Positions 1 to 64,000 of a DNA stretch of 64,000 nucleotides are shown one piece after another. The translations under genes were made by a program, and so were the position numbers. Each line of letters opens with the position of its first letter. Position 1 is the stretch's first letter. The DNA comes from Parcubacteria group bacterium. Lineage in GTDB: Bacteria; Patescibacteriota; Minisyncoccia; Moranbacterales; UBA11712. The notes beneath the pieces were generated by a model that saw only the letters and a program-made list of their open reading frames with translations, was not told the origin of the DNA and did no database searches. The DNA lies in assembly GCA_041659065.1 (NCBI GenBank), contig JBAZYY010000001.1, positions 163,124 to 227,123 of the forward strand, given 5' to 3'.

Positions 1-579
1 TGCTTGAAATTTTTTAGTTCATTTTTTAGATATTTAATTATCTTTTGAAATTCCTCGACATTTTGCGTGGTTTGAGAGAGTAAGATATATCTTTTGCTTT
101 TATCGAGTTTAAATTTCTTTAATTCTGCGAGATTTCGGACAATTTTGGCCTTTTTGTCCGTCCAAGCAAAAATACTTTTCACTTCCTTATGCTCTTTGTC
201 GCCAAAAATTATCACATTATCCCCTTTTTCAATGTGATTTTTTGCGAGCCGCTGGACTTTTATCACTTTAGGACATGTTGCATCGATTACATTGAGGCCC
301 GCGCGCTTCGCCAATTCGTAAATTTCCGGTCCTTCCCCATGCGCGGTGAATATTATAGAGCCACTTTTAATTTGGTTTAATTTTTTTACTTCTTCAATCC
401 CTCGCTCCTTAAGTTTTTTTACAACCTCGTTGTTATGTACTAATCTTCCCAAGACGTAAGACTTCTTGCCGTTCTTAGAATTTGTGAGCGCCAAATCATA
501 AGCTCGTTTCACGCCAAAACAAAAACCGCTGTGCCGCGCAACGGTGATTTTTAGTTTAGATTTTTTGGGACTTATCATG
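1..579 (-). CDS. ispH: 4-hydroxy-3-methylbut-2-enyl diphosphate reductase IspH/LytB, N-terminal part (3' end runs off the window)
   Basis: Minus-strand translation from the ATG at 577-579 gives MISPKKSKLKITVARHSGFCFGVKRAYDLA...NVIDATCPKVIKVQRL. GFCxGVxRA and DATCP are hallmark IspH motifs. There is no stop before the window edge, and the gene sits directly downstream of valS. Confidence 0.7.
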
Positions 580-2934
580 CTATTTTAAATGTTTTGCTCT
601 TCCGACATTTTTCAAAAACTCGCCGTATTTTTTCAGATTGACTTTCGTTTTGAGCTTAATCGAATCAATCTCGGCGCCGAGCGAGAGTCCGTTTTTCGTT
701 TTGTGCTTCCTGATTTCATCCACGGCTTTGATCGCGCTCGCGAAATCCGAAATATCCGGAGATTTTTTCAGTTTGATTTCTTCCGGCCATTTTGAGATGT
801 GGATACTCTTTAATTTCTCGAAATGCTTAAAATAGGTCTGGAAAATCTCTTCCGTCACAAATGGCATGATGGGGGCATATAGTTTCACAATATTGAAGAA
901 CACTGTCGCAATTGTTTTTTCGCCCACTTTTTTCGATTTTACGTCCTCGCCAAAGAAACGATATTTCACGAACTCAACATAATAGTCTGCAAATTTAGAC
1001 CAGAAAAATCCGTCGATTTCTTCTTTAGCTTTGGCATAGGCATAATTTTCAAAAGCTTTGGTCGTTTTCGCGATAGTTTTATTGAGTTCATCAATGATCC
1101 ACGCGTCCGCTGGCTCAATCGTATCCGTGGATTTAAGTAATTCCGCCTTTTTCACATTCATTCCTATGAATCGGGCGGCGTTCCAGAGCTTAGTTGTGGT
1201 CCTCTGGCCCATTTTTATCTCTTCTTCGGAATAGTTAATATCCTGGCCTAAGCTGCTTCCCGCTGACCAAAAACGCAAAGCATCCGAACCGTATTTTTCC
1301 AATATTTCTTGCGGAACAACTGCGTTTCCAAGGCTTTTGGACATTTTTTTGCCTTGAGGATCAAGCACGTGACCTGAAATCATCACATTTTTCCATGGAA
1401 TCTTGTCGAAGTGATAATAGGAGCGCACGACCGTATAAAAAAGCCAAGTTGAAATTATATCATGGGCTTGCGGGCGAAGATTCATCGGAGTCATTCTTTG
1501 CGAAGTTTTCTCATCAAAAAACAGTCGCAGAGCTAGCTGCGGCGAAAGAGAACTTGTCGCCCAGGTATCCATTACATCTTTTTCTGGAGTGAATTTAGAG
1601 TTTCCGCACTTCGCGCATTTACCTTTTGGTTTGTCTGTGAGCGGATCAACTGGCAAATCTTTTTCTTCCGCCATCTTTACTTCTCCGCATTTTTCGCAAT
1701 ACCAGATCGGGAAAGGAACACCAAAAAATCTTTGGCGCGAGATTGCCCAGTCCCATCCCAAATTATTAATCCAATTTTCATAGCGCGCCCGCATAAAAGG
1801 CGGATGCCATTTTATTTTTTTTCCAAGGTCGATAAATTTCTTCTTTTTATCGAGAATTTTGATATACCATTGCAGAGAATTCAGGATTTCGACTTCATTT
1901 TTGCATCTTTCATGAATATTGACCGAGTGACTGATTTTTTTCTGGCCAATAAGTAGTTTCTTTTTTTCTAGATCATTAATAATATTTTGGCGCGCTTCCT
2001 TTATTGATAGCCCAGCGTATTTTTTCGCCTGCTTTGTCATTTTTCCGTATTTTTCAAGTGAAATCACGAGGGGCAGTTTGTATTCTTTGAACCATTCAAC
2101 GTCGGTCTTGTCGCCAAAAGTGCAGCACATCACCGCACCGGTCCCCTTTTCCGGATCGACTTTCTTGTCCGCAAGTATTTCAACTTTATTGCCAAATATC
2201 GGCACCTGCGCATATTTACCGATCAATTTTTTATATCGCTTGTCATTCGGATGGACAAAAACCGCCACACAGCTCGAAAGAAGTTCAGGACGGGTCGTGG
2301 CAATAATCAAATCTTTTTTATCTTCCAGCTTGAAAATAATGTCATTGAAAAGAGTCTCCACTTCTTTGTCTTCGAGCTCGGCTTGCGCGATAGCGGTTTG
2401 ACAATGCGGACACCAGACCACCGGCGCTTCCTGGCGATAGGCGTGGCCCTTTTCAAAAAGATCGATGAAATATTTTTGACTTATCTTTCGAGAATGATCA
2501 TCAATTGTAGAATAAGTTTTTGAGAAATCACAGGACATTCCAAGATTTTTCCAGTCTTTGCTAAATTCCGGAACTATTTCTTGGATAGTCTTGATGCAAA
2601 GCTTTATAAATTCATTCCGATCCATACGATTTGCTCTCACATTGGCTTTTTTTTCCACGAAACGCTCGGATGGAAGGCCGTTGTCATCCGTCCCAAAGGG
2701 ATAGAAGACATTAAATCCTCGCATCCTGAAAAAACGAGCTATGAAATCTTCGTGCGAATAAGAATAAGCATGACCAATATGCATGCGTCCACTAATATTC
2801 GGCGGCGGGGTGTCCACGGAAAAAACATTCCCTTTGGCTTTAGGGTTAAATTTATATATTTTCTCTTTTTCCCAAAATTCCCGCCATTTCGGCTCAACTT
2901 CTTGGGGATTGTAACGCTTTGAAATTTCTTTCAT
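580..2934 (-). CDS. valS: valyl-tRNA synthetase (class I aaRS, short form without C-terminal coiled coil)
   Basis: 784 aa. Contains PPPNISGRMHIGHAYSY (HIGH), KMSKSLGNAV (KMSKS) and DVMDTWATSSLSP, which are ValS-like editing/catalytic core signatures. Confidence 0.72.
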   Translation of the reverse strand: MKEISKRYNPQEVEPKWREFWEKEKIYKFNPKAKGNVFSVDTPPPNISGRMHIGHAYSYSHEDFIARFFRMRGFNVFYPFGTDDNGLPSERFVEKKANVRANRMDRNEFIKLCIKTIQEIVPEFSKDWKNLGMSCDFSKTYSTIDDHSRKISQKYFIDLFEKGHAYRQEAPVVWCPHCQTAIAQAELEDKEVETLFNDIIFKLEDKKDLIIATTRPELLSSCVAVFVHPNDKRYKKLIGKYAQVPIFGNKVEILADKKVDPEKGTGAVMCCTFGDKTDVEWFKEYKLPLVISLEKYGKMTKQAKKYAGLSIKEARQNIINDLEKKKLLIGQKKISHSVNIHERCKNEVEILNSLQWYIKILDKKKKFIDLGKKIKWHPPFMRARYENWINNLGWDWAISRQRFFGVPFPIWYCEKCGEVKMAEEKDLPVDPLTDKPKGKCAKCGNSKFTPEKDVMDTWATSSLSPQLALRLFFDEKTSQRMTPMNLRPQAHDIISTWLFYTVVRSYYHFDKIPWKNVMISGHVLDPQGKKMSKSLGNAVVPQEILEKYGSDALRFWSAGSSLGQDINYSEEEIKMGQRTTTKLWNAARFIGMNVKKAELLKSTDTIEPADAWIIDELNKTIAKTTKAFENYAYAKAKEEIDGFFWSKFADYYVEFVKYRFFGEDVKSKKVGEKTIATVFFNIVKLYAPIMPFVTEEIFQTYFKHFEKLKSIHISKWPEEIKLKKSPDISDFASAIKAVDEIRKHKTKNGLSLGAEIDSIKLKTKVNLKKYGEFLKNVGRAKHLK

Positions 2935-2988
2935 AAGTATATTGAAGCGTTTTGAAAATCATTCAGTATTCTAGAATACTGAATGATT

Positions 2989-4986
2989 TTATTTTCTCAC
3001 CTTCACCCCTAACTTCTTCTCAAGCGCATGGATAATTTTATTCACTACGGTATCAATTTCGCTTGAGGTCAGCGTTTTACCATTAGATCCTATTTCTATA
3101 CGAATAGCCAAACTATCTTTATATTTATCAAACAGAGTTATATTTTTTATGAGTTCTCCGCCAGTTTTTTTAATTTCTTTTGTGATATCCGCGTATTTAG
3201 TATTTTCATCCACAAACATTGAGATGTCCCGATTCACGGTTGGAAATTTGCTGATTGGATGGTAACTTTTTTCAAAAGCATCGCTTGTTTTCATAACTTC
3301 TACGACATCTAGCTCGAAACATACAAGCCGATCTTTTAAGTCATACTTTCGAAGTATATTAGGATTTAATTCAGCTATATAGCCAACTACTGTATTTTTT
3401 AATTTTATAACTGCTGTCCGCGTTGGATGAACAAAATTTCCCGCAACTTTCGGCTGTGCGAATTCAACGTCTGGCAAATTGAGGCATCGAAAAAGTTCTT
3501 CAAGTTTTCCCTTGAGATCGTAATATGGATTATTTTTTTGATTGCGATTCATCAAAGCGCCAGCCAATTTCGTTTTTTCCCCTTTTTTAGCGGAAAAAAT
3601 GTCGCCTATTTCAAATATGGAAAAATCATTGAAATATTTCAAGTTAAGCGTCGCATTCCGGACAATTCCCGGAATGAGCGTGGTTCTCAAATATTGCTGG
3701 TCCAGACTCAAAGGATTTGATACTTCAATATGATCCGACTCATCTAAATTAAAGCTGGCTACTTCATCTTTTCCGTAAAAAGAATAATTCATCACCTCTG
3801 AAAATCCAAGTCCCGTTAAAATATTCTTAAGCTTATTTTCAAAAATCCTTTTTTCGTTTCGTGGCGGAGTTTTGAGTTCAACGCAAAGTGCTTGCTCCTT
3901 AATATTTTCATATCCATAAATACGGCCGATTTCCTCGATGAGATCTTCCTGAGTCTTAAGATCGATTCGGCGGGTTGGAGTTTCGCAGTTCAGAAATTTT
4001 CCAGATACTTTTACGATTAAACCCAGATTTTCCAAAATACTTTTCATTTTTGAAACCGGAATATTTTCGCCAAGCAGATTATTTACGTAATTTGTGTTCA
4101 AATTTATTTTCCACGGGCGTATTATTTTCGCATAAACATCAGTTAATGCGATCACCTCGACATTTTTGCCACCTAATTTCTTTATCAATTCAATCGCGCG
4201 CACAACTCCGATTTCTGCCAGATTCGGGTCAATTTCGCGTTCAAAGCGGTGCGAAGATTCAGTGTTGATGTTGTGGCGCATTCTTGTTTTTCGGATACTC
4301 GGAGCGTCGAAATTGGCCGATTCAAGGATTATCGAAGCAGTCTTATTATTAATGGCCGAGCCAATGCCGCCCATCACGCCAGCCAGTGCTAGGGCTTTTT
4401 CCGAGTCAGCAATTACTAAATCATTTGCAGTGAGTTTATAAACTTTTTCATCTAATAACTTTATTTCTTCATTCTTTTTGGCTTTCCTGACTATGATATT
4501 TCCCGCAGTTCTTTCTAAATCGAAAGCGTGTAGTGGTTGCCCGGTTTCCAGCATCACATAATTTGTAATATCAACAATGTTATTAATTGGCTTAACTCCA
4601 CTAGCCAGCAGCCGCTGCTGCATCCATTTTGGCGAAGCACCGACTTTTATATTTTCCAAAGCCGTTCCAATATATCGCGGGCAAAGATGCCTTTCGTTTA
4701 CTTTAATATTTAACTTCTGACTAAAGCTTAGCTTTAGTCGCTGGCTATAATCTAGTTCTGGAGATAACTTCCGACCTTCAATCGCGCAGATTTCCCTTGC
4801 CATCCCGATATGCGAAAGGGCATCGTGTCCTCGATTTGGCAATATCGCAAATTCAAGTTGAGTTTCGGTCCCTTCTTTTTTACTATCTTCAAACTCAAAA
4901 GCACGCATGCTAATTAGCTGCGCCAGCTGTTCTGGCGTTTTTTTTGTTTTAGATAGCTCTTTTAACCAATTGTAGCTATATTTCAT
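2989..4986 (-). CDS. pheT: phenylalanine--tRNA ligase beta subunit
   Basis: 665 aa starting MKYSYNWLKEL (typical PheT N-terminus), with a B3/4 and B5 domain-like middle and a C-terminal anticodon-binding-like region. It lies upstream of valS and downstream of pheS. Confidence 0.85.
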   Translation of the reverse strand: MKYSYNWLKELSKTKKTPEQLAQLISMRAFEFEDSKKEGTETQLEFAILPNRGHDALSHIGMAREICAIEGRKLSPELDYSQRLKLSFSQKLNIKVNERHLCPRYIGTALENIKVGASPKWMQQRLLASGVKPINNIVDITNYVMLETGQPLHAFDLERTAGNIIVRKAKKNEEIKLLDEKVYKLTANDLVIADSEKALALAGVMGGIGSAINNKTASIILESANFDAPSIRKTRMRHNINTESSHRFEREIDPNLAEIGVVRAIELIKKLGGKNVEVIALTDVYAKIIRPWKINLNTNYVNNLLGENIPVSKMKSILENLGLIVKVSGKFLNCETPTRRIDLKTQEDLIEEIGRIYGYENIKEQALCVELKTPPRNEKRIFENKLKNILTGLGFSEVMNYSFYGKDEVASFNLDESDHIEVSNPLSLDQQYLRTTLIPGIVRNATLNLKYFNDFSIFEIGDIFSAKKGEKTKLAGALMNRNQKNNPYYDLKGKLEELFRCLNLPDVEFAQPKVAGNFVHPTRTAVIKLKNTVVGYIAELNPNILRKYDLKDRLVCFELDVVEVMKTSDAFEKSYHPISKFPTVNRDISMFVDENTKYADITKEIKKTGGELIKNITLFDKYKDSLAIRIEIGSNGKTLTSSEIDTVVNKIIHALEKKLGVKVRK

Positions 4987-5085
4987 ATTGTTTTACGAAA
5001 TACGAATTTAACGAAACTACGAAACAGTATTCACATAACCAGAAAATTTTCGCATTTCGCTTGATTCGTAATTCGTAAAGATTAT

Positions 5086-6225
5086 CTAGAATTGCTTTAT
5101 AAACCTCAAATCTCCGCTCTCAAACCAACGAATGTCATCTATTTTATATTTCATCATCGCAAGCCTCTCGATCCCAAATCCCCAAGCAAATCCTTGAAAT
5201 TTATTTCTCGGGTACCCAGCGGACATAAAAACATTTTGATTGACCATTCCTGCCCCGCCTATCTCAAGCCATTTCCCATATCTGCACGAGGGACAGCCTT
5301 TTCCGGAACAAACCGTGCAGCTGATGTCGAATTCAAAGCTCGGCTCAGTAAAAGGAAAAAAGCTGGGTCTCAACCTGATATCAACGTCTTTTCCAAAAAA
5401 AGCGCTAAAAAACTCTTTGGCTATATGCTTGAAGTGGCCGATGTTGATATCTTTTCCCGTCACAAGAGCTTCAAATTGATGCAGTGTGTGCTCATGCGTC
5501 GCGTCCGTGGCTTCGTTTCGAAAGACTCTTCCCGGTACGATTACTCGAAAAGGCGGCTTATGCTTTTCCATATATCTCACCTGAACTGGCGATGTGTGAG
5601 TTCTGAGTACTAATTTCTCCTTATCCGACTTTACCCCTGCGCCAATCCCGCCGCCGTTTCTCCTCAAATTATTTTCAGATAGCGAAGCGGCTTCGCCTTC
5701 AGAGGGTATCTTCATTTGCATTTTATGGTTTGGATTGGTGATGGGGTGAATCCAAAAAGTATCTTGCATATCCCGCGCCGGGTGATCAGGCGGAAAGTTC
5801 AAAGCGGTAAAATTATACCAGTCAGTTTCCAGTTCCGGACCGCTTGTAATCTCAAAACCCATTGAAGAAAATATTTGCTCAATTTCCCTGTACACTATCG
5901 TGATAGAATTGAGACTTCCCAGCTCATTTTTTTCACCCGGGAGTGTGACATCAATTTTTTCTTTTTCCCAATCAATCTGGTTTTCAAGTTCTTTTTTGCG
6001 CTTATCAAGCCCATTGTCGATTAGTTGTCTCGCGCCATTTGCGAGCGGTCCTATTGATTTTCGCTCTTCGGAGTCAAGATCTCTTAATTTCTTCAGTATT
6101 TCCGTAAGCCTCCCTTTTCTTCCAAGATATTTGACTTTGACATCATAAAGCTGTTTCGCATCCTGTGATTCGGCGATTTCTTTCGCGCTTTCCGCTTCAA
6201 TTTGCTTAATATCAGCTTTATTCAT
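5086..6225 (-). CDS. pheS: phenylalanine--tRNA ligase alpha subunit
   Basis: 379 aa. Class II motifs are present: FRVIVPGRVFRNEATDATH, LRTHTSPVQVRYM and GFAWGFGIERLAMM. A ~35-aa insertion (IHPITNPNHKMQMKIPSEGEAASLSENNLRRNGGGIGAGVKSDKEK) sits between motifs 1 and 2. Confidence 0.85.
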   Translation of the reverse strand: MNKADIKQIEAESAKEIAESQDAKQLYDVKVKYLGRKGRLTEILKKLRDLDSEERKSIGPLANGARQLIDNGLDKRKKELENQIDWEKEKIDVTLPGEKNELGSLNSITIVYREIEQIFSSMGFEITSGPELETDWYNFTALNFPPDHPARDMQDTFWIHPITNPNHKMQMKIPSEGEAASLSENNLRRNGGGIGAGVKSDKEKLVLRTHTSPVQVRYMEKHKPPFRVIVPGRVFRNEATDATHEHTLHQFEALVTGKDINIGHFKHIAKEFFSAFFGKDVDIRLRPSFFPFTEPSFEFDISCTVCSGKGCPSCRYGKWLEIGGAGMVNQNVFMSAGYPRNKFQGFAWGFGIERLAMMKYKIDDIRWFESGDLRFIKQF

Positions 6226-6279
6226 ACCTTAAATTTATCTCAAAAAGGATAAAAAGTCCAATCGGCAGCCTGTCTGCCA

Positions 6280-7386
6280 TTAACGGATAAACGACGCCTT
6301 TCTTGACGTTTCCAGACATTTTTCGAGTTCTTTTTTGTTTAATATTTTACGCTCGTACAGGGCCCGGTACTCCCGAGCAAGTCCGGTGCGGCCGAGATAT
6401 GGCGCGTCAGTGTTGATCGTAAATTTTACTTCGTTTTTCAGAAAGGTCCGCAGGATCCAGTGCATTTCTTCCCAGCTTGCTACCGAACCGGTCATGACAT
6501 TGATAGTTGGACAAATTTCAAGCACGACATCATGTTTTTTTAACAGGTCCATTGCGTTTTTATCATAGGCCGTTCTTATGCCGTGACCAATCCTATCCGG
6601 TTTTATGGCTTCGACAACGCGCATTACTCTTTCTACGCTTGAGTCCTTGGTCTCGCCGGTATGGACCGTAATTCCCAATCCCTTTTCGCGAGCCAAAGAA
6701 AATAGCGCGACATATTTATTAAAATATGTCCCTTCCTCAAAATTCAAGTGGCTCGGATCAGCTATCTTGACTCCGACGTTTTTTCTGAAGTGCTGGCGAT
6801 AAGTCGCGTAATCCTTCTCTTTTCTAAAGGTAAATGCCTCCGGACCCGCGATATCTACGCCCACTACGCCTCTTTTTCTGTACGCAATGGCTTTTTTGAC
6901 AATGACTTCGTTATGCTTGAAAGACAAACGGCGATCAAGGCAAAAAATCAGGCCGGCCCTCACGCCATAATCAAACATTGCGCGCTCCATTCCATGGATA
7001 GCTGAATTAATAATGTGATCCATGTCGAGCTCTGACCCGCGGGTACGAAACATGGGGTTGAAACGGAGCTCGATTGTCGAAACATTAGCGGACCTATATT
7101 CTTTTGAAATCACGTTATATATCCCGCTTTCGATAGCCTTGGGGCTGCTTTGAATCCGGTCAGTCCATTCATAAACATTCAGGAGATCCTCAAAACTATC
7201 GATATCCCGGAGAAAGTTGCAGAAACTCCAGTAATCTCGCGCCGGAGGCTTAATGCCTTGTGATTGGGCAATTTCCCAAAGGATATGCGGACTCATTGCG
7301 CCGCCAACATGAATATGAAGATCGACTAGGTCTTCGCGGAGAATATTTTTGGAATATTTATCGAGTTGTCCTTTTGCGGGAGTCAT
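6280..7386 (-). CDS. adenosine/adenine deaminase family metallo-hydrolase
   Basis: 368 aa. Contains LHIHVGGA (HxH metal site), VHTGE, RIGHG and TINTDAP, matching the ADA-family HxHxDG / HAGE / SLNTDDP pattern. Confidence 0.7.
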   Translation of the reverse strand: MTPAKGQLDKYSKNILREDLVDLHIHVGGAMSPHILWEIAQSQGIKPPARDYWSFCNFLRDIDSFEDLLNVYEWTDRIQSSPKAIESGIYNVISKEYRSANVSTIELRFNPMFRTRGSELDMDHIINSAIHGMERAMFDYGVRAGLIFCLDRRLSFKHNEVIVKKAIAYRKRGVVGVDIAGPEAFTFRKEKDYATYRQHFRKNVGVKIADPSHLNFEEGTYFNKYVALFSLAREKGLGITVHTGETKDSSVERVMRVVEAIKPDRIGHGIRTAYDKNAMDLLKKHDVVLEICPTINVMTGSVASWEEMHWILRTFLKNEVKFTINTDAPYLGRTGLAREYRALYERKILNKKELEKCLETSRKASFIR

Positions 7387-7446
7387 AAAAAAAAGTATAA
7401 ATTAAAACACCCTGACGAAGGGAATTAATGGAAACAAGAATATATA

Positions 7447-9918
7447 CTAATCTAATACATCTCGGATGTTAAGCGCAAGCCGGCTGCCTTTTTGGATTTC
7501 ACCGCTGATTATTTTTTTCACTATCCTATCTCCGATCCGGTCTTGAATAAACCGGTCAATTGATCTCGCGCCGAATTTTTTATCATAGCCTTTTTCCACG
7601 ATAAATTTAGGGAATTCCGGATTGAAAATGACGTCGATATTCTCAACATTTTTCAGATTTTCAGCATATTTAATCAGCAGATGCTTCGCAACTTCAATAA
7701 TCTCAGCCTGCGTGAGCGGCGAAAAAAATATTACTCCTTCAAAGCGATTCAGAAATTCCGGCTTGAATATCCCTTTTTCTATGACATAATTTATAACTTC
7801 TTCCCTGACTTTGTCCGGTTCGGTATCTTTTTCAATCGCAGCCTTAATAATATCCGAAGCCGCGTTAGAGGTGGCTATTATTATTTCATTTTTAAAACTG
7901 ATTTTTTTCCCGAAAGCATCGGTCAACCATCCTTCGTCAAGAACCTGTAAAAATAAACTGAGAATATCCGGGTGAGCCTTTTCAACCTCATCGAGGAGAA
8001 GAAGAGAATAGGGATTTTCCTTCACTTTGTTGGTTAGTTGGCCCGAAAATCCCGATTCCGGAGATCCCAAGAGGCGGTTGATCGATTCTTGCCTTTGAAA
8101 TTCACTCATATCTAGCCGGATCATCCTTTTTTCATCGCCAAAATATGCCTCCGCGAGAGCTTTGGCGGATTCGGTTTTTCCCACCCCGGTAGGACCCAGA
8201 AAGAGAAAGCTTCCCAGTGGTTTATTGGCGTTTGCCATGCCGGTCCGCGCCCTCCGGATAGTTTCCGCAATTTGCTTGATCGCGAATTCTTGGCCGATAA
8301 CTCTTTGGTGAAGAACTTTTTCCATGTCAATCAGTCTGTCTTTTTCACCTTCGGTTATCTCGCCAACTGGGATTTTATATTTTTTCGAAACAACTTCATC
8401 CACCGTTTCCGGAAGAATGTACTTTTCATTTGAAATATGGCTCCAATAAAGAAGGACTTCCTCCAAAAGGTCAAGCGCTTTTTCAGGAAAAGGCGAATCG
8501 CTGATATATTTTTCACAGGATCTCACAATTTCTCTGAGAGCTTGATAGGTGAATATTACTCCGTCTTTTTCGAGCTCTTCTAGCTTTCTAAAGAGCACGT
8601 CTAGAGTTTCTTTCGCGCTCATTTCTTCAATCTGTACTTTTTCGAAATATTTAAGCACCTGCTCATGGCTTTCAATGTCCCCGTGGTAATTTTCCGGCGT
8701 AGAAAGTCCTATAATTTGAAAGTTAGGGTAAGCTAGAAATTCAGACAGCACTGCGGATATATTTTCTCCGGCATTTTTGGGATCTTTCTTGAGATAGCGA
8801 TCTATATTTTCAATAACCAGGATAATATTTCCGGCATAAGTCGCTTCAAAAAAAACTTTTCTGAGGATTTGTTCGATTTCCTGTTGGTGCGTGACGCCGG
8901 ATACAACCTCCCCGATATTAAGCACCAGCACTCTCTTTGTGCCGACCGCTGAATATATGCGATGTTCCCTGATCCTTTTGGCCAGATGATGAGCTAGCGA
9001 CATTTTTCCCGTCCCGGCTTCTCCAATCAACAAAATACTGTTCTGTGACGGCCTTGTCAGGATTAATTCCAGCATCTCAATATCCTGATACCTGCCTTTC
9101 TCATCATCATCCTTATAATCAGTAAAGTCTCCTTTGGACAAATCAGAAGAATACTTATCCAAATTTACTGTGTATGCGAATGTCCAGTCTGCCCCGATTG
9201 GGCGTTTGGCAAATAAATTTTCCCTTGACCAAAATCTTTTTTTAAGCAGCCTTTTGTTTTCCCGCTCCGACTCCCACGCTATTATTTTTTGAAATTCTTC
9301 AGCAGTAACTTCGTAACGTTTAAGATTATCGGACGTTGGGCCGGTCTTTTCAATAAAAAGAATGCCGGGATCGTCTTTTTCAACTCCAATCCTGTTCCAG
9401 ACTCTCTTGAACCATTCCTTTTTTAGATACTGCTTGAAGCTATCCGCGCCTTCGTCTTCCTTTGAATGGAAAAAAGCTTTTATGGAGATAATAAAAAGAA
9501 TGGCCGAAACTGCCAAAAAAACTCCGGCCGTAGCCGACAAGTACAGCGTCTTTGAGTAATAGGCCACGGCCAAAACAATACTTACAATCAAGACAAATGG
9601 GAGCAGCAACCATATAACAAGAATAATTACTCCAAAAACTAAAACTAGAAGCACTGCAATCAATCCAAAAATTGCCGTGAAAAGCCTCACAATTGCTCCC
9701 AGAAAACGCGTAATGAGATTTTCAAAAGCCGATTGGAGAAAAAGTATCGGATGTAATCCCCGCTCACCCACTCTCGAAATATCCCTTTTCCATGGCGAAA
9801 AAAGAGTCAGAAGCATTCTTGAAACGCCAAAATACCACCAAAAAAATGCCAGATAGTTCCTCCAGATTTCAAAAAATTTTTTCGTACCCTTCGAATAGTG
9901 CCAAAAAAAGAAATTCAT
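7447..9918 (-). CDS. membrane-anchored ClpA/ClpB-family AAA+ ATPase (N-terminal polytopic TM domain, degenerate D1, canonical D2)
   Basis: 823 aa. The first ~150 aa are strongly hydrophobic with several predicted TM helices. D1 has LLIGEAGTGKMSLAHHLAKRI, an atypical Walker A. D2 has LFLGPTGVGKTESAKALAEAYF and LLLLDEVEKAHPDILSLFLQVLDEG plus a ClpB D2-small-like C-terminus. Confidence 0.7.
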   Translation of the reverse strand: MNFFFWHYSKGTKKFFEIWRNYLAFFWWYFGVSRMLLTLFSPWKRDISRVGERGLHPILFLQSAFENLITRFLGAIVRLFTAIFGLIAVLLVLVFGVIILVIWLLLPFVLIVSIVLAVAYYSKTLYLSATAGVFLAVSAILFIISIKAFFHSKEDEGADSFKQYLKKEWFKRVWNRIGVEKDDPGILFIEKTGPTSDNLKRYEVTAEEFQKIIAWESERENKRLLKKRFWSRENLFAKRPIGADWTFAYTVNLDKYSSDLSKGDFTDYKDDDEKGRYQDIEMLELILTRPSQNSILLIGEAGTGKMSLAHHLAKRIREHRIYSAVGTKRVLVLNIGEVVSGVTHQQEIEQILRKVFFEATYAGNIILVIENIDRYLKKDPKNAGENISAVLSEFLAYPNFQIIGLSTPENYHGDIESHEQVLKYFEKVQIEEMSAKETLDVLFRKLEELEKDGVIFTYQALREIVRSCEKYISDSPFPEKALDLLEEVLLYWSHISNEKYILPETVDEVVSKKYKIPVGEITEGEKDRLIDMEKVLHQRVIGQEFAIKQIAETIRRARTGMANANKPLGSFLFLGPTGVGKTESAKALAEAYFGDEKRMIRLDMSEFQRQESINRLLGSPESGFSGQLTNKVKENPYSLLLLDEVEKAHPDILSLFLQVLDEGWLTDAFGKKISFKNEIIIATSNAASDIIKAAIEKDTEPDKVREEVINYVIEKGIFKPEFLNRFEGVIFFSPLTQAEIIEVAKHLLIKYAENLKNVENIDVIFNPEFPKFIVEKGYDKKFGARSIDRFIQDRIGDRIVKKIISGEIQKGSRLALNIRDVLD

Positions 9919-10000
9919 TTTGTTTTTGCGTTCGTGCTTTTATATTAGCATAATCCAGCTAAACATAAAAACCGCATCTTAGGAAGCTGTTTTATTTTGA
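9900..10000. repeat. left copy of a diverged ~100-bp direct repeat bounding the accessory island (includes the first codons and upstream region of the ClpB-like gene)
   Basis: gccaaaaaaagaaattcattttgtttttgcg...ttagcataa...gctgtttt is repeated, with indels, at 18975-19080. Confidence 0.55.
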
Positions 10001-10169
10001 AAATTTTCTATTTCCCAACATCCGATGCTGAGAAGCGGCTAATTTTTACTTATAAATGGCTTCCAACTTTTTCGTCTGCTCCGAAAGCGCATCAAGTTTA
10101 GCGAATATTGATTTTTGCTTTGATACGGGTTTTCCTAGTATTGAATATTGGGAGGGGTTAATTACCCTG

Positions 10170-10218
10170 ATTCCTAAAGTTCGAAATTAGGATTGGTTTT
10201 CCTAACATTAAATGTTAG
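10170..10218. repeat. hairpin repeat pair (H1-like ttcctaaagttcgaaattagga plus H2 cctaacattaaatgttag)
   Basis: Inverted repeats are visible directly. Both families recur at eight intergenic sites in 10.1-14.1 kb. Confidence 0.6.
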
Positions 10219-10273
10219 AAACGGTTAGAGGGGCCAGAGGTGAATGCCCAAAAATCAAAACTCCTTTTATGGT

Positions 10274-11449
10274 TTATCTTTTCTCTAAAATATCATTAAG
10301 CGGTTTATATATATACCAGTACCCATCATGACGAGGCGGTGCATTTTTTAATACTGACAAGCCCTTCCTCGCATGATCTTTCATTATATCAATATTAGTT
10401 TTATTTATGCGCAACCCTAGTAATTCAAGCGACCGTCCAAGTCTATCGAGCTCATAATTGAAATCAGATTCTGCAGTTCTCGAGTGTAAAAGTTTTTCAA
10501 GATTACCTATTATTTCCTCAAATCTTTTTTCCCAATAAGTAGTTTCTTTTTCATAAAATATATTAATAAACTCATCCCTTAAATTTGTAATGATTTTTTC
10601 TCGCATTGCAAACTGTTCAACACTAAGGGGCACATCAGATTTGACATTACTATACTTGCCAAAGTCAAGGTTCTCAATCCGATTCTTTCCATGAAATATC
10701 GCATATGCGATGTGATTCGCAATAATATGCCTATCAAAATTATTTCCACCGATAATTGAGAACGCAACATTAAACTTTTTATCCCTATCTCCTTTTTTAA
10801 CATTTTCTAATGCATAAAATATTCCTTCGAATGATTTGTTTATTGTTGCTCTAGAACTAATGTACTCTGTAACATATAAAAAACCATTTTCGATTTTATT
10901 TTCTATTAACAAATTACTCACCACACTTTTCACGCCAGAACTGTCAAGGTTGTGATGCTTATGATCATGACCAATATCGAGTGAAACAAGTTCTGCTAAT
11001 TTTTCATTTTTTGTTTCATAGATTTTATTTATCGCCTTATGTATTATTTCCGCAGGCAATCGACCACTGCTATCTTCTGAAAAAACTACATCATAAGCAT
11101 GCGCATTAACTGCATCACGCATTTGTGGTACCATTTTTTCAAATGCACTCATCATTATATCACTGAGAAAATTAATCTCTGCATTTGGTGTTTTCCAATT
11201 TTCATGAAAGATTCTCGCCTCGGTTTCAGCCAATTCAATGGCAGTAACCTTGGGAAGGTTGAAAATTTTAAACAGAATACCCCTTTTCTTGTTTTTTAAT
11301 TTTGCCAATTCTTCCCATTCAGACCAAGATTCTAAAACTTCACGTCTTATAAAACCATTTTCAAGATTAACGAAATTAGCACGCTCGTCGCTTGGCAAAT
11401 CCTCAACTTTTTTATATTCAGCATTAAATGGATTAAATTTTTCTGACAT
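10274..11449 (-). CDS. hypothetical protein (island cassette gene, 391 aa)
   Basis: Long ORF whose ATG lies 28 nt downstream of the X promoter module. No family recognised. Contains a His-rich patch (SLDIGHDHKHHNLD). Confidence 0.55.
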   Translation of the reverse strand: MSEKFNPFNAEYKKVEDLPSDERANFVNLENGFIRREVLESWSEWEELAKLKNKKRGILFKIFNLPKVTAIELAETEARIFHENWKTPNAEINFLSDIMMSAFEKMVPQMRDAVNAHAYDVVFSEDSSGRLPAEIIHKAINKIYETKNEKLAELVSLDIGHDHKHHNLDSSGVKSVVSNLLIENKIENGFLYVTEYISSRATINKSFEGIFYALENVKKGDRDKKFNVAFSIIGGNNFDRHIIANHIAYAIFHGKNRIENLDFGKYSNVKSDVPLSVEQFAMREKIITNLRDEFINIFYEKETTYWEKRFEEIIGNLEKLLHSRTAESDFNYELDRLGRSLELLGLRINKTNIDIMKDHARKGLSVLKNAPPRHDGYWYIYKPLNDILEKR

Positions 11450-11476
11450 ACCCTCGTATTTTCGATTAATTATTTT

Positions 11477-11509
11477 CCCCTGCCGGAATTACGTAATCAG
11501 TTACGTAAC
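11477..11509 (-). promoter_or_regulatory. conserved promoter/operator module X: tandem TTACGTAA palindromes then CCGGC(A/G)GGGG, ~25-28 nt upstream of the cassette start codon
   Basis: The minus strand reads TTACGTAACTGATTACGTAATTCCGGCAGGGGAAAATAATTA. This fits a -35-like TTACGT, a 17-18 nt GC-rich spacer and a -10-like A/T hexamer, leaving a very short leader. Confidence 0.5.
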
Positions 11510-11517
11510 AAATTTTA

Positions 11518-11547
11518 TTCCTAAAGTCGAACTTTAGGAACGGTCAG
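11518..11547. repeat. H1 hairpin repeat ttcctaaagtcgaactttaggaa followed by cggtcag
   Basis: Perfect 10-bp arms (ttcctaaagt / actttaggaa) around cga. Identical copies lie at 13166-13188 and 13349-13371. Confidence 0.65.
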
Positions 11548-11944
11548 TTTTTCTTTCGAGAGACGGCGGATCGAGCGGGCGAAAGCTTGCTGATTGATTT
11601 TTCGCCATTCAGCCTTGATCAACCTTAGATTCCTATAGTACTGCCGGGGATCCCGGGAAAACCCCAAAGCGACGCCTCCCATAAACGCTAGCAATATTTT
11701 CTTTTTCACCGACCCTATCCTGTACATAAATATATTTTAGCATCAATATACGGCCGTGTCTAAAAACTGAATTGGAGCTGGAGAGTATAAATGTGGGTAT
11801 AAATTATAAATATTGAGCAAGGAAATATTCAACAGAATATAGCTTTAAGATACGGCCGTGGGTAAATGCTGGGTTGGGGAAAAAAGATGAAGGAGGTCGA
11901 ATGAAGTGCGAGCGAGAAAGTATTGCTGCTATTTTTCAATCCAT

Positions 11945-11980
11945 CCCCCGCCGGAATTACGTAATTGGTTACGTAATTAT
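11945..11980 (-). promoter_or_regulatory. X module copy (cccccgccggaattacgtaattggttacgtaattat)
   Basis: Same tandem TTACGTAA motif. No ORF starts at the usual 25-28 nt, so this cassette is probably degenerate. Confidence 0.4.
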
Positions 11981-11985
11981 CTTTA

Positions 11986-12010
11986 CCCTAACATTCAATG
12001 TTGAGTTGGG
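11986..12010. repeat. H2 hairpin repeat (ccctaacattcaatgttgagttggg) immediately 3' of the stop codon at 12011
   Basis: The arms aacatt / aatgtt form a palindrome. The same family occurs at 10201-10218 and 13556-13656. Confidence 0.55.
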
Positions 12011-12562
12011 TTATTTTTTTAGCTTCTTTTTTTCTTCAACTTTCGGCCAGCTGGCGCCCCGAAGCTTAATTTGATCCTGTCTTTTCGCAACCCATTGTCT
12101 GTGCGCGTCAACATTATTCTCTTCCAGACTTGGATGCCTCCAAACTTGTTCTGGAGGAGGTATTTGCCCTTTTTTTATCAGCACATTTTCTTGATATTTC
12201 GCTTGTTGCTTTTTTCTTCTGCCTCCAATACTGAAATATCTTTTGGTTTCTTTTCTCCTTTTTGCTCGCTTGGCTATTCCCTGAAGGATTATCTCCTCGG
12301 GATTTTCAATATTGGATTCACTATCAACATATCTAAAAGTATGAGGATTATCTTCCGGCTCAGCAACCTTTCTAATATTTGGTTTCCCGCTGTCTTTTTT
12401 GAATTGCCGTTTTTTTACAGGAACCGTATCGCCTATTTTTTCCCGAACGCCCAGAGGCCCTCCAGATTCGACTCGCAAATCATCTTCAGTTTGGTGCGCC
12501 GATTCTCCGAAATTATTTTCCTTTAATTGATCCACGAGATCCGGTCTTTCGAGTTTTGGCAT
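12011..12562 (-). CDS. hypothetical highly basic protein (183 aa, K/R/E-rich, likely nucleic-acid-binding)
   Basis: The ORF's ATG lies 24 nt downstream of the X module at 12586-12621. Composition is low-complexity basic. Confidence 0.55.
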   Translation of the reverse strand: MPKLERPDLVDQLKENNFGESAHQTEDDLRVESGGPLGVREKIGDTVPVKKRQFKKDSGKPNIRKVAEPEDNPHTFRYVDSESNIENPEEIILQGIAKRAKRRKETKRYFSIGGRRKKQQAKYQENVLIKKGQIPPPEQVWRHPSLEENNVDAHRQWVAKRQDQIKLRGASWPKVEEKKKLKK

Positions 12563-12585
12563 ATATTATTCTTTATTTATTATCT

Positions 12586-12621
12586 CCCCCGCCGGAATTA
12601 CGCAATTAGTTGCGTAATTAT
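12586..12621 (-). promoter_or_regulatory. X module copy (cccccgccggaattacgcaattagttgcgtaattat)
   Basis: Minus strand reads TTGCGT, then 17 nt AATTCCGGCGGGGGAGA, then TAATAA, then 14 nt, then ATG. This is the best sigma70-like arrangement of the four copies. Confidence 0.5.
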
Positions 12622-12624
12622 TCT

Positions 12625-12645
12625 CGCTAAGGTTCAACCTTAGCG
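12625..12645. repeat. hairpin cgctaaggttcaaccttagcg (perfect 10-bp arms) overlapping the stop codon of the upstream cassette gene
   Basis: Revcomp of cgctaaggtt is aaccttagcg. The TAA of ORF 12640..13155 lies inside the 3' arm. Confidence 0.6.
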
Positions 12646-13155
12646 AAGCTCTAGTTTCTCAATTATTTTTTTAAATGCCCCATATCCTCTGTATGACTCA
12701 CCTGATATATATTCTCCACTTTCATCTTTATATTTTTTTATTTCGCCATTTTCTTTAATTTCCCTCAACTCTGAAATAATTTCCCAAAGCAAATTAACAA
12801 AATCTTTACCCAGATTCCGGTTATTAATGGCAAATTCAATAAAAACTTCGTCGCTGATTACCATTTTAAATGTTTCGAAGGATATTCCACTTATTCTTTC
12901 CTTATCAATTAATCTTTTATTATTATTAAACTCTAATAACAATGCCTTCTTGAGAATTTTATATTTATTTCCCCTTCTATAATTCTCTGCTTTTTCATTT
13001 AACTTAAATGCAACAAAAACACCAAGAAAAGTAGCGATTAAAACAAAAATGAATTGAGTAATATCTATTATTGTAATCAAGTTTAACTGATATAACAAAA
13101 TAACCAATAACAACACTAATAATATAAGGTATATAATAATTTTTTTGTTGCTCAT
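12640..13155 (-). CDS. hypothetical membrane protein (two N-terminal TM helices plus a soluble domain, 171 aa)
   Basis: Hydrophobic N-terminus IIIYLILLVLLLVILLY...FIFVLIATFLGVFVAF. No family recognised. Confidence 0.55.
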   Translation of the reverse strand: MSNKKIIIYLILLVLLLVILLYQLNLITIIDITQFIFVLIATFLGVFVAFKLNEKAENYRRGNKYKILKKALLLEFNNNKRLIDKERISGISFETFKMVISDEVFIEFAINNRNLGKDFVNLLWEIISELREIKENGEIKKYKDESGEYISGESYRGYGAFKKIIEKLELR

Positions 13156-13165
13156 AAATTTTTGA

Positions 13166-13188
13166 TTCCTAAAGTCGAACTTTAGGAA
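13166..13188. repeat. H1 hairpin repeat (ttcctaaagtcgaactttaggaa)
   Basis: Exact copy of the 11518-11540 element, 8 nt upstream of the start codon at 13155. Confidence 0.65.
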
Positions 13189-13279
13189 CGGTTAAGAGAA
13201 ATTGCAGTCTTGTCAAAAGCAAAGACTGGATTAGTATCCATTTCCTGTGGCGCTTTTTTGTCTTCGCGATCAAATGCCA
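13169..13279 (-). CDS. possible 36-aa basic peptide MAFDREAKKRHRKWILIQSLLLTRLQFLLTVPKVRL (cassette-positioned small ORF)
   Basis: The ATG lies 28 nt after the X module at 13308-13343, like the other cassette genes. The last 8 codons and the stop are supplied by the H1 hairpin. Confidence 0.3.
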   Translation of the reverse strand, partial: WHLIAKTKKRHRKWILIQSLLLTRLQFLLTVPKVRL

Positions 13280-13307
13280 TAAGATTAGAGATTTTTCTAA
13301 ATTATTA

Positions 13308-13343
13308 TCCCCCGCCGGAAATACGTATTTAAATACGTATTTA
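13308..13343 (-). promoter_or_regulatory. X module variant (cccccgccggaaatacgtatttaaatacgtatttat)
   Basis: Tandem ATACGTAT palindromes replace TTACGTAA. The CCGGCGGGGG and A/T-rich -10 region are conserved. Confidence 0.45.
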
Positions 13344-13348
13344 TTTTT

Positions 13349-13371
13349 ATTCCTAAAGTTCGACTTTAGGA
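13349..13371. repeat. H1 hairpin repeat (ttcctaaagttcgactttaggaa)
   Basis: Third H1 copy, followed by cggttaac. Confidence 0.6.
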
Positions 13372-13555
13372 ACGGTTAACTATTTTTTTTTGGCTTTGGC
13401 TTTCAGTTTTTTGAGGTGCGTGGCCGAATCACGGCAGGTGCAGTTTTTCGCGTGGCCACCGTGCCACTTTATTTTCTCCTCAAGAGTTGCATTTTTGGGC
13501 ATCTTGTTCTTCAAATGCCAGGTTTTGTTGATTTTCATCTTGTTTTATCGCTATT

Positions 13556-13656
13556 CTAACATTGAATGTGGGGTCGGGTTACCCTTGGACGGAAGTTTTG
13601 ACGAAAGCTCGGCTTTCGTCAGGTTTACCCCAACATTGAATGTTGGGTTGGGTTAT
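13556..13656. repeat. composite H2 element (two ctaacattgaatgtgggg-type palindromes flanking the hairpin gacgaaagctcggctttcgtc), a MITE-like insertion
   Basis: ctaacattgaatgtgggg ... gacgaaagc-tcg-gctttcgtc ... ccccaacattgaatgttgggttggg. The element supplies the last 22 codons and the stop of the truncated ATPase ORF. Confidence 0.5.
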
Positions 13657-13944
13657 TTCGATATTTTTATAACCGCTTGGGTCCCATTTATTATTTTTAA
13701 AAGCATAATTTTTACCATCTGTCATGATTTCAATACTCGGATTGTTATTTTGCCCAAGAGTTGATCTTTCTAATATATAAGTAGGATCGTTCCTCTCTAG
13801 AGATCTAAAGATTGCTGATAATGTAGTCTTTCCGCGACCATTCTCGCCAAATAGAACCGACATTTTTTTCAATTTCGTATCTCCTAGAGATTCATATTTT
13901 TCAAATCTTCCGACATGGAAGATTTTTATTACTTTTTCAATCAT
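13579..13944 (-). pseudogene. N-terminal fragment (~100 aa) of an ABC/SMC-type defence-associated ATPase (AAA_15/AAA_21-like), truncated by the H2 repeat element
   Basis: IFHVGRFEKYESL...MSVLFGENGRGKTTLSAIFRSL is a RecF/OLD/PrrC-type Walker A N-terminus; such proteins are >350 aa. Here the frame runs into repeat-derived sequence and stops after 121 aa. Confidence 0.55.
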
Positions 13945-14049
13945 AATAAATTATTTTCCTCCTTAATCCTAAATTTTCCAGATTTGACTAATTTTATACT
14001 ATTATAATTTTTCGGTTCCTTAAATTCGAATTGCCAAGTGGAATATTTT

Positions 14050-14072
14050 ATTCCTTAAGTTTAACTTTAAGA
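14050..14072. repeat. imperfect H1-like hairpin (ttccttaagtttaactttaagaa then cggttaatg)
   Basis: Degenerate copy of H1 at the 3' end of the DpnI-like operon. Confidence 0.4.
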
Positions 14073-14101
14073 ACGGTTAATGATTCTTCGTTAACATCGA
14101 C

Positions 14102-14257
14102 CTATTCCTCTTCGCGATCTTCTGATAAATCCTCAAGAAACCACTCTCTACCGCAAATACAGCTTCCCTGATATGAATACTGATATTGACCACCAATAAG
14201 TTTTATTGCAAGTTTATTTCCACATTTGCACTTTATCAACATCTGCTGATTATCCAT
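14102..14257 (-). CDS. possible 51-aa zinc-ribbon protein (MDNQQMLIKCKCGNKLAIKLIGGQYQYSYQGSCICGREWFLEDLSEDREEE)
   Basis: Two CxCG pairs. The ATG lies 5 nt after the stop of the 153-aa gene. Too short for the ORF track. Confidence 0.35.
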   Translation of the reverse strand: MDNQQMLIKCKCGNKLAIKLIGGQYQYSYQGSCICGREWFLEDLSEDREEE

Positions 14258-14261
14258 AAAT

Positions 14262-14723
14262 TTATTTGTATTTTTTTATCATCTCCAAGCACTCCTCATA
14301 TGCATCTGCCTTGCCGCCAATAAATTCATTTAGACCAAATTCTTCGATATTTTCACTCTCCCAAAATTCCTCTTTCCACTCCTTTCGATAATTTTTTGCT
14401 AATTCTGCGATATGAGCTTCGAGCGATTCTCCAGTAATTTTTTCCAAAAATCCTTTTGCCATCAGTCGTGTCGTAACTTCATCCAAATTTTGCAAATTTT
14501 CCCACAATTCAAACGTCTGATATTTGTCATCGCTTGCAATCATTTTCCATTCATCCGGTTCGACTTCGACAAAGTCATCGTCTTCTTCAGTGTATTCTTG
14601 GCACATGACCAGAAACGGGAAATAAAAATCTTTATGCGAGTCCAGATATTTCAGTATTTTTATTGCGATTTCTCTTGAAATTTTCATAAATTGACCAGAA
14701 ATTATCTTTTTGCTTCTGATCAA
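14262..14723 (-). CDS. acidic 153-aa protein encoded immediately downstream of the DpnI-like gene; possible DpnD-like partner
   Basis: E/D-rich. The gap to the DpnI-like gene is 24 nt. The pneumococcal DpnI cassette (dpnC-dpnD) has a similar small second gene of unknown function; I cannot verify sequence similarity. Confidence 0.45.
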   Translation of the reverse strand: MIRSKKIISGQFMKISREIAIKILKYLDSHKDFYFPFLVMCQEYTEEDDDFVEVEPDEWKMIASDDKYQTFELWENLQNLDEVTTRLMAKGFLEKITGESLEAHIAELAKNYRKEWKEEFWESENIEEFGLNEFIGGKADAYEECLEMIKKYK

Positions 14724-14747
14724 TTTTTGATCGTTTTAAAAACCTTG

Positions 14748-15548
14748 TCAAATAGCCAATTTATACTTTCCCCGCGAGACAAAATTCAGATAGCCTTTAT
14801 CCCTCAAAACTTGCAGTTGCTGACGCAGCTTGTCTTTGATGAAATTGTTGTCCGGATGTTTTTCTTTCAGTTCTTTTTCGAAAGCATACACGTCATCCAG
14901 TACAAATTCCCGTTTACCGATTTTATCGATGCAATTCATCGTATCCAAAATCCATCCTTTTCTCGTTAATTCTTTTTCTTCTCGCAAAAACAAGGTTTTG
15001 CTCCAATTTTCCAAAACATCTTTTTTGGCTTCCAGTTTTCCATCCTTGATATAAAATATCTTTCCGGATTGCGGAACGCTTTTAAGAACAATATTGCAAC
15101 CGACCCATCCGGCCCGCCGTGCATTTTCCGAGAGCGGTTTTCTTTTCTCGATTATCTCGGGAATAAAAAAGTGCTTCGGAATAACCATAAAATTAATAAC
15201 CGAAAAATTTTTCAAATTATAATTTAGGAAAAAGAAATTGGGATTGCGCTCGCTTTGCAACCGCTCAATCATTGTTCGATATGCACCGTCCACTATTTTT
15301 TTGCCCATTGAATCCTTTTTGCTTTTCAGCTCATATTCCTCTTTGCAGTCATCGCAATAGAAATCGGCTACCGGTCGATTGTTCTCAAAGTGATTGATGA
15401 TAGACCCACAAGCCGGACAAAAAATATTCCTCCCGACCCAATCCTCACTTACCGCTTTTATTTTTTGCGACGCATTGCTATATTTCTCCGCAAGTGTTGA
15501 GTCAAATACTATCTGCATAATTATTTTTGCTTCTAAAATCCTAATCAT
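14748..15548 (-). CDS. DpnI-like methyl-directed (GmATC) type IIM restriction endonuclease, Dam-replacing family
   Basis: The ORF has SQKIKAVSEDWVGRNIFCPACGS..NHFENNRPVADFYCDDCKEEYELKSKK, NPNFFFL, RRAGWVGCNI, MNCIDKIGKREF and RQQLQVLRDKGY...RGKYK. These match my recollection of R.DpnI along its whole length. Confidence 0.78.
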   Translation of the reverse strand: MIRILEAKIIMQIVFDSTLAEKYSNASQKIKAVSEDWVGRNIFCPACGSIINHFENNRPVADFYCDDCKEEYELKSKKDSMGKKIVDGAYRTMIERLQSERNPNFFFLNYNLKNFSVINFMVIPKHFFIPEIIEKRKPLSENARRAGWVGCNIVLKSVPQSGKIFYIKDGKLEAKKDVLENWSKTLFLREEKELTRKGWILDTMNCIDKIGKREFVLDDVYAFEKELKEKHPDNNFIKDKLRQQLQVLRDKGYLNFVSRGKYKLAI

Positions 15549-15603
15549 CCCGTCAGCAATATTTTATATAGATTGACGAGTAGGTTGTCTTTAATCCCTA
15601 TCT

Positions 15604-16203
15604 TTATTTCTTAACCCCAATAAACTCCCAAAATCCTCCTGATTTATCATCTCCGTGAACTTTCATAGCTTTTTTAAGTTTGTCTATTTTTACCAATCTC
15701 CATTTAGGCTGGTTTACCGAAGGATCAATCAATCTAACTATTCCTTTTGGCGGATAAATCCTATCCAAAACACAAACATGACCTCCACCACTCTCTTCAT
15801 TTTTTAATATTCCGTGATTGAAACAGACCAGCATGTCCTTATCCTTTTTAACCGCATCAGTAATAAATTTTTCAAAATCCATCTGGTTAAAACGACTGAT
15901 TGGATGATATATCATTTTCAATGGAATTTTCAGCTTGGGAAAAATTGTGTTGGGATGATTTCGCTTAAGATAGATCTGAGTCCCATATCCTGACGGCGGC
16001 TTTTTGCCGGTTCTGGCATTCCAAAATAATTCCTTATATTCTTTGTCCACAATCAGCCCTAAATGATAGCCCAATAATTCCTGTGGCAACAATGGAATTC
16101 CATTTTTATACATAATCATAGAAATGCATGTTGGAACACAGCATGATTTTTGCTGGGCTAATGGGACATATCTTGAATCTTTTGGAACAATTTCTTTTTT
16201 CAT
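15604..16203 (-). CDS. papain-like cysteine peptidase, C39-like domain protein (standalone, 199 aa)
   Basis: An N-terminal Cys motif (CCVPTCISMIMYKNG) fits the C39 CxxxC(L/I)(A/S)M(I/L) pattern. A downstream His motif (GGGHVCVLD) is also present. Confidence 0.45.
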   Translation of the reverse strand: MKKEIVPKDSRYVPLAQQKSCCVPTCISMIMYKNGIPLLPQELLGYHLGLIVDKEYKELFWNARTGKKPPSGYGTQIYLKRNHPNTIFPKLKIPLKMIYHPISRFNQMDFEKFITDAVKKDKDMLVCFNHGILKNEESGGGHVCVLDRIYPPKGIVRLIDPSVNQPKWRLVKIDKLKKAMKVHGDDKSGGFWEFIGVKK

Positions 16204-16404
16204 TTTTTACTCCGATAATCGCGGACGGTCATAGAAGGGATTACTTATTTATCCTACATAATTGCCTTTTATAAAGCAAATATCATCAGTTATCCACAAT
16301 TTAGTTGAAATATTTTTCGAATTATGCAAGTATTATAAGTACCAAGACCTGTATTCCGAACTATCACCGGATGGTGGTGTGGCTGGGACAACCAGTCTAG
16401 GAAC

Positions 16405-16440
16405 GTGGTCGGAGATAGCCCTTCGGGGCTGTTTTTTGTT
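16405..16440 (+). terminator. plus-strand rho-independent terminator-like hairpin (agccc-ttcg-gggct then gttttttg)
   Basis: A GC stem followed by a T-run on the plus strand only. It lies between divergent/convergent minus-strand genes. Confidence 0.4.
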
Positions 16441-17065
16441 ATTTGAAAGGCCATTCATCTTCAATATGCTTCTTTATTATACTTTTGTATACGGCGCGAT
16501 CATTTTTTGTATTGTCATAGCTTCTTCGAATGCTTCCCGCAGTCATATCAGCCATTTGTATGAGGACATTGCTTTTTGAATTTACAAGACGGCAATTTTT
16601 GATGATTTTCGTTTGTTTGGAATTAAGTTGCTTTCTCAAATACGTGATAAAACTTTTTCGAAACACTCTGTCACCGCTTCCGTCAATTTTTATCGATGCA
16701 TTGAAAATCGTGGAATTGTTATATTTGAGAAGTGTCTTGATTATATAGCTGTAAAAAGAATCTTTGCTGTTTTTCAATTCGTCGCTTCTGATTATCTTCT
16801 TATCGACGACGAGAGACCTGATTCTAAACTCGAATTTGTTCACTGTTTGGAGAAATTTTTCTCTCACATCTTTTCGGGATTTGTTGAATTTGAATTCAAC
16901 CTTATCCGAAAACTTCAAGTTTCTTCTCAATTCTTTTATCGCAACTGCGGCTTTTTCCGCTTCCAGATTATCATCAAAAATAACTGCACTTATCACAAAA
17001 AAGTCAGTTGAGCCCCTTTCGAATTTGAAGCCGGCGTCGCCGGAGTCATCAATGAAAACCAGCAT
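16439..17065 (-). CDS. DUF3800 family protein
   Basis: N-terminal MLVFIDDSGD and a later IQMADMTAGSIRRSY motif are characteristic of DUF3800. Confidence 0.65.
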   Translation of the reverse strand: MLVFIDDSGDAGFKFERGSTDFFVISAVIFDDNLEAEKAAVAIKELRRNLKFSDKVEFKFNKSRKDVREKFLQTVNKFEFRIRSLVVDKKIIRSDELKNSKDSFYSYIIKTLLKYNNSTIFNASIKIDGSGDRVFRKSFITYLRKQLNSKQTKIIKNCRLVNSKSNVLIQMADMTAGSIRRSYDNTKNDRAVYKSIIKKHIEDEWPFK

Positions 17066-17611
17066 AATTTATATTTTGAATGATTCGATACCTATTTAAT
17101 GAGGCAAATCTTTTCACTTTTTCCAATCCTTATATGCCTTCTAACCATTTATTGATTCATTCTCATTATTTTCCCACATCCAGGCAATCCCAATAATGAT
17201 CAACGCCAAAACTGTCTCAATGGTCGCGATGGCTATGTAGTGAGGATATGATGATACTGTATATATCATTATAGATCATATTGATAACCAGGACTGTCCA
17301 AAGCCCGGATAAAACCTCTTTCGGATTGCTTTTGATGATGTTTTTCATTTATTCATCCTTAATTTTATTTTTTTCAATCCTTGATATCTTGCGGATGTTT
17401 TGGTCTTTCATTTAGTTGCTACTTACCTTCCGCCCGAGGCGGACACGTGCTACATAACAATTCGCGATTAAGGTGACTGTTTCGCTATTAAATAAAGGTT
17501 TTCTGTGCTTTTATGTTATCACTAAACTCCCAATTTCTCAAATTTTTTGCAAAAAACCCCGCTGTTTCCAGCGAGGCATTCGCGAATGTGTGAATTTACA
17601 ACGAAGCTCGA

Positions 17612-17655
17612 AGGCACCCCGCCAATGGCGGTGGCAGTCTTAGTTAAATTTGTGG
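17612..17655. repeat. copy of the 44-nt tRNA-locus repeat gcaccccgccaatggcggtggcagtcttagttaaatttgtgg
   Basis: Identical to 19226-19262, which lies directly 3' of the intact tRNA-Tyr. Confidence 0.6.
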
Positions 17656-17789
17656 ACAGTTTGGGACAAAGTTGGAACATACCTCGCTTTGCATAGTTAT
17701 TCTACGTAATTTGAGAGAATTTGCCAATTTGCACTATTTTGCTTTATGTAATATTATTTTTTTAGGGGGATTATCAGTAATTTAAATAA

Positions 17790-18503
17790 ATGGAAAAAAA
17801 ATCATTAGAGGGATTTCCAGAACAATTTAAGCAGAATATTGAGGATGTCGATCAGCAACGACACGAATACGAAGAGGAAATGACAGCGACTCGCTTTGAC
17901 GCAGAGAAAGATGCTGCTGTTTTAGCAGAATTAGCCAATGAATTGGCAAAAAGGGAAGGGGGAGATGTTGACAAAAAAATAGAAGCCATGGATATATTAA
18001 AAACAGAAGCCGAGAAGATGGACGGATGGAGGGAGCAAGATTACTCTAGAAAAGTAGATGATCTAATAAGCCAAATCGGCTTAAAAAAACAGCAGCCTTT
18101 TCAAGTGGAGAAAGGCGGAAAAGAGGTTTATGGAGATGTTTATTATCAGTGGCCGAATAATAGTAGCTCTTTATCAAGTGCTATTGAAAAAGTTCGGAAG
18201 GATATTCCGAAACTATTTGAAAATGCCTGGGTTATTGAACGTTTCGTAGAGCGTACAAAAAAATTTGAAATACTAAGATATATTCCCGAAAAGCTTAGGC
18301 ATGACAAAACTTTTTTGCATGGGATGATAAAAAAACAAGGTATTGAAGCTCTCAAATATTTACCTTACGGAGTGAAGAACGTAAATTTTCTGCTAGAAGT
18401 CGTAAACAAAAATCCAAACTTAAAACTTGCCGATTTGAAAGAAAATATTCCGGGTGAAATCTATTCAGTATTGGAAAAGAATTTGAAAACCAAAAGCGAC
18501 TAA
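17790..18503 (+). CDS. hypothetical protein (237 aa, acidic N-terminus)
   Basis: The ORF is preceded by a TTGCAC-17-TATTAT promoter-like sequence at ~17728-17756. No family recognised. Confidence 0.5.
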   Translation: MEKKSLEGFPEQFKQNIEDVDQQRHEYEEEMTATRFDAEKDAAVLAELANELAKREGGDVDKKIEAMDILKTEAEKMDGWREQDYSRKVDDLISQIGLKKQQPFQVEKGGKEVYGDVYYQWPNNSSSLSSAIEKVRKDIPKLFENAWVIERFVERTKKFEILRYIPEKLRHDKTFLHGMIKKQGIEALKYLPYGVKNVNFLLEVVNKNPNLKLADLKENIPGEIYSVLEKNLKTKSD

Positions 18504-18521
18504 CGAGGATATTATTTTTTT

Positions 18522-18893
18522 ATGAGTTTAGAAACTTCTGCCGAGGAAGAACAAGGCAACGATTCAATAAAGCAATGGGCAACGGAAGAATATTTTGATA
18601 CTATTTTGCGAGTTGCTTGCTGTGCCCTCCCCCAACTTAATGGAAGTGAAAAAGAATTATTGCTCAATGATGTTGAAAGTGGGCAAGGAGATTTAGCGGA
18701 AACATTCGCCGAATTGCTGAAAAAGCAAAGGGAATGCGATAAAATGTTTCACATGTGGGTTTCCGTAAAGCCCGTCAAAGAATCACCTGTATTGCAAGAG
18801 CATTACAGAAAAAAAGATGAGATAACCTTTCATTTAATTACACTTTTAGCTTCAAGGATTTCCGAGTTAAGACAGCCTCGCTTGGTAAAATAA
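18522..18893 (+). CDS. hypothetical protein (123 aa)
   Basis: The ORF starts 18 nt after the previous gene, consistent with a two-gene plus-strand operon inside the island. Confidence 0.45.
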   Translation: MSLETSAEEEQGNDSIKQWATEEYFDTILRVACCALPQLNGSEKELLLNDVESGQGDLAETFAELLKKQRECDKMFHMWVSVKPVKESPVLQEHYRKKDEITFHLITLLASRISELRQPRLVK

Positions 18894-18974
18894 TAAATGT
18901 ATTCTTCCCAACGATTTGACTTTTTCCAAATCCAGCGATACACTAACCTGATTCAATCAATCAGGTTTTTGTAT

Positions 18975-19080
18975 GCCAAAAAAAAGAAATTCATTTTGTT
19001 TTTATTTGCGGTGTTGCTGGTATTTTAGCATAAAAAAGACAAACTTAAAAACAGCCTTTTAATGAAAGACTGCTTTTACG
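18975..19080. repeat. right copy of the island-bounding direct repeat (contains a pseudo-start ATGAATTTCTTTTTTTTGGC duplicating the first codons of the ClpB-like gene)
   Basis: gccaaaaaaaagaaattcattttgtttttatttgcgg...ttagcataaaaaagacaaacttaaaaacagcc... aligns with 9900-10000. Confidence 0.55.
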
Positions 19081-19154
19081 ATTACTTAAGTTGTTTGTGG
19101 TACCTTTTGGTTAAAATCCGAACTTTTTTTGACGAAAATCCGGATTTTGAAAAT

Positions 19155-19204
19155 TGGCGGGTAGGGAGGGATTCGAACCCCCGTAGCCCGAAGGCGCCAG
19201 ATTT
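19155..19204 (-). pseudogene. tRNA-Tyr 3' fragment (anticodon-loop position ~36 to the 3' end, with encoded CCA)
   Basis: Minus strand reads AAATCTGGCGCCTTCGGGCTACGGGGGTTCGAATCCCTCCCTACCCGCCA. It is identical to the 3' part of the intact tRNA-Tyr apart from the discriminator base. Confidence 0.7.
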
Positions 19205-19258
19205 ATGTCGCCTCTTGCGGCACCCCGCCAATGGCGGTGGCAGTCTTAGTTAAATTTG

Positions 19259-19341
19259 TGGGTAGGGAGGGATTCGAACCCCCGTAGCCCGAAGGCGCCA
19301 GATTTACAGTCTGGTACAATTGGCCGCTCTGTCACCTACCC
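19259..19341 (-). tRNA. tRNA-Tyr (anticodon GTA), long variable arm, no encoded CCA
   Basis: The tRNA reads GGGTAGGTGACAGAGCGGCCAATTGTACCAGACTGTAAATCTGGCGCCTTCGGGCTACGGGGGTTCGAATCCCTCCCTACCCA. Acceptor arms are GGGTAGG / CCTACCC. Anticodon stem CCAGA / TCTGG carries loop CTGTAAA. Confidence 0.85.
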
Positions 19342-19342
19342 G

Positions 19343-19594
19343 TTACTTTATTCTTTTAATCAATTTTTTAAACGCGTCACCACCTTTGTATGATTTTATC
19401 CGTAATTCTCTTTTGTAAGCATCATTCTTAGTATTATATTCTTCCGTATAAATAATTTTCCAGGGACGAGCACTCTTAGTCGATCTTACTAATCCTCGGT
19501 TATGTCTTTCCAGTCTATTATTTAAGTCCTGCGTACGGCCAATATAATATTTATTAGATTTTTCTATAGATTCTAAAATATATACTCTATACAT
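19343..19594 (-). CDS. GIY-YIG nuclease family protein (UPF0213/YhbQ-like, 83 aa), copy 1
   Basis: YRVYILES...YYIGRTQDLNNRLERHN...PWKIIYTEEY...KRELRIKS matches the small GIY-YIG family signature. The stop codon lies 1 nt from the tRNA-Tyr 5' end. Confidence 0.75.
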   Translation of the reverse strand: MYRVYILESIEKSNKYYIGRTQDLNNRLERHNRGLVRSTKSARPWKIIYTEEYNTKNDAYKRELRIKSYKGGDAFKKLIKRIK

Positions 19595-19693
19595 AACATA
19601 ATAGCATGAACATTCTGATTTATGCCGCCCCTAGCGGCACCCCGCCAACGGCGGTGGCAGTCTGGTACAATTGGCCGCTCTGTCACCTACCCG

Positions 19694-19945
19694 TTACTTT
19701 ATTCTTTTAATCAATTTTTTAAACGCGTCACCACCTTTGTATGATTTTATCCGTAATTCTCTTTTGTAAGCATCATTCTTAGTATTATATTCTTCCGTAT
19801 AAATAATTTTCCAGGGACGAGCACTCTTAGTCGATCTTACTAATCCTCGGTTATGTCTTTCCAGTCTATTATTTAAGTCCTGCGTACGGCCAATATAATA
19901 TTTATTAGATTTTTCTATAGATTCTAAAATATATACTCTATACAT
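19694..19945 (-). CDS. GIY-YIG nuclease family protein, copy 2 (identical)
   Basis: The ORF has 100% identical translation to copy 1. Confidence 0.7.
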   Translation of the reverse strand: MYRVYILESIEKSNKYYIGRTQDLNNRLERHNRGLVRSTKSARPWKIIYTEEYNTKNDAYKRELRIKSYKGGDAFKKLIKRIK

Positions 19946-20083
19946 AACATAATAGCATGAACATTCTGATTTATGCCGCCCCTAGCGGCACCCCGCCAAC
20001 GGCGGTGGCAGTCTGGTACAATTGGCCGCTCTGTCACCTACCCGTTTTAAAATAGTACTATTCGCTCCGCGTCATCAACCGGG

Positions 20084-20155
20084 AGCCGGGAAGAGGAGTC
20101 GAACCCCCAACCTACTGTTTACAAAACAGTTGCTCTGCCATTGAGCTATCCCGGC
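20084..20155 (-). tRNA. tRNA-Thr (anticodon TGT)
   Basis: The tRNA reads GCCGGGATAGCTCAATGGCAGAGCAACTGTTTTGTAAACAGTAGGTTGGGGGTTCGACTCCTCTTCCCGGCT. Acceptor arms are GCCGGGA / TCCCGGC. Anticodon stem ACTGT / ACAGT carries loop TTTGTAA. Confidence 0.8.
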
Positions 20156-20172
20156 AAACTCAACTTAAGCAT

Positions 20173-20916
20173 TTATGATCCTAATCTCATTCGCATCTCA
20201 ATTTCTCTCAAGCTACTTTTTGCCTTTAGATCCCGTGGTCGCAATTTCAGAACCATCTTAAAAGAGTCTTTAGCATCTTTTATGTTGCCCGTTGCCAGGT
20301 AGTAGTCGCCTAACTCGCGATAAGCTTCAATATCCTTTGGATTTTCCGCAATTCTGAAAATTAAAGCTTCTTCCCGTGCTTTATTTTCCGGTATTGGCTC
20401 TTCTCTTAATTTCGGAAGTGGCATTTCCGGCTGTTTTTTTCTCCTTAGCACAGCAAGTCCACTGGTAAAACCTGCCCCTTCTTCTTTTCTAATAAGCATT
20501 TCTTCGTCCGTATCAGGCCGATTCTCATCGTCCAGACTTATGTTCTTAATCTTATCAAGAAAACCTGCTTGGTCTTGCAGTTCATTTCCCGGTGAGGCAA
20601 AAGATTGTTCATCCGTATTTCGTTTACCCTTTTTCATTTTGAGCGCCCACCCTGATACAATCATCTCGGATTTCTTAAAACCGTTTTTTAATAAAATCAG
20701 AAGATTTTCCAGGATTCGGGCTAGAGTAACTAATATTCTTTTTGACTTGGTTCCTTCGCGCTCCGCGTTAACGCTGATTTTTTCCGAAACTCCGAGTTGA
20801 ATGCCCCGGCTTTTCAGTCTGGAAATCTTTCTCCAAACCAAAAGGATTAGCGCCACGAGAGAAATAAGCAATATTATTGGTGGTACGTAGATCCAAAACA
20901 TAAAACCATTTAACAA
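20173..20916 (-). CDS. membrane-anchored TPR-like repeat protein
   Basis: N-terminal TM helix. The C-terminus has a TPR-like segment (YRELGDYYLATGNIKDAKDSFKMVLKLRP). Confidence 0.5.
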   Translation of the reverse strand: MLNGFMFWIYVPPIILLISLVALILLVWRKISRLKSRGIQLGVSEKISVNAEREGTKSKRILVTLARILENLLILLKNGFKKSEMIVSGWALKMKKGKRNTDEQSFASPGNELQDQAGFLDKIKNISLDDENRPDTDEEMLIRKEEGAGFTSGLAVLRRKKQPEMPLPKLREEPIPENKAREEALIFRIAENPKDIEAYRELGDYYLATGNIKDAKDSFKMVLKLRPRDLKAKSSLREIEMRMRLGS

Positions 20917-20917
20917 A

Positions 20918-21604
20918 TTATTTTACAACTTTTTTGGGTTCTTCTTTTTCCTCCTCCTTTAGTTTGTCACGATAAAAATCCGCTTCGTATGCGAGACAGC
21001 ACATCAGCCGCCCGCATAACCCGGAAATTCTTTCCGATCCCCTGTGCAGAATTTGCTGGACCTTAGCCATCTCTGAACCGATACTGGGCAGATCGCCCTT
21101 GAATGTAATGCAGCAAAGATGCCTTCCACAAATGCCATATCCCCCTTGCTGCCTGGCTTCGTCCCGGGCGCCGATTTGATGAAGCCTCACGGATCTTTGA
21201 AACTGCTTTGACAGATTTTTCACTAACTCCCTGAAATCCACCCTTCCATCCGCGATAAATGCAAATGTAATGATTCCCCCATCAAATGAATAGTCGGCAG
21301 ACACAACCTTCATCGGCAAATTGCTTTTTTTAATTTCGCCATGGCAATATTCTATCGTTTCCTCAGCTTTTTTCTTATGCTCGCGGATAATGTCAATATC
21401 CCGCAAGTTGGCTTTCCGCAGAACTTTCGCAACCGGGAAATTTTCGGCATGTTCACGCTCGACGTAGTTTAATTCGTCCACAATGGCTGACTCGAGCACA
21501 TCGTCAATTTGGGCAATAACGATGTCACCAACATTGAGCGGAAAATTACTCTCCGCCTTTTTGGATTCTTCCCATTTATGGATTTTTACGGAGATATAGC
21601 TCAT
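20918..21604 (-). CDS. ricT: PSP1 C-terminal domain protein (RicT/YaaT-like)
   Basis: Paired Cys motifs GICGRHLCCITF and GLCGRLMCCLAYE are typical of PSP1/YaaT. Confidence 0.65.
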   Translation of the reverse strand: MSYISVKIHKWEESKKAESNFPLNVGDIVIAQIDDVLESAIVDELNYVEREHAENFPVAKVLRKANLRDIDIIREHKKKAEETIEYCHGEIKKSNLPMKVVSADYSFDGGIITFAFIADGRVDFRELVKNLSKQFQRSVRLHQIGARDEARQQGGYGICGRHLCCITFKGDLPSIGSEMAKVQQILHRGSERISGLCGRLMCCLAYEADFYRDKLKEEEKEEPKKVVK

Positions 21605-21627
21605 TTACCCTATGTCTTGAAAATTTT

Positions 21628-22227
21628 CTAGATTTTAAATCTCACAAAATTTTTTATCTGGATATTTTCGCCAATTTTAGCAATTTTTTCTTTGAGTAAA
21701 TCCCCCACTGTAATATTATTGTCTTTTACGAATGGTTGGCTCAAGAGTGACAACTCTTCAAAATGCTTCTTGATTTTTCCACTTACAATTTTTTCAATAA
21801 TTTCTTCGGGTTTATTCTCGGAGGATAATTCTTCCCGCGTAACATGTTCAAATTCTTCTTTTTCCTTTCCGCTGGCGTCATCAATAGACAAATATTTAGG
21901 ATTCATAGCGGCTATATGCATGGCAATATCATAGGCAAGATCTTGAAACTCGGAATTTTTTGCGACAAAATCTGTCTCGCATACCAGTTCGACCATCGCT
22001 CCAACCTGTTTGTTGCTGTGAATATAGGCTGCGACAATTCCCTGTCCCGTCTCCCTGTCGGATTTTTTTTCGGCTCTTTCCTTTCCTTTTGCCCTCAGAA
22101 AATCCTTGGCTTTTTGCATATCGCCAGAAGCTTCTTCCAACGCGTTGCGGCAATCCATGATGCTGGCTCCCGTTTCATCTCGCAATTCCTTAACTATGCC
22201 AGCGGATATTTTTGTTTTTTCGCTCAT
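21628..22227 (-). CDS. tsf: translation elongation factor Ts
   Basis: The N-terminal ELRDETGASIMDCRNALEE motif identifies EF-Ts. It is adjacent to rpsB, as in the conserved rpsB-tsf pair. Confidence 0.85.
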   Translation of the reverse strand: MSEKTKISAGIVKELRDETGASIMDCRNALEEASGDMQKAKDFLRAKGKERAEKKSDRETGQGIVAAYIHSNKQVGAMVELVCETDFVAKNSEFQDLAYDIAMHIAAMNPKYLSIDDASGKEKEEFEHVTREELSSENKPEEIIEKIVSGKIKKHFEELSLLSQPFVKDNNITVGDLLKEKIAKIGENIQIKNFVRFKI

Positions 22228-22233
22228 ATGATC

Positions 22234-23049
22234 CTATTGTTGTGAATTATTTTTGGCGTCAGCTTTCTTTTCATCAGCTGCTTTCTTTTTTGCCAGCTTG
22301 ATTCGTTTTACAACCAAACCCAACAGGTATTTCAAAGATGATAAAGCGTCATCATTTCCCGGAATTGGATAATCGACCAAAGTCGGATCAGTATTGGTAT
22401 CCGCAATTCCTATTGTAGGAATTTTAACTTTTCTGGATTCTTTCAAGGCCAAAATATCTTCCTTGATATCTGTCACAAAAACTGCCTGCGGCATCCTGTC
22501 CATCGTCTTGATTCCGCCCATCTTTTCATTCATCTTGTCTATTTCCTTGTTTAGCTGGCTCTTTTCGTATTTGGTGAACTTTTCAAAATCTCCCCTGGAT
22601 TTTCCCAACTCCTGATCGTTCAGATATTTTATCCGCTTTTTTATAACGTCGTAGTTAGTAAAGGTTCCGCCCAGCCATCGGTGCGTGACATAAGGCATCT
22701 CGCATTCATGAGCGACTACCTCAATCAGCTTCCGCGTCTGCGGCTTCGTTCCGATAAAGAGAATTTTCCCGCCACTGGCGGCAATGCCTTCTATATAATC
22801 AAGAGCCTTCTCAAACAACACGGCTGTTTTTTCAAGATCGATTATATGAATATTGTTCCTTACTATAAAGGTATAGGGCTTCATCTTTGGATTCCAACGC
22901 GATTTTTTGTGCCCAAAATGAACACCCCGCTTCAACATTTCCGGCACTGACAGCTCCAGCGCCTCATAATTAAAACCACCGAGAACTTCTTGTCTCGAGG
23001 CTTCATCAACTGAAGGGCTTTTTGAGCCCTCGCTATTACTTTTTTGCAT
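22234..23049 (-). CDS. rpsB: 30S ribosomal protein S2
   Basis: RGVHFGHKKSRWNPKMKPY...HRWLGGTFTNY... is strong S2 conservation. Confidence 0.9.
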   Translation of the reverse strand: MQKSNSEGSKSPSVDEASRQEVLGGFNYEALELSVPEMLKRGVHFGHKKSRWNPKMKPYTFIVRNNIHIIDLEKTAVLFEKALDYIEGIAASGGKILFIGTKPQTRKLIEVVAHECEMPYVTHRWLGGTFTNYDVIKKRIKYLNDQELGKSRGDFEKFTKYEKSQLNKEIDKMNEKMGGIKTMDRMPQAVFVTDIKEDILALKESRKVKIPTIGIADTNTDPTLVDYPIPGNDDALSSLKYLLGLVVKRIKLAKKKAADEKKADAKNNSQQ

Positions 23050-23333
23050 GATTGTTTCCTTTAATTATTTACCCTGTTAAATGCCGGTAATGGGCGCTCC
23101 TGCCTGGCAGGATTACTTAATAGGGGTAACTTCTATTTCCTTCTGCGCCTAAGCCATATACCCGGAACTGAAGCCTAAAATAGCTATAAAACAGGACCGG
23201 GGCAAGGATGGCAAGCTCTGGAAATATGAATGATAACACATGGATTTTAGCAGGTGCCAAGAGGCTTGTCAATTCTAATATAATATGGTAGCCTATGATA
23301 GTTATTATTTATTGGGATTAGCTTATATTATGA

Positions 23334-23704
23334 AAAAAGATATCCATCCAACTTACTACACTGATGCTAAAATTATTTGTTCCTGTGGCAACACTATCAT
23401 CACGGGTTCGACAAAAAAGGAAATGAAAGTCGAGGTCTGCAGCGCCTGTCATCCCTTTTATACTGGGAAAAAACGCCTAGTTGACTCCACGGGACGTCTT
23501 GACCGCTTCAAGAAGCGCTCTGAAAAGACGGCTCAGATTCAAGCCGTTGAACTAGCTAAAAAGCAAGCGAAGAAAAAACCCGCCCCGGCAAAAGCGGTGA
23601 AACCAGCGAAAAAGAAAGTTGCGGCCAAAAAGGCTGTTGCGAAGAAAGTGGCTGTTAAAAAATCGACAGCCAAGAAAGCACCGGCAAAGGCGAAGAAAAA
23701 ATAA
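23334..23704 (+). CDS. rpmE: 50S ribosomal protein L31 with a ~55-aa Lys/Ala-rich C-terminal tail
   Basis: [10 protein letters not shown]...CSCGNTI...[14 protein letters not shown] is the L31 core. I placed the start at the conserved MKKDIHP rather than the upstream ATG at 23285. The tail is [31 protein letters not shown]... Confidence 0.8.
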
Positions 23705-23734
23705 CTTAACTTCTCGTTAAGGAGGTGTTTTACC

Positions 23735-23971
23735 GTGTTGATATATTCAAGGAAGCGGATTTTTAGCCCCAAGGAGCTTGCAAATAGGGCGGCATTACTG
23801 GCAGCCCGAAATCGCAAGCGCGCAAATCGGGCAGCCCGACCGAAACTCACGCCAGCAGAACTTGCCGCTCAGGCAAGAGCTGCGAGGATACTGATCCTGG
23901 AGGCGCAAGAGGAGAGGACACGTGATCTCGAATTTCGCCAACGGGGGCGGTACGCCTACCGGGGGTGGTAA
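23735..23971 (+). CDS. small Arg/Ala-rich basic protein (78 aa, GTG start) in a GC-rich island
   Basis: A strong SD (AAGGAGG at 23719-23725) lies 9 nt before the GTG. High GC is explained by the Ala/Arg codons. A large hairpin follows at 23989-24038. It could alternatively be a structured RNA. Confidence 0.4.
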   Translation: MLIYSRKRIFSPKELANRAALLAARNRKRANRAARPKLTPAELAAQARAARILILEAQEERTRDLEFRQRGRYAYRGW

Positions 23972-24079
23972 AACCATTCTATATTTATCCCGACGAACGT
24001 TAGACTGTTAAATGCAGCTAAAGAATACGTTCGTCGGGCACATTCAAAAGCAGTTTTTAGAAAGACTGTTTTTGTTTAT

Positions 24080-24640
24080 TTACAGTATTGATTTAATTAC
24101 TTCAATTATTTTCGCATTTTTCATTCCTTTTGCGACTGCGTACTGGAGATATTTCACGGAATTTTCATGTTGCTCGAGATCATATGCATCGACGCAATCG
24201 AGCGCCAGAATTACTTCATAATCTCTCTGATAAGCGTCAATTGCAGTGACGCGGACGCAAGTCATAGTGTTTATGCCCGCTATTATGACCGTATCAACTT
24301 TTAGCTTTTTTAGCAGTTCCTCTAAATTGGTATTAAAAAACGAGCTATAGCGTTTCTTCACTATTTCATAATCATTTTTATTTTTATGTAATTCCGGCAA
24401 AAATTCAGCGCCGGGCGTGCCTTCAATCGTCGATAATTTATGATGCTTGCGGTTATATAACGGCGCGTCGGACAAATCCGCCTTAAATTTCTGCCGGATC
24501 CAAATCACCGGAATATTTTTATTATGCGCCGCATCAGCCAATTTATTGATATTAGCCACCAATTTATCTTTATTTTCCTTAAGCCGACCTTCTTCAAAAA
24601 ATTCCCGCTGAACGTCAATGATTAATAACACAGTTTTCAT
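24080..24640 (-). CDS. isochorismatase-family cysteine hydrolase (nicotinamidase-like)
   Basis: LLIIDVQ..F at the N-terminus and VIIAGINTMTCVRVTAIDAY match the isochorismatase fold signature. Confidence 0.75.
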   Translation of the reverse strand: MKTVLLIIDVQREFFEEGRLKENKDKLVANINKLADAAHNKNIPVIWIRQKFKADLSDAPLYNRKHHKLSTIEGTPGAEFLPELHKNKNDYEIVKKRYSSFFNTNLEELLKKLKVDTVIIAGINTMTCVRVTAIDAYQRDYEVILALDCVDAYDLEQHENSVKYLQYAVAKGMKNAKIIEVIKSIL

Positions 24641-24691
24641 ATTTTCCTATTTAAATCTTAACAGCGCAACTCCTCCAATAATACCGTTATT

Positions 24692-25147
24692 TTAATCCTT
24701 TCTTTTAAAATTTTTCGACAAAATCTTATCCATCCACACAAATGCTTTCCCCTTTTTTAGCCCATTTGTGATATAAAATTTTTCCGCCTTTTCATTCTGA
24801 CTATCAACGAGAGCGCATACATATTCGCATTTGATGGATTTAAGTTTTTCAATGGCTGTTTTCAATAATTTTTTCGCGATTTCCCTGTTTCTATGCGAAG
24901 GAGTTATGAAGATATTTTCGATAATCGCTTTTTTGAATGTCGGATTATGATTAATGATTATAAACCCGACTATTTCTTCATTTTCTTCCGCGACAAATAG
25001 AAAGCCTGATTTACTTTGTATGCAATTGCGTAAAATTTTCTTCGGCCAAAAGTTAACAGTGTCTTTGGAAACGCTAAATTCACTAACATCTCTGCCAAGT
25101 TCATCAATTTTTTTCACATCATCTACTTTTGCTTTTCGAATGCGCAT
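24692..25147 (-). CDS. GNAT family N-acetyltransferase
   Basis: EIVGFIIINHNP...RNREIAKKLLKTAIEKLK is an acetyl-CoA binding motif A-like segment. Confidence 0.7.
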   Translation of the reverse strand: MRIRKAKVDDVKKIDELGRDVSEFSVSKDTVNFWPKKILRNCIQSKSGFLFVAEENEEIVGFIIINHNPTFKKAIIENIFITPSHRNREIAKKLLKTAIEKLKSIKCEYVCALVDSQNEKAEKFYITNGLKKGKAFVWMDKILSKNFKRKD

Positions 25148-25227
25148 TAAATATTCTATTAACTTTTAATATCGACTTTTTGGAAAAAAGTGGGGGGCCG
25201 CCAGAAATATATTATATTTGACAGCCC

Positions 25228-25464
25228 CTATGCTGCAAGGGCGAAGTGAACAGCAGGCTCGGTTTCAGGTTTGTATTTGCGGATTTTATCCGGATCCTCA
25301 GGTGGATCGCATGACGGGAAGATATGATACTTGTAAACGACCAGTTGGCCCTCTTCGATACGAACAGAGGCTTTGTAACATTCTCCCGGCATAATAAATT
25401 GACAGCAATTATCACACCAATGCTCAATTTGAGCAATGCGAAGGTAAGTCCGCAAGATTCGCAT
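25228..25464 (-). CDS. small Cys-rich protein (79 aa from ATG; the ORF track extends to a TTG at 25500) in a GC-rich island
   Basis: HWCDNCC...C...SC suggests a metal-binding fold. A purine-rich run (AGAGGGGGGG) precedes the ATG. Composition is atypical for this genome. Confidence 0.4.
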   Translation of the reverse strand: MRILRTYLRIAQIEHWCDNCCQFIMPGECYKASVRIEEGQLVVYKYHIFPSCDPPEDPDKIRKYKPETEPAVHFALAA

Positions 25465-25505
25465 AGATGCCCCCCCTCTCTTGATAGATTTACCCGACAA
25501 ATGCT

Positions 25506-26018
25506 TTAATGAACTTCTTTTTCGAATAGAAAATAATCCTGATGGTGCCAGAAATTTTTTAGATTGGCGATTTTTTTATATTTTTCCGACTTAAGCAACT
25601 TGATTGACGCAAAATTATTCACTCGAGTATCGCACCAGATCTTATGTGCTCCTCTTTTTTTCGCCGAATCGTCAAGCGCTCTGATTAATAATCGCCCGAC
25701 GCCTTTTCCCCGGGCTAAGCCTGTCACGGCAAACCATTCCAGCCAAACGACCGTGCCTTCATCCTGATTTATGCAAAATCCCACAATCTCATTTCCTTCG
25801 CGAGCCACTAAAACCGAGAATTTATCTTCTTTTATTTTTCGCAAGAGAACTTTGGCTGAGTATTTATTTATTTCGCAACTTCTGGCCGCCGGCGTATAAA
25901 ATTCAAGAGCAGAGATGATTTCTCGCGCCAACCTGGAAACTTTAGCAGCCTCCAAAGCCCGCATCGGTCGGATAACAATGCTATTTTTAAGATTTTTATT
26001 TCGTTTTGCTTGAAACAT
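25506..26018 (-). CDS. GNAT family N-acetyltransferase
   Basis: VGFCINQDEG...RGKGVGRLLIRAL is the acetyl-CoA binding motif R-x-x-G-x-G. Confidence 0.7.
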   Translation of the reverse strand: MFQAKRNKNLKNSIVIRPMRALEAAKVSRLAREIISALEFYTPAARSCEINKYSAKVLLRKIKEDKFSVLVAREGNEIVGFCINQDEGTVVWLEWFAVTGLARGKGVGRLLIRALDDSAKKRGAHKIWCDTRVNNFASIKLLKSEKYKKIANLKNFWHHQDYFLFEKEVH

Positions 26019-26045
26019 ATTGACGCAACAAAGAGTGGTTATAAA

Positions 26046-26741
26046 TTATTTTTTTCTGCAAATTGAAATATAATCGCCATACTCTGATTTAAAAGTTGGC
26101 CAGGTTTTGAGGGTTTCGACGCTGCTAAAATATTTTTCATAGATGGGTAAGCGTTTTTTAAAAGAGGTTTTAAATTCATTCATCATTACATCGTTGTGGA
26201 GAATATCAACAGTTGCCAAAACAACATCTTCGGGAGCACCATTGCTTATAGTCGCACGCAAATATTCATACCCCAACTTCGCGGCTGCGATCTTTCTTTC
26301 TTTTTCGCTTGAATAATCATCAATATAACAGTCTGAGATTATGCAAAATCCGTCAGCCTTTACCATTGAAGCCATTCTTTCAACAGCCTTTTCTTGTTTT
26401 TCATAAGGTATATGGTGAACAGATCCTGTGCAAATAACTACGTCAAAAAGCCCTTTTGGTTCCCAGAAAAGAACATCGCCAACTTCAAAATTAATTCCCG
26501 GGTATTTTTCTTTTGCATAGTCTATGTATTTTTTATTCAAGTCTACTCCCAGAAGCGACAAGTCCTTTCTTTGTCCAGCTATCAGGCTTAATAAGTAACC
26601 GGTACCGCACATTAAATCCAATAAACTACCATTTACTGGGGATTGCGAAGTGATGGTCTCTAATACTTTCTTTAAAGATTCTTTGTAGGGCATATAAGCC
26701 ATCTCTCCTTCATATGTTTTTGATTCTGGCAGTTCCTTCAT
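26046..26741 (-). CDS. class I SAM-dependent methyltransferase
   Basis: LLDLMCGTGYL (motif I) and DVVICTGSVHH are Rossmann MTase signatures. Confidence 0.7.
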   Translation of the reverse strand: MKELPESKTYEGEMAYMPYKESLKKVLETITSQSPVNGSLLDLMCGTGYLLSLIAGQRKDLSLLGVDLNKKYIDYAKEKYPGINFEVGDVLFWEPKGLFDVVICTGSVHHIPYEKQEKAVERMASMVKADGFCIISDCYIDDYSSEKERKIAAAKLGYEYLRATISNGAPEDVVLATVDILHNDVMMNEFKTSFKKRLPIYEKYFSSVETLKTWPTFKSEYGDYISICRKK

Positions 26742-26883
26742 AATGGCCTTTTAAAAATTAAATTTTGCCCAACTCATATTTAGTTGAGCTAATAACTAGA
26801 TAAGCACTGAATGTTGTGTATTACCTAGATATATGCTACTTTTATTTGGAAATTGAGGTTAATTTGATGATACCGCAATATTT

Positions 26884-27945
26884 ATGAAAAGCCAAATTGA
26901 CGCGATAAAAAAGGAATATCTGGAACTTAAAACCGAGCTCGAAAAGCCCGATGTGGTTTCTGATAACCAAAAAATGAAAATTATGGGAAAAAGGATGGCG
27001 GAACTCGAACCGATCATGGTTAAAATATCCGAACTTGAAAAAATCAAAAAAGATATGGCCGGAAACGCTGAAATCATAAACAGCCAGCAAGATGAGGAGC
27101 TGGCCAGCCTGGCAATGGAAGAAAATATCAAACTCTCCAAAGAAAAGGAAATCTTGGAAAGCGAGCTGCAGACACTCCTGATACCGAAAGACCCGCATGA
27201 TACCAAGGATGTTATTGTTGAAATCCGGGCCGGAGCCGGAGGAGACGAATCTGCGCTTTTTGCGGCGGAGCTATTGCGGATGTATTTGCGCTATGCGGAA
27301 AAGAACGGCTGGCATGCTTCTCTTTTAAGTTCGAGTCCGAACGCTATCGGAGGATTCAAAGAAGTTATTGCAAGCATTGAAGGAAAGGATGTATTTGGAA
27401 AAATGAAATATGAATCAGGCGTGCACCGAGTGCAAAGAGTTCCCGAAACGGAAAAGATGGGGAGAATTCACACTTCAACGGCAACGGTCGCAGTTCTTCC
27501 TGAGGCGGAGGAAGTTGATGTTGAGATTAATCCCAAGGATTTGCGCATTGACACCTTTTGTTCTTCCGGACCCGGCGGACAGAGCGTGAATACAACCTAT
27601 AGCGCTGTCCGCATCACGCATATTCCAACCGGCACTATCGTATCTTGCCAGGATGAAAAATCTCAAATCAAAAACAAGGAAAAAGCCTTGAAGGTTTTGC
27701 GGTCGCGAATTTTAGCGACTCAGGAAGAAAAAAGGCTGAAGGAACTCGGCGCGGAAAGGAAAAGTCAAATTGGAACCGGGGATCGATCGGAAAAAATCCG
27801 GACTTACAACTTCCCGCAAGACCGCATCACTGACCATCGTATCAAAGAAAGCTGGAGTAATATTAGCGCGATACTCGACGGAGATTTAGGGAAGATTATT
27901 GATTCGCTGGAAGAAGAAGACTTTAAGAGAAAAATGACGAACTAA
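26884..27945 (+). CDS. prfA: peptide chain release factor 1
   Basis: The GGQ motif ([11 protein letters not shown]), RVPETE (RF1-type PxT position) and an AGAGGDE-type N-domain are all present. Confidence 0.85.
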
Positions 27946-28041
27946 ATCCAAACTCTAGAATCCAAATGCCAAATCAAGTTCAAAGCTTAAAATATAAAAC
28001 TTTTTTAATTTAGATTTTAGAATTTATTTGAAATTTGAGCT

Positions 28042-28965
28042 TTGAAATTTGGATTTTATAAGTACGTGATTATTAAAAATAAATTATTGACCGTATCTGA
28101 AATTTTAAAAGTTACTCAAAAAGAATATAAACTATCTCCCTTCGATGCGGAGATTCTTTTATCTTACGCACTTGAAAAACCGCGCGAATATTTGTTCGCG
28201 CATCCGGAAAAAAAGCTGGCACAAAAACAAATCACTAGATTTAATAAATTAGCTAGGCGGAGAAGCAAAAATGAGCCCATTGCTTATATTCTCAAACAAA
28301 AGGAATTTTACGGCCTTGATTTTTTTGTTGACAAACAAGTTTTGGTCCCGCGTCCGGAAACGGAAATACTTGTCGAAGCTGCGCTTCGCCGAATTATGAA
28401 TTATGAATTAGGAATTAGGAATTTTATTGACTTGGGTACGGGCAGCGGGAATATAATTATTTCAGTTTTGAAAAATATGCCTGCTAACCTTAGAAGTAAA
28501 ATAAATTTTTATGCTTCGGATATTTCAGGGAAGGCTTTAAACGTCACGAAAAGAAATATAAAAAAATATAAAATGGAAAAAATAATAAATTTGAAAAAAT
28601 CGGATCTATTGGACTTTGTTTTGGAAAATAATTTATCTTTAGCGGGAAACACTATCATAACGGCCAATCTCCCCTATCTTGATGGCAAATGGAGAAATCT
28701 CCTTGAAAGCAGTGATAGCAAAGACCTTGAATCTGAGCCTAAAATCGCTCTAGAGGGCGGTTGTGACGGTCTGGCCGTGTATAGGGAGCTGGCCAAGCAA
28801 GTCAGGCGCTTAAGGGCGCAAAACACCGGCAGCCGAATGTCAATTTTGTGCGAAATAGGGCACTCACAAAAAAGCGGAATAAAAAGTATTTTTTCTTTTG
28901 TTGAAAAGATTAAATTTCATAAAGATCTTGCCGGAAGAAACAGAATAGCTGAGATTATCTTATAA
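28042..28965 (+). CDS. prmC: release factor glutamine N5-methyltransferase PrmC/HemK
   Basis: LVPRPETE, DLGTGSGNI and NLPY (an NPPY variant) are present. It lies directly downstream of prfA. Confidence 0.75.
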   Translation: MKFGFYKYVIIKNKLLTVSEILKVTQKEYKLSPFDAEILLSYALEKPREYLFAHPEKKLAQKQITRFNKLARRRSKNEPIAYILKQKEFYGLDFFVDKQVLVPRPETEILVEAALRRIMNYELGIRNFIDLGTGSGNIIISVLKNMPANLRSKINFYASDISGKALNVTKRNIKKYKMEKIINLKKSDLLDFVLENNLSLAGNTIITANLPYLDGKWRNLLESSDSKDLESEPKIALEGGCDGLAVYRELAKQVRRLRAQNTGSRMSILCEIGHSQKSGIKSIFSFVEKIKFHKDLAGRNRIAEIIL

Positions 28966-28966
28966 A

Positions 28967-28995
28967 CAAACCCGCCCAAGTTTTTGGTGGGCGGG
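28967..28995. terminator. bidirectional intrinsic terminator hairpin (aacccgccc-loop-gggcgggtt)
   Basis: A perfect GC stem sits between the convergent prmC (+) and Lys-rich peptide gene (-), flanked by T/A runs. Confidence 0.6.
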
Positions 28996-29025
28996 TTACA
29001 TTTCAAAAAGAAAACTTATTTCAAA

Positions 29026-29100
29026 CTATTTCTTCTTCTTTTTCTTTGCTACTTTTTTCTTAGCTGTTTTCTTTTTTGCTGCTTTCTTTTTCTTTGCCAT
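29026..29100 (-). CDS. 24-aa Lys/Ala-rich peptide MAKKKKAAKKKTAKKKVAKKKKK
   Basis: SD GGGAGGTG lies 8 nt upstream of the ATG, and the terminator above follows the stop. Composition resembles the L31 tail. Confidence 0.4.
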   Translation of the reverse strand: MAKKKKAAKKKTAKKKVAKKKKKK

Positions 29101-29253
29101 TTTTATTTTCACCTCCCTTCGTTATTAGTTTAATTTCTAAAAAATTTTTTGTTTTTTAGATTTGCTTTAATTATAAATAAATTATTTTGCAAATGCAATA
29201 CAAGAAAGTTATCCACAGGTCAAATTTTTCAAAAAATTAATTTATTTTCTACG

Positions 29254-30720
29254 CTAGCCTCCAAAAAATCCTGTCTTTTTTGGAAACTCGAAAAAATATA
29301 ATTTATTTTCTCCATTCATTTCATTCAGAAAATAAAATATTCCATTCCCTGCGTCATAACTTCCCAAAAAATTTTCCGGATTGCTTCCGATAAAGCTGGA
29401 TGACAGCCTCCTGTCTCTTCCGTCAAGCTCAATGATGTTCAGTTTACCCTGATTGCTGAAAAAAATATGCTCATAATCCTTGTACCAGGCTACGTTGTAG
29501 ACAGGAGAAGATAATCTCGCAATTTGCTGTATCTCGCCTTCTTCTCGTCTGGGCTGCACATCCCAGGCGCGGAGATACAGCACATTGATTTCATTCTTAT
29601 TCCAGAAAAGCATTTTTTTTCCATCATCTGAGAATTGGATGCCTTCGCAATCATCCATCAGGGATTTTATACTGTCTTCCTTTCCGTTATTTCGCAGATA
29701 CAGTTTTCCGTCAGTTGAAATTAAGGCAAGACGGTCATCATCATAGACAATCAATCTTGCGTCATCGCCTATCTCATTACTTGTAAAAGGAGACGGCAAT
29801 ATTTGCGATTCATTTTTTCCCAAAAGATCCGTCTTAAAAACAACATTATTGTTTTTAAGAATATAAACCGAACGCGACGAAAGGTCATAGGTATAAATAT
29901 CATCCGCAATTGTCAGCAACTCCCTGCTTCCGACATCAAGCTGGTTGAGATTTTTTTTATGCTCTCCATCCCTGAGAGTGATAAAATACAGCAGATTTTC
30001 ATTGCTCGGACTCCATCGTGCTTTAAGCGGGACTTCATCTTGGGGCAAAAAAGATGAAACAAATACCGGCTCAAAATCTTTGTTGTCAGTTGATAAGATG
30101 AGGTATTCTTTTTTTCCTCCCTTCAGAATCGGGCAAGCAACAAGGTCTTCTTTAAAATTCCATTCGATATTCTCCCTCGAATCGTCCGTAAAAGAAACAT
30201 CACGGCCCGAATACAGCATGGTATTTTGCGAATTTTTGAGGTCGTTAACCCAGAGCTGAAACTCGTCATCCTTGTTCACGACATAAGCTATCTTCTTTCC
30301 GAAGGGCGAAGGAAAATAGCGCATCGGATTAGACGCATTTATCTCTTTTATCTCCGGGTCATTTGGAATCAAAACCACATTCCAAAATTCCGTCGAAACG
30401 CCGCTGTGCACATCTATTGTCTTTGACCAATCCTTATAGCCCGCGAGGCTAACCCTAATTCTGTAGTTTCCAGGCCTAAGGCCGTTAATAGTCACCGAAT
30501 TATTGATAATATCCAAAGCTCCGGTTTGCTGCTGAACATCATCCAGAAAAATAGCTGCATTCGCTGGTGTAGCTTTTATGGTTATTGAGCCACTGTGAAT
30601 AAAAACCCCCTTCTTGTTATCAAACCTATAGCCCTGGGAATACAAAATTATGTAAGACGCCGTAACAAGAAAAAGGAGGGCAAAAATCCAAAATAATATT
30701 TTTCTTACAGATTTACTCAT
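29254..30720 (-). CDS. membrane-anchored PEGA domain plus TolB-like beta-propeller protein
   Basis: N-terminal TM helix. The PEGA-like segment is GLRPGNYRIRVSLAGYKDWSKTIDV. The long C-terminal region has a beta-propeller-like repeat character. Confidence 0.55.
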   Translation of the reverse strand: MSKSVRKILFWIFALLFLVTASYIILYSQGYRFDNKKGVFIHSGSITIKATPANAAIFLDDVQQQTGALDIINNSVTINGLRPGNYRIRVSLAGYKDWSKTIDVHSGVSTEFWNVVLIPNDPEIKEINASNPMRYFPSPFGKKIAYVVNKDDEFQLWVNDLKNSQNTMLYSGRDVSFTDDSRENIEWNFKEDLVACPILKGGKKEYLILSTDNKDFEPVFVSSFLPQDEVPLKARWSPSNENLLYFITLRDGEHKKNLNQLDVGSRELLTIADDIYTYDLSSRSVYILKNNNVVFKTDLLGKNESQILPSPFTSNEIGDDARLIVYDDDRLALISTDGKLYLRNNGKEDSIKSLMDDCEGIQFSDDGKKMLFWNKNEINVLYLRAWDVQPRREEGEIQQIARLSSPVYNVAWYKDYEHIFFSNQGKLNIIELDGRDRRLSSSFIGSNPENFLGSYDAGNGIFYFLNEMNGENKLYFFEFPKKTGFFGG

Positions 30721-30936
30721 TTGGGTAATAATTCAAATAAAGTTGCTATAAAGTAATATATGCTTTCTGGCAGACTTTGTGAAGTGCGCGTTAATTATTT
30801 GTTCATAAAAGGCTGGCAGCAAAATCATACTTTGCAAATTGCCAAAAAACCGGCTTTGCCGGCTTTCTGGTATATCTCTAAATATAAACTCTATAGAAAG
30901 GAACAATTTTCTTATTTGATTCCAAAAAAATTAATT

Positions 30937-31653
30937 TCAGCTCAATCCAGGAACTTTATCCGCGAATTTCTTGAGATTCTTCAATTGATTTTCATTCAAG
31001 ATCTTGGATTTCTGGATAGCGTTATTCACCATGTCCTTGCTAAATTCCCTAGTGTCTCCGATTTTTAGTCTTCCGTCCGGAACTTGCCTTCTGAGGTAGT
31101 CCTCAATGTATATCTTATGTTCCACAGTCAAAGACGCGTCCGGATTTTTCTCGAGATAATTCGCAAGGGCTCGTCTGGCGAGATTCGTCGAACCATCCCC
31201 TTTCACCGCAGTTTCAACAAATGAAGCCTCGGTTTCTTTGGATGTTTCAGCCGGAGTCTCGCTAACACTTGGAGTTTCTGCTTGAACTTGCTGATTCTCT
31301 GAAGGTGCAGGAGCAGCTGCATTTTCTTCACTGTTAGCTGCTTCGTTCTGTGAATCCCCGCCAATTACGCTGATTTTGCCTTCTCCCTCCTGGTTTTGGG
31401 CAACCTCTTGCTTTTCATTTACTGAGACGGGGTTCTGGGTTCGTTTGGAATAAGAGTAGATGCCACCAGCAATTATAACCACAATCAGAACGCTGATAAT
31501 CATCCTCAAATTCTCTTGAAGCCAAACTTTCATGTTTTCCCTCCCATTCTCTGAAGCCTCGTTCTTGTCTTCAGAGTCAACGGGATTTTTTTCCACTTTA
31601 ACACCTGCCTTTCTAGTTTGCCCGGTTAAACACCGATAAATCGGAATTCCCAT
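30937..31653 (-). CDS. hypothetical membrane-anchored protein (238 aa, acidic low-complexity linker)
   Basis: Long ORF with one predicted TM helix. No family recognised. Confidence 0.45.
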   Translation of the reverse strand: MGIPIYRCLTGQTRKAGVKVEKNPVDSEDKNEASENGRENMKVWLQENLRMIISVLIVVIIAGGIYSYSKRTQNPVSVNEKQEVAQNQEGEGKISVIGGDSQNEAANSEENAAAPAPSENQQVQAETPSVSETPAETSKETEASFVETAVKGDGSTNLARRALANYLEKNPDASLTVEHKIYIEDYLRRQVPDGRLKIGDTREFSKDMVNNAIQKSKILNENQLKNLKKFADKVPGLS

Positions 31654-31790
31654 GAAGTGGGAAATATTTAACGGGTGGAATTATTAATGATCTTAAACTG
31701 ATATTTCTCGTCGCAACAATGTCAGGATTTATTGAAATATATCAGATTTAATTTAATTTTGTCAAAATTAAGCGGCATACAGCCCAGAAG

Positions 31791-32285
31791 CTAACGCTTC
31801 TGCCATTGAGGGGCGCGGCGGGCTTTTTTGAGGCCTGGTTTTTTGCGCTCCACGATTCGCGCGTCCCGCGTCAGATATCCCTTATCCCTCAGGGGCTTTC
31901 TAAATTCTTCATTAAATTTTACCAATGCTCTGGCAATTCCTAATCTGCTCGCTTCAGCCTGGCCTCTGACTCCGCCCCCTCTAGTTCTTATGGAAACGGC
32001 GAAGTTTTCTTTGATACTTGCAACCTGGATTGGATCTACGACTATATTTCTTAACTCATCCGAAGGTAAATATTTTTTATAGTCAATGCCATTCATAACA
32101 ACCTCTCCGGTATTTTGGTCCGAGGCTGTTTTTTGCAAAAAGCTAAACCGTACTTCAGCGATAGATTCTTTTCTTCGTCCGATCCCTCTGAAGTATTTTT
32201 TACTCTTTGAAACTGCTTTGGCAGGCACTGGCTTTACGGCATCATCCTTCGCCTGACTTGCTTTTTTAGTGATTTTAACTGGCAT
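31791..32285 (-). CDS. rpsI: 30S ribosomal protein S9 (with N-terminal extension)
   Basis: GRRKESIAEVRF...IRTRGGGVRGQAEA..RLGIARAL...KKPGLKKARRAPQWQKR matches S9. Confidence 0.9.
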   Translation of the reverse strand: MPVKITKKASQAKDDAVKPVPAKAVSKSKKYFRGIGRRKESIAEVRFSFLQKTASDQNTGEVVMNGIDYKKYLPSDELRNIVVDPIQVASIKENFAVSIRTRGGGVRGQAEASRLGIARALVKFNEEFRKPLRDKGYLTRDARIVERKKPGLKKARRAPQWQKR

Positions 32286-32289
32286 AAAG

Positions 32290-32733
32290 TTACGGTTTTA
32301 TTTGCTTTAATTCCTGCTTAAATCCATGCTTTTCGTCCTTAAATATCAACAATCTCTTCATCCGCTCGCTCCTCAATTTATTTTTTGGAAGCATGCCGTA
32401 AACCGCCCAGGATATGACCTTCTCCGGATCTTTTTCGAGATATTCACCCAATTTTTTAGCTCTTATTCCTCCCGGATAACCCGAAAAAGAGTAATATACC
32501 TTGCTCAGCGTTTTATTTGCGGATGTCCTAAGGGCATTCGCGTTAATGATGACAGCAAAATCTCCCCCGTCAAAATTTGGCCTGAAATCCGCCTTGTGTT
32601 TGCCTTGCAGTATAAAGGAGGCTTTCGTGCCGATCCGCCCCAAATTAGCGTCTTTGCAGTCAAAAAGATAGTAATCTCTGGTTATTTTATTGTTCTTTGG
32701 AGTTTTTTCTGGCATTGCTGCTCTCTTAGTCAA
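32290..32733 (-). CDS. rplM: 50S ribosomal protein L13
   Basis: YYLFDCKDANLGRIGTKASFILQGKHKADF...GDFAVIINA...YGMLPKN matches L13. Confidence 0.88.
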   Translation of the reverse strand: MTKRAAMPEKTPKNNKITRDYYLFDCKDANLGRIGTKASFILQGKHKADFRPNFDGGDFAVIINANALRTSANKTLSKVYYSFSGYPGGIRAKKLGEYLEKDPEKVISWAVYGMLPKNKLRSERMKRLLIFKDEKHGFKQELKQIKP

Positions 32734-33097
32734 TAAATTCTAAAATTGCTTTTTCGGCCGAATCTGATTTCCTTCGACCCGACCTTACAAGCCGGGTAAA
32801 GCCGCTGTTTCTTTTCGCAAATCTTTGTGAAATTTTCTTTAAATCCGCAGGGGTAATATTTTTTGACAGCACAGTTTTCAAGATCCTTATCTTCGCGATA
32901 TCCATGCTTTCTTCCGATGCGTAAGCTTTTTTTATCTTCGATACTGTCGCTTCAGCTTCTTTTTTCAGCTCTTTGGCTTTTGCCAAGGTCGTATTTATTT
33001 TTCCTCTTTGAATAAGCTGAGACAGCAAGCCATTCATCAAAGCTTTTCTTTGTTTCGCTGTACGGCTAAATTTTCTTCCTACCTGTAAGTGCTTCAT
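32726..33097 (-). CDS. rplQ: 50S ribosomal protein L17
   Basis: MKHLQVGRKFSRTAKQRKALMNGLLSQLIQRGKINTTLAKAKELKKEAE matches the L17 N-terminus. Confidence 0.85.
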   Translation of the reverse strand: MKHLQVGRKFSRTAKQRKALMNGLLSQLIQRGKINTTLAKAKELKKEAEATVSKIKKAYASEESMDIAKIRILKTVLSKNITPADLKKISQRFAKRNSGFTRLVRSGRRKSDSAEKAILEFID

Positions 33098-33100
33098 TTG

Positions 33101-34102
33101 TTATTTTAGGGTAAGCCCGAAATTACCGACTGCTTTTTTGATTTCCTTGATTCCTTTCTCGCCCATGCCTTCCAGCCCATTTAGTTCTTCTTCCGTAAAC
33201 TTAATAAGATCTCCAATGGTTTTTATTTCATTCTTCTCGAGTACATTCATGGTTCTTGTCGAGAAAGACAACGTCTCCGTTCCGATACTCTTAGCATCCT
33301 GCTTGGGCTCAGCTTCATTCGCGCCAAGCATATTTTCATCTGGCTGAACTGCTACTTCCTTAGCGGCGGGTTCTTCCAGCTTCTCATCATTGAATTCCGC
33401 CAAGGCTTTGTACTGAGCTATAACAGTTCCCACGGCTTCCGTAAAAGCTTCTTGCGGAGACATGCTGCCATCTGTTTCCACTTCCAAGGTAATTTTATCG
33501 TAGTCGGTTCTTTTTCCAACTCTGGTATTTTCAATGGAATAATTTACTCTTTTGATTGGCGTGTATATAGCATCAATTGCTATCAGGCCAATTTCTTTTT
33601 TTTCCCTTAGCTGCTGCTCTACTGGAACATAACCCAATCCTTTTTGAATTTCGATTTCCATGTCCAACTCACCCTTTTTATCAGTAATCTTCGCAATGTG
33701 CGCGTCTTTATTTACCACTTCAACATCCGCCGGACATTGTATTTGAGCCGCGGTAATAGTTTTGACGCCGATTTCCTTAAGCGTCAGTCTTATCGGGCCG
33801 TCTTGATGCGATTTAAATCTGACTTTCTTCAGATTTAAAATTATTTGTATAACATCTTCAAGAACACCCGGAACGGTTGAAAATTCATGAGTGACTCCCT
33901 TGATTTTTATGGCAGTTACGGCTGATCCCTTCAAGGAAGAGAGCAAGACTCTCCTAAGGCTGTTAGCAAGAGTAGTGCCGTAGCCCGGATAGCAGCCATC
34001 TATTTCAATTTTCCCCGTATTGTCGTTTAGCGCGACATAGGTGGGATTTTTGGGTAAAGTTACCTCCAACATTTTTATTGATCGGGCTAAAGTGCTTCGC
34101 AA
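33101..34102 (-). CDS. rpoA: DNA-directed RNA polymerase alpha subunit
   Basis: GYGTTLANSLRRVLLSSLKGSAVTAIKIKGVTHEFSTVPGV matches the RpoA N-terminal domain. A C-terminal helix-hairpin-helix domain is also present. Confidence 0.88.
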   Translation of the reverse strand: MRSTLARSIKMLEVTLPKNPTYVALNDNTGKIEIDGCYPGYGTTLANSLRRVLLSSLKGSAVTAIKIKGVTHEFSTVPGVLEDVIQIILNLKKVRFKSHQDGPIRLTLKEIGVKTITAAQIQCPADVEVVNKDAHIAKITDKKGELDMEIEIQKGLGYVPVEQQLREKKEIGLIAIDAIYTPIKRVNYSIENTRVGKRTDYDKITLEVETDGSMSPQEAFTEAVGTVIAQYKALAEFNDEKLEEPAAKEVAVQPDENMLGANEAEPKQDAKSIGTETLSFSTRTMNVLEKNEIKTIGDLIKFTEEELNGLEGMGEKGIKEIKKAVGNFGLTLK

Positions 34103-34139
34103 AATAGCCTGAATTATATTAATAAATTAAATGCAAAAT

Positions 34140-34778
34140 TTACCTAGAGTAAAACTCGACAATCATTTGAGGATTTACGCTTAGGTTTAGAGAATCTTTG
34201 GTGGGCTTTGCTGTGACTTTTACCGAGAGTTTGTCAGCGTCCATCTGCAGCCAGCTTGGCAAAACTTGATCTTTTTTACTTCGAACCACCTCGGCAAGAT
34301 TCTTAAAAAATGTCTTTTTAAGCTTGCTGTCTTTGATTTCTATAACATCATCCTTTTTTACTATGTATGAAGGAAGATCGACTATTTTGCCATTCACCGT
34401 AAAGTGCGAGTGTTTCACTAATTGACGGGCCTGGCATCTGCTGGAAGCTATCTGGCACCGATAAATAACGTTGTCCAGCCGCATCTCAAGCCTCTGCATA
34501 AGAAGATCTCCCGTGACTCCGGATTTTCCTTTGACTTTTTGGAAATAAATCTTAAGCTGTTTTTCCATCACGCCGTAGATGCGCTTTACTTTTTGTTTGG
34601 TCGCTAATTGCTGGCCAAATTCGCTCAAACCCTTCCTGGAAATGCTTTTATGCACTCCCGGTGGATAAGGCCGTTTTACAATGGCGCATTTAGGCGTCGC
34701 GCAACGGTCACCTTTAAGGAAGAGCTTCTCTCCTGCTCTTCGACATCTCTTACATTTTGCCGTAAAATCTCTAGGCAT
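34140..34778 (-). CDS. rpsD: 30S ribosomal protein S4
   Basis: MPRDFTAKCKRCRRAGEKLFLKGDRC..PKC is the zinc-ribbon type S4 N-terminus, followed by an S4 RNA-binding domain. Confidence 0.88.
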   Translation of the reverse strand: MPRDFTAKCKRCRRAGEKLFLKGDRCATPKCAIVKRPYPPGVHKSISRKGLSEFGQQLATKQKVKRIYGVMEKQLKIYFQKVKGKSGVTGDLLMQRLEMRLDNVIYRCQIASSRCQARQLVKHSHFTVNGKIVDLPSYIVKKDDVIEIKDSKLKKTFFKNLAEVVRSKKDQVLPSWLQMDADKLSVKVTAKPTKDSLNLSVNPQMIVEFYSR

Positions 34779-34805
34779 CTGTCTTTATATCTTAATGCTC
34801 AATTA

Positions 34806-35324
34806 TTATACTCTTCGAGGCTTTTTCGGCCGACACCCATTGTGCGGAATCGGCGTAAGGTCCTTAATCATCACGATATCCAAATTGTTATTCGCGAGCG
34901 CCCTAACTGCTGCTTCACGTCCACTTCCAACTCCCTTCAGGTAAACTTCCACTTCCTGCATACCGAATTTTTGAATTTTATCGATAACGCTTTTTACGAT
35001 TTGAGTGGCCGCGAACGGTGTGGCTTTTTTCGCTCCCTTGAAGCCCAGCGATCCCGCACTGGACCATGCTACGGTCCGACCCTGCGCGTCGCTGACGTTC
35101 ACTATAGTATTGTTGTAAGTGCATTGAATGTGAGCCTGCCCGCGAAGAATCTGGCGCCTAATCTTGCGTTTCTTTTTCTTCGCCGCTGCCTTTTCAGCTG
35201 CCAACTCTTTGCTATTATCTTCCGTATCTTTAACTTCTGGTTTTTTTTCCGCGCTTGCTACAGCTTCTGATTTACTATCAGGTTTTTGCGAATCTTCGTT
35301 ATTTTTTATGTCCTCGTTAGCCAT
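34806..35324 (-). CDS. rpsK: 30S ribosomal protein S11 (with Lys-rich N-terminal extension)
   Basis: AHIQCTYNNTIVNVSDAQGRTVAWSSAGSLGFKGAKKATPFAA...GVGSGREAAVRAL matches S11. Confidence 0.9.
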   Translation of the reverse strand: MANEDIKNNEDSQKPDSKSEAVASAEKKPEVKDTEDNSKELAAEKAAAKKKKRKIRRQILRGQAHIQCTYNNTIVNVSDAQGRTVAWSSAGSLGFKGAKKATPFAATQIVKSVIDKIQKFGMQEVEVYLKGVGSGREAAVRALANNNLDIVMIKDLTPIPHNGCRPKKPRRV

Positions 35325-35388
35325 TTTTACGAAAAATTATTTGAGATTAATAGTCCAAGTTAAATGCAGATTTAGCGCGCCCAGAACA

Positions 35389-35778
35389 TTATGTCTTTTC
35401 AGCAGATGTCTTTCTTCCGCTTCCGGCCGTTTTTCTGACATTTCCTCTTACAGTACGCGTATTCGTTTTCGTTCTCTGCCCGCGAACCGGCAAGCCTCGC
35501 ATATGCCTAATCCCCCTGTAGCATCCGATATCCTTCAATCTTTTGATATTCATCATTTTCTGATGCTTAAGCTCGCCCTCAATCGTAAAGTTCTTTTCAA
35601 TATATTCCTTCAATTTATTGACATCCGCCTCGCTCAATTCGCTGGTCCTCATATCCGGATTGAAACTCAAAGCCGAAAGTATTTGAGCACTCCTGGCGTT
35701 TCCTATTCCATACAGATAGGTTAACGCTATTATTATTCTTTTGTCGTTTGGAATTGTGATTCCTGCGATACGTGCCAT
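35389..35778 (-). CDS. rpsM: 30S ribosomal protein S13
   Basis: MARIAGITIPNDKRIIIALTYLYGIGNARS matches the S13 N-terminus. Confidence 0.9.
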   Translation of the reverse strand: MARIAGITIPNDKRIIIALTYLYGIGNARSAQILSALSFNPDMRTSELSEADVNKLKEYIEKNFTIEGELKHQKMMNIKRLKDIGCYRGIRHMRGLPVRGQRTKTNTRTVRGNVRKTAGSGRKTSAEKT

Positions 35779-35920
35779 GCTCGTTTCACTCGAGTTAAAA
35801 AGTTAAAAGATGTCATGCCATAGGCAGATCAGCCTTCGGCTGAAAAAGTTTAAAATTAAACTGAAGGGTTGAATTAAATATCAAAACTGTTAATTTTGAA
35901 CTTTTAACTTTAAACTATCT

Positions 35921-36034
35921 TATCCTTGCCTTTGCTTATGTTTTGGGTTAGTGCAAATAACATAAATCTTTCCTTTCCTTCTGATAATTTTGCACTGAAT
36001 ACAAATCTTTTTTACTGATGCTCTTACTTTCATT
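35921..36034 (-). CDS. rpmJ: 50S ribosomal protein L36
   Basis: Minus-strand translation gives [37 protein letters not shown], a C4 zinc-ribbon L36. It is absent from the ORF track because it is under 60 aa. Confidence 0.85.
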
Positions 36035-36157
36035 CTATTCTTATCTTAATATTCGCTTATCTAATTAATGAGCCGGCAGATCCAAAAATGCACCTCTAAT
36101 CCTGCCCACGAAAAATTGATAAAATCATTAGCGGGATAAATATTCCAGATTTTAGAT

Positions 36158-36376
36158 TCACATCCGCTGAACTATTCTGCCTTTGGTCAAATCATACGGA
36201 CTCATTTCAACTAGAACTTTATCTCCAGGGAGCAGTCTAATATAGTTGACTCTCATTCTCCCGGATATATGCGCTAGAATTTCATGCCCATTTTCAAGTT
36301 CCACTTTAAAAGTGGTGCTAGGCAGAGTTTCTGTTACTTTGCCTTCCAGTCTTATTATTTCCTTCTCCTTTGCCAT
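36158..36376 (-). CDS. infA: translation initiation factor IF-1
   Basis: [59 protein letters not shown] matches IF-1. It ends in a TGA stop. Confidence 0.9.
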
Positions 36377-36573
36377 TTATAATTTTTTATTGAATACAAA
36401 GCAAAAAAGGGGCTACCGCCGAAAGCCCTAATTATCCAGAAGGCGGCACATCCAAACATTCCAATTTCTTGTAAGGCACTCCTTTTTCAGCTTCATTATT
36501 GCTGAAATTATTTTAGCTGTAATTGAAAATATTGTCAACAGTCCGGGGGTGATTTATCCGCCGAAGGAGGCTC

Positions 36574-38508
36574 CTATTCTGAGACATTAATAATGATACG
36601 ATTTTCAAATATTGGCATTTTCTTCAAAAAATACGGCCACATCTGTATATCTATTTTGCTGATAGACGGATAACTTTTTGCATAATTATAGGCTGATTCA
36701 ACGCTTTTTCCTAAAATGCCGCGCTTAAAATTTTCTGCGTCAATTTTTGGATTTTCATTTGCATCGCCTTTTATATTGAAGCTGAGGGTGTCATTATCCA
36801 AGTCATACCCATCCACGATATAGTTCAGATTCTCTCCGTCCACAATATTGCTACTGCCTAAGTCTCTTGTTCCAAAAATCACCTCAGCGATGTCGCCCTT
36901 ACTGACAGCTAAGCCTTGCAACTTCACATCAGCGGTGAGTGTGAATTTATCAGCTGAATCTCCGACAGAAGCAGAAGAAGTCGTGCTGATTATTTCAGCT
37001 TTTACAGTATCTTCAAATAATTTTTCATCGCTTCCCATCTTTTGCGCAATCTTATCTATGGCTTCTTTTTTAATCTGACCGGCTATATCCTCTTTGGCCG
37101 CCTGTAAATCTTGAGAGGAAACAATCTTTGCCTCGTCTGAAGAGCCGCCTGTCATATTCGCAGCCGATTTGGCGTAAAATTTCTGATATTTTGGGCTGTC
37201 CTTAAATCCCGGGATCGTAAAGGACGTTGGCGCTATATCATATTCTTGTCCTGGCTGATCGGCTAATACTTCTACTTCGACCGAGCCTGGAGAGTTGTCA
37301 TTTCCTGACTTTTTCATGCCCGGAACAACTGCTGAATTCGTTATCCTGAAAATTTTTCCATCCGGCGTTTCCAGCCTGGTGGTGGCTACCAGTGCCTGGT
37401 CTTCAGTGCTGTACTCATTGTATATTATCACTTTTCCCCCAGATTTGCCTTTTCCCGTTTTTGATCCGGTAGCATTATATTCCAGGGCTTTTTTTTCGGT
37501 AAATTCCATTTTTTTGGCGGGAATATTGCCGCTGGCTGCGTCGACTGCATTTACACTGGCGGAAGCGTTAATATTTTTAGACACGGATTTAGCCAAGCTT
37601 ATCGGATGAATATTGACAGTAGCCTTTGGAAGATAAACATAAGCGAGAAATCCCACTGCAGCTACTGCAAAAAAGGCCAAAAAAAATAAAAAGTATTTAG
37701 CCGCAGAACCCTTGACCTTTTCCGTATCCATGATCTTTTTTTCCTTTCGGCTATGGCTGAAAATCGATGATCTGCCAAAATACGCATCCGTTTTTTTAGC
37801 AAAATTATCAGTCAAAAAAATGTTTTTATCCAGTTTTTCCAAGCTATCCTCTTTGATTATTATGGCTTCGCTGTTTAATGTTGCGGAGTTGCTCTTCGGA
37901 GTGTGAATATTTTTTTCAGTTTGTCTCGCCATAGGAGTTGATACGGATTTCCTTCCAGGCGCTTTTTTCTTCGCTTCTGGTATAATATCACTCATTCTTA
38001 CCGATTTTTTCTTTACTTTCTGGCTGCTTGCTTTGCTTGCAGGCGAAACAATGTCATTCTTTTTTTCAGGAATTTCAGGGATTTCATTCTCATTCTCTTG
38101 CGCAACCGGCATACTGACTGCCGCCCCGTAAAAAAAGTCCGATCCAATTTGCCTTTTAAAATCGCTTTGCTCAAAGTTGGTTTCCTTTGAAGCAGCTGAC
38201 TTTTCGAGCAATGACTCATTTATATCCTCCACGGCACTTGCCGAAACTTCGCCCTCCGGCCTGCCAGCGCTCTTTATGCCCGCCTTTTCAATTAATTTTT
38301 TTCCAAGCTTATCCTGGGTGACAATTATTAATTTCTTTTTTCTCCGATCTGATTCCCGCTTCAGAAGACGCAAATTTACGAGACTTTGTAAAAGCAACGC
38401 TCTTTTTGGCGCGACTACAATCACCTCCGCTTCTCTCGATTTTTTCAATCGGTCGATAATAGAGGTTATCTCCTCGTCTATATCAATATAGATAGTTTTA
38501 TGTGACAA
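36574..38508 (-). CDS. hypothetical single-pass membrane protein (644 aa), downstream of the ftsA-like gene
   Basis: A charged N-terminal domain, one TM helix (YFLFFLAFFAVAAVGFLAYVY) and a long extracytoplasmic region. No FtsZ or FtsQ signatures. Confidence 0.5.
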   Translation of the reverse strand: MSHKTIYIDIDEEITSIIDRLKKSREAEVIVVAPKRALLLQSLVNLRLLKRESDRRKKKLIIVTQDKLGKKLIEKAGIKSAGRPEGEVSASAVEDINESLLEKSAASKETNFEQSDFKRQIGSDFFYGAAVSMPVAQENENEIPEIPEKKNDIVSPASKASSQKVKKKSVRMSDIIPEAKKKAPGRKSVSTPMARQTEKNIHTPKSNSATLNSEAIIIKEDSLEKLDKNIFLTDNFAKKTDAYFGRSSIFSHSRKEKKIMDTEKVKGSAAKYFLFFLAFFAVAAVGFLAYVYLPKATVNIHPISLAKSVSKNINASASVNAVDAASGNIPAKKMEFTEKKALEYNATGSKTGKGKSGGKVIIYNEYSTEDQALVATTRLETPDGKIFRITNSAVVPGMKKSGNDNSPGSVEVEVLADQPGQEYDIAPTSFTIPGFKDSPKYQKFYAKSAANMTGGSSDEAKIVSSQDLQAAKEDIAGQIKKEAIDKIAQKMGSDEKLFEDTVKAEIISTTSSASVGDSADKFTLTADVKLQGLAVSKGDIAEVIFGTRDLGSSNIVDGENLNYIVDGYDLDNDTLSFNIKGDANENPKIDAENFKRGILGKSVESAYNYAKSYPSISKIDIQMWPYFLKKMPIFENRIIINVSE

Positions 38509-38576
38509 AAATTACGGAGCGCAGAACATGTAACGCAAAGATGTTTCATGCTATGTGCTGATATATTATGTGAATT

Positions 38577-39842
38577 TTAATTCTGCATCATCTTTACCGC
38601 ACGCCGAAGCATATTTGAGAGCATTTTTTCTTCACCCACTAAATCCAAAGCAAGATTCGCAAGGCCCATCGGCGTTATATCCTGAGGATCTTTCAAAAAT
38701 CCGGTCGTATCCTGGATATTTACGACATCTTTCGGCTGCAAAAAATTCACACTTGGCATCTTGCTGAATGGCAAATTTTTTGACCAGTTTCTGTTCAGCA
38801 AAGCTCTTTTTATGCCAGGAAGCGCGGATCCTCCTCCGCACAAAAGAATTCTAGGCGGCAACAAATCCGTTTCAGAATATTCATTGAGCGACAATTCTAC
38901 CCCATCCAGCCATACTCCGCAATCCTCCTCTAGGATTTTGTCCAGTTTCGGCGCTATGTCCGCGCCCAACTTCCCTAAACCGTAGCTGATTTTAAGATGC
39001 TCAGCTTCTTCAAAAGAAATATTCAGCTCTTGGGCAATTTTCTTTGTAAAAGCCCGCCCACCAAGAGCAAACATTTTGGTCCCTTCCAGTCCGCCGTTTC
39101 TGACCACGGCAATATCCGTTGTCCCTCCCCCAACGTCAATGAAAATCGCGCTAAAATCGACTGTATTTTCGAGTCCCATCGATCTGGCAACCGCATAGGG
39201 TTCCGCGGCAATACTTAGCAGATCCAAGTCAAGCTCCTCAGCTATCGCTTGAAGGGCGCCCAAGTGGACAATCGGCGCATAGGCATTGAAGATGCCGATT
39301 GAAACATCCCTGCCCTGAAATCCCAACGGATTTGTCACCCTATACCCATCGATCCTTACATCCACAATGGCGGCGTTTATTAGCTTCACATCAATCTCAC
39401 TATGTCCTGTTTCCCAAGCCAGCTGCTGGCGAATTCGGTCGAATGCTTTCCATTGCACTTTTTGAATAATATTTTTAAGTTCCGGAAGATCTATCCTTAT
39501 CTCCGGTTTTAATCTTTCGTAATGCACGGTCGTGGTCGAGCCCTTTACCAGCTCTCCGGCAATTCCCATTATGGTCTGTTCAATCCTTCTGACATTTGCC
39601 ATATTTTCGGCCATTTCAATCGCATGCTGGCAAGTTCTTATGACTCCGCTAATATCACTGACAGCTCCGCTTTGCATATCGCCAAGTTTTTGCCTGACTT
39701 TCCCGACACCCATGACTATTCCCTTTTCGCTTTCCTCATCAATCCTAAAAATCAAGGCCTTCACTACTTCAGTGCCGATATCCAAAGCAAGCGCAAAATT
39801 AGCCTTACCTCTTCCCCTAAATATATTAGAAAATAGGCCCAT
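38577..39842 (-). CDS. ftsA: actin-like ATPase, FtsA-like cell division protein
   Basis: Phosphate-1 (ALALDIGTEVVKA) and phosphate-2/adenosine (IFIDVGGGTTDIAV) motifs are present. At 421 aa, the size fits FtsA rather than PilM or MreB. Confidence 0.6.
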   Translation of the reverse strand: MGLFSNIFRGRGKANFALALDIGTEVVKALIFRIDEESEKGIVMGVGKVRQKLGDMQSGAVSDISGVIRTCQHAIEMAENMANVRRIEQTIMGIAGELVKGSTTTVHYERLKPEIRIDLPELKNIIQKVQWKAFDRIRQQLAWETGHSEIDVKLINAAIVDVRIDGYRVTNPLGFQGRDVSIGIFNAYAPIVHLGALQAIAEELDLDLLSIAAEPYAVARSMGLENTVDFSAIFIDVGGGTTDIAVVRNGGLEGTKMFALGGRAFTKKIAQELNISFEEAEHLKISYGLGKLGADIAPKLDKILEEDCGVWLDGVELSLNEYSETDLLPPRILLCGGGSALPGIKRALLNRNWSKNLPFSKMPSVNFLQPKDVVNIQDTTGFLKDPQDITPMGLANLALDLVGEEKMLSNMLRRAVKMMQN

Positions 39843-39900
39843 TGGGAGTATTTATTATTTTTCCATTACCTGACCTTTATTATACTGACAATCATCCTTT

Positions 39901-40938
39901 TTGACAAAAGCTGCGAATATCCGTAATCTTAAATCATTGACTATGCTATCAGCTGAACAAATAAAATCAATTTATAAATACCTGCGGTTTTTTATCTATC
40001 TCATCCCACTCATGACCGTTTTTTTTGGAGCTTTTTTTATTCTTTTTCCCACGGACAGTTACAGCTATACCGCAAATAATTCCGCTGCATCGAAATTCGC
40101 AATAAGTGAAAACGAAGTAAAAAACACTTTACATTTTGGAATTTTTCCGCTTAGATCCTTCCAAAATATAAACTTAAACCTTACTCTGAAAAATACCGCC
40201 AATAGCGGCTGCCCCAAAAATCTTACGATTTCCCTGATTAAAACTTACGCCGCTTTTCTTTTGCCGGAAGGGAAACCGATCAGCACCGAGGATGAACTAA
40301 ACCAAATTCTATTTGATGAAAATAAAACAAAATATCCCAACGGATCTCTCTTGCATTTAAAGCCTACAAACGAAGTTTTTTTCGTTAGCCATGGAAAGAT
40401 TACGCTATTTCCGGGTCCGGAAATATTCGAAGCCTTCGGCTTTAGTTTTGACAATCTCACGGATATTGACAAAGCCACTGCCGATTTATTCCCTGTCTCG
40501 GATACCAAAGTATTCAAGTGGACGGACATCCATCCGGACGGCACTATTTTCAAAGCGTACCCGTCACATCGCCTCTACATCATCTCTAATGGAGCAAAAC
40601 ACCTGATTGAAAACGGAGATTTACTCAATAAGGTTTGGCCGCAAAATTTCACCGTTCCGGTTGATGATCCGGATACCCTCGAGAGCCAAACATGCAATGT
40701 TTCAAATCAAGCATTGAGAAATGGCCGGGTAAATTGCAAGTTTAATAATAAGTTTGGGTCTCTCGGAAAATATCTTAATTTCACCATCGCTCCTGCTGAA
40801 GGATGCGGCATCAACTCAATAGGCATTAAACAAGCCGAAGTAAAAATTATTTCCTCAAAGACAATGGAAACAGCGAAACAGTCCCTGCAAAATATTGCTG
40901 CTTCAATTTTAAATAGATATTTTTTTAAGAGTAACTAA
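39901..40938 (+). CDS. hypothetical secreted/membrane-anchored protein (345 aa)
   Basis: N-terminal TM/signal anchor. No family recognised. Confidence 0.5.
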   Translation: MTKAANIRNLKSLTMLSAEQIKSIYKYLRFFIYLIPLMTVFFGAFFILFPTDSYSYTANNSAASKFAISENEVKNTLHFGIFPLRSFQNINLNLTLKNTANSGCPKNLTISLIKTYAAFLLPEGKPISTEDELNQILFDENKTKYPNGSLLHLKPTNEVFFVSHGKITLFPGPEIFEAFGFSFDNLTDIDKATADLFPVSDTKVFKWTDIHPDGTIFKAYPSHRLYIISNGAKHLIENGDLLNKVWPQNFTVPVDDPDTLESQTCNVSNQALRNGRVNCKFNNKFGSLGKYLNFTIAPAEGCGINSIGIKQAEVKIISSKTMETAKQSLQNIAASILNRYFFKSN

Positions 40939-40943
40939 TTGAC

Positions 40944-41354
40944 ATGAGCTGGAAGAAATTTTTTATTTCAATACTTAAAGACCTGACGGTATCGTTGATC
41001 GTCACTTACTTCATATTGATCATTCCCGAACTCGTCTTGCCTAATTTGGTGAGCTCGCATGTGAGCCTTAAATACCTGCTGGCGCTGATAGTGCTGCTTG
41101 GCTTGGCTTATTCCTTGCTTGCTGAGAAAAAAACACGCCCGGAAACAAATCCGAAGTTCAGGTCAATTTCGCAAAACATCTTGAACATCCTTCTTTTTCT
41201 GATATTCGCAATGCTGCTTCTAAGTCTATATAAGATGAGGTTTTGGGAGGTCGTTTTAATCTCCGCGCTTTCTCTTTTATTTTTTATCTCACTGGAAAAT
41301 ATACTATTTTCTGAAAAGAAGGACCTCGCCAATAATCAGAAATTAATAAAGTAG
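40944..41354 (+). CDS. hypothetical integral membrane protein (136 aa, ~4 TM)
   Basis: Hydrophobic throughout. It starts 6 nt after the previous gene. Confidence 0.5.
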   Translation: MSWKKFFISILKDLTVSLIVTYFILIIPELVLPNLVSSHVSLKYLLALIVLLGLAYSLLAEKKTRPETNPKFRSISQNILNILLFLIFAMLLLSLYKMRFWEVVLISALSLLFFISLENILFSEKKDLANNQKLIK

Positions 41355-41358
41355 TTCG

Positions 41359-42930
41359 TCAGTTTATTTCCGATCCAACGCTTAAGCCGTTAACATCGCT
41401 TCGTTTTACTTTTGTTATTTTTTTGAACCCCATAGTGGAGGCAAGTTTTTTTGCTGAAAAACGCCTTAGGTTTTTATTTTCAACAAAATAATATCTGCTT
41501 TTATAACTCACCACTCCGCCATCTTGGACTTTCAGCGAGTTTTTAGTTTTAAACAATTTTAATGCTTTTTTTGAAACCCGCAGAACCATTCTGGAACTGA
41601 AACTGGCCTTAAATACTGTTTTGGAAATTTTCAGCTTTACGGACCCTTCGGCTATGTAATAATAATCCTTTTTGTTGCTAGTAATTATTGTCCCCGCAGG
41701 CAGATTGCTGATCGTTTCTATGTCTACTCCTGCTTGGTAAGCGCTAATCTCCGCATCGGAGATTGCCTCGGAGCTGTTTAGATTCACCAGTCCCAGTTCG
41801 CTCTGAGGCAAAACCAGTTTACGCTTCAAACCGCTTTCGATTAAATAATAATCGTTTCCGCTGCCTCTCACAAACGCTCCGTTTCTGAGATCAGCTGCAC
41901 CGCCTTGCTCATAGCTTTCCCACTTTGCCTGGCTTATCTCAATAATATTGTTAAGATTATATCCCGTAAAAAGAACCGCGGAGCTATTGATCGGCCGAAT
42001 TTTTCCGTCCTCCAGAATTCCGCATTGTCCATTTTCCGCCGTCCTGAATATAGTTCCGGATGGATAAATATGACCGGTATTCTCTCCCGAGCTTCCGATC
42101 TCACCTGCCAGCGGAAACATCATTATTTGATTCGAACTCAAAGCGGCCACTTGCGGCTTGTTGCTGTTGGTATATCGTTTGCCGTCCGAGAACTCATTCA
42201 AGCTGCCGTCAGCATTATTTTTGAACGCGAAATTTTGATACGAGGCGGCGTAACTTAAGCTAGCTTTCCTGATTTCCGACAAGGTATTGTACAATTTTTT
42301 GCCTGGACATTGGGTGCTGGTTAAATCCCGGTGGCCTACTACCGCCGAATCAAGATTCCTGCTTGAAAAATGAACTTTTTTTGAAAGATCAATATCATTA
42401 GCCATTGCGAGCCAGCCTATTAGTTTATCCAGCGATTCTTGAGCCGCGGACGAGATATTATTGGATTCGTAATTTCCTAGAATTGCGATTCCTATCGAGC
42501 CTTCGTTATAGCCGGAAGTATGTCCCGCAATCACTCCATTGCCGCCTTCGCGACCCTCGAAAATTTGTCCATCCTTTCCGATAACATAGTTATAGCCAAT
42601 ATCACCCCATCTTTTAGTATAAGAGTGGTATTTATAAATACTTTGGATTTGTTTGGCATCGGATTTGCTCGAAGACGTATCGGTATGATGGACGACAAAT
42701 ATTTCGGGATCCGCATATTCCTTGCTCCAGGTAACCCCTCTTTTCTTATTCTTTTTTTCAAGCGAACTCATCGCGCTGTTCCACCAATCGGATCGTGCGT
42801 GAATAATCGGAACACCTGATGTGTCCAGCGCCTTTACCTTGTTTTTGGCGCCGCATTCCAAGGCAAAATTAGAAGCCAAGAGGCTGCTTATAGCAAGTGA
42901 AAAAAGAGAAAGTCTTATGAATTTTATCAT
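41359..42930 (-). CDS. secreted N-acetylmuramoyl-L-alanine amidase (Amidase_2/PGRP domain) with C-terminal repeat domain
   Basis: A signal peptide precedes the Amidase_2 Zn site (IFVVHHTDT...GDIGYNYVIGKDGQIFEGR...GHTSGYNEGSIGIAILGNY...VGHRDL..TQCPG). Confidence 0.7.
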   Translation of the reverse strand: MIKFIRLSLFSLAISSLLASNFALECGAKNKVKALDTSGVPIIHARSDWWNSAMSSLEKKNKKRGVTWSKEYADPEIFVVHHTDTSSSKSDAKQIQSIYKYHSYTKRWGDIGYNYVIGKDGQIFEGREGGNGVIAGHTSGYNEGSIGIAILGNYESNNISSAAQESLDKLIGWLAMANDIDLSKKVHFSSRNLDSAVVGHRDLTSTQCPGKKLYNTLSEIRKASLSYAASYQNFAFKNNADGSLNEFSDGKRYTNSNKPQVAALSSNQIMMFPLAGEIGSSGENTGHIYPSGTIFRTAENGQCGILEDGKIRPINSSAVLFTGYNLNNIIEISQAKWESYEQGGAADLRNGAFVRGSGNDYYLIESGLKRKLVLPQSELGLVNLNSSEAISDAEISAYQAGVDIETISNLPAGTIITSNKKDYYYIAEGSVKLKISKTVFKASFSSRMVLRVSKKALKLFKTKNSLKVQDGGVVSYKSRYYFVENKNLRRFSAKKLASTMGFKKITKVKRSDVNGLSVGSEIN

Positions 42931-42951
42931 CTCGAAAAAGAGTTATTTTTG

Positions 42952-43980
42952 TTATTTCACCGAACCAAGCTTGGTGTCATCGTCAACGTATTGAAATTCA
43001 CAATTTTCGTTGTTTTTCGCAGAAATAGCTTCAAAAGCCTCGGGAGAAAGGCCGCCTACTCTTCCCGTCCAGATTGCCGGTCCGGCTTCCAGAATAGAGG
43101 CTACAACTTTTTTTCCATTTCTCTTGTTGGTGACCAGTACCTTTTTCTTTTTATACCAATCTTTTTTGCTCGTGCTTGAATCAAGGGCTCGAGTGACTCT
43201 CTCCCACTGTCCGCCCTTGTATCTATATTCCAACCTCACGGCGTCATTTTTATCATGGGCGGCTTTGGAACTTTTATAACCCCGGCTTAAACCCTTCAAT
43301 TTATCGCCGCTTTTGGAAGAATAGTGCATATATTCACCCTCTATTTTTACATAGCCTGATTTGGGAAAATCATCCGCATCCTTAAGCGTGATTGATTTTG
43401 CAACCTTGTCTATCTTGCTTGCCAACTCTGATTCCGGTTCCTTCCAATCCGTGTATTCCCAACGCATGGTGACGTAGTATTTTTCTTCGTTTTTATCGCC
43501 GCTATCAAGTGGCCCAAATGATCCGTAACCCCCCGCCATGCCGTTCTGGCAGCTCTTGGACACATTCGCCATGGAATAATGGCTACTAGCCGATTGGTTC
43601 TTTTTTAGCCAAAGATGCTGCTCAATCGCGATTTTCCCAACAGTATCCGGAAGCGGGTATTTGCCACTAACGACATTAACGACGTCGCTCGTGCTCGAAG
43701 GAGAATTCCCGCTGTTAGTATTATTATTTTGAGAAGCGACGGCAGCCTGATAATTTTTTTTAATCTTATTGTATTCGGTGCGGCTTATTTTGGGCAGATA
43801 TTTTTCCCAGTATGTTTGCGGCACGCCGTTCTGTTCCAGTATGTTTTGCCATTTTGTCTTTTTGGCGGCTTGGCACGAATATCCAAACAGGACTAAAGCG
43901 GCAATGAAAAAAACAGACCATGCGAATGATCGTAAATATTTTGTTATTCCCTTGTTTTTTGGTTTTATATTCGAAAGCAT
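42952..43980 (-). CDS. hypothetical secreted protein / lipoprotein-like (342 aa)
   Basis: Signal anchor with Cys (LFGYSCQAAKK). No family recognised. Confidence 0.5.
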   Translation of the reverse strand: MLSNIKPKNKGITKYLRSFAWSVFFIAALVLFGYSCQAAKKTKWQNILEQNGVPQTYWEKYLPKISRTEYNKIKKNYQAAVASQNNNTNSGNSPSSTSDVVNVVSGKYPLPDTVGKIAIEQHLWLKKNQSASSHYSMANVSKSCQNGMAGGYGSFGPLDSGDKNEEKYYVTMRWEYTDWKEPESELASKIDKVAKSITLKDADDFPKSGYVKIEGEYMHYSSKSGDKLKGLSRGYKSSKAAHDKNDAVRLEYRYKGGQWERVTRALDSSTSKKDWYKKKKVLVTNKRNGKKVVASILEAGPAIWTGRVGGLSPEAFEAISAKNNENCEFQYVDDDTKLGSVK

Positions 43981-44005
43981 CCTTAACCGATGATTAAAAG
44001 ATAGA

Positions 44006-45121
44006 TTATTCTATAAGCCAATCGAGTGTTTCCTGGGCGCATTTCTTCCAGCTAAATTCAGCTGCTCTCGCTAATCCCTTATTTTTAAGATCATCTTTTA
44101 GTTTATTATTTTTTAGTAATTCGCGCAATACCCTTTCCAGATCTTGCGAATCATTCTCGTCGAATAATAATCCGTTTTCCCCTATTATTTCGCTTAAACT
44201 GGAGTTATCCGCAGCGATTACCGGCACTCCACAAGCCATCGCTTCAAGCGCTGTCATTCCAAAACCTTCGTAGAGCGAAGGCAATATGAAAGCTTCCGCT
44301 CCCGCCAGAAGTCCCGGAAGATCTTTGGTTTCAAATTTCCCGGTCAGGATCACGCTTTCAGATTCATTAATTTTTTTTACAATACTCTCGTGAAACCAGC
44401 CTAAGTCTCCCGCGATGACCAGTCCCATATCTTTATACGAACTATCTCGCTTTAATGACGCAAAAGCATCCAAAAGAACCTCGATGTTTTTCCTGGGCTG
44501 AATCGCGCCGACATAAATCAGATATTTGGCATAAGATACATGATGCTTGGCTTTAGCCTTATTGATATCTTCCGAAGGAATATTTTCATTAAACAGCTCT
44601 TTGTCATATCCATGATAAATTACTTTTATCTTATCTTCCCTGGCGCCTGGATACAGCCTTAGAATGTCACCTTTTGTTGAATTTGATACTGCAATAATTT
44701 TATCGGCTCTTTTTATGGCGTAGTCGGTAAAATAATTCAGCCTTCGCAGATCTTTGCCGGGGAAATGGTCCGGAAATAACTTGAAAGCCAGGTCATGTAT
44801 CGTAACGACAGTTTTTGTCATTTTTGATCGAATGCACGGCAGGGAGTGCATGGGCATCCATAAAACATCCGGTTTTTCGCGCAAAATTTTCAGCCCAAAA
44901 CGGACTTGCGTCCACCAGAAGGGAAATTCAAGATTAATAATTTGATAGTTTGGAAAGACAGGAAAGCTTAACTCCGGATTAAATTCCTTGTTTTTGTGGT
45001 AAATCAAAAATTGGTCCTCTTTATCGAGAAGACCAAAATTTTTCAATATATTTCGGATGTATATTCGCGTTCCGTCAATCCGCGCGTGATCAAGATCGGA
45101 AGCATTAATCGCGATTCGCAT
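44006..45121 (-). CDS. glycosyltransferase family 4 (GT-B fold)
   Basis: The C-terminal GT4 motif ILPSLYEGFGMTALEAMACGVPVIAADNSSLSEI is present. Confidence 0.75.
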   Translation of the reverse strand: MRIAINASDLDHARIDGTRIYIRNILKNFGLLDKEDQFLIYHKNKEFNPELSFPVFPNYQIINLEFPFWWTQVRFGLKILREKPDVLWMPMHSLPCIRSKMTKTVVTIHDLAFKLFPDHFPGKDLRRLNYFTDYAIKRADKIIAVSNSTKGDILRLYPGAREDKIKVIYHGYDKELFNENIPSEDINKAKAKHHVSYAKYLIYVGAIQPRKNIEVLLDAFASLKRDSSYKDMGLVIAGDLGWFHESIVKKINESESVILTGKFETKDLPGLLAGAEAFILPSLYEGFGMTALEAMACGVPVIAADNSSLSEIIGENGLLFDENDSQDLERVLRELLKNNKLKDDLKNKGLARAAEFSWKKCAQETLDWLIE

Positions 45122-45158
45122 AAAAACCGTAAATATTTAACTCCTTTTAGATTAACAA

Positions 45159-46643
45159 TTAATCTATCTTGCCTCTCCGCATCTTATTTACAAATTGCGC
45201 AAAGCCAACTTGCGCATCCTGCTCAAACATTGCCTTAATTGCTATTGGGGTAGTTGCCGGTGATTTCCAATTATAGATAGGCTTTAAATTCTTTCTTATT
45301 ATATAAGCGGTTTTGACCAAAAAATTAGTGTCTCCCTGAACCGGGCAAGCATAGATATAATCTTGCAGGTCGCCGCTCTGGCTGAACGTGCTCTTGATTT
45401 CGAAAGAAATTGGCAATCCTCTTTCTTTTATTTTTCTATATGACTCGACCGGATTGGGATAATGATTAAAATTCTTGTTCAGGTGTTTAATTTCCTCGTT
45501 TTTAATGTTTTTAAGTTGATTGCTTTCCACCATGACCACCCGCCGAATTTTTTTGTCGAAAAAGCAGGCTCCGCCTTTCTGCGGCTTAATAGGATTTTGC
45601 GCGACAATTTCCATAACCATATTAAAGCCTTTTCTTCCCAGCTCTAGTGCCAACGCCAAACTCGGTAAATCAACTGCGCAGGTCAGATATCCCAAGTCCT
45701 CGACGTTGTAGGAAAGCAGGTCATCGTGTGCAGCTAAAATTCTTTCAAATTCAATGTTGGATACGAACTCCCGTTTTCCGCTATTTTTTTTATCAACTCT
45801 AAAAAATACGTTGTCATGCGCTTTTTGCATCATCATCTGGCCGTGATTATGCAGCCGCTTATTTTTCTCCGTGGTTTGGTCGTAATACAGGCTACCTTCC
45901 TTGATGTATATTCCGTGAAAGCTGCGCTGGATCATAAATAAAACTTTTTTGGGATCTAATCCAAAAAAATTATACTTTCTGAATTTATCGAGAATTTCTT
46001 CCGCAGTCTGTTCATTGAGAACTATGATTGCCGTTTGCTTGGCTAATACCTTTTTAGGATCTTTACGATTCCGCTTGGCAATTTGAGCCACATCAAACGC
46101 CATCTGGAGCATATGTCTGTTTCCCAGGGAAATACCTAAAAGTTTTTCGGGATGTCCCCCGGCAATGTTGAGAACGCTTTTCGCGTTTATTTCCTGGTTT
46201 ATTTTTTTCCTTTCTTTGGCAAGCTCTTTTGTCTTATATCCTTTTTTCTTCAACTCTTGGAGCGCCTCTTGGCGTATATGCGACACCACATCGCCCAAGG
46301 AAAATTTACTTAAATCCAAAAGATATTTTGTTCCCAATCCCAGTCGGGTTGCTTCACCAGCAGCCGTATGCTCCCAGAGGAACTTTCCCTCAAGAATCGC
46401 CTTTTCAGCCGAGGCTGTTCCTATTTTATCCTCATCCAAAACTATAATATCCTTTTCATTTATGGGCTCGAGCTGTTCGAAATTTTCGTAAGTATTTATT
46501 TTTTCCTGATCTCTCTCGATATCTTTCAATGTTGCTTTCTTGATATTTTTATAATGCCGGTTAAGCATCCATTCAATATATCGCAAGACTGAAATTCGAT
46601 ATTCCTCAAAAGAGTCCAGGTGAATTTTTGGCTTAGTGTTCAT
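45159..46643 (-). CDS. UDP-sugar pyrophosphorylase-like nucleotidyltransferase (UDPGP/UAP family-like)
   Basis: HTAAGEATRLGLGTK resembles the (L)xGGxGTRLG nucleotide-binding loop of UDPGP-type enzymes. Assignment is tentative. Confidence 0.4.
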   Translation of the reverse strand: MNTKPKIHLDSFEEYRISVLRYIEWMLNRHYKNIKKATLKDIERDQEKINTYENFEQLEPINEKDIIVLDEDKIGTASAEKAILEGKFLWEHTAAGEATRLGLGTKYLLDLSKFSLGDVVSHIRQEALQELKKKGYKTKELAKERKKINQEINAKSVLNIAGGHPEKLLGISLGNRHMLQMAFDVAQIAKRNRKDPKKVLAKQTAIIVLNEQTAEEILDKFRKYNFFGLDPKKVLFMIQRSFHGIYIKEGSLYYDQTTEKNKRLHNHGQMMMQKAHDNVFFRVDKKNSGKREFVSNIEFERILAAHDDLLSYNVEDLGYLTCAVDLPSLALALELGRKGFNMVMEIVAQNPIKPQKGGACFFDKKIRRVVMVESNQLKNIKNEEIKHLNKNFNHYPNPVESYRKIKERGLPISFEIKSTFSQSGDLQDYIYACPVQGDTNFLVKTAYIIRKNLKPIYNWKSPATTPIAIKAMFEQDAQVGFAQFVNKMRRGKID

Positions 46644-46652
46644 ATAGTGAAG

Positions 46653-47465
46653 TTATAATAATCTTTTCTTGGCTATCACTTTCAACGCTTCATTAAATTC
46701 CTGAATAGCCTGGTCAATTAAAGGATCGAAATTCTTGTTTATGCCTTTATCCCGAACGATATTCCCCGCGTCAAGAAGAGAATCGTACGTACCCGCGTCC
46801 AACCATTCCCCTTTTATAATATTAACATTCAATTCTCCCATTTCAAGATATTTTTTGTTAATGTCGGTAATTTCTATTTCTCCTCGCTCTGAAGGATCCA
46901 TATTTTTGGCAATTTCAACCACCCGATTGTCATAAATATAGGCTCCGGTCACGCAAAAATTGCTTTTTGGCTTTTCCGGCTTTTCCTCGATTGAGATTGC
47001 TTTTCCCGATCCGTCAAATTCAACAATGCCAAATCGTTCCGGATCCGGCACTTCTTTGGCAAAAACGACTCCTCCCTGCTTGAAATTTTTAATAAACCGA
47101 GAGAGATCGTCTTCGAAAATATTGTCACCCAGAATCATCGTCACGTTATCCTCTCCAATAAAAGATTCTCCCAGAACAAATGCGTCCGCAAGCCCGCGCG
47201 GAACCTTCTGCACTTCAAAATAAAGATGCACCCCGTGATTCTTAAAAATTGACCCCAAGAGATTCAAAAACTGTCCGGAATGATCCGGAGCCACAATGAT
47301 CAGGATTTCTCTCACCCCCGCCTTTATGAGGACATTGAGCGGATAGAATACCATCTGCCGATCATAAACAGGGAGAAGCTGTTTGCTGGTCGTAGCAGTG
47401 AGAGGAAACAGCCTGGTCGCTGTGCCGCCCGCCAAAATTATGCCTTTCATATTAATATTTTCCAT
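46653..47465 (-). CDS. rfbA: glucose-1-phosphate thymidylyltransferase-like sugar nucleotidyltransferase
   Basis: MKGIILAGGTATRLFPLTATTSKQLLPVYDRQMVFYPL matches the RmlA N-terminus. Confidence 0.72.
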   Translation of the reverse strand: MENINMKGIILAGGTATRLFPLTATTSKQLLPVYDRQMVFYPLNVLIKAGVREILIIVAPDHSGQFLNLLGSIFKNHGVHLYFEVQKVPRGLADAFVLGESFIGEDNVTMILGDNIFEDDLSRFIKNFKQGGVVFAKEVPDPERFGIVEFDGSGKAISIEEKPEKPKSNFCVTGAYIYDNRVVEIAKNMDPSERGEIEITDINKKYLEMGELNVNIIKGEWLDAGTYDSLLDAGNIVRDKGINKNFDPLIDQAIQEFNEALKVIAKKRLL

Positions 47466-47474
47466 ATATAAAAT

Positions 47475-48344
47475 TTAATTATTTATTCCCATAATTTTCA
47501 TGTAGTCGACGAGAGCGTCCTGATAATTTCTCAGGGGTTTCAACTTTGAGTTGATAAGCACTGAAGACTTTGGCCGTTTGGCAGGCCGCGGAAATTCCGA
47601 AGACGGGACAGGAACGGTCTCAATATCGATTTTAGCCAATTTAAAAAGAAAATCAGCCGCTTCGAACCACGTACAAGCCCCTTCGTTAATCACGTGATAT
47701 ATCCCGTACGGAATTTTCTCTTCAATTATTTTTTTCGTTTCAAGCGCGAGATCGGGAGTGTAAGTAAAGCAGCTTTTTTCTTCGTCTACTATTTTCAAGA
47801 CTGAATTGTCTTTTGAAAGCTCAATCATGGAATCAAAGAAACTTCTCTTAGCCATCGCGGAACTGCCCGGAGATCCAAAAAGCTTTGATGACCGAATCAA
47901 ATAGTAGCTGTCGGTATTTTTTGCGACTTCTTCCTCCCCCAGCAGCTTCGAGCGACCATAGTTGCTGATCGGATTAGGCTTCTCATTTTCGTTATATTCG
48001 CCCTTATCTCCGTCAAAAACATAGTCAGTGCTGTAATGGATGATGGGAATGTTTTTTTCCTTGCCGATTTTTGCCAGAATCCCCGGGCCGTACCCATTGA
48101 TTTTTTTGGCCAATTCATATTCAATTTCGTCCGTCTCGCACCGGTCCACGGCGTTATAAGCGCTGGCATTGATCACAGCGTTGGGCTTGTCTTGATCAAT
48201 GATTTTTCTTAAACTTTCTTCCGAAGTTATATCAACCGATTCGCGGTCGTACCCAAAAACTTCCCAGTTCATGTCATTTTCAAAGACTTTGACGAGATCC
48301 TGTCCTAGCATTCCTTTTGATCCGATTATAATTAGCTTTTTCAT
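47475..48344 (-). CDS. rfbD: dTDP-4-dehydrorhamnose reductase
   Basis: MKKLIIIGSKGMLGQDL is a Rossmann N-terminus, and the C-terminal domain is RmlD-like. It overlaps the next gene by 4 nt (ATGA). Confidence 0.7.
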   Translation of the reverse strand: MKKLIIIGSKGMLGQDLVKVFENDMNWEVFGYDRESVDITSEESLRKIIDQDKPNAVINASAYNAVDRCETDEIEYELAKKINGYGPGILAKIGKEKNIPIIHYSTDYVFDGDKGEYNENEKPNPISNYGRSKLLGEEEVAKNTDSYYLIRSSKLFGSPGSSAMAKRSFFDSMIELSKDNSVLKIVDEEKSCFTYTPDLALETKKIIEEKIPYGIYHVINEGACTWFEAADFLFKLAKIDIETVPVPSSEFPRPAKRPKSSVLINSKLKPLRNYQDALVDYMKIMGINN

Positions 48345-49072
48345 GAGATTTGGCTTAATATTTTTTCGATGTATTTCTTCGCTTTTAGTTGGTCACGGAA
48401 CGAGTTCTCAAGTTCAATGGCAATATAGTTTGAAAACCACTTTTTGGGGAATTTTCTGAGATAATTCAAATCGGAAACATTCCTCATCTCATGGCTATCA
48501 AACCGATACGACCTATCAGCTTTATCAAGTCTTTTTCGACGGGAGAAAGCGGACACGTGACAGCATTTTATGGAATAATTCTTAATTAACTCCAGTTTTT
48601 TTGGATAATAAACGGGATACTCCAGCTCCTCCGCCGCCAAATGTGAAAAATCCGCGCATAGTCCTGGAATTTTATATTTTTTAAAATATTTTTCGCTGAA
48701 ATATTTTCTTCTGGCCGGAGCGTAATGCGTTTCAACAAAAATTTTGGCTTGATATCTGGAATTTTTAATGAAATTATACGCGTGCAGATCCGCGTGCATG
48801 TTAAAACATTTCGCGCCCCATCTCGTGGCCAGATAATCTATTTCGTCATCAGTAAAATCGTGCCGCAAATGAACAAAGGGTATGGCTTTCAGTTTTGTTC
48901 TCTCAATCAGTTGGTAAAGAATTTTTCGGCTATTAATATCCAGAAATGTCGGGAATAAAGAAATCTCTCTGAGTCCAAGCTCATCTATCTCTTTCGCTTT
49001 TCGCTTCCAATTTGAGCCGGGAGTGGTGGTAAGCGCCGGCAATATTTTCCTCTTTTCACTTCTGCGAGCCAT
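48341..49072 (-). CDS. hypothetical protein embedded in the rml operon (start uncertain: ORF track gives 49174; internal Met at 49105 or 49072 is more likely given the rfbB overlap)
   Basis: Long ORF, basic. No family recognised. Confidence 0.45.
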   Translation of the reverse strand: MARRSEKRKILPALTTTPGSNWKRKAKEIDELGLREISLFPTFLDINSRKILYQLIERTKLKAIPFVHLRHDFTDDEIDYLATRWGAKCFNMHADLHAYNFIKNSRYQAKIFVETHYAPARRKYFSEKYFKKYKIPGLCADFSHLAAEELEYPVYYPKKLELIKNYSIKCCHVSAFSRRKRLDKADRSYRFDSHEMRNVSDLNYLRKFPKKWFSNYIAIELENSFRDQLKAKKYIEKILSQIS

Positions 49073-50105
49073 ACTGTTTTTCGTAGTACTTGAGATATTC
49101 GCCATTTTTAATTTTGCGCCACCACTCCTGATTATTTTTATACCATTCGACAGTTTTTTGCATGCCGGATTCAAAACTTTCCAGTGGCTCCCAGCCCAGT
49201 TCGCTTTTTACCTTGGAAAAATCAATCGCGTAGCGTCGATCATGGCCGGGCCTGTCCTTCACAAATTCAATAAGATCATCACTGAGCCCCATGAGTTCAA
49301 GAATTTTTTTAGCAACATCCAGGTTTGCAATCTGGCAATCTCCTCCCACGCAATAAGTCTCCCCAATTTTGCCGTTATGAATAATCAGATCAATCGCCCG
49401 GCAGTGATCATCGACGTAAAGCCAATCCCTGATCTGCATGCCGTCTCCGTAAATCGGGACTTTTTTGTCTTCCAGTAGATTTGTAATAAACAGTCCGTGC
49501 AACTTTTCCGGAAATTGGAAGGGACCATAGTTATTCGAGCAATTTGAAATTGTCACCGGAAGCCCGTGAGTATGGAAGTAAGCCATCACCAAGTGGTCGG
49601 AAGCGGCTTTTGAAGCGCTATAGGGACTTCTGGGAGCATAAGCGGTGTTTTCATTGAAGAGCGGGTCGTTCGGCCCCAGATGGCCGTAAACTTCATCAGT
49701 CGAGATATGGTGAAATCGCTTGAGCCCGTTTGATTTTGCCGCCTCAAGCAGGTTGTGTGTACCCAGAACATTAGTATGGATAAAACTCGCGCTATCAAGT
49801 ATCGAACGATCGACATGAGACTCCGCCGCGAAGTTAACCACCACATCAGCTTCCCGCACCAGACGATCGACAAGTTCTTTGCCTGCTATATCACCCTTAA
49901 CGAATTTATAGTTCGGATTATTTTCAACCTCTTTCAGATTCTCAAGATTCCCCGCGTAGGTCAAAAGGTCAAGATTTACAATCTTATAATCCGGATATTT
50001 TTTGAGAATATGGCGGATGAAATTGCTTCCAATAAATCCCGCTCCGCCGGTAACGAGAAGTGAGAGTTGGGATTTGAGAGTTGGGATTTGAGAGTTATTT
50101 TTCAT
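49056..50105 (-). CDS. rfbB: dTDP-glucose 4,6-dehydratase
   Basis: LVTGGAGFIGSNFIRHIL and YxxxK short-chain dehydrogenase motifs are present. Confidence 0.85.
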   Translation of the reverse strand: MKNNSQIPTLKSQLSLLVTGGAGFIGSNFIRHILKKYPDYKIVNLDLLTYAGNLENLKEVENNPNYKFVKGDIAGKELVDRLVREADVVVNFAAESHVDRSILDSASFIHTNVLGTHNLLEAAKSNGLKRFHHISTDEVYGHLGPNDPLFNENTAYAPRSPYSASKAASDHLVMAYFHTHGLPVTISNCSNNYGPFQFPEKLHGLFITNLLEDKKVPIYGDGMQIRDWLYVDDHCRAIDLIIHNGKIGETYCVGGDCQIANLDVAKKILELMGLSDDLIEFVKDRPGHDRRYAIDFSKVKSELGWEPLESFESGMQKTVEWYKNNQEWWRKIKNGEYLKYYEKQYGSQK

Positions 50106-50448
50106 TGAATTTAATTAACCCGCTTAACATTTTTGAAATTTCTTCGCTTAGTCTATACAATTCGTCGTATTCCGTCTTTGAAATATAATTTTGCATCAAG
50201 GATAAATCCAGCAAACTCACAACTTCATAAACAGATCCTTTTGCAATGTTAAATAAGTTCCTGCTTTCTCTGCTGCCACTTCTTCCGCAAGCTTCGGCTA
50301 TATTGGCAATAACAGAAATAGCCGCTCTTATCATTTGGCTAACTAGTGAGAACTTGAGATTATCCGGAAACTTATTGGTTATTCTAAAAATTTCTTTGTT
50401 AAAAATCAGGGCTTTTTTATAGACTTCCAGTTTTTCAAATTTATACAT
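50095..50448 (-). CDS. four-helix-bundle protein (23S rRNA intervening-sequence protein family)
   Basis: KLEVYKKALIFNKEIFRITNKFPDNLKFSLVSQMIRAAISVIANIAEACGR matches this family. The gene is inserted between rfbB and rfbC. Confidence 0.65.
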   Translation of the reverse strand: MYKFEKLEVYKKALIFNKEIFRITNKFPDNLKFSLVSQMIRAAISVIANIAEACGRSGSRESRNLFNIAKGSVYEVVSLLDLSLMQNYISKTEYDELYRLSEEISKMLSGLIKFNEK

Positions 50449-50503
50449 ATCTCTATCTCAAATCTCTATCACATTTATCTTTTCTCTGTCACGACTCCCT
50501 ATC

Positions 50504-51094
50504 TCATATCTCAAATGGGTTTCTGCTTTTAAAATCTTTGAAAGATTGCAGTCCCGCGTCTTTCTCTGAAAGAATGGGAGTCCTCATCGGCCATGCAATA
50601 TCCAAATCCGGATCATTCCAAATAATTCCGCTGTCGTATTCCTTGGAATAATAATTATCCACCTTATAAATTATTTCCGTGTTATCTTCAAGAGCCATGA
50701 AGCCGTGCGCGAATCCGCGCGGCACGAAGAGCATATGGAAATTCGAAGCAGACAGCCCAAAGTTTTCCGACTTGAGATAGGTCGGTGAATCTTTGCGCAG
50801 GTCAACAACTACGTCATAAATCGAACCTCGAATTACCCGAATCAATTTTGCTTGTTCGAATGGAGGCAGCTGAAAATGAAGCCCGCGCAAAGTTCCTTTT
50901 TTTGCGGAATATGAATGATTATCCTGAATAAAATCTGCTTTAATGTCTTTTTCTTCCAGAACTTTCTTGGAATACGACTCTAAAAAAAATCCCCTCTCGT
51001 CTTGAAAAACTTGAGGTTTTATTAGATATGCACCCTTTAGTGAAGTCTCGATTATTTCCATAATTCGGTTTTTATATAATAACTCGCGCGGCAA
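50504..51094 (-). CDS. rfbC: dTDP-4-dehydrorhamnose 3,5-epimerase
   Basis: RGLHFQ..P..QAKLIRVIRGSIYDVVVDLRKDSPTY...FVPRGFAHGF matches the RmlC cupin. Confidence 0.85.
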   Translation of the reverse strand: MPRELLYKNRIMEIIETSLKGAYLIKPQVFQDERGFFLESYSKKVLEEKDIKADFIQDNHSYSAKKGTLRGLHFQLPPFEQAKLIRVIRGSIYDVVVDLRKDSPTYLKSENFGLSASNFHMLFVPRGFAHGFMALEDNTEIIYKVDNYYSKEYDSGIIWNDPDLDIAWPMRTPILSEKDAGLQSFKDFKSRNPFEI

Positions 51095-51196
51095 AAAAAA
51101 TCAAAAAACTTGTCCACAAAAAAAGAGAGGCACCCTAATCGCTTCCGGAATTAATCCGAATTTTAGTGATAGAGTGCCAATTGAAGCCGCCTAAGC

Positions 51197-51469
51197 TTAA
51201 AGACGGCTAAGGCCGGTGTGTTTGGCAGCGGCGTGATCTTCGAAAGGCGGGGCGTAGAACCGCAGTGAAAGGCCCATGACCTTGGCGGCGGCTCGCACAG
51301 CTTCGTGCGCAGGAACACCGTCAGTAATCACGCAGCACTGCCACGTTAAAAGAGCTGCCTCAACTGCCTCATCCCGCCGCTCGTCTCCCGGCCGCCGCAG
51401 ACAATCCCGCCTCTCTGCCATCTTTTCTAAAATTTTATACAGCGTCCTTCCAGTCTTAGTCGTTCTCAT
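51197..51469 (-). CDS. hypothetical 90-aa protein in a strongly GC-rich island
   Basis: ORF with GAGGTGG upstream of the ATG. GC is far above the local background. No family recognised. Confidence 0.35.
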   Translation of the reverse strand: MRTTKTGRTLYKILEKMAERRDCLRRPGDERRDEAVEAALLTWQCCVITDGVPAHEAVRAAAKVMGLSLRFYAPPFEDHAAAKHTGLSRL

Positions 51470-51723
51470 TTGCCACCTCTGAATTTAGTTGATGTTTATA
51501 ATTTTTATAAAAAAAGCGCCAATACTAAGCGCTATTCCCCTTTGCCAAAGAACTTTCCCTCCCCAATCTTGAATCCGCTCGTAGTTTCAGATTCACTCAA
51601 GGGTAAGAAAATTCTTTTGATTCTATTTTAAATAATTTTTGATTTTTCGTAAACCATCTTCTCTCTATCTCTATCTCAACTCCCTATCTCATATCTCAAA
51701 TCTCTATCTCAGCTCTCACATCC

Positions 51724-52614
51724 CTAAAGCTCTCCTCGCATAAGGCGGTTCAGCCGATCCTTGACCTCGTCATCGGTCGGTTCATGAAAATTTTCCTGAT
51801 TATTCTCAACTTTTTCCGTTATATCCTCAGCTATAGGCAGATTCTCCGGCGCCCCGCCTCTTGCTGCCTGAGTCGCGGGTTTCACAATTTCCTCATATCT
51901 TCTCTCCGTTTCAGGAGTATAAGGCATTTCCGGCCTGATCATTGGCATCTCTTCGAGTATCTCAGCCTCTTCTTCGTGAGCAAATGAGGGCGATTTAATT
52001 CTTTCTTTCGTCGGCTCGATTGTTTCTTCCGGCTCGATTTCTTGAGCAGCGCCGGCGATCCCGAACAGAATCCAGTAAAGCGTGAACAAGACTAGCCCGG
52101 CTAAAAATCCAATTCCCGCGTACAGCGCGACATTCGGTTCGGTCGGACGGGCCGAAACTTCAGGATCACCAATCAAAAGATATTTGAAGGGCTGTCCGCC
52201 GTAAAGGTCTCGCGTGTAACTCGCGACATCATTGGGAAGCTCGACGATTTTATTCTCGATATTTTGAATATCCGCCTGATTACTGCGGAAAACAATCTTG
52301 ACGGTTGAAGAATTTTTAACGGCTTCAGCTGAATGGAAATTCGCCGCGAGATTTCCCAAAATATTTTTCTGAAAACTCTGTCCTTTGACTATTTCCGCCG
52401 TATTAGCCGACTCCAAAAATAAATTAGCCGCCGCGGTCGGAGAAGTTATGGCCGGGACTATCACGATTTTGCCTGTCACATCCCATTTTTTCGTAAGAAA
52501 CATCGAGTACGCAAAACCAACCAGCGCCAGAATTGCGCCTGCCAGAATTGCTTGCGATATGAAATTTTTTAGCGTATTGGACTCATTCATATATTTTTTG
52601 TAGGTGTCCGACAC
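51724..52614 (-). CDS. Wzz-like polysaccharide chain-length determinant / two-TM envelope protein (tentative)
   Basis: N-terminal and C-terminal TM helices flank a ~170-aa extracytoplasmic loop. An acidic Pro/Glu-rich C-terminal tail follows. Confidence 0.35.
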   Translation of the reverse strand: MSDTYKKYMNESNTLKNFISQAILAGAILALVGFAYSMFLTKKWDVTGKIVIVPAITSPTAAANLFLESANTAEIVKGQSFQKNILGNLAANFHSAEAVKNSSTVKIVFRSNQADIQNIENKIVELPNDVASYTRDLYGGQPFKYLLIGDPEVSARPTEPNVALYAGIGFLAGLVLFTLYWILFGIAGAAQEIEPEETIEPTKERIKSPSFAHEEEAEILEEMPMIRPEMPYTPETERRYEEIVKPATQAARGGAPENLPIAEDITEKVENNQENFHEPTDDEVKDRLNRLMRGEL

Positions 52615-52629
52615 CTACAAACGGCTGAA

Positions 52630-53592
52630 TTATTTTACCAGATCCGCCTTAACAATCAACCTTCTGAAATTAGTACCCAGCGGCCAACAAGTTGAGAGGG
52701 TTAGGGTCGGTTCGGCCGTATCTGAAAATATAAGCGGATCATCTGGAGCAACAATTTTTTTGAGGCTGTTTACTTTATAGTGGTAAGTTAGCACTCTTCC
52801 ATTTTGCTGGATCGTTTTCACGTCCACCATGTCGCCTTCCACGAGATTATTTAAGTTTTTGAAAATATAATTATAATCGCCCTTGACCCAGATATAGTTG
52901 CTACTGTGGCCGGAAATAACCATATTGCCTGTTTGGCCGGGCGTGGCTGATTTCGGGTAATGATTAACTCCGCTTTTAAGGTCTTCGAGCATACTGTTTT
53001 CATCCTCGCTTGTTGACCAGACCATTGGCACGGCCACATCGATTTTTTTGATCGTAATTTCCACGCTCGGTTTCGCTTCCCCTGGCGAATCCGGATCAAA
53101 ACCGTTATTTATTTCTTGTCGATCGCTGAATCCATCTCCGTCTGTATCGGCATTTTTTGGATTTGTCCCGTGAGCGTATTCCAGAAAATTCGGCAATTTA
53201 TCAGCGTCCGGGTCATCATCAAATTTTCCGTCAGCGCTGGTGAGTCCAAACGCCGTTGCCCACTCTCCATAGTTTAGATCCGCGACATCCGTCGAGCCAA
53301 TTTTTTCTTTGAGATCGCCGCCCAAAACTTTTCCGGAAAAAGAGGCGTCTGAAAGTGAGTCTGTTTTCTCGGCGGGCTTTATTTCCATATTCACGAGATA
53401 GAATAATGCCGCGAATACCACGAGAAATATAAAGACCGCTAGGAACAGGGATTTCCAGCTTTTCTGAAGGCCATTTTTCAATATGCGCCAAACCAGAGCG
53501 AGAGGATAATATATCGGCAAAGTTCTTTTGGGTTTATCCTCGCTCTGATTTTGGCTATGAAACACCGCTTGGAAAAGTTTAATCATTTCCAT
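52630..53592 (-). CDS. sortase (class with TLxTC active site) carrying a TSP3-like calcium-binding repeat segment
   Basis: N-terminal TM. DTDGDGFSDRQEINNGFDPDSP is an Asp-rich repeat. The catalytic region is GNMVISGHSS...LTLSTCWP. Confidence 0.75.
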   Translation of the reverse strand: MEMIKLFQAVFHSQNQSEDKPKRTLPIYYPLALVWRILKNGLQKSWKSLFLAVFIFLVVFAALFYLVNMEIKPAEKTDSLSDASFSGKVLGGDLKEKIGSTDVADLNYGEWATAFGLTSADGKFDDDPDADKLPNFLEYAHGTNPKNADTDGDGFSDRQEINNGFDPDSPGEAKPSVEITIKKIDVAVPMVWSTSEDENSMLEDLKSGVNHYPKSATPGQTGNMVISGHSSNYIWVKGDYNYIFKNLNNLVEGDMVDVKTIQQNGRVLTYHYKVNSLKKIVAPDDPLIFSDTAEPTLTLSTCWPLGTNFRRLIVKADLVK

Positions 53593-53626
53593 TTCGTAAT
53601 TTCAAAAGTAAAGTTGGCGATTTCGA

Positions 53627-54436
53627 TTATTTAGAGAATATGTTGCGAAAAGATTTTTTGGATCCAACCGCGGCGAGACCGGAAACAGCCATAATACCAG
53701 CTAAAGCCATAGAACCTGAACCGGTAGCCGGCAAAGTCTTAGCTTCGACATAGACGACTTTTCCGTCATTGTCTTTGTAATAGCGTTTATGATTGCTGTC
53801 ATAGTGATAGTTGTGATTATTGTCTTTGTCACAATCGCTCTTGCAATCATGGTTGTCGTTGTGATCGCTATCAGCATCTGCATCTGCAGAGCTGGAAGCG
53901 TGCGAGCCATCCGCATCGGCATCAGCAGAAGCATGCGCATCTTTTCCGGCTGAAGCGGCAGCGGCTGAACTAGCAGCGGCAGAACCAGCCGACGCAGCAG
54001 CGCCAGAACCAGCGGCAGCAGACGCGTCTTTTCCAGCTGAAGCAGCAGCGGCAGCGGCGCTGGAAGCAGAGCTTGAAGTCGAAGAATTATTAACTACTTT
54101 GGCTTCGTTTGAATCCGACTTTTGAGATACAGTCGTCGAATTCTTAGCAGCGGCGGCAGCAGCTGAACTAGCAGCGGCGGCAGCAGACGCACCTTCTCCT
54201 GATTTCTTCCCAGAATTTACAGCGGCGGCAGCCGAGCTTGAAGACGAACTGGAAGAGCTTGAACTGTTGTTCACGCTGATGTTCGTCGAATTCACGTTCT
54301 TGTTGACGTTCGTGTTGCTGTTGTTGTTAATGTTTACGTTCTTGTTTGTGTCAGCCATTGTCTTAGCCGCACCCAAAAGCAGGGCTAACGCCAGGACAAT
54401 CGCTACTCTCATCGAGATTTTGCTTCTCTTTGACAT
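53627..54436 (-). CDS. LPXTG-anchored low-complexity (Ser/Ala/Asn-rich) surface protein, a sortase substrate
   Basis: A signal peptide and long S/A/N-rich runs precede the C-terminal sorting signal: LPATGSG, a hydrophobic stretch, then KKSFRNIFSK. Confidence 0.7.
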   Translation of the reverse strand: MSKRSKISMRVAIVLALALLLGAAKTMADTNKNVNINNNSNTNVNKNVNSTNISVNNSSSSSSSSSSSAAAAVNSGKKSGEGASAAAAASSAAAAAAKNSTTVSQKSDSNEAKVVNNSSTSSSASSAAAAAASAGKDASAAAGSGAAASAGSAAASSAAAASAGKDAHASADADADGSHASSSADADADSDHNDNHDCKSDCDKDNNHNYHYDSNHKRYYKDNDGKVVYVEAKTLPATGSGSMALAGIMAVSGLAAVGSKKSFRNIFSK

Positions 54437-54832
54437 AGTTTTTTGCTTAGATAATTAAATTAATGGCTTATATAATTAACAAAATAGAATAGCAGGGTGG
54501 CTATTTTTTGTCAATAGCCTGACCCACTAATAATTATGGCTTATATAAAGCATAATTAGAATATTCTCATATACTTAAAACCAAAAATAATAGTTTTTAC
54601 TAAATTATATTATGCAAATACTACCATCCTACCAAGCGTGGTAGTAATTGCATTAAATGCTCTAACTAAGGATTTTTGCTGACTTAAAGGTATATTTAAG
54701 CCTTTGTAGGGATTTTAAGTAAAAGAAAAACCTCATAGTCTCGCTCTATATCCATCCTCCGTTTTCGGATTAGGTTATCGATTGAAACTATGAGGCTTAG
54801 TTGAGGTCAGCGGCCTCACCCGGAATCCGGGG

Positions 54833-55519
54833 TTATTTCTCCACAACTTTTGCCTTGGAACCCGACTTTGACTTCGAGTTGGCAATACTCGTGGTATCCA
54901 CGTCCACGTTAGTTTTGGTAACCTGGACGGGCTTACTGATGAGCTTGTTCCTGTTCTTGTTGATATTGGTGTTGTCGGAGTTGCCGCTGCCTTCGACACC
55001 GGAGACACCGGAGATAGTGGTCTGATCTGGCCGTAGGGCAGCAAATGCGGCTTTGAGAAAATATCCGCCGATAGCCGCTACCCCAACATCCGAAACCATC
55101 TTGACAATGGCCGCCAAAATCTTGGGGCCTGGGGCATCCAAGGGATACCCAAAGGAACTGAAGATGGTCACTACTTCTTCAAGAGCGCCCTTGTCCTTTA
55201 GCCAGATCATCATTTCATCCCACCCTTTTCTTACTTGAGTGATCTGGTCATCATTTGGGCACTTACCCGTTTGCTCGTACCAGGCGAGCTTAATCTTCTC
55301 TTTTGTCAGCCTTTCGCTGGCGACCATCTGAACCAGAGCTTGGAAGCCCTGGGTGGCTCCGCCGTACCAAGGCTCGCCGTAAATTTGGATGGAAGACACG
55401 ACCTTGGCTGTCGGAGACAAGATGACTGTTTCCGTATAGATACCTTTCGTCTCCCCATGAGACATAACAGGGGCAAACACCATCGCCAAAACTAGCGGCA
55501 ATACAATAAAATTCTTCAC
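54833..55519 (-). CDS. hypothetical secreted protein (228 aa)
   Basis: Signal peptide MKNFIVLPLVLAMVFAPVMSHG. No family recognised. Confidence 0.5.
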   Translation of the reverse strand: MKNFIVLPLVLAMVFAPVMSHGETKGIYTETVILSPTAKVVSSIQIYGEPWYGGATQGFQALVQMVASERLTKEKIKLAWYEQTGKCPNDDQITQVRKGWDEMMIWLKDKGALEEVVTIFSSFGYPLDAPGPKILAAIVKMVSDVGVAAIGGYFLKAAFAALRPDQTTISGVSGVEGSGNSDNTNINKNRNKLISKPVQVTKTNVDVDTTSIANSKSKSGSKAKVVEK

Positions 55520-56622
55520 GAGAAATTCTCCTTCTTCTCAATCAGTGTGGGTTTAAGTTCTTCGATACCCTCTGGGCACGAACCCATTGGGCCAAACACC
55601 GGCCTTAAAAACACCTGCCCAGACGCTGACTCTGCCCAAAACAACGTTTGTTGGATAGGCTTTTCTACTCGTTCAGACTGAGCAGTGTGCGGATTAATTC
55701 GCTCCAGACAGTGACCTAGATCGTTCCAATCCCCATCTGGCGTTTTCTGTGGCCATTGATAATAGCCACTTTGAACTTCTATATCACTGACCGTAGATTG
55801 CTCGGCAGTATTACCTGCTATATTTTTACCCGCGAACTTTTGGGGTGCTGACGCGGGATTCTTTACATCGGGGGTGACTGCTGGTAAATCATATTTCGAG
55901 TCCGAGCGGAAATTTTTGGGTGCTGACGCCACGGACTTCTGAATATCGGGGGTGACTGCTGATGAATCATATCGGGAGCCTTCAGGCCGAACTTTTGGGG
56001 TGTTGACGGCCAAAGGCTTCTGGGTCTTATTTGTCTCGGGGACGACTGCTGGGGTGAAGCTATGCGGCGCAATAGCCGCTATTTTCGAAGCAGGCTGACC
56101 CTGCTTTTGGGCGCCGATAACCGGCGCAACAGGGCTGCTGCTGAAAGAAGGCTTATTGATAACGTTCGAATCCGCAAACTTTTTGGATGATGACGCGGAC
56201 TGAACCTTCGGCGCATTCTTTTGCGCCTGGAAACCATTATGAAACGGGGGCGACTGCTGGTCATTCGTAGAGGTTAAACCTCTATTGACAGGAGTTTCAA
56301 CTTTTTTCGCCGTCGCAATTGGCACAGGCGCGGTAGCCATAGTGGGCTGAAAATTAAAGCCCGCCTTAGCCTTAAGGTTGCGAGAACGAGAAGAGTACTT
56401 CGATTTCGCCACGAACTTTTCCATCCGTTCGCGGTTAAAAACCGTCACTCTCTTCCCATTTTCTTTCCAGCTTGCCCAGATGAGGCCATCCTCACTGGAG
56501 TATTCGGCGATGTGATCCACACCGCCGATCTGGAAATTATACAACTTGGCCTCGGCCAATCCCGCGCTTGCTAAAAATATAGCGACGGCGGCCAGTGCCA
56601 GAAAACCTAGCAGCCTTTTCAT
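55516..56622 (-). CDS. hypothetical secreted protein with internal ~19-aa tandem repeats
   Basis: Signal peptide. The DNA carries tandem ~57-bp repeats at ~55840-56010, encoding S(K/R)YD(L/S)(P/S)AVTPD(V/I)...ASAP(Q/K)(K/N)F. Confidence 0.5.
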   Translation of the reverse strand: MKRLLGFLALAAVAIFLASAGLAEAKLYNFQIGGVDHIAEYSSEDGLIWASWKENGKRVTVFNRERMEKFVAKSKYSSRSRNLKAKAGFNFQPTMATAPVPIATAKKVETPVNRGLTSTNDQQSPPFHNGFQAQKNAPKVQSASSSKKFADSNVINKPSFSSSPVAPVIGAQKQGQPASKIAAIAPHSFTPAVVPETNKTQKPLAVNTPKVRPEGSRYDSSAVTPDIQKSVASAPKNFRSDSKYDLPAVTPDVKNPASAPQKFAGKNIAGNTAEQSTVSDIEVQSGYYQWPQKTPDGDWNDLGHCLERINPHTAQSERVEKPIQQTLFWAESASGQVFLRPVFGPMGSCPEGIEELKPTLIEKKENFS

Positions 56623-56986
56623 GGCCGCCTCCTTTTATCAGATTTTTACAGCATATATTAACGGCAAATTGCCGTTTATGAAGTTTTTAATGATCTCATT
56701 ATATTTTTGACCCTATTTAGGGTTAAATATATCCGCAATATAAAGCAAAAAAGGATATTCCGGGAATATTTAACACTAAATGGATTTTCCGCCGATAATT
56801 AGAGATTTTTTCGTTAATAGTTAGAACATTGCATACTAAACGAAAAATTTATGTTTGTCAAGTAATTTTCTGCCTTAAATAAAGCTAATTTTTTAGCATA
56901 TTTTACTTGTTAGCACGTTTTAAAATTGAATTTTAGAACTATTTTTGGATTGACCTGCAAATATATCACCCTGTCATTATTAACCT

Positions 56987-58393
56987 CTACGGGATAATTT
57001 GCTTATCCCCTTTTAGCGGTTCTTTGCTTTCCAAAACGCTGCCATCGGCTTTTTTTATCTTAATTTCCAATGGGACTTCACCTGATCCGGATTGTTTTTG
57101 AATAAGCAGGCTGTATGGTTTTGATTTGAAATCATCCGGAAGATCATAGTCAAGCGTAATTTTCTGACTGTCTCCGATCGGGACATAAACCAGCATTCCG
57201 AAAACTTTTTTCCCAAGTTCATTCGCGAATACCACATCTCCGATTTGTCCGCTGGCGGAGTTAAGCCGCGATCCATCCGGGGCATACACCCGCAGCCAAT
57301 CCCGATAGTTTGCCGTCATCCAATCGGCTGTACGGCAAGTATGCTCATAGTTAATCTCGAGATGCGCCTTGGGCGTCTCGCCCGCCAGGTCGACTTCATA
57401 TCGCATTTCCCTCTTGATGCAAATGTCGCTCTTCAGTGAATTTAGATTCGCATCCACCGCCATGAGATAATCTTCTTTGCTTTCCGCCGTTCGCCCGCCC
57501 CAATTGATGTTTTGAATTTCCGTGTCCAAATTATTATCCTTGAAAAACATCTGAATATCTTTGGCTTTAATGTGTTCTTCGATAATCTTGGCGAGCTCCA
57601 CTTTCTGCGGCAGGGAAAAATTCCGGATTTTTTCCTCAAGAATTTTTGCGAGGTCTCCAAGAATATTTTTTCTCTCCCCTTTTTCTATGCCTTGGTCGAG
57701 ATATCCTTTTTCAACCTGATATTCGAGCTGCAGTATTGCCGTTTCGTCATTGTATTCTCCGGGGTATCCGTTAATTTTGACCGGACCAGTGATGGCGAGC
57801 AGCGAATTCAAGACATCTGTGTTTATCGCGATAATGCCATCGAAGTTCTCGCCGCCTTGGCCCAGTTTATAAAAATATTCCGCCTTTTCGGCATTGGTGC
57901 GAAAATCCGGCGACCAGTTCGAATCGCGCAACTTCCACGCCTGAAGTTTCAGAATTTTCGTGAGCGGCTCGGGCGGAACCTCGGTATTTGGAATCCTCAC
58001 ATCAAAATTACCCGTGTCATGCACTTCGATATCCGAAATCCTGCCACGGTTAAGCTTGATAATGCCGAAAGATCCGATAAATCCGCCTCCCGGTCGAAGC
58101 TCCATGTTATTTTGAAAGAGAACCAAAAAAGTTTGTTCGCCTGAAAAGCCGCCAGCTTTTTGATAGAGATCCGCCGCGGTTTGAAGTTCCTTTTTGCGTT
58201 CGGTACTGATTGGAAATAATCGAATCAAAGTTTTTATTCCCTCAATATCCCTATTTTTTATCTCCAGAAAAGCAAACCAGGCGAAAAGTAAAACCGCCGA
58301 TGCCGCCCAAAACACGATCCAAAAAACCGGCCCTTGCCTGTTCCGAGCTTTTTGCAGACTTACTTTAGCGGATTTTTCCTCAATTTTCGCCAT
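56987..58393 (-). CDS. DUF4012 domain membrane protein
   Basis: N-terminal TM. ELRPGGGFIGSFG is the DUF4012 hallmark. Confidence 0.7.
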   Translation of the reverse strand: MAKIEEKSAKVSLQKARNRQGPVFWIVFWAASAVLLFAWFAFLEIKNRDIEGIKTLIRLFPISTERKKELQTAADLYQKAGGFSGEQTFLVLFQNNMELRPGGGFIGSFGIIKLNRGRISDIEVHDTGNFDVRIPNTEVPPEPLTKILKLQAWKLRDSNWSPDFRTNAEKAEYFYKLGQGGENFDGIIAINTDVLNSLLAITGPVKINGYPGEYNDETAILQLEYQVEKGYLDQGIEKGERKNILGDLAKILEEKIRNFSLPQKVELAKIIEEHIKAKDIQMFFKDNNLDTEIQNINWGGRTAESKEDYLMAVDANLNSLKSDICIKREMRYEVDLAGETPKAHLEINYEHTCRTADWMTANYRDWLRVYAPDGSRLNSASGQIGDVVFANELGKKVFGMLVYVPIGDSQKITLDYDLPDDFKSKPYSLLIQKQSGSGEVPLEIKIKKADGSVLESKEPLKGDKQIIP

Positions 58394-58493
58394 AAAATTC
58401 CTTGAATTTGACTCTTAAGGCTATCAAAATCATATACGCTTGTCAACAAGATTTAATTGACGCCGGCGCCTGCATTTGTTATTTATAATATGC

Positions 58494-58684
58494 GCTTATG
58501 AGCGGAGTTTGAGAAATTGCAAGGTTGAGGGGTGTCGTTCGGTCCGGGAGCGCCAACGACACGACAGCTTGAGCCATCTGGGGGAGACTGGAATACAGTT
58601 CCATTTTGGCCCGCTGTCTCTCAACCCCGCATACCTCTCCTGCTTATCAACCTCTCTCCCGATAGGCAGTCTCTGCTCATAAGC
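58494..58684. ncRNA. candidate structured RNA element (~190 nt) closed by a 14-bp long-range helix; identity and strand unknown
   Basis: 58494-58507 pairs with 58671-58684 (one G-U). Nested stems are 58532-58539/58555-58562, 58582-58588/58616-58622 and hairpin 58589-58603. GC is well above background. Confidence 0.3.
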
Positions 58685-60022
58685 TGTTTCTTATTGCACG
58701 CGAGGGTTATCCACAGGAATAAATTTGACAGAGTGGATAATTTTGCAATTTTAAGGTATTATTTGGATAAAGGACTTGTCTAGCAAACCTAGCAAAAACT
58801 GTTATTTTAAAATTTCTTCGTAAATCTCAAACTCCTCACGATCCAATTCGCAAATGCAGACAGGTAGCATTCTGCGCCTGATCAGCTGGGGAATACACTA
58901 TAAGGGAGGTGGTGGCCAGAGGAAAGTTTGGCAAGGAATCGGCTATATTTTTGGAACCCCGCTTGCGGGAGCAGTTCGGTTGGCTTTGGCCATTAATCAC
59001 CACTCAATATCGTCATCGAGCGATCCCTTGTCTGGTGTGCCCTAGGCACCCCTTCACTTTTTATAGCAATTGACCAAAATATTTCGGTCTTTTTTTATAC
59101 CCCAAAATACAACAATACAAATTCGCTTGCAGTTATCTAGCATATTGTAAATGAATTTTCTAAAACATAAACGCTTAAAAATCTAAATCCGTCCCTTTTC
59201 TTTACATAGTAAACCAGCTCAATCAAATCCTACAGTATACTGTAATACTGTAGGATTTGTTAATCGCATTTTAGAATGTTTTTTTCTTTTTCAAGTCAGA
59301 GTTTAAGTTCTTAAACTAAGACTTGACAAACTCGGCGTAATAATTATTATTAAGCCAATTCTTCTTTCTAGGTATGCTTCTGCATGTGGATCCGGGCGCC
59401 TCGGGGAGTGGAGCGCACTGGGCGCTTAACTTGCCAAAGCTACAAATTAGTTATAAGGATAAGTAAGATCGCTCCCCGAGGCAAACTCTTCAAAATTATG
59501 GGCCCTGCAAGTCAAACCTGCCCCGGTCCAGCCAGATCCTTTCCAGAGCTAGCTGGTGTGCTTGCAGGGCTCCACCCGTTCTTTAGCAAGTACAATTTGC
59601 CGAGGCATTGATATCCGACACCACCATCCTCCTTTCAAGATTTGGTAGGTAAGTCGCATATTTCTTGCCTCGGCAATCCTCAATCCCGCGCGCTAATCCT
59701 AGCGCTTTTCTTTTATGTAAATCTTTTCTATACTTTAAAAGGAGGTTTCGCAAAGATTTCGCAGAGCTGACTTCGGGGGAGGTATCAGCATAGCGAAAAA
59801 AATTTCGGGAAACCGGATCGGAAACCTCTAGGGCTCGGGATAATACCCACTATCGACTGAAAGCCTTACCCACTTTCATACAACCCGATAATGGCATTAG
59901 AACGAGCCCGTCCATTTTTTTTACTCGCCTTGATTTTATTGAGACGATTTTTTTATACAAAAAAGATGCCGCGAAGCGGCACCCTAAACTTTTCACTTTT
60001 AATTTTTAACTTTAAACTTTTT

Positions 60023-61357
60023 TTATTCATACCGAAGCGCGTCCAAAGCGTGGATTCGAGAGGCGCGCCGCGCCGGCATCAGCCCGGTCACAAGCCCCAA
60101 GAAGAAGATAAAAATTACAATCGCCACCACGAAATAAGAAGGTATAAAAATGAAGTTTAGGGTCGAGTGTCCGGATCTGATTGCTAGTAGGTTGAAGATA
60201 ACATTAATCACGTATGCCGTAGCGTAACCGCCCATGAAACCGATAGCACCGCCCAGAAAACTTATTATCGCCGCTTCGAACACGAACATTTTGAAGATGT
60301 CTTTTCTTTTCGCGCCAAGCGCTTTGAGAATTCCCACTTCTTTTGTGCGTTGCAGAAGCGAAACTGAGAGCGTATTGAGCATGCCCATGGCGGAAATGGA
60401 CATAATAATCGTTCCTAAAACGATCATAGCAACACGAATGATGGTAAAAAACGAGTTGATGTCATTCACAAGATCCACTACGCTCTCCGTGACAAAGCCC
60501 ATCTGCTCGACTTGCGCCCTTATTTCACCGATATTTTTGACGTCAATCTTGAGTTTTCCGGATTGAGCGCCGGATATTCCTAAATTTTTCTGAAGATAAG
60601 GAAGCGGCAAGTATAGGTAGGTACTTTGCTCGTCCGCGATCACTCCCACCACCTTAAGCTTTCCTTTTTCCGAGGTCGTGTCTTTTTCCACGTTGGCCGC
60701 TATATCCGAAGACAGAACCATGTCGAATTCCAACTCTTTGCCCAACGCGTCCGCGGGATTCGCAAATCCCAAAAATTTCGCGAGTCTGGCTGAAATGGCG
60801 GCGGTACTGCCCTCCGGATCCCAATCCGCCGCATTGCCATTGGCAAATTTCACGTTCGCCATCTCAAGATATTCTTGATTGGTGCCATAGATAATGCTGT
60901 CAGTCTGCGAGTCAGCCCAATAAACTTTGCCGCCGGTATTCATCAAGGCGGCGATTTTTTCCACTCCCGGGATAGCTTTCAGCTTTTCAATGCTTTCGTC
61001 ATTGATGACTATAAAATTCTCGAGGTTGCTATTGCTTATGTCAACCACATCAATGGAATTGTTTTTCGTGACCTCGCTCACCACTAATTTCTGGACTCCA
61101 AATCCCAGGCAAATCAAAATGGTGATTATTCCGATCCCAATGGCCACTCCGCCAATCGTGAGGAAGGAACGAAGCTTGCTTGAACGCAGATTTCGATATC
61201 CTATATAAACCAGCATCCCCAGCCGCATTTTCGAAAGCTTTGCTCTCTTTTTTTTGACTTCGGTTTTTTTCGGATCTATTTCCCCGTTTTTTGGATTTTT
61301 TGTGGGAATATCGGCAATTTTAGATTTTTTTGAGAATGGATTTAGATTCATTTTCAA
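60023..61357 (-). CDS. ABC transporter permease, FtsX/MacB family
   Basis: N-terminal TM, a large periplasmic domain and a C-terminal FtsX-like 3-TM bundle. It is immediately downstream of the ABC ATPase. Confidence 0.75.
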   Translation of the reverse strand: MKMNLNPFSKKSKIADIPTKNPKNGEIDPKKTEVKKKRAKLSKMRLGMLVYIGYRNLRSSKLRSFLTIGGVAIGIGIITILICLGFGVQKLVVSEVTKNNSIDVVDISNSNLENFIVINDESIEKLKAIPGVEKIAALMNTGGKVYWADSQTDSIIYGTNQEYLEMANVKFANGNAADWDPEGSTAAISARLAKFLGFANPADALGKELEFDMVLSSDIAANVEKDTTSEKGKLKVVGVIADEQSTYLYLPLPYLQKNLGISGAQSGKLKIDVKNIGEIRAQVEQMGFVTESVVDLVNDINSFFTIIRVAMIVLGTIIMSISAMGMLNTLSVSLLQRTKEVGILKALGAKRKDIFKMFVFEAAIISFLGGAIGFMGGYATAYVINVIFNLLAIRSGHSTLNFIFIPSYFVVAIVIFIFFLGLVTGLMPARRASRIHALDALRYE

Positions 61358-61378
61358 AATGCATAAAAATTATTAGAT

Positions 61379-62395
61379 TCAGCTTTTTACGATTTTTCCG
61401 TCCACCATTTGAACCAAACGATTGGCATATTTGTATTGATCTTGGTTATGCGTCACCATCAGGATTGTGATATTAAACCGCTCGTTGAACTCCTTGAAAA
61501 GCTCCATTATTTCCGCGCCCGATTTTTGGTCAAGATTCCCAGTCGGCTCATCCGCGATAATAAATTTTGGGTTAAGCAGGAGCGACCGGGCCATCGCGAT
61601 TTTTTGCTGTTCTCCTCCGGAAAGGTCATACGGCCGATTGTCCGCGCGATGCTCCATATTTACCAACTGAATCAATTTGGCCGCCTTTTCCATAGCTGAG
61701 CTGAACGATTCTCCCTTGATCGTCGCGGGTATGGCCAGATTTTCAATAACCGAAAAAGATTTTACCCAAAAGGATTGCTGCGGAATAAAGCCGATATATC
61801 TGTTCCGAAAATCAGCTCTCCAGTTTTTCCCCTCCGTCCAAATATCCTTATCTTCTATAAAAACCTTCCCGCTGCTCGGCTCTTCAAGTCCGTAGATAAC
61901 ATGCAGAAGTGTTGATTTCCCGCAACCGGAAGGCCCTACCAGCATCACGAAGTCTCCCTGATCAACTTTAAAACTGACATCTTTCAAAATATTCACTATA
62001 GTATCGCCAAGTTCAAAATCCTTAATCACATTTTCAACGCTAATAATTTCCGATTTTCCCGACCGGCCTTCATAATTATGACTCAGATATTCTTCAATTT
62101 CTTTTTTGGTCAACTGCGGATTTTGTTCTCTTGCGCTTTGAACTTCTTCTTTTGGCTTTTTAACTTCGCTCACGGTTTCAGCTTTTTTTTCAGGTTTATT
62201 GCCAAAAAGAGATTTCAGCCATGAGTCTTTCTTTTTTTTATCAGACTCATAGCGAGTTCCAGTGCTTAAAAATTTATTTGGTTTGTACCGGGCAGCTGCT
62301 TTCTCGGGCAACTTTCCGTTTTGATCCGCGCCCAGCTTTTGCCAGTAATTTGTGAGCGGACTGGTCGGTTTATTTTTTATATTTTTATTATCCAC
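61379..62395 (-). CDS. ABC transporter ATP-binding protein (MacB/LolD-like) with ~110-aa Lys-rich N-terminal extension
   Basis: Walker A (LVGPSGCGKST), ABC signature (LSGGEQQKIAMARSL) and Walker B (IIADEPTGNLD) are present. Confidence 0.85.
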   Translation of the reverse strand: MDNKNIKNKPTSPLTNYWQKLGADQNGKLPEKAAARYKPNKFLSTGTRYESDKKKKDSWLKSLFGNKPEKKAETVSEVKKPKEEVQSAREQNPQLTKKEIEEYLSHNYEGRSGKSEIISVENVIKDFELGDTIVNILKDVSFKVDQGDFVMLVGPSGCGKSTLLHVIYGLEEPSSGKVFIEDKDIWTEGKNWRADFRNRYIGFIPQQSFWVKSFSVIENLAIPATIKGESFSSAMEKAAKLIQLVNMEHRADNRPYDLSGGEQQKIAMARSLLLNPKFIIADEPTGNLDQKSGAEIMELFKEFNERFNITILMVTHNQDQYKYANRLVQMVDGKIVKS

Positions 62396-62408
62396 AATAT
62401 TGAAATTA

Positions 62409-64000
62409 TTATTTTTTCCCGAATAAAGTTCCTAGCCAGCCGAATTGGCGCGAGAACGTCCCGGTCACTATTTCCGCCGCGTTAGCTTTGTTGTCTTCGA
62501 CTACGATAGTGTTTGGTTTGGCCAGAGTTTGATTTCGCGCCATATCATACGCTTCCGCCTGATAGCTATAGACTTGGCCCGCCTCCACGGGAATAGTGAT
62601 CATATGATAGGTATTGGCCGCATCCTCCGTTGTGTTTTGGTCAAAACCCGAGACTGTCACGCCCTTGCTGTAATTTATTTTCACAGCCGTAAGTTCGTTG
62701 GTTTCGATTTTGATGTATACCGTAGCCTGGGCGTCTTTTCCTCGCCCGTTCACTTTCCCGACCGCGCGATTTACAATAACTTCTGGAGGCCGGCTGTCGG
62801 AGCGAGTGGTGACTTTGATTGTCTGCGATAGCGCTTCCACTCCGGTTCCGCTGATTCCCGATAAAATCATTTCATATTCTTTGGCCGGCTCAAGGCCTTC
62901 TATCGTGGCCTTGTGCTCCGTCACGCTGTCATTCGTTAGATAATTATGATATGAGCCTTCGTCATTTGACTTGAATTTGATCAGCGTCGTCGTAGACTCA
63001 TCAGTTTTGTACGAAACATCCACCGTTGGGATATCGACGTTTTCCTTGTTTTCAACCTGCGGTTCCGACACGACTGGCTGGCGCAACGTGGTAAAAGTAT
63101 ATTCATCCGATGAAAATATATTTCCATCCCCATCAGTGCAATCCGCCATCACGTTATAGGTTGTCGAACTTTCAAGACCGTCCAACATTTCCATGTGGCT
63201 AGTCGCGGATGCTGTTTCTTCAATCGTCGAGGTATAAGCGCCTATTCCATACTTGATCGTGCAAACCGCTCCTGCGTTTGTTTTGAACCCGATGTGAGCC
63301 GAATTCAAAGCGACATCCGAAACCGCGAATTCAGAGATGGTCGGTGGCGGCAGGGTCGTTAAACTATCAACTTCTGAAGTGCCGATATTACCATCCGGAT
63401 CAATAAATTTTACGCGATAGAAATATTTCGTATCCGCCTCAAGTCCTTTCACTAAAACTTCATGGTCAGTCAGGGAATCAACCTGCCCGGTAGTCTCGCC
63501 CAGCTTAATTGTTTTTCCATATTCCACGAAAGAACTACAAACACGATTCGTCGCCCAGCTAAAAGTCGCCTGGTAAGACTGGACCGTGGTCGAGGGTTGC
63601 TGCACGATTTTCGGCGCAGTCGTGTAGCGTCCGGTCGGAGTGAGGCTCACCGTTGAAGAAGCAATTGAATAATTATTAGTTTTGTCTTTTGCTTTGACGT
63701 AATAATAATAAAGTTTGCTTTCAAGACCCGTATCCACAAAAGCCGAGCCGGTCGTCATTGCCATCTCAGCGAAGGTCGCGTTGTCTTCCGAGCGAAAAAT
63801 TGCGTATCCGGCGAAGTTTGAGGTGTCGATTCCCTCGGGTGTGCTCCATTTGACCGCTACGCTGTATTCCTGCGACTCGCGGTCGGAAGTGTCAAAGGCC
63901 TGCACATTTACGGGAACCGGCGGATTAGCCGTATCCGCCGTAAATTCGACTGAAGAGTAGAGGCTGTAGTCAATATTTCCCGATTCATCTTTAGCGACAA
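62409..64000 (-). CDS. secreted protein with tandem fibronectin type III-like beta-sandwich repeats (5' end beyond window)
   Basis: A repeated ~90-aa pattern (...YYYYVKAKD..., ...KYFYRVKFID..., ...SYQAEAYD...). The reading frame is open upstream of the GTG at 63903-63905 to the window edge. Confidence 0.55.
   Translation of the reverse strand, partial: VAKDESGNIDYSLYSSVEFTADTANPPVPVNVQAFDTSDRESQEYSVAVKWSTPEGIDTSNFAGYAIFRSEDNATFAEMAMTTGSAFVDTGLESKLYYYYVKAKDKTNNYSIASSTVSLTPTGRYTTAPKIVQQPSTTVQSYQATFSWATNRVCSSFVEYGKTIKLGETTGQVDSLTDHEVLVKGLEADTKYFYRVKFIDPDGNIGTSEVDSLTTLPPPTISEFAVSDVALNSAHIGFKTNAGAVCTIKYGIGAYTSTIEETASATSHMEMLDGLESSTTYNVMADCTDGDGNIFSSDEYTFTTLRQPVVSEPQVENKENVDIPTVDVSYKTDESTTTLIKFKSNDEGSYHNYLTNDSVTEHKATIEGLEPAKEYEMILSGISGTGVEALSQTIKVTTRSDSRPPEVIVNRAVGKVNGRGKDAQATVYIKIETNELTAVKINYSKGVTVSGFDQNTTEDAANTYHMITIPVEAGQVYSYQAEAYDMARNQTLAKPNTIVVEDNKANAAEIVTGTFSRQFGWLGTLFGKK

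Follow-up and report, generated by a model that had tools for sequence, protein, structure and literature searches.

Methyl-directed nucleases of the DpnI type are classified as solitary enzymes that need no partner, and it is established that R.DpnI of Streptococcus pneumoniae works alone in vitro. To our knowledge, no function has been found since the 1980s for the gene immediately 3' of dpnC in pneumococcus. Patescibacteria are largely without CRISPR and rely on restriction. Dam-methylation-sensitive promoters, such as the IS10 transposase promoter pIN and the pap and agn43 switches, are active in Dam+ hosts, where they track the hemimethylation cycle that accompanies replication. The biochemistry of R.DpnI (PMC3424567) and the layout of the pneumococcal dpnC–dpnD locus (PMC4471560) serve here as points of comparison for a related locus in a Parcubacteria/Patescibacteria genome. 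It lies within a 64-kb stretch of DNA, all of which was analysed and which is referred to below as the window.

As in the pneumococcal cassette, a full-length orthologous nuclease, 57% identical to R.DpnI and of the same two-domain architecture, is followed by a small gene of no known function, and no cognate methyltransferase was found in the window. Unlike in pneumococcus, the downstream gene has no detectable relation to DpnD/PcfM (PF14207) and has its own predicted promoter containing GATC; moreover the cassette belongs to an ultra-small Parcubacteria bacterium and lies within a defence island, not at a fixed locus like pneumococcal dpn. A second parallel is found in drg (dam-replacing gene, NmeBII) of Neisseria meningitidis and Neisseria gonorrhoeae, which encodes a DpnI-family nuclease; the window protein is 44.7% identical to a gonococcal copy. 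The situation known from Neisseria, in which dam has been replaced by a Gm6ATC nuclease, is met in related Patescibacteria loci with truncated Dam N-termini, whereas the window locus has no dam remnant. Neither the partner gene described below nor its GATC-pair motif is present downstream of the Neisseria drg locus.

The explanation favoured here is, when judged jointly in all its parts, a probable one: the locus would be a mobile two-gene restriction cassette, extending on the minus strand from 15518 to about 14257 within an island of defence-gene remnants. All four minus-strand ORFs listed in the initial annotation were found (Table 1), and its description of a DpnI-type gene followed by a small acidic gene in a dpnC–dpnD-like layout, in a defence-type island, is supported. 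DNA homology to ten related cassettes spans DpnI and the 141-aa gene only, and DpnI–partner synteny is seen in three independent genomic contexts. The surroundings consist of a low-GC island of about 9 kb containing remnants of defence genes.

Table 1. Positions of the features discussed, numbered within the 64-kb window
Feature	Coordinates	Strand	Remarks
R.DpnI orthologue	14748..15518	-	256 aa; mechanical ORF runs to 15548
Acidic partner protein gene	14262..14687	-	141 aa, start MKISRE...
51-aa ORF, two CxCG pairs	14102..14257	-	putative zinc-ribbon mini-protein
Papain-fold C39-like cysteine peptidase/transferase homologue	15604..16203	-	199 aa, pI 9.6
Promoter-like element of 141-aa gene	14716..14751	-	sigma-70-like match
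Leader inverted repeat (GATCAGAAG...TTTCTGGTC)	14693..14721	-	5' arm takes in second GATC
Palindromic intergenic repeat (TTCTTAAAGTT/AACTTAAGGAA type)	14045..14088	.	just 3' of 51-aa ORF

The DpnI nuclease

The identification of the first gene as DpnI-like is borne out by several searches. PF06044 matches the protein over profile positions 1–182 of 183 (272 bits against a cut-off of 26.7), and PF17726, the C-terminal winged-helix domain, scores 111 bits against a cut-off of 23. The protein aligns over its full length with the R.DpnI structure 4ESJ (phmmer E=7.7e-87, 57% identity), and PADLOC calls it mREase_II (E=6.5e-118). The start codon is the ATG at 15518, not position 15548: this codon, Met11 in the mechanical ORF, is where both the alignment with 4ESJ and the DNA homology to the ten cassettes begin. 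DpnI and the peptidase gene are therefore separated by 85 nt rather than the 55 nt given originally.

The protein combines a PD-(D/E)XK nuclease, a Cys4 zinc site and a C-terminal winged-helix domain. Functional residues for comparison were taken from studies of R.DpnI (PMC3424567), with residue numbers derived from the aligned sequence. In the 4ESJ alignment the catalytic residues E25, D53, E64 and K66 are kept ('SEDW', 'PVAD' and 'EYELK'), as are the two CxxC pairs of the zinc site ('CPAC' and 'CDDC'), and the base contacts Q18, N48 and R126 are identical in the two enzymes. [quoted passage not shown] Since all of these functional residues are conserved, the enzyme is predicted to be a Type IIM, Gm6ATC-dependent nuclease which should cut only fully adenine-methylated GATC. 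A tblastn search of plasmids with DpnI gave matches limited to Neisseria and partial ones in Lactiplantibacillus.

The acidic partner gene and its predicted promoter

The gene downstream had been described as acidic, 153 aa long and separated from DpnI by 24 nt. Its acidity stands, with a pI of 4.47 and 35 D+E versus 18 K+R, but its dimensions have to be revised: the start at ATG 14687, backed by all 37 aligned relatives and by the public gene call, gives a protein of 141 aa which begins 60 nt past the DpnI stop. The N-terminal part of the protein is alpha/beta and its C-terminal domain helical, the latter with the motif EEFGLNEFIGGKAxAYEECL; the protein matched no known family or fold in Pfam and fold searches. 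When 1.84 billion representatives were searched exhaustively with a HMMER profile, just 139 relatives came up, all of them unnamed metagenomic proteins.

Sampling of loci started from the partner gene and not from DpnI, and the counts that follow are of partner-bearing loci. Canonical DpnI lies directly upstream of the partner in 48 of 59 loci, at gaps of 30–65 nt; in the remainder its place is taken by GmrSD, HsdR, HsdS, a TdeIII R-M pair, an SLFN helicase or a short DpnI domain. Mean identity is 71.9% for the partner versus 62.4% for DpnI, the partner being the more conserved in 49 of 51 loci. Judged by gene order and sequence conservation, the partner is a regular 3' companion of DpnI in Patescibacteria and evolves more slowly than the nuclease. 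Hundreds of loci in these bacteria have this partner, which differs from the pneumococcal one but is equally constant.

By its match to the consensus, the partner gene is predicted to have its own sigma-70-type promoter. A −35 hexamer, TTGACA (14751–14746), overlaps the TGA stop of DpnI, and a −10-like AAAAAT follows at 14728–14723; at 10/12 positions this is the best sigma-70-like match between 13.3 and 17.3 kb, on the assumption that the sigma-70 consensus is valid for Patescibacteria. The 17-nt spacer ends in a GATC (14729–14732), and a second GATC (14718–14721) overlaps or directly follows the −10 hexamer. Of 69 distinct upstream regions, 67 show the architecture TTGA(C/T)N-N13-GATC-AAnnAT and 64 the GATC pair, which is seen in 1.9% of random windows; there is one occurrence of the motif in the window. 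The pair comes in two forms, spaced by 7 and 11 nt, and in six of 67 loci a GATC is also found within the −35 hexamer (TTGATC). The target of DpnI and Dam is built into the promoter core, and gene and promoter stay together when GmrSD, Type I or TdeIII nucleases replace DpnI.

The leader contains a further inverted repeat. Across 19 distinct long-form leaders 89% of cells are paired, versus 24–62% when the pairing partner is slid, and four pairs are changed on both sides; the repeat might fold into a hairpin in the RNA or act as an operator in the DNA. The mRNAs of the short form are predicted to have no leader. The palindrome GATCAA...TTGATC was considered as an intrinsic terminator of DpnI and rejected, as it has a 6-bp stem and no T-run and was not called by the terminator scan. 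The initial annotation had overlooked both the GATC-bearing promoter and the occurrence of the partner beside other types of restriction enzyme.

If cleavage is limited to fully methylated GATC, DpnI would destroy phage or plasmid DNA with Dam-type methylation and spare the unmethylated host chromosome. Because the sequence read by DpnI and Dam lies in the promoter core, partner expression is probably linked to the state of GATC methylation in the cell; methylation might alter promoter activity, or DpnI might bind or cut at the promoter. As in the known Dam-sensitive promoters, GATC lies in or beside the −10 and −35 elements, where adenine methylation could change their use. Unlike in those cases the host is presumably without Dam, so that methylation would signal foreign Dam activity, and the linked gene stands beside a nuclease predicted to cut exactly the methylated form. 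Given that it is very acidic and lies beside several unrelated nucleases, the partner is more likely to be a general modulator of restriction, for instance a DNA-mimic-like brake or a restriction-alleviation factor, than a subunit of DpnI; charge, context and promoter all enter into this assignment.

It is tentatively suggested, as an idea more speculative than the cassette itself and rather unlikely in its full form, that the 141-aa gene and its two-GATC promoter together form a module which senses methylation and controls restriction systems in Patescibacteria without Dam. A foreign Dam would methylate the promoter, or DpnI would bind or cut it, changing the output of a broad-acting acidic nuclease modulator and moving the cell from protecting itself to full or abortive restriction, or back. 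Were the promoter responsive to methylation, the result would be a simple, testable case of a defence system which senses the epigenetic mark that it attacks, and a new restriction-associated protein family would be defined. Such a control module would represent a previously undescribed accessory family and a regulatory logic common to Type IIM, Type IV, Type I and Type II systems.

The partner can be compared with two groups of small proteins. Like Ocr and ArdA it is found beside restriction genes and carries a strong negative charge recalling DNA mimics; like the controller (C) proteins of R-M systems it has a promoter-overlapping palindrome, which recalls the C-box. Pfam and fold searches revealed no likeness to Ocr, ArdA or the HTH C-proteins, in sequence or in fold. 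Searches of IMG/VR, GenBank phages and PHROGs gave no sign of a phage origin or of anti-restriction homologues; the partner, unlike anti-restriction proteins, is encoded by its host beside the host's own nucleases. It also lies 3' and not 5' of the nuclease gene.

The GATC pair could instead serve as an operator for a protein and not sense methylation at all. In one such reading the 141-aa protein would be a DNA-binding autoregulator of the kind represented by R-M controller proteins, acting on the GATC palindrome as its operator, with GATC itself incidental. The palindrome does overlap the −10 region, as the operators of autorepressors typically do, the leader contains the further inverted repeat with its symmetric changes, and SelB-wing_3, a winged-helix model, gives weak matches in 11 of 37 relatives (best E 3.7e-06). 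This reading is nevertheless unlikely. The protein is strongly acidic throughout, no HTH family matched either the window protein or the 37 relatives, and fold searches returned no HTH or winged-helix fold. Going from one spacing of the GATC pair to the other rotates the half-sites by over one third of a helical turn, so that a fixed dimer would not easily fit both, and the use of TTGATC as the −35 hexamer in some loci suggests selection for GATC itself.

It is distinctly improbable that the 141-aa protein genuinely belongs with pneumococcal DpnD (DpnD/PcfM) as a highly diverged homologue and has the same role. Its gene has the place and orientation of dpnD, immediately 3' of a DpnI orthologue, and DpnD is likewise without known function. 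However PF14207 (DpnD-PcfM), the family model by which DpnD was represented in place of its own sequence, matched neither the window protein at E≤0.1 nor the 37 relatives at E≤10, nor the standalone relatives of the C-terminal domain, and the few relatives among the 1.84 billion representatives are all unnamed. DpnD homology was rejected when Pfam on the 37 relatives, a PDB profile search and the exhaustive HMMER search with cluster names yielded nothing in its favour. The term 'DpnD-like' therefore expresses likeness of position only.

Flanking genes and island

The initial annotation had envisaged a four-gene operon with two additional members, a peptidase gene upstream and a zinc-ribbon ORF downstream. 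The standalone, papain-like C39-type peptidase is partly as described: it has the papain fold with catalytic Gln, Cys, His and Asp in order, but C39 models do not match it, nor does any Pfam family at E≤0.1. Among its relatives PF13529 matches weakly in 19 of 32 (best E 3e-4) and PF03412 in 4 of 32 (best 4e-7). Compared with the Peptidase C39, C39_2 and phytochelatin-synthase-like papain-fold proteins of Pfam clan Peptidase_CA, the window protein is standalone and below every Pfam threshold, and its family is specific to Patescibacteria with no functional link to the DpnI cassette. An ABC transporter was not found among the peptidase neighbours, here or in the other contexts examined, nor was a double-glycine substrate near the window peptidase.

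That the peptidase and the zinc-ribbon protein are functional parts of the system, acting for example in proteolytic activation or regulation, is very unlikely. All four ORFs are on the same strand at short gaps, and the minus strand has no terminator-like site between them. A conserved DpnI promoter is not part of the cassette, so read-through from the peptidase gene may supply the DpnI transcript. A loose link to peptidases might also be seen in L018–L020, where an unrelated second C39 peptidase (PF03412, 169 aa) lies 26 nt upstream of DpnI, but this protein is found in one of the 80 partner-gene loci only. The peptidase family of the window is missing from all 80, and conversely the 11 genomic loci examined for this family have neither DpnI nor the 141-aa gene nor the 51-aa ORF. 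A 95%-identical copy is flanked by Fic and an unknown gene, and other members follow PBP2, DinB or NUDIX genes in housekeeping contexts. The homology shared by the ten related cassettes ends at the DpnI ATG. On these synteny and DNA-homology boundaries the C39 peptidase was ruled out as a cassette component and is a bystander, which removes a false lead.

The 51-aa ORF begins 5 nt past the 141-aa stop and does contain the two CxCG pairs ascribed to it, but is not a regular component, being shared with one other lineage only. A full-length homologue, uncalled, stands in the same place in L016/L017, and the window and L016 share both CxCG pairs. The ORF is missing from 80 of 80 other loci; in a search of 5.8 billion proteins its single match was itself, and it has no Pfam or NCBIfam match. 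By this distribution it is a sporadic add-on to the cassette, encoding a putative zinc ribbon. The intergenic repeat beyond it belongs to family D3, with four copies within 11.5–14.1 kb; it was not called by the G+C-rich terminator scan and is possibly the end of the transcription unit.

It is extremely unlikely that DpnI has decayed into an inactive gene here or has changed its specificity, leaving the locus without methyl-directed restriction: the island holds clear gene remnants, such as a 121-aa N-terminal fragment of an ATPase of about 750 aa, and some DpnI relatives are truncated (L051 and short 143-aa forms), but the window ORF is full length at 57% identity to R.DpnI, keeps the catalytic, zinc, base-contact, methyl-pocket and winged-helix residues, and is 85% identical to copies in other genomes, which points to purifying selection.

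Dam and GATC in the host

Compatibility of such a nuclease with its host depends on GATC methylation. No D12, Dam or N6_N4 methyltransferase homologue, Dam motif or Dam remnant was found in the 64-kb window, which is part of a contig of at least 339 kb; the absence of a Dam/GATC methyltransferase expected initially thus holds within the window. The under-representation of GATC that had been considered is not seen, the 222 sites in the window corresponding to an observed/expected ratio of 0.82, in the range of other 4-bp palindromes. Elsewhere, truncated Dam-type N-termini directly adjoin DpnI in L014/15/21, L025 and L094/95. A Dam methyltransferase beside the cassette in L014, L026 and L053 was considered as a paradox and set aside, as it belongs to the adjacent PD-Lambda-5 system.

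The DpnI nuclease and its acidic partner

All four minus-strand ORFs proposed in the initial annotation are present (see table) in this stretch of a Parcubacteria/Patescibacteria metagenome-assembled genome, and a Logan contig (L001) carries an identical four-gene stretch. The 266-aa ORF, which had been called a DpnI, scores 272 bits against Pfam PF06044 and 111 bits against PF17726, matches PADLOC mREase_II (E=6.5e-118), and can be aligned along the full length of the solved S. pneumoniae R.DpnI (4ESJ, E=7.7e-87), bearing out that call. Since this alignment begins at Met11 of the ORF, and the DNA shared with ten related cassettes at 15518, the true gene encodes 256 aa; the stop first assigned is retained and the start is not. 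The 4ESJ alignment was checked against the residues named in two R.DpnI structure papers (PMC3424567, PMC4117772): E25, D53, E64, K66, both CxxC pairs, Q18, N48, R126, L129, R135, W138, G140, K229 and R231 are all kept. The window encodes a DpnI orthologue with functional residues intact, bona fide as judged by sequence and probably specific for Gm6ATC. The nuclease itself is an unremarkable new member of a well-known family.

The acidic gene downstream was also shortened, since all 37 aligned relatives of its product start with MKISRE and the product is 141 aa long in public gene calls. It follows DpnI as had been described, but begins 60 nt past the stop (start 14687), not 24 nt. The protein is indeed acidic (pI 4.47), but its supposed likeness to DpnD was not upheld, as none of the 37 relatives matches DpnD/PcfM (PF14207) even at E<=10. 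No match was found in Pfam, NCBIfam, PADLOC or PHROG, and a PDB profile search returned nothing meaningful. The family has 696 members (60-88% identity); scanning 1.84 billion representatives exhaustively with HMMER yielded just 139 relatives, every one an unnamed metagenomic protein. Its C-terminal domain also occurs as standalone copies (motif EEYGLNEFxGGKAEAYEDCL). Such mini-proteins of 65-76 aa (P0302, P0306, P0308, P0314, P0316, P0323 and P0336) correspond to the last third of the partner protein, with the motif ESEDIEEYGLNEFxGGKAEAYEDCL. In a further relative, P0356 (210 aa), a CxxC...CxxC zinc ribbon and, behind it, a partner-type C-terminal domain form one fused protein, which resembles the layout in the window, where a zinc-ribbon ORF stands on its own 3' of the partner gene.

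In three independent contexts a DpnI gene is followed about 60 nt on by the partner gene. A partner-family profile retrieved 80 metagenomic loci, 59 of them with at least 900 nt upstream, and in 48 of these 59 the gene directly upstream, in the same orientation, is a canonical DpnI, usually at a gap of 30-65 nt. The exceptions are a truncated DpnI (L051), a 143-aa protein comprising the DpnI catalytic domain only (two loci), GmrSD (Type IV), a TdeIII endonuclease with its methyltransferase, Type I HsdS, Type I HsdR and a Schlafen-type helicase. The 141-aa protein is a real partner of DpnI, and its gene persists beside other nucleases too. The partner is the better conserved of the two: its identity to the window protein averages 71.9%, versus 62.4% for DpnI, and is the higher in 49 of 51 loci.

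A blastn comparison with the ten related cassettes gave homology from 15518 (the DpnI ATG) to 14257-14269 (the partner stop), continuing only in L016, through the 51-aa ORF to 14106. Given these bounds, the cassette carries a promoter for the partner and none for DpnI, which therefore relies on local transcription; in the window DpnI is possibly read through from the peptidase gene. The four-gene operon of the initial annotation is thus not supported, the mobile unit being DpnI and partner gene.

Coordinates of features in the window and in related loci
Feature	Location	Strand	Remark
Peptidase-like ORF	15604-16203	-	ORF present
DpnI ORF (mechanical)	14748-15548	-	266 aa
DpnI gene (revised start)	14748-15518	-	256 aa; R.DpnI alignment, DNA homology start
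'DpnD-like' ORF (mechanical)	14262-14723	-	ORF present
141-aa partner gene (revised start)	14262-14687	-	MKISRE start in relatives, public gene calls
51-aa ORF	14102-14257	-	ORF present
-35 TTGACA	14751-14746	-	overlaps DpnI TGA stop
First GATC, then AAAAAT (-10-like)	14729-14732 (GATC)	-	window promoter element
Second GATC	14718-14721	-	window promoter element
Leader inverted repeat	14693-14721	-	conserved, compensatory changes; also in long-form leaders of 18 other loci
D12 Dam-type remnant before DpnI	L014/L015/L021 (upstream of 4170/330/3170)		cut-off N-terminus
D12 Dam-type remnant before DpnI	L025 (upstream of 1989)		cut-off N-terminus
D12 Dam-type remnant before DpnI	L094/L095 (upstream of 1148/1204)		cut-off N-terminus
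PD-Lambda-5 3' of cassette	L014 5437-7764; L026; L053 4438-6573
Fic + 169-aa C39	L018 2610-4151		neighbours
Fic + 95%-identical copy of window peptidase	contig of P0001		neighbours
Peptidase paralogues	L004 3678-4325 and 6001-6579		54% and 62% identical to window protein
DUF3800-IX RNA motif	16346-16414	+	Rfam, 50.1 bits; gathering score 36.8
Terminator-like hairpin	16411-16436		at end of RNA motif
DUF3800 gene	16439-17065	-	PF12686; PADLOC candidate PDC-M04A
121-aa ORF	13579-13944	-	N-terminal Walker-A part of ATPase
25-nt direct repeat	9903-9927 and 18979-19003		perfect; ~28 nt with one indel
Palindromic intergenic repeats	10129-14088
tRNA-Tyr	19258-19341		surroundings (19151-19957 and 17613-17666) rearranged
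Copy of tRNA-Tyr 3' half	19151-19205		55 nt
Tandem duplication	19307-19606 and 19658-19957		perfect, 300 nt; tRNA-Tyr 5' part and 83-aa ORF
54-nt repeat	17613, 19219, 19636, 19987		four copies

A promoter with fixed GATC sites

The regions upstream of DpnI have nothing in common across the loci compared. The partner gene is constant, with its own promoter and GATC sites fixed inside it. The pattern TTGA(C/T)N-N13-GATC-AAnnAT, a -35 hexamer and a 17-nt spacer ending in GATC before a -10-like hexamer, fits 67 of 69 distinct regions upstream of the partner gene, and is kept where the upstream nuclease is not DpnI. The window copy is the best sigma-70-like match of its region, and no other instance of the architecture occurs in the 64 kb. 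A second GATC lies no more than 12 nt away in 64 of the 69 regions, with a start-to-start spacing of 7 nt in 38 and 11 nt in 24; such a pair occurs in only 1.9% of 100-nt stretches drawn at random from these loci. In six loci the -35 hexamer is itself TTGATC. A dimer operator could be imagined here, but selection on GATC itself is favoured by the two spacings and by those -35 boxes that contain GATC.

Short-form loci have their ATG 4-8 nt past the second GATC, and leaderless mRNAs are therefore predicted. In long-form loci, the window included, an inverted repeat taking in the second GATC lies in a leader of 29-32 nt. Across 19 distinct long-form leaders 89% of cells are paired, against 24-62% in slid controls, and four pairs have changed on both sides. 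The repeat may be either an RNA hairpin at the transcript 5' end or a DNA operator.

Host compatibility and a possible mechanism

The GATC depletion that the initial annotation had proposed to check for is not seen: the window has 222 sites (observed/expected 0.82). GATC being frequent and undepleted, host DNA would be vulnerable to DpnI if Dam-methylated. Within the 64-kb window no D12, Dam or N6_N4 methyltransferase homologue and no Dam N-terminal motif was detectable. Directly before the DpnI start, related loci carry truncated Dam-type N-termini of varied lengths (KPFVKWVGGK..., the longest reaching the EPFVGGGA SAM motif), and there the cassette occupies the site of a former dam gene. This echoes Neisseria drg, the 'dam-replacing gene' from which PF06044 takes its name. 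In L014/L021, L026 and L053 the D12 methyltransferase found two genes downstream is part of an adjacent PD-Lambda-5 system. PD-Lambda-5 (PD-Lambda-5_A and D12 methyltransferase) recurs directly 3' of the cassette, beside DpnI genes of only 28-85% mutual identity.

DpnI would restrict Dam-methylated invaders in a host that is presumably Dam-negative. Partner expression might be tied to methylation of the GATC sites in its promoter, or to DpnI acting there, and the partner might be a general nuclease modulator rather than a DpnI subunit; R.DpnI is active alone in vitro. That the promoter acts through methylation or DpnI is a tentative proposal, rather less than an even chance; the full sensor-plus-modulator model is unlikely. 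A full-text search found no paper combining DpnI with Patescibacteria or the Candidate Phyla Radiation, and papers mentioning dpnD call its function unknown (among them PMC4471560). The acidic family, its GATC promoter and its occurrence behind four restriction-enzyme classes therefore appear to be undescribed.

Neighbouring genes and the surrounding island

The 51-aa ORF with two CxCG pairs is real: L016/L017 have a full-length homologue in the equivalent place, with both pairs kept. The other 80 loci lack it, and no further homologue was found among 5.8 billion proteins, which makes the ORF a sporadic add-on and not the regular component first suggested.

The peptidase-like protein matched no Pfam model. 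Its family (487 matches, mostly Patescibacteria) has invariant Q17, C22, H142 and D160, and 19 of 32 relatives weakly match Peptidase_C39_2; the 'papain-fold, C39-like' label is therefore right at superfamily level. The proposed link to DpnI fails: DpnI, partner gene and 51-aa ORF are absent within 6 kb of the family in 11 of 11 genomic loci, and the family is absent from all 80 partner loci. Its members instead follow PBP2 in an mreBCD cluster or lie beside DinB and NUDIX genes, and a 95%-identical copy neighbours Fic and an unknown gene. Only the Hainich loci L018-L020 hint at a peptidase-DpnI link: there another C39 peptidase, of 169 aa, immediately precedes DpnI. In two unrelated contexts the gene directly upstream of a C39-like peptidase gene encodes a Fic domain, and the two may form a pair. 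Two peptidase paralogues lie 1.7 kb apart on L004, labelled 'uncultured Bdellovibrionales', and a further family member is on L013, which bears the label 'uncultured archaeon'; such labels may be binning errors or reflect spread beyond Patescibacteria.

Immediately upstream of the peptidase gene lie a DUF3800 gene and, adjoining it on the opposite strand, a DUF3800-IX RNA motif. Just downstream of the cassette the 121-aa ORF, also on L001, covers profile positions 1-97 of 784 of the AAA_13 / PADLOC PDC-S06 ATPase (~730-790 aa), and is a truncated defence-gene remnant. A 25-nt direct repeat, copying the start codon of gene 7447-9918 along with the sequence upstream of it, brackets a ~9-kb low-GC stretch (0.34-0.38 versus ~0.40-0.45) holding the cassette and other defence remnants. 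The repeats look like the boundaries of an inserted island, in which no integrase was seen. Several palindromic intergenic repeat families (for example TTCCTAAAGTCGAACTTTAGGAACGGTT, CCCGCCGGAATTACGTAAT..., CCTAACATTCAATGTTGAG) lie on either side of nearly every small island gene; the copy at 13622-13655 shares 97% identity with L014:97-130 from another genome, and the repeats may therefore be MITE-/REP-like and shared among Patescibacteria. Finally, the rearranged tRNA-Tyr region, whose duplicated 83-aa ORF is GIY-YIG-like by eye, may mark an integration hotspot or result from faulty assembly.

Follow-up and report, generated by a model that had tools for sequence, protein, structure and literature searches.

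The tRNA-Tyr locus described here is probably a selfish, homing-type cassette lodged in a tRNA gene, and the closest counterparts of such a cassette are the mobile ORFs of fungal mitochondria. Its parts are a gene for a stand-alone nuclease of about 80 aa, a double hairpin (hereafter H), and a replacement copy of the tRNA. Within the window, by which we mean the whole 64,000-nucleotide stretch of the Parcubacteria group contig that was analyzed, the resident tRNA-Tyr is interrupted between G34 and U35, with its 5' part left upstream of the cassette, its 3' part left downstream, and H at each broken end.

An earlier note on this DNA had proposed an order of tRNA halves, nuclease ORFs, and an intact tRNA-Tyr on the minus strand, and this order was recovered with ARAGORN, Rfam, and Tandem Repeats Finder. 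All features given here lie on the minus strand, and the locus proper reads from 20043 down to 19155. The native upstream neighbor is a tRNA-Thr(TGT) at 20082 to 20155 (ARAGORN; Rfam 68.7 bits). Next come a displaced 5' part of tRNA-Tyr (20009 to 20043; nt 1-35, ending at G34, with 100% identity to that stretch of the intact tRNA), the first copy of H (19974 to 20008; 35 nt, CCACCGCCGTTGGCGGGGTGCCGCTAGGGGCGGCA), which scores 49.8 bits (E 4.6e-10) with covariance model R1 and folds as two hairpins, and a short inner flank, TAAATC (19968 to 19973), which on direct reading is the tRNA resuming at positions 35-40 after H; relatives show the same continuation. The first GIY-YIG ORF, of the Slx1/UPF0213 type and 83 aa long, occupies 19694 to 19945. 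The gap between the half-copy and the ORF, previously put at 65 nt, measures 63 nt, made up of the 35-nt hairpin, TAAATC, and 22 nt. The 351-bp unit is then repeated, with a second 5' part (19658 to 19692, again 100% identical to nt 1-35), a second H (19623 to 19657, 49.8 bits with R1), and a second, identical ORF (19343 to 19594), the stop codon of which lies 1 nt ahead of the intact and presumably functional tRNA-Tyr(GTA) at 19258 to 19341 (ARAGORN; Rfam 55.9 bits). This gene and the tRNA-Thr(TGT) are the only intact tRNAs at the locus according to ARAGORN and Rfam.

Downstream of the intact tRNA, 17 nt (19241 to 19257) consist of the tRNA 3' flank AAATTTAACTA followed by AGACTG (tRNA positions 29-34), and these are followed by a variant hairpin, H' (19206 to 19240; 48.3 bits with R1), which differs from H at 5 positions, and by the displaced 3' part of tRNA-Tyr (19155 to 19205), which runs from U35 to the end and, over 19159-19205, shares 100% identity with nt 36-82 of the intact gene. 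The claim that the half-copies break between G34 and U35 therefore holds for both kinds of fragment, since the 5' copies end with G34 and the 3' copy starts with U35. The two 3' ends are not alike: the displaced piece finishes with G73-CCA, but the working tRNA carries A73 and its gene does not encode the CCA. A promoter and terminator scan, otherwise uninformative, placed the native terminator after this displaced piece. The hairpin core was also said to recur near 17612-17655 in the downstream island; a 43-nt repeat match is indeed present at 17614 to 17656, but this relic comprises CCAC (the last 4 nt of the tRNA), AAATTTAACTA, AGACTG, and only the first hairpin of H', not the full element.

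The product of the ORF scores 57.7 bits against Pfam PF01541 (cut-off 22.6; E 1.5e-15), and Y5, Y17, G19, R27, H31, and E63 are invariant across the 42 sequences of alignment A1; with the profile threshold exceeded and the catalytic residues (two Tyr, Arg, His, and Glu) in place, it belongs to the GIY-YIG superfamily. A profile search of the PDB retrieved the UPF0213 proteins BH0048 (1zg2, E 3.6e-10) and EF2693 (1ywl, 1.7e-07), with Slx1 next, and the AlphaFold2 model of the 83-aa protein (pLDDT 93.5) retrieved Slx1 chains as the top Foldseek matches (TMq 0.68-0.70, about 0.69; probability 1.00). A conserved C-terminal Asn marks the UvrC/I-TevI lineage, and the Slx1-like/UPF0213 proteins, including eukaryotic Slx1, share with the cassette protein a minimal GIY-YIG domain and the lack of this Asn (PMC1564403); no invariant or near-invariant Asn follows E63 in alignment A1. 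By its sequence and predicted fold, the protein is thus a minimal stand-alone nuclease of the Slx1/UPF0213 type, a structure-specific kind. Pfam and AlphaFold2 both describe a single 83-aa catalytic domain, with no recognizable DNA-binding or specificity module, and the group I intron endonuclease model TIGR01453 gives only 17.8 bits (cut-off 56); judged on the same kinds of evidence, the protein is unlike an I-TevI-type homing enzyme with its DNA-binding domain. Between the window and one filled relative (L002), 21 codons of the ORF differ synonymously and 14 non-synonymously, and the ORF is shown by this codon comparison to be under purifying selection. Matches in phage and viral collections are only distant (40-45% identical), and a phage origin was set aside.

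To see how general the arrangement is, 80 homologous loci were compared (CPR/Patescibacteria, Ignavibacteria, a Melioribacter isolate, and others). At 69 of the 80, a tRNA gene on the same strand, usually for Ser or Tyr, lies no more than 70 nt from the ORF, downstream of it at 60 and upstream at 9. The tRNA types at these loci are Ser (41), Tyr (26), Gly (3), and Thr (1), and the architecture recurs, across many phyla, at Tyr, four Ser isoacceptors, Gly, and Thr genes. Flanking the ORF are truncated copies that match the local tRNA exactly, and their breaks, which H caps, fall in the cloverleaf loops; nearly every ORF of the family adjoins an H. When placed by exact-segment mapping, the breakpoints cluster at the anticodon, at D-loop positions 20-23, at position 14, and in the T-loop. 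Depending on the locus, the duplicated part is the 5' part, the 3' part, or the whole tRNA gene, and units are 100-450 nt long. For 57 of 73 proteins, the nearest relative has the same tRNA type, where chance would give 34.

The comparison of tRNA-Tyr loci in related genomes that the earlier note called for found no unit in five syntenic relatives (L208-L212) and one in each filled syntenic relative. In the five, the site is empty and reads tRNA-Thr, 12-14 nt, tRNA-Tyr, with no ORF, no H, and no tRNA fragments. The same site is filled in the window and in L163, L002, L003, L008, and L010. Identity to the window in the proteins S2, EF-Ts, and PSP1 is 58-69% for the empty relatives and 54-66% for the filled ones, so by these markers empty relatives are as distant from the window as filled ones. 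The nuclease of the filled relatives, in contrast, is 71-83% identical to that of the window. Such presence/absence polymorphism at one site in related genomes is the pattern of a homing gene or mobile ORF, and together with an architecture found in dozens of genomes it bears out the proposal of a small GIY-YIG element at the tRNA-Tyr anticodon loop.

The filled relatives also indicate what was inserted. In L003, L008, and L010, the native spacer aaaattgaatat still accompanies the upstream fragment, which matches the native allele at 35 of 35 positions (L008 and L010) or 32 of 35 (L003), whereas the working tRNA is a different allele with only 26-31 of 35 positions identical. In L002, the working tRNA and the upstream fragment agree at only 24 of 35 positions, and in L008 relics of three tRNA alleles are nested. 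A native 5' fragment upstream of a different working allele argues that the cassette is an insertion that brings its own tRNA, and the earlier idea that the intact tRNA is regenerated by the element was upheld: the native 5' half stays upstream, and a foreign allele follows the ORF. This is co-transfer of a donor flank, with a foreign part of the gene regenerating the target.

We suggest that the nuclease cuts tRNA genes that lack the cassette, in or close to a loop, as the positions of the breakpoints would imply, with cleavage at G34/U35 being the likely case for tRNA-Tyr. Repair would then copy an allele that carries the cassette, using the conserved tRNA halves as homology arms, and the cassette would thereby spread by homing in the manner of the fungal mitochondrial mobile ORFs. 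H may mark or protect the broken ends, or it may be the structure that the nuclease recognizes. Since the intact tRNA-Tyr begins 1 nt past the ORF stop, imprecise deletion of the ORF would risk the loss of an essential tRNA. Several observations sit less comfortably with a homing cassette. From a protein that is a catalytic domain only, sequence-specific homing is not expected on I-TevI-like precedents. The presumed target site persists in the intact tRNA of the cassette, and the element would need to tolerate or avoid cutting itself. Solo copies of H in many non-tRNA contexts, with direct repeats of about 7 nt, are unexplained by homing, and the short tRNA stretches that adjoin each H on its inner side are not predicted by simple insertion.

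H itself, a GC-rich double hairpin, spans 33-37 nt; its two-helix layout is constant and includes a bulged A. In an alignment that was fitted to the covariance model and hence leans towards the structure, 97.4% of cells are paired (slid controls 36-72%), and compensatory changes are seen at 10 of 13 pairs. There are very few G-U pairs, which fits a palindrome that acts as DNA. The earlier description of a conserved hairpin-forming core was correct as far as it went, with 4 matches in the window against 0 expected (100 shuffles), but the core is not peculiar to tRNA genes: judged from its matches, H is a member of a large dispersed repeat family also found far from tRNAs. An unbiased metagenome scan returned at least 120 loci. 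Among the matches listed, there are 125 contexts of H, of which 38 have the nuclease ORF within about 1 kb and 76 have no GIY-YIG gene or tRNA nearby. The combination of a covarying two-hairpin unit and many contexts with insertion signatures is that of a dispersed palindromic repeat. The idea that H serves the ORF as a 5' leader or translational operator was dropped: in a mirror architecture H follows the ORF, some forms have no ORF, and H occurs in both orientations.

These properties raise the possibility, which we regard as doubtful but worth keeping in view, that H is the primary mobile element. H would then be a miniature double-hairpin transposon that enters single-stranded hairpin loops 3' of a G, and the Slx1-like nuclease would be its mobilizing enzyme, acting in cis and in trans. 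Together the two might constitute a new class of bacterial transposable element that has no transposase or recombinase of a known type: the structure-specific nuclease would cut hairpin loops, chiefly those of tRNA genes, and H would be put in place by the repair machinery of the host. The tRNA-linked cassettes would be the autonomous form, surviving in essential tRNA genes by means of a spare tRNA, and the tRNA fragments would exist since a hit by H in an essential tRNA survives only beside a duplicate. H alone would spread non-autonomously into hairpin loops, rRNA genes, and, in frame, protein genes. In addition to the number of solo copies, this reading draws on their surroundings: among the matches listed, direct repeats of at least 6 of 7 nt flank 28 of the 76 (3.4 expected), and the preceding base is G in 57 of the 76. 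Copies of H sit in the loops of unrelated hairpins (L094, L102, L140, and L172) and in frame within genes (L201 and L112), position-14 sites carry H in both orientations, and the rarity of G-U pairs also fits. Slx1-type enzymes cut branched and hairpin DNA, and the entry titles of the matched structures point the same way. Nevertheless, H has hardly any copies outside the tRNA cassette, either in the window or in the 5-kb loci surrounding the ORFs, so proliferation is not general; H at tRNAs lacks the 7-nt duplication; a nuclease by itself cannot paste DNA; and we know of no GIY-YIG transposase that would serve as precedent. A hairpin-end transposon of the IS200/IS605 type was separately discarded, as the sole ORF is GIY-YIG and there is no HUH (TnpA) transposase.

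The tandem array deserves separate comment. Tandem Repeats Finder reported a single array at 19307 to 20046 (unit of H, leader, ORF, and tRNA nt 1-35; period 351, 2.1 copies, 100% matches, no indels), and direct comparison agreed with the earlier reading that the two 351-bp units are 100% identical, ORFs included. It may have arisen by unequal recombination, or by out-of-register break repair, between the 35-nt 5' parts. The count of exactly two units is provisional. The window comes from a short-read metagenome-assembled genome, only a single unit is found in L163 (nuclease 89% identical) and in all syntenic relatives, and the repeat is where the contig breaks off in L001, a second assembly of this strain; the organism might accordingly have one unit, with the exact two-copy array an assembly artefact, which would leave the single-unit cassette real. 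We think this unlikely. The second assembly, 100% identical across 2457 nt, opens within a preceding repeat copy, with the end of an ORF followed by a half-tRNA and H, so the repeat junction also exists in an independent assembly; the start of L001 is consistent with at least two units or with a loop in the assembly graph. Identical tandem units also occur in the genome of a Melioribacter isolate (L053), in L055, and in L148. The second assembly lacks a 101-nt unit, present downstream in the window, to which the 17 nt at 19241 to 19257 belong.

A more conventional reading makes the nuclease a normal host gene for repair or recombination that happens to share transcripts with tRNAs, the fragments and hairpins being by-products of recombination or slippage at a structured, highly transcribed locus. 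The UPF0213/Slx1-like family is broad (4,754 clusters at E<=1e-10 and 20,735 at E<=1e-3) and regarded as ancient and largely vertical in inheritance (PMC1564403), the synteny of the filled locus is kept among several relatives, and purifying selection would suit a host gene as well. We nevertheless consider it quite improbable. Equally related genomes differ in whether they have the gene, and the empty sites are clean; the nuclease is more similar between genomes than S2, EF-Ts, and PSP1 are; nuclease identities of 59-67% span phylum boundaries; filled sites hold foreign tRNA alleles; units occur in tandem; and the architecture has formed independently at Tyr, four Ser isoacceptor, Gly, and Thr genes. 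The concern that this might be a housekeeping family encoded next to tRNA-Tyr was thus half right, in that the gene is a habitual tRNA neighbor, but its duplication and patchy presence point to a selfish element rather than a housekeeping gene.

It is very improbable that the fragments are att remnants of an integrase-type island, or that the hairpin is a tRNA intron or split-tRNA junction. In favor of these readings, the locus directly adjoins a 9.2-kb island on its downstream side, islands typically leave 3' pieces of tRNA genes behind, and some bacterial tRNAs have an intron at position 34/35. Against them, a domain search found no recombinase in the unit or the island, the island is bounded by its own 25-nt repeat, unrelated to tRNA and located at the start of a clpB-like gene, integrases do not make 5' fragments, and in silico removal of 219 copies of H never restored a complete tRNA. 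The sole full split tRNA found, a tRNA-Thr in L003, is interrupted by a different insert and not by H. In agreement with the earlier conclusion that this is not a group I or II intron, no ribozyme model matched, and a gathering scan of the window and a permissive scan (E<=5) of 19100-20170 with Rfam yielded no intron family or other known RNA, only the two tRNAs.

The homing-type cassette has partial parallels in several known systems. In the mobile ORFs (mORFs) of fungal mitochondria, found in atp6 of Allomyces macrogynus and in atp6, atp9, cox2, and nad3 of Glomus, a free-standing endonuclease ORF (GIY-YIG in atp9) lies within an essential gene together with a foreign part-copy of that gene, a working hybrid gene is regenerated with the native part displaced as a fossil, and presence varies among close relatives (PMC3630166). 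The cassette differs from mORFs in that its host is a bacterial chromosome and its target a tRNA gene, it duplicates the 5' part, the 3' part, or the whole gene, its nuclease is a minimal 80-aa Slx1-like domain, and a conserved double hairpin caps each broken end. Among phage homing endonucleases, T4 SegB is likewise encoded by a GIY-YIG gene among tRNA genes and is reported to spread by break repair with co-conversion of flanks. However, SegB is a member of the I-TevI lineage with a region for binding DNA, and it leaves no tRNA fragments or hairpins, and the nuclease family of the cassette is virtually absent from phage collections. Integrase-type islands share the tRNA target, an element-borne copy that restores it, and a partial copy left behind, whereas the cassette has no recombinase, has units of only 100-450 nt, leaves both 5' and 3' fragments, and breaks at several loop positions instead of one att core. 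The double-hairpin elements and GC clusters of fungal mitochondria and the palindromic elements of Rickettsia are short GC-rich palindromic repeats in AT-rich genomes. H resembles them, in a likeness that is functional only, in being dispersed across intergenic regions, rRNA genes, and, in frame, protein genes, sometimes beside endonuclease ORFs; it departs from them in its short two-helix design with a bulged A, its preference for hairpin loops 3' of G, and its tight link to one nuclease family. For the Slx1-like/UPF0213 proteins, finally, tRNA linkage or mobility is undescribed, and the subfamily treated here is defined by its position in a tRNA cassette.

The earlier note could match the element to no described family, and full-text literature searching likewise found no description of GIY-YIG genes linked to bacterial tRNA-Tyr or tRNA-Ser, an absence that is not proof of novelty. 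If the homing-type cassette is what we take it to be, a minimal selfish cassette would inhabit essential tRNA genes in many uncultured bacteria, Patescibacteria and Ignavibacteria among them, replacing tRNA alleles across species boundaries, and this would account for isolated tRNA fragments, tandem arrays, and breaks in assemblies at such loci. At least one subfamily of the very large and functionally obscure UPF0213/Slx1-like family would gain a concrete role, and an 80-aa nuclease would have a defined candidate substrate that is directly testable. The in-frame hairpin repeat in proteins would matter for the annotation of CPR genomes, and mobile-ORF and double-hairpin phenomena of fungal mitochondria would be extended to bacterial chromosomes.

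The earlier note had described, at this locus, a tandem array of a GIY-YIG nuclease gene and tRNA-Tyr pieces, and sequence reading, Tandem Repeats Finder, ARAGORN and Rfam bear this out with minor corrections. On the minus strand, tRNA-Thr(TGT) (20155-20082) and a 38-nt spacer are followed by tRNA-Tyr nt 1-35, ending at G34 (20043-20009), and by a 35-nt copy of H, a GC-rich double hairpin (20008-19974). Directly after this H come TAAATC (tRNA positions 35-40), a 22-nt leader and an 83-aa ORF (19945-19694). One nucleotide further, tRNA-Tyr nt 1-35 (19692-19658), H (19657-19623) and the ORF (19594-19343) recur, and 1 nt separates the second ORF from an intact tRNA-Tyr(GTA) (19341-19258). The 3' flank of the latter (AAATTTAACTA) and AGACTG (tRNA positions 29-34) lead to H', a variant hairpin (19240-19206), and to tRNA-Tyr from U35 to its G73-CCA end (19205-19155). 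Both 351-bp units are identical, as are both ORFs (Tandem Repeats Finder: period 351, 2.1 copies, 100% identity), and the only intact tRNAs found at the locus by ARAGORN and Rfam are one tRNA-Tyr and the tRNA-Thr. The hairpin core occurs four times versus zero expected, and covariance model matches to H in the window are confined to this locus.

A second assembly of the strain (L001) is 100% identical to the window over 2457 nt, yet lacks a 101-nt unit consisting of tRNA positions 36-84 with A73, the flank, AGACTG and H'. The displaced 3' part ends in G73-CCA (window 19155-19158; L001 478-481), and in L001 this version is the sole 3' part joined to a 5' half. All working tRNA-Tyr genes seen here have A73 and do not encode CCA.

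The ORF product scores 57.7 bits against Pfam GIY-YIG (cut-off 22.6) and 17.8 bits against the group I intron endonuclease model (cut-off 56), and an NCBIfam search returned no family above threshold. A profile of 42 homologues best matched the UPF0213 NMR structures BH0048 and EF2693, with Slx1 next. For the AlphaFold2 model (pLDDT 93.5), the best superpositions are with Slx1 nuclease domains (TMq ~0.69), BH0048 and At-HIGLE; UvrC ranks behind them. Residues Y5, Y17, G19, R27, H31 and E63 are invariant among the homologues, and the nuclease codons of the window and of L002, a relative with a similar element, differ at 21 synonymous and 14 non-synonymous positions. Taken together, the Pfam match, profile, predicted fold, invariant residues and codon differences argue that the ORF is real and constrained, encoding a minimal Slx1-type nuclease with no recognisable additional DNA-binding domain. 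In a 2006 survey of GIY-YIG proteins, bacterial Slx1-like proteins figured solely as minimal stand-alone domains (PMC1564403). The wider nuclease family is large: a profile search of the full library retrieved 4,754 clusters with E<=1e-10 and 20,735 with E<=1e-3. Two predicted proteins from the representative library (P0176 and P0177; 205 and 214 aa) each hold two tandem copies of the nuclease domain and are probably fused calls spanning tandem units.

A degenerate-pattern scan in which each species was represented by a single genome yielded 237 confirmed relatives, and 80 loci were kept. These come from Patescibacteria (Moran-, Falkow-, Magasanik-, Uhr- and Saccharibacteria, among others) and also from Ignavibacteria, Melioribacteraceae (including an isolate), Bacteroidetes and Omnitrophota. 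Of the 80 loci, 60 have a tRNA on the same strand beginning no more than 70 nt downstream of the ORF; nine have a tRNA that ends no more than 70 nt upstream, and in four the contig ends. The tRNAs are of type Ser (41), Tyr (26), Gly (3) and Thr (1), and in 57 of 73 cases a protein and its nearest relative have the same type, versus 34 expected. According to the covariance model, built from 18 copies, H adjoins nearly every ORF in the relatives, and the ORF-H-tRNA architecture is a family trait. Its general form is [tRNA 1..x]-H-[x+1..y]-ORF-[intact tRNA], optionally followed downstream by one or two units of 3' flank-[x-4..x]-H-[x+1..end]; a mirror form reads [intact tRNA]-ORF-[x-4..x]-H-[x+1..end]. 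The break x is non-random: it follows anticodon base 1 or 2 or position 14, or lies in the D-loop (20-23) or the T-loop, every one of these sites being a single-stranded loop of the cloverleaf. ORF units are arrayed in tandem, as in the window, in a Melioribacter isolate (L053) and in L055, and among the matches listed, five metagenome contexts (L119, L126, L186, L197 and L204) have tRNA arrangements lacking the ORF. Separately, L046, L061 and L078 contain pseudo-tRNAs that carry a single GC-rich hairpin in place of the entire anticodon arm and retain the remaining cloverleaf sequence.

Five syntenic relatives (L208-L212), reached through homologues of the TPR-like gene that flanks the locus, share the gene order S2, EF-Ts, PSP1, TPR-like, tRNA-Thr, tRNA-Tyr and a ClpB-like or PheS gene. 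In L208-L211, 12-14 nt (aaaattgaatat) separate tRNA-Thr from tRNA-Tyr, and in L212 tRNA-Thr lies on the opposite strand, 58 nt from tRNA-Tyr. The ORF, H and tRNA fragments are absent from the locus in all five. Across S2, EF-Ts and PSP1, these empty relatives are 58-69% identical to the window versus 54-66% for the filled relatives, and are as distant from it as the filled ones, whose nucleases are 71-83% identical to that of the window. In three filled relatives (L003, L008 and L010), the native spacer still precedes the upstream 5' fragment, which matches the native allele at 35/35 positions in L008 and L010 and 32/35 in L003; the tRNA downstream of the ORF is a different allele (26-31/35 identical). 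In L002, the working tRNA and the upstream fragment agree at 24/35 positions. These comparisons indicate that the cassette (ORF, H and replacement tRNA copy) is an insertion bringing its own tRNA.

Nested fossils are seen in L008 (2391-3000): the native 5' half lies upstream, followed by the ORF and a third-type working tRNA-Tyr, and beyond these come a second allele's 3' half and, outermost, the native allele's 3' end. Such nesting suggests successive replacements at one locus. In L003 (2615-2798), a 110-nt insert separates G35 from U36 of an otherwise complete tRNA-Thr(TGT); it holds a second intact tRNA-Thr(TGT) between GC-rich inverted arms and no ORF. Deleting the insert restores the outer tRNA-Thr.

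Between the window's tRNA-Tyr locus and a ClpB-like gene (7447-9918) lies a ~9.2-kb island (9919-19150), absent from L163 (a filled relative), L002 and the empty-site relatives and flanked by a 25-nt direct repeat (AAAAACAAAATGAATTTCTTTTTTT) that spans the ClpB-like gene's start. Its genes include one for a DpnI-like restriction enzyme at 14748-15548 and another for a DUF3800 protein at 16439-17065, and no recombinase was recognised in it. On the opposite strand (plus, 16346-16414), immediately past the end of the minus-strand DUF3800 gene and still within the island, Rfam places a DUF3800-IX RNA motif (RF02968, 50.1 bits). The island also holds a 43-nt relic of the 101-nt unit (17614-17656, minus strand), an exact repeat of the tRNA end, 3' flank, AGACTG and first hairpin of H'; the relic is present too in L001, the assembly that lacks the tRNA-adjacent copy.

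In H, helix 1 (CC(A)YCGCC...GGCGRGG) has a bulged A, a linker of one or two bases joins it to helix 2 (NCCGCC...GGCGGN'), and a terminal A closes the element; the loops can expand greatly. In the alignment fitted to the model, 97% of cells pair, 10 of 13 pairs show compensatory changes, and G-U pairs are nearly absent, as expected for a DNA palindrome. Scanning metagenome contigs for the exact pattern gave at least 120 loci. Among the matches listed, 125 contexts in all, an ORF was nearby in 38, an ORF or tRNA in 49, and H was solo in 76; both orientations of H were found at position-14 sites. Of the solo copies in these matches, 28 have flanking direct repeats (at least 6/7 nt) versus 3.4 expected, and 57 are preceded by G. 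Solo copies occupy intergenic DNA, loops of other hairpins, a 23S rRNA gene and, in frame, two protein genes. In the last two, a P-type ATPase (L201) and a metallo-beta-lactamase-fold gene (L112), both conserved, H and its short flanking repeats are stop-free, resembling Rickettsia palindromic elements. The copy in L098 is antisense in an apparent 23S rRNA gene. In L154, L167, L207, L117 and L153, solo H sits mid-way in short tandem 7-8-mer arrays (for example of TTTGCCCG or AAAATTG), which may be repeated insertion footprints. In silico removal of 219 H copies never restored a tRNA.

These arrangements show the cassette to be mobile, or at least repeatedly acquired, interrupting the resident tRNA gene in a loop, supplying a working tRNA and leaving H-capped fossils. 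Homing would be the most economical mechanism: the nuclease would break a naive tRNA gene, and repair would copy the cassette from a donor, with the conserved tRNA halves as homology arms. This matches the break-and-copy homing described for fungal mitochondrial mobile ORFs with a foreign gene end (PMC3630166). Unequal recombination, with the repeated 35-nt 5' parts as partners, would account for the tandem 351-bp units. A rival reading, in which the structure-specific nuclease mobilises H as a miniature transposable element, is still alive because homing gives no account of the solo copies with target-duplication-like flanks or of the short tRNA pieces that adjoin each H on its inner side. 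It is less likely that the nuclease is a housekeeping gene, or that the locus is an integrase island, an intron or a pure artefact.

Full-text literature searches returned no description of the ORF-tRNA linkage. We consider it rather unlikely, if well short of far-fetched, that the cassette or H is a categorically new transposable element, and file the finding under homing-type mobile ORFs with target-gene duplication, a kind already known. In a study of Patescibacteria, a GIY-YIG domain protein is among the genes with a predicted donation to other bacteria (PMC12455944), which fits the cross-phylum similarity of the nuclease. What is new here is the host, the target (tRNA genes), the enzyme type and the hairpin partner.

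Follow-up and report, generated by a model that had tools for sequence, protein, structure and literature searches.

Does the longest gene-free gap in this stretch of DNA encode structured RNAs and, if so, from which strand? The gap (positions 58394-60022; 1629 nt), hereafter the island, lies in the genome of a Candidatus Moranbacteria member; these CPR/Patescibacteria have tiny genomes with very few annotated regulatory RNAs. Within the window, by which we mean the whole 64-kb stretch that was analysed, the second-longest gap has 1279 nt and contains two tRNAs. The island is flanked by a DUF4012 envelope gene and by a MacB/FtsX ABC-transporter operon, whose genes were identified as FtsX/MacB and an ABC ATPase, and all flanking genes are on the minus strand. 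A sequence-only reading had described a 1.6-kb gene-free region here, which is borne out: the longest ORF in the gap has 89 aa and mostly overlaps the FtsX gene, and the full-length Logan contig L081, which is identical and spans the entire gap, has zero gene calls inside it. The features listed by that reading are all present, at or within a few bases of where it had placed them (Table 1). The island has a GC content of 0.42, with peaks of 0.60, compared to 0.26-0.41 for most other intergenic regions of the window. The explanation that we put first, and hold tentatively, is that this is a lineage-specific non-coding island in an envelope-gene neighbourhood, and that at least one structured small RNA (unit C) is transcribed independently from the plus strand of its right half.

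Table 1. Features of the island and its borders, in window coordinates.
Feature	Position	Strand	Details
Probable proximal promoter of the DUF4012 gene	58418-58446	-	TTGACA (58446-58441), 17-nt spacer, TAGCCT (58423-58418); read from sequence
Block 1, multi-branched fold	58494-58684		191 nt, closed by a 14-bp helix; from folding and helix search
Three DnaA-box-like 9-mers	58707-58770		TTATCCACA (+), TTATCCACT (-), TTATCCAAA (-)
Block 2, GC-rich, without significant structure	58850-59045	+	coincides with 63-aa ORF 58854-59045
Terminator-like hairpin	59072-59096	+	GACCAAAATATTTCGGTC then T7; one-directional
Perfect palindrome	59224-59259		15-nt arms (59224-59238/59245-59259), 6-nt loop
Imperfect dyad, candidate operator	59287-59330		CAAGTCAGAGTTTAAG / CTTAAACTAAGACTTG; 21-nt arms, 86% complementary
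Near-consensus sigma-70 promoter	59323-59350	+	TTGACA-N16-TATTAT, 11/12; predicted transcription start near 59357
Unit C, candidate ~355-nt non-coding RNA	59357-59714	+	SL1-SL3 (74-85 nt each), terminator
SL1, three-way junction	59398-59482	+	perfect 11-bp helix 59398-59408/59472-59482
SL2	59500-59573	+	helix GGCCCTGCAAG/CTTGCAGGGC at 59501-59511/59561-59570
SL3	59597-59676	+	perfect 11-bp helix 59597-59607/59666-59676; 16-nt apical loop UCCUCCUUUCAAGAUU
Unit C intrinsic terminator	59690-59714	+	GCGCUAAUCCUAGCGC (59690-59705) then UUUUCUUUU
Unit D, two adjacent hairpin domains and T8	59741-59922		D1 59741-59830, D2 59831-59909, T8 59915-59922
Intrinsic terminator of the ABC-transporter operon	59963-59985	-	10-bp stem, UUCG loop, U-tract

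Folding calculations, expressed as z-scores against 100-200 shuffles per segment, show that much of the island is more stable than chance. In particular, no shuffle was as stable as block 1 (z of -5.0 on the plus strand and -6.6 on the minus strand; 0/200 shuffles), positions 59355-59715 (-6.0 and -5.2), positions 59735-59925 (-3.9 and -4.0), or the AT-rich stretch 59100-59360 that holds two palindromes (-6.1). Across 150-nt segments, the mean z is -1.6 inside the region versus -0.36 elsewhere (Mann-Whitney p = 0.001); moreover, the region has four perfect inverted repeats whose arms reach 10 nt or more, versus 0.34 +/- 0.59 in 300 shuffles. The GC-rich blocks had been called stem-rich, which is true of block 1 and of the stem-loops at 59398-59676, both beating their shuffles, but not of block 2 (58845-59055), whose z-scores of -0.5 and -0.1 are on par with them. 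Strong hairpins and repeat families are also present in other intergenic regions of the window.

Unit C has the clearest transcription signals. Its promoter is one of 5 sites matching the sigma-70 consensus at 11/12 positions or better in the 64-kb window, versus 1.1 +/- 1.0 in shuffles; the other four are all intergenic and lie upstream of genes on their coding (minus) strand, which suggests that the genome makes use of this consensus. About 340 nt downstream of the promoter, on the same strand and again in intergenic DNA, stands a good intrinsic terminator. A generic terminator scan did no better than chance (25 found versus 22 expected in 20 kb), and therefore only the quality and position of individual sites are used here. 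The plus-strand fold of unit C (z of -6.0) has a centroid structure near its minimum free energy structure, and GCCTCGG/CCGAGGC occurs four times inside the unit. Both helices earlier noticed in a third GC-rich block are present, as parts of SL1 and SL2; the outline likeness of that block to a small SRP RNA found no SRP match in the Rfam scans. The unit's ORF (59384-59611) has a shadow-ORF-like codon-usage score of -0.095 and lacks a Shine-Dalgarno (SD) sequence. Unit C thus displays what generically marks a small-RNA gene, a promoter and a terminator on the same strand around a stable non-coding segment.

According to the proposed mechanism, the promoter, overlapped by the dyad as a candidate operator, would drive a transcript of about 355 nt that folds into the three stem-loops and stops at the intrinsic terminator. 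Unit C would most likely be transcribed independently, as a highly structured plus-strand small RNA. As to its function, our guess is a trans-acting regulatory or protein-binding RNA; more speculatively, the exposed CCUCCU loop of SL3 might pair with Shine-Dalgarno sequences, and the motif in this loop may be a chance occurrence, given three copies of GGAGG on the same strand as well. The earlier proposal of a candidate ncRNA cluster is plausible for part of the island: several blocks are far stabler than chance and unit C has its own promoter and terminator, but block 2 is unstructured.

Block 1 and unit D may each, on one strand or the other, be a further small-RNA gene or a structured part of a neighbouring transcript. 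The 14-nt long-range helix said to close block 1 is found at 58494-58507/58671-58684, with 13 Watson-Crick pairs and one G-U pair. On the plus strand, block 1 is preceded at a distance of 5 nt by a perfect TATAAT (58484-58489) and followed by a U-rich tail; a good -35 element is absent. Unit D is similarly preceded by a weak TATACT -10 element (59729-59734), its good -35 element also missing, and it contains the anticipated helix GGGCTCG/CGAGCCC (59831-59837/59903-59909, in D2) ahead of the T8 run. GNRA-type tetraloops appear on the plus strand in block 1 (GGGA) and in D1 (GAAA).

The folding energies do not agree on a strand. SL1 and D1 (-34.1 kcal/mol on the plus strand versus -29.1 kcal/mol on the minus strand) prefer the plus strand, whereas block 1, SL2, SL3 and D2 (-33.4 kcal/mol on the minus strand versus -24.2 kcal/mol on the plus strand; four G-U pairs) prefer the minus strand. 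The G-U pairs total 15 versus 18, and in block 1 they number 5 (plus) versus 7 (minus). Such mixed preferences in energies and G-U counts would also be an outcome of neutral decay of DNA palindromes.

The minus-strand preference of block 1, SL2, SL3 and D2 raises a different explanation, which we consider improbable: the blocks would lie within long minus-strand transcripts, for example an ~830-nt DUF4012 leader initiated from 59263-59234 or RNAs derived from the 3′ UTR of the ABC operon, and would act in cis or bind a protein through GGA/GGAGG-rich loops. A minus-strand promoter-like site (10/12; 59263-59234) does overlap the perfect palindrome, there is no minus-strand terminator from 59230 to the start of the DUF4012 gene, and the flanking genes all run in this direction. 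However, the DUF4012 gene probably has a promoter of its own close by, some 25 nt 5′ of the ATG at 58393, and relatives conserve a counterpart (TTGACAAACG...TAAATT) immediately 5′ of the start codon, which implies a short leader; no long leader is therefore needed, and the island is not required as one. Further, the strong terminator at 59985-59963, which forms the right-hand border of the island, would stop the ABC operon ahead of unit D, and the plus strand has the best promoter as well as the one-directional terminators (59072-59096, 59690-59714 and the T8 at 59915).

Under the favoured plus-strand reading, the AT-rich centre (59100-59360), with its two palindromes and divergent promoter-like sites, would have a control function. 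The imperfect dyad overlaps the -35 hexamer of the plus-strand promoter. The other palindrome had been reported as perfect, with 13-bp arms at 59225-59258; perfect it is, but its arms are longer (15 nt) and enclose a 6-nt loop. A few AT-rich palindromes in intergenic DNA form a small family with it: one, 79% similar, lies at window positions 2956-2993, where it separates pheT from a gene for a class I tRNA synthetase, and a similar one in the related locus L006 (~18040) also lies between two genes. A LexA-like operator was considered for the palindrome at 59224-59259 and rejected, as the sister copy sits between tRNA-synthetase genes and not SOS genes. Matches to the palindrome core in IMG/VR are an unrelated TACTGTATA repeat.

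The left half of the island contains the pair of DnaA boxes and the third site that had been pointed out: a perfect box at 58707-58715 (plus strand) and boxes with one mismatch at 58732-58740 and 58762-58770 (both minus strand). Together, the first and the second make up an inverted repeat of 8 bp, TTATCCAC-N17-GTGGATAA. Three boxes in 64 nt is unusual, as none of 150 shuffles had at least three within 70 nt, and their consensus is that of the genuine origins of CPR relatives; these points favour a replication origin, or a DnaA-controlled element centred on 58707-58770. However, GC skew is negative throughout the window, with no sign switch near 58.7 kb; every 2-kb segment between 29 kb and 64 kb has a negative value, the cumulative curve declines monotonically over 58-60 kb, and minus-strand genes lie on either side. 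Neither dnaA nor dnaN is found in the 64-kb window by tblastn with CPR DnaA and DnaN proteins, taken from the relative L067 and confirmed by Pfam. As a positive control, the dnaA-dnaN spacers of L067, L068, L061 and other CPR relatives have 5-10 boxes with the same consensus, compared to three here, two of them imperfect, and such 9-mers are in excess across the window generally (25 versus 14 expected). The skew and box analysis that had been called for, run on the window, thus gives no origin signature at 58.7 kb: the suggestion of an origin-like region fails, oriC is effectively excluded, and origin or DnaA-controlled element together have a very low probability. The boxes overlap weak promoter-like sites (9/12) on both strands, and are predicted to act as a small binding-site cluster over them; a minor DnaA-binding or regulatory site at 58707-58770 is possible.

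Block 2, the one GC-rich block without RNA structure, is where a protein-coding explanation has most to offer. One or more small-protein genes, such as the 63-aa ORF 58854-59045 encoding a glycine-rich hydrophobic peptide beside an ABC exporter, would fit the coincidence of plus-strand ORFs of 63-75 aa with GC-rich blocks, although GC-rich DNA should be poor in stop codons by chance anyway. By codon usage, ORF 58854-59045 scores higher than any other in the region (0.086), on the border between real genes and shadow ORFs; the scores of these ORFs nevertheless fall inside the shadow-ORF distribution and below ~95% of real-gene segments. It received a partial gene call from the JGI pipeline on one contig, but is uncalled on the full-length Logan contig. 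Relatives do have a conserved 54-aa Cys-rich ORF with an SD sequence at the equivalent position; in contrast, no SD lies upstream of the island's ORFs, where a scan for SD-plus-start pairs found no convincing case, and tblastx of the island against relatives gave zero matches. The island has no Pfam match, ORF 58854-59045 included, and this ORF has no homologue among 5.8 billion proteins. Small-protein genes are accordingly given little credence. Block 2 had also been likened to the P4 motif of RNase P; the sequence in question (GAGGAAAGTTTGG, 58919-58931) is present, yet the Rfam 15 scans found no RNase P match. Near the terminator-like hairpin 59072-59096 is a weaker hairpin at 59034-59050.

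Known RNA families do not account for the island. The Rfam check proposed by the sequence-only reading was run: Rfam 15 at gathering score, over the whole window, gives no match in the region, and a permissive scan of 58300-60100 has a best E-value of 0.46, with all matches 20-190 bits under threshold. For example, Esr41 aligned to the terminator hairpin 59072-59096 only. RNase P, SRP, 6S, tmRNA, riboswitches and group I/II introns have no match in the region in either scan, ARAGORN likewise finds no tmRNA, and Rfam scans of seven related loci yielded nothing relevant. In Patescibacteria, the anticodon loop of a tRNA gene can be interrupted by a group I intron (PMC13011429), and a tRNA of this type was considered and rejected: with introns as long as 600 nt permitted, ARAGORN predicted no gene within 58300-60100, and RF00028 has no match there even at E up to 10. 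Some divergent group I introns escape both tools (PMC13011429), and the exclusion is thus strong, not absolute.

Homology searches for the island recovered only itself. About 80 related loci, reached via the DUF4012 protein, were negative by blastn, nhmmer and tblastx; the additional relative L084 has no island homologue; and the only other copies (L081-L083 and L088) are all 100% identical. Exact-protein contig look-ups led to identical strains only, and the protein search found no relative between 66% and 100% identity. Single-sequence covariance models of block 1 and SL1 were negative in 0.9 Mb of related loci, the block 1 model with zero homologues. One metagenome pattern scan returned the same organism and unrelated high-GC hairpins only, and IMG/VR patterns, INPHARED phages and PLSDB plasmids were all negative for the island; unit C in particular has no homologue in the related loci, the metagenome pattern scan or the IMG/VR patterns. 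Neither the 64-kb window nor the related loci contain a further copy of the GC-rich blocks. At the same syntenic position, relatives have a variable gene-poor gap of 305 to >1800 nt with conserved non-coding pieces of its own, whose content is not shared with the window; a profile of their conserved gap block had no match in it.

These results bear most directly on the strongest competitor, which has a lower but appreciable probability: that the FtsX-DUF4012 junction is a hotspot of non-functional, fast-turnover spacer DNA, in which the hairpins are decaying inverted repeats (MITE-like or other palindromic insertions) accompanied by left-over promoter and terminator signals. The variable content of the syntenic gap, the orphan status of the island in every search, the strand-mixed G-U asymmetry that neutral palindrome decay predicts, the unstructured block 2, and the hairpins and repeat families elsewhere in the window all agree with it. 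However, 1.6 kb of junk, as the largest gap in 64 kb, would be unusual given how compact CPR genomes are. The folds are multi-branched with well-defined ensembles, and not simple long palindromes; no duplicate of any block turned up in the window or across 0.9 Mb of related loci; target-site duplications are not evident around block 1; and a leftover would be unlikely to combine an 11/12 promoter with a same-strand terminator. Counting against our preferred explanation are the island's orphan status in all homology searches, the inconsistent strand preference, the chance-level generic terminator scan, and the want of a good -35 element at block 1 and unit D.

A bolder form of the RNA reading, which we think unlikely, is that the island encodes two or three new structured RNAs of one Moranbacteria lineage, namely block 1 (~190 nt), unit C (~355 nt) and unit D (~180 nt), with palindrome-controlled divergent promoters beside envelope and ABC-transporter genes, and that related Moranbacteria carry unrelated but analogous conserved ncRNAs or micro-ORFs at this junction. 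If true, the FtsX-DUF4012 junction would be a hotspot of regulatory-RNA invention in CPR bacteria. The island would be a reasonable place to seek envelope-related riboregulators that are specific to this lineage. It is currently an orphan candidate, of practical use mainly for the mapping of metatranscriptome reads. The case is also cautionary, in that a few DnaA-like boxes in gene-free DNA do not make an origin.

Compared to known systems, the island has the TTATCCACA consensus of a bacterial oriC and two near-matches in non-coding DNA, but too few boxes, no dnaA/dnaN neighbour and no skew inversion, and the origins of L067 and L068 look quite different. As in MITE/REP-like repeats, units of 75-190 nt closed by perfect 10-14-bp inverted repeats are packed into one intergenic region, and the AT-rich palindrome recurs in the window and in L006; unlike such repeats, the GC-rich blocks lack a further copy in the window, the related loci and the scanned collections, and show no target-site duplication. 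Long GC-rich intergenic regions have reportedly been used to discover structured ncRNAs (the GC-IGR approach), with candidates said to be accepted only given covariation across homologues; the island resembles such candidates in its unusual length and in being richer in GC than most intergenic regions elsewhere in the window, but is without homologues for covariation. Independently transcribed small RNAs of bacteria include some that combine several stem-loops with a Rho-independent terminator, such as the RNAIII-type or RsaE-type RNAs of Staphylococcus, with C-rich loops. The predicted unit C differs from these in having no sequence or structural homology to any Rfam family; like them, it is intergenic, with its own sigma-70-type promoter and intrinsic terminator, several stable stem-loops, no coding potential, and an apical loop with CCUCCU for potential Shine-Dalgarno pairing.

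We tentatively read the 1629 nt gap at 58394-60022, the largest in the window, as a non-coding island that is specific to its lineage and carries one or more small-RNA genes. It lies in the genome of an uncultivated member of Candidatus Moranbacteria/Moraniibacteriota (Parcubacteria, CPR), whose genes in the window are nearly all on the minus strand. On the left is the gene of a DUF4012 protein, one of the envelope-associated families in CPR (PMC6744442), with a sortase and other surface-type genes farther out; on the right, beyond a MacB/FtsX permease, are an ABC ATPase and an fn3 protein. The sequence-only reading had described 1.6 kb free of genes, and this holds: there is no ORF longer than 89 aa, and no gene is called in the gap on an identical 13-kb contig.

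The gap appears to be non-coding: it has no Pfam match, no tblastx similarity to relatives and no meaningful ORF headed by an SD-plus-start pair, and the codon-usage scores of its ORFs are in the shadow-ORF range (-0.35 to 0.10), versus 0.25 ± 0.11 for pieces of real genes. The sole borderline case, a 63-aa ORF coincident with the unstructured GC-rich block 2 (58850-59045), has no homologue in a protein database search. Across the whole window, Rfam 15 matches only two tRNAs and one DUF3800-IX RNA, all outside the gap; a permissive scan of the gap region yielded a best E of 0.46, with every match terminator-like or spurious. Since these scans found nothing relevant, the proposed resemblance of the GAGGAAAGTTTGG motif to RNase P is unsupported, and the 59500-59573 hairpin, previously compared with SRP RNA, is not SRP domain IV and lies in a region with no Rfam match. 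Group I introns are reported to hide tRNA genes in Patescibacteria (PMC13011429); ARAGORN with introns allowed found no such tRNA in the gap, and this candidate is largely excluded.

The gap region is real and non-random, and its structure exceeds chance. Folding energies relative to shuffled sequence give z = -5.0 / -6.6 for block 1 (58494-58684), -6.0 / -5.2 for 59355-59715, about -4 for 59735-59925 and -6.1 for the AT-rich centre (59100-59360); block 2 is the exception among the blocks, with z near zero and no excess folding on both strands. Moreover, the region contains four inverted repeats that are perfect over arms of 10 nt or longer, versus 0.34 expected, and its folding differs from the remainder of the window (p = 0.001). 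Every helix, box and motif listed in the sequence-only reading is found; its palindrome (59224-59259) is better than stated there, the arms being perfect over 15 bp around a 6-nt loop. Similar AT-rich perfect palindromes, with the common half-site AAATC.T.CAGTAT, occupy short spacers between co-directional genes at window 2956-2993 (pheT and a class I tRNA synthetase) and ~18032-18075 of the related locus L006 (two ORFs); the three are either a small intergenic family or a shared operator.

The best-supported element of the gap is unit C (59357-59714), a promoter-to-terminator interval with three stem-loops (SL1 to SL3; 85, 74 and 80 nt). Five sites in the window match TTGACA-N16-18-TATAAT at 11 or more of 12 positions, versus 1.1 expected, and four of them are intergenic on the coding (minus) strand of genes downstream, which validates this consensus for the genome; the fifth precedes unit C. 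Elsewhere, a small gene or RNA that escaped annotation may be signalled by an 11/12 promoter at 36510-36538 (-), which falls in a 795-nt gap (35779-36573), ~730 nt ahead of the minus-strand gene that follows. In the unit C promoter, the -35 hexamer is overlapped by an imperfect dyad (59287-59330), and the perfect palindrome overlaps a minus-strand 10/12 promoter-like site, an arrangement by which the AT-rich centre looks like a divergent control region. Block 1 need not be the DUF4012 leader, because that gene has its own proximal promoter with a counterpart in relatives.

Coordinates of features in the window and in related loci
Feature	Location	Strand	Remark
DUF4012 protein gene	56987-58393	minus	left neighbour of gap
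DUF4012 gene's proximal promoter	58446-58418		conserved counterpart directly before start codon in relatives
Perfect TATAAT	5 nt before block 1	plus	
T7-tailed hairpin	59072-59096	plus	
Promoter, at least 11/12	59323-59350	plus	within gap
Intrinsic terminator, good	59690-59705	plus	UUUUCUUUU; ~340 nt downstream of 59323-59350 promoter
T8 run after D2	59915-59922	plus	
MacB/FtsX permease gene	60023-61357	minus	right neighbour of gap
DUF3800-IX RNA (RF02968)	16346-16414	plus	50.1 bits vs gathering score 36.8; sole non-tRNA Rfam match in window
~700-nt block after FtsX	relatives' gap		clade's own conserved piece
Conserved block, ~450-700 nt	L084 976-1657; L009 7849-8539; L004 3992-4618; L001 7276-7671		directly 3' of FtsX gene
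54-aa Cys/Thr-rich ORF (MPDVFYRASGQSQNLSYDTCIACAATRAKMMNTPGAGTCHSHIEDTDLCASTAA)	L084 3891-4055; aligned L006 ~9530-9700, L009 ~9300-9480	minus (L084)	strong SD
300-nt block, 67% GC	L006 9246-9545; L009 8992-9288		90% identity between two Moranbacteria
oriC-like cluster, 5-10 DnaA boxes	L067 1781-1940		adjoining dnaA, between dnaA and dnaN

Energies and G-U counts of the individual structured elements do not agree on a strand: they favour plus for SL1 and hairpin domain D1 (59741-59830) and minus for block 1, SL2, SL3 and D2 (59831-59909), with G-U totals of 15 versus 18. This mixed preference leaves some probability for a minus-strand reading. It is also what neutral decay of DNA palindromes would produce, which weakens the RNA interpretation somewhat.

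Structure is also found elsewhere in the window. A hairpin repeat family spans several intergenic regions at 10100-13700, with TTCCTAAAGTCGAACTTTAGGAACGGT-like hairpins at ~10170, 11518, 13166 and 13350 and CCGGAATTACGTAAT...ACGTAA palindromes at ~11484, 11955 and 13319; for intergenic 13156-13389 the folding z is -7.6. A further intergenic stretch, 23705-24079 (GC 0.50, peak 0.63), immediately follows the ribosomal protein L31 gene; it has significant plus-strand structure (z -4.6) and no Rfam match, making it a second candidate orphan structured RNA. Strong structure also occurs at 54437-54832 and 56251-56625, with z between -4 and -6.6 for one strand or for both; the latter segment falls inside a 368-aa ORF without a Pfam domain, or at its 5' end.

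Three other contigs with an identical DUF4012 protein, and the single metagenome contig matching block 3, each show 100% identity to the window. In a search of 5.8 billion proteins, the DUF4012 protein nearest after these has 66% identity, and the closest relatives (57-66%) are all Moranbacteria MAGs. These keep the order ABC, FtsX, gap, DUF4012 with gaps of 305 to >1800 nt, whose conserved pieces show no similarity to the window's gap. The main rival explanation, somewhat less probable than the small-RNA island, is a non-functional variable spacer. No match to the covariance models built for block 1 and SL1 turned up in 0.9 Mb of related loci, and phage, plasmid and IMG/VR searches for gap sequences were empty. 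Called genes cover little of the relatives' post-FtsX block (70-81% identity among them), which is not related to the gap of the window. Their 300-nt GC-rich block, in genomes of ~40% GC, has no ORF of at least 70 aa and no Rfam match. Further, the 54-aa ORF, divergent from the DUF4012 gene and near an ABC transporter in related Moranbacteria, is absent from the window; its product may be a peptide that is secreted or modified.

Overall, of the earlier proposal of an ncRNA cluster and/or origin-like region, the ncRNA half survives as a non-random structured island with at least one candidate small-RNA gene; the origin is rejected, and the RNase P and SRP resemblances are unsupported.

A replication origin in the gap was rejected: GC skew is negative throughout the window, with no sign change and no turn at 58.7 kb, no dnaA or dnaN gene was found in the window, and the DnaA-like cluster is too unlike CPR origins. 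This three-box cluster is statistically unusual (0/150 shuffles) but small; its first two boxes are arranged as an inverted repeat (TTATCCAC-N17-GTGGATAA) that overlies weak promoter-like sites, and the cluster is possibly a minor DnaA site or another regulator's site. The Moranbacteria loci yielded neither oriC-like box clusters nor dnaA genes. A positive control comes from some 20 CPR loci that are more distant and were retrieved through the DUF4012 protein; in these, the dnaA-adjacent spacer carries 5-10 TTATCCACA-type boxes; the genes flanking it in L067 are confirmed as dnaA and dnaN, and canonical oriC-like clusters also adjoin dnaA in L053, L056, L061, L063, L065, L068, L072, L074 and L080, these Microgenomates-type genomes having them 6-8 kb from the DUF4012 homologue. 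Origins in these loci carry 5-10 boxes beside dnaA, and the three-box site of the gap is unlike them.
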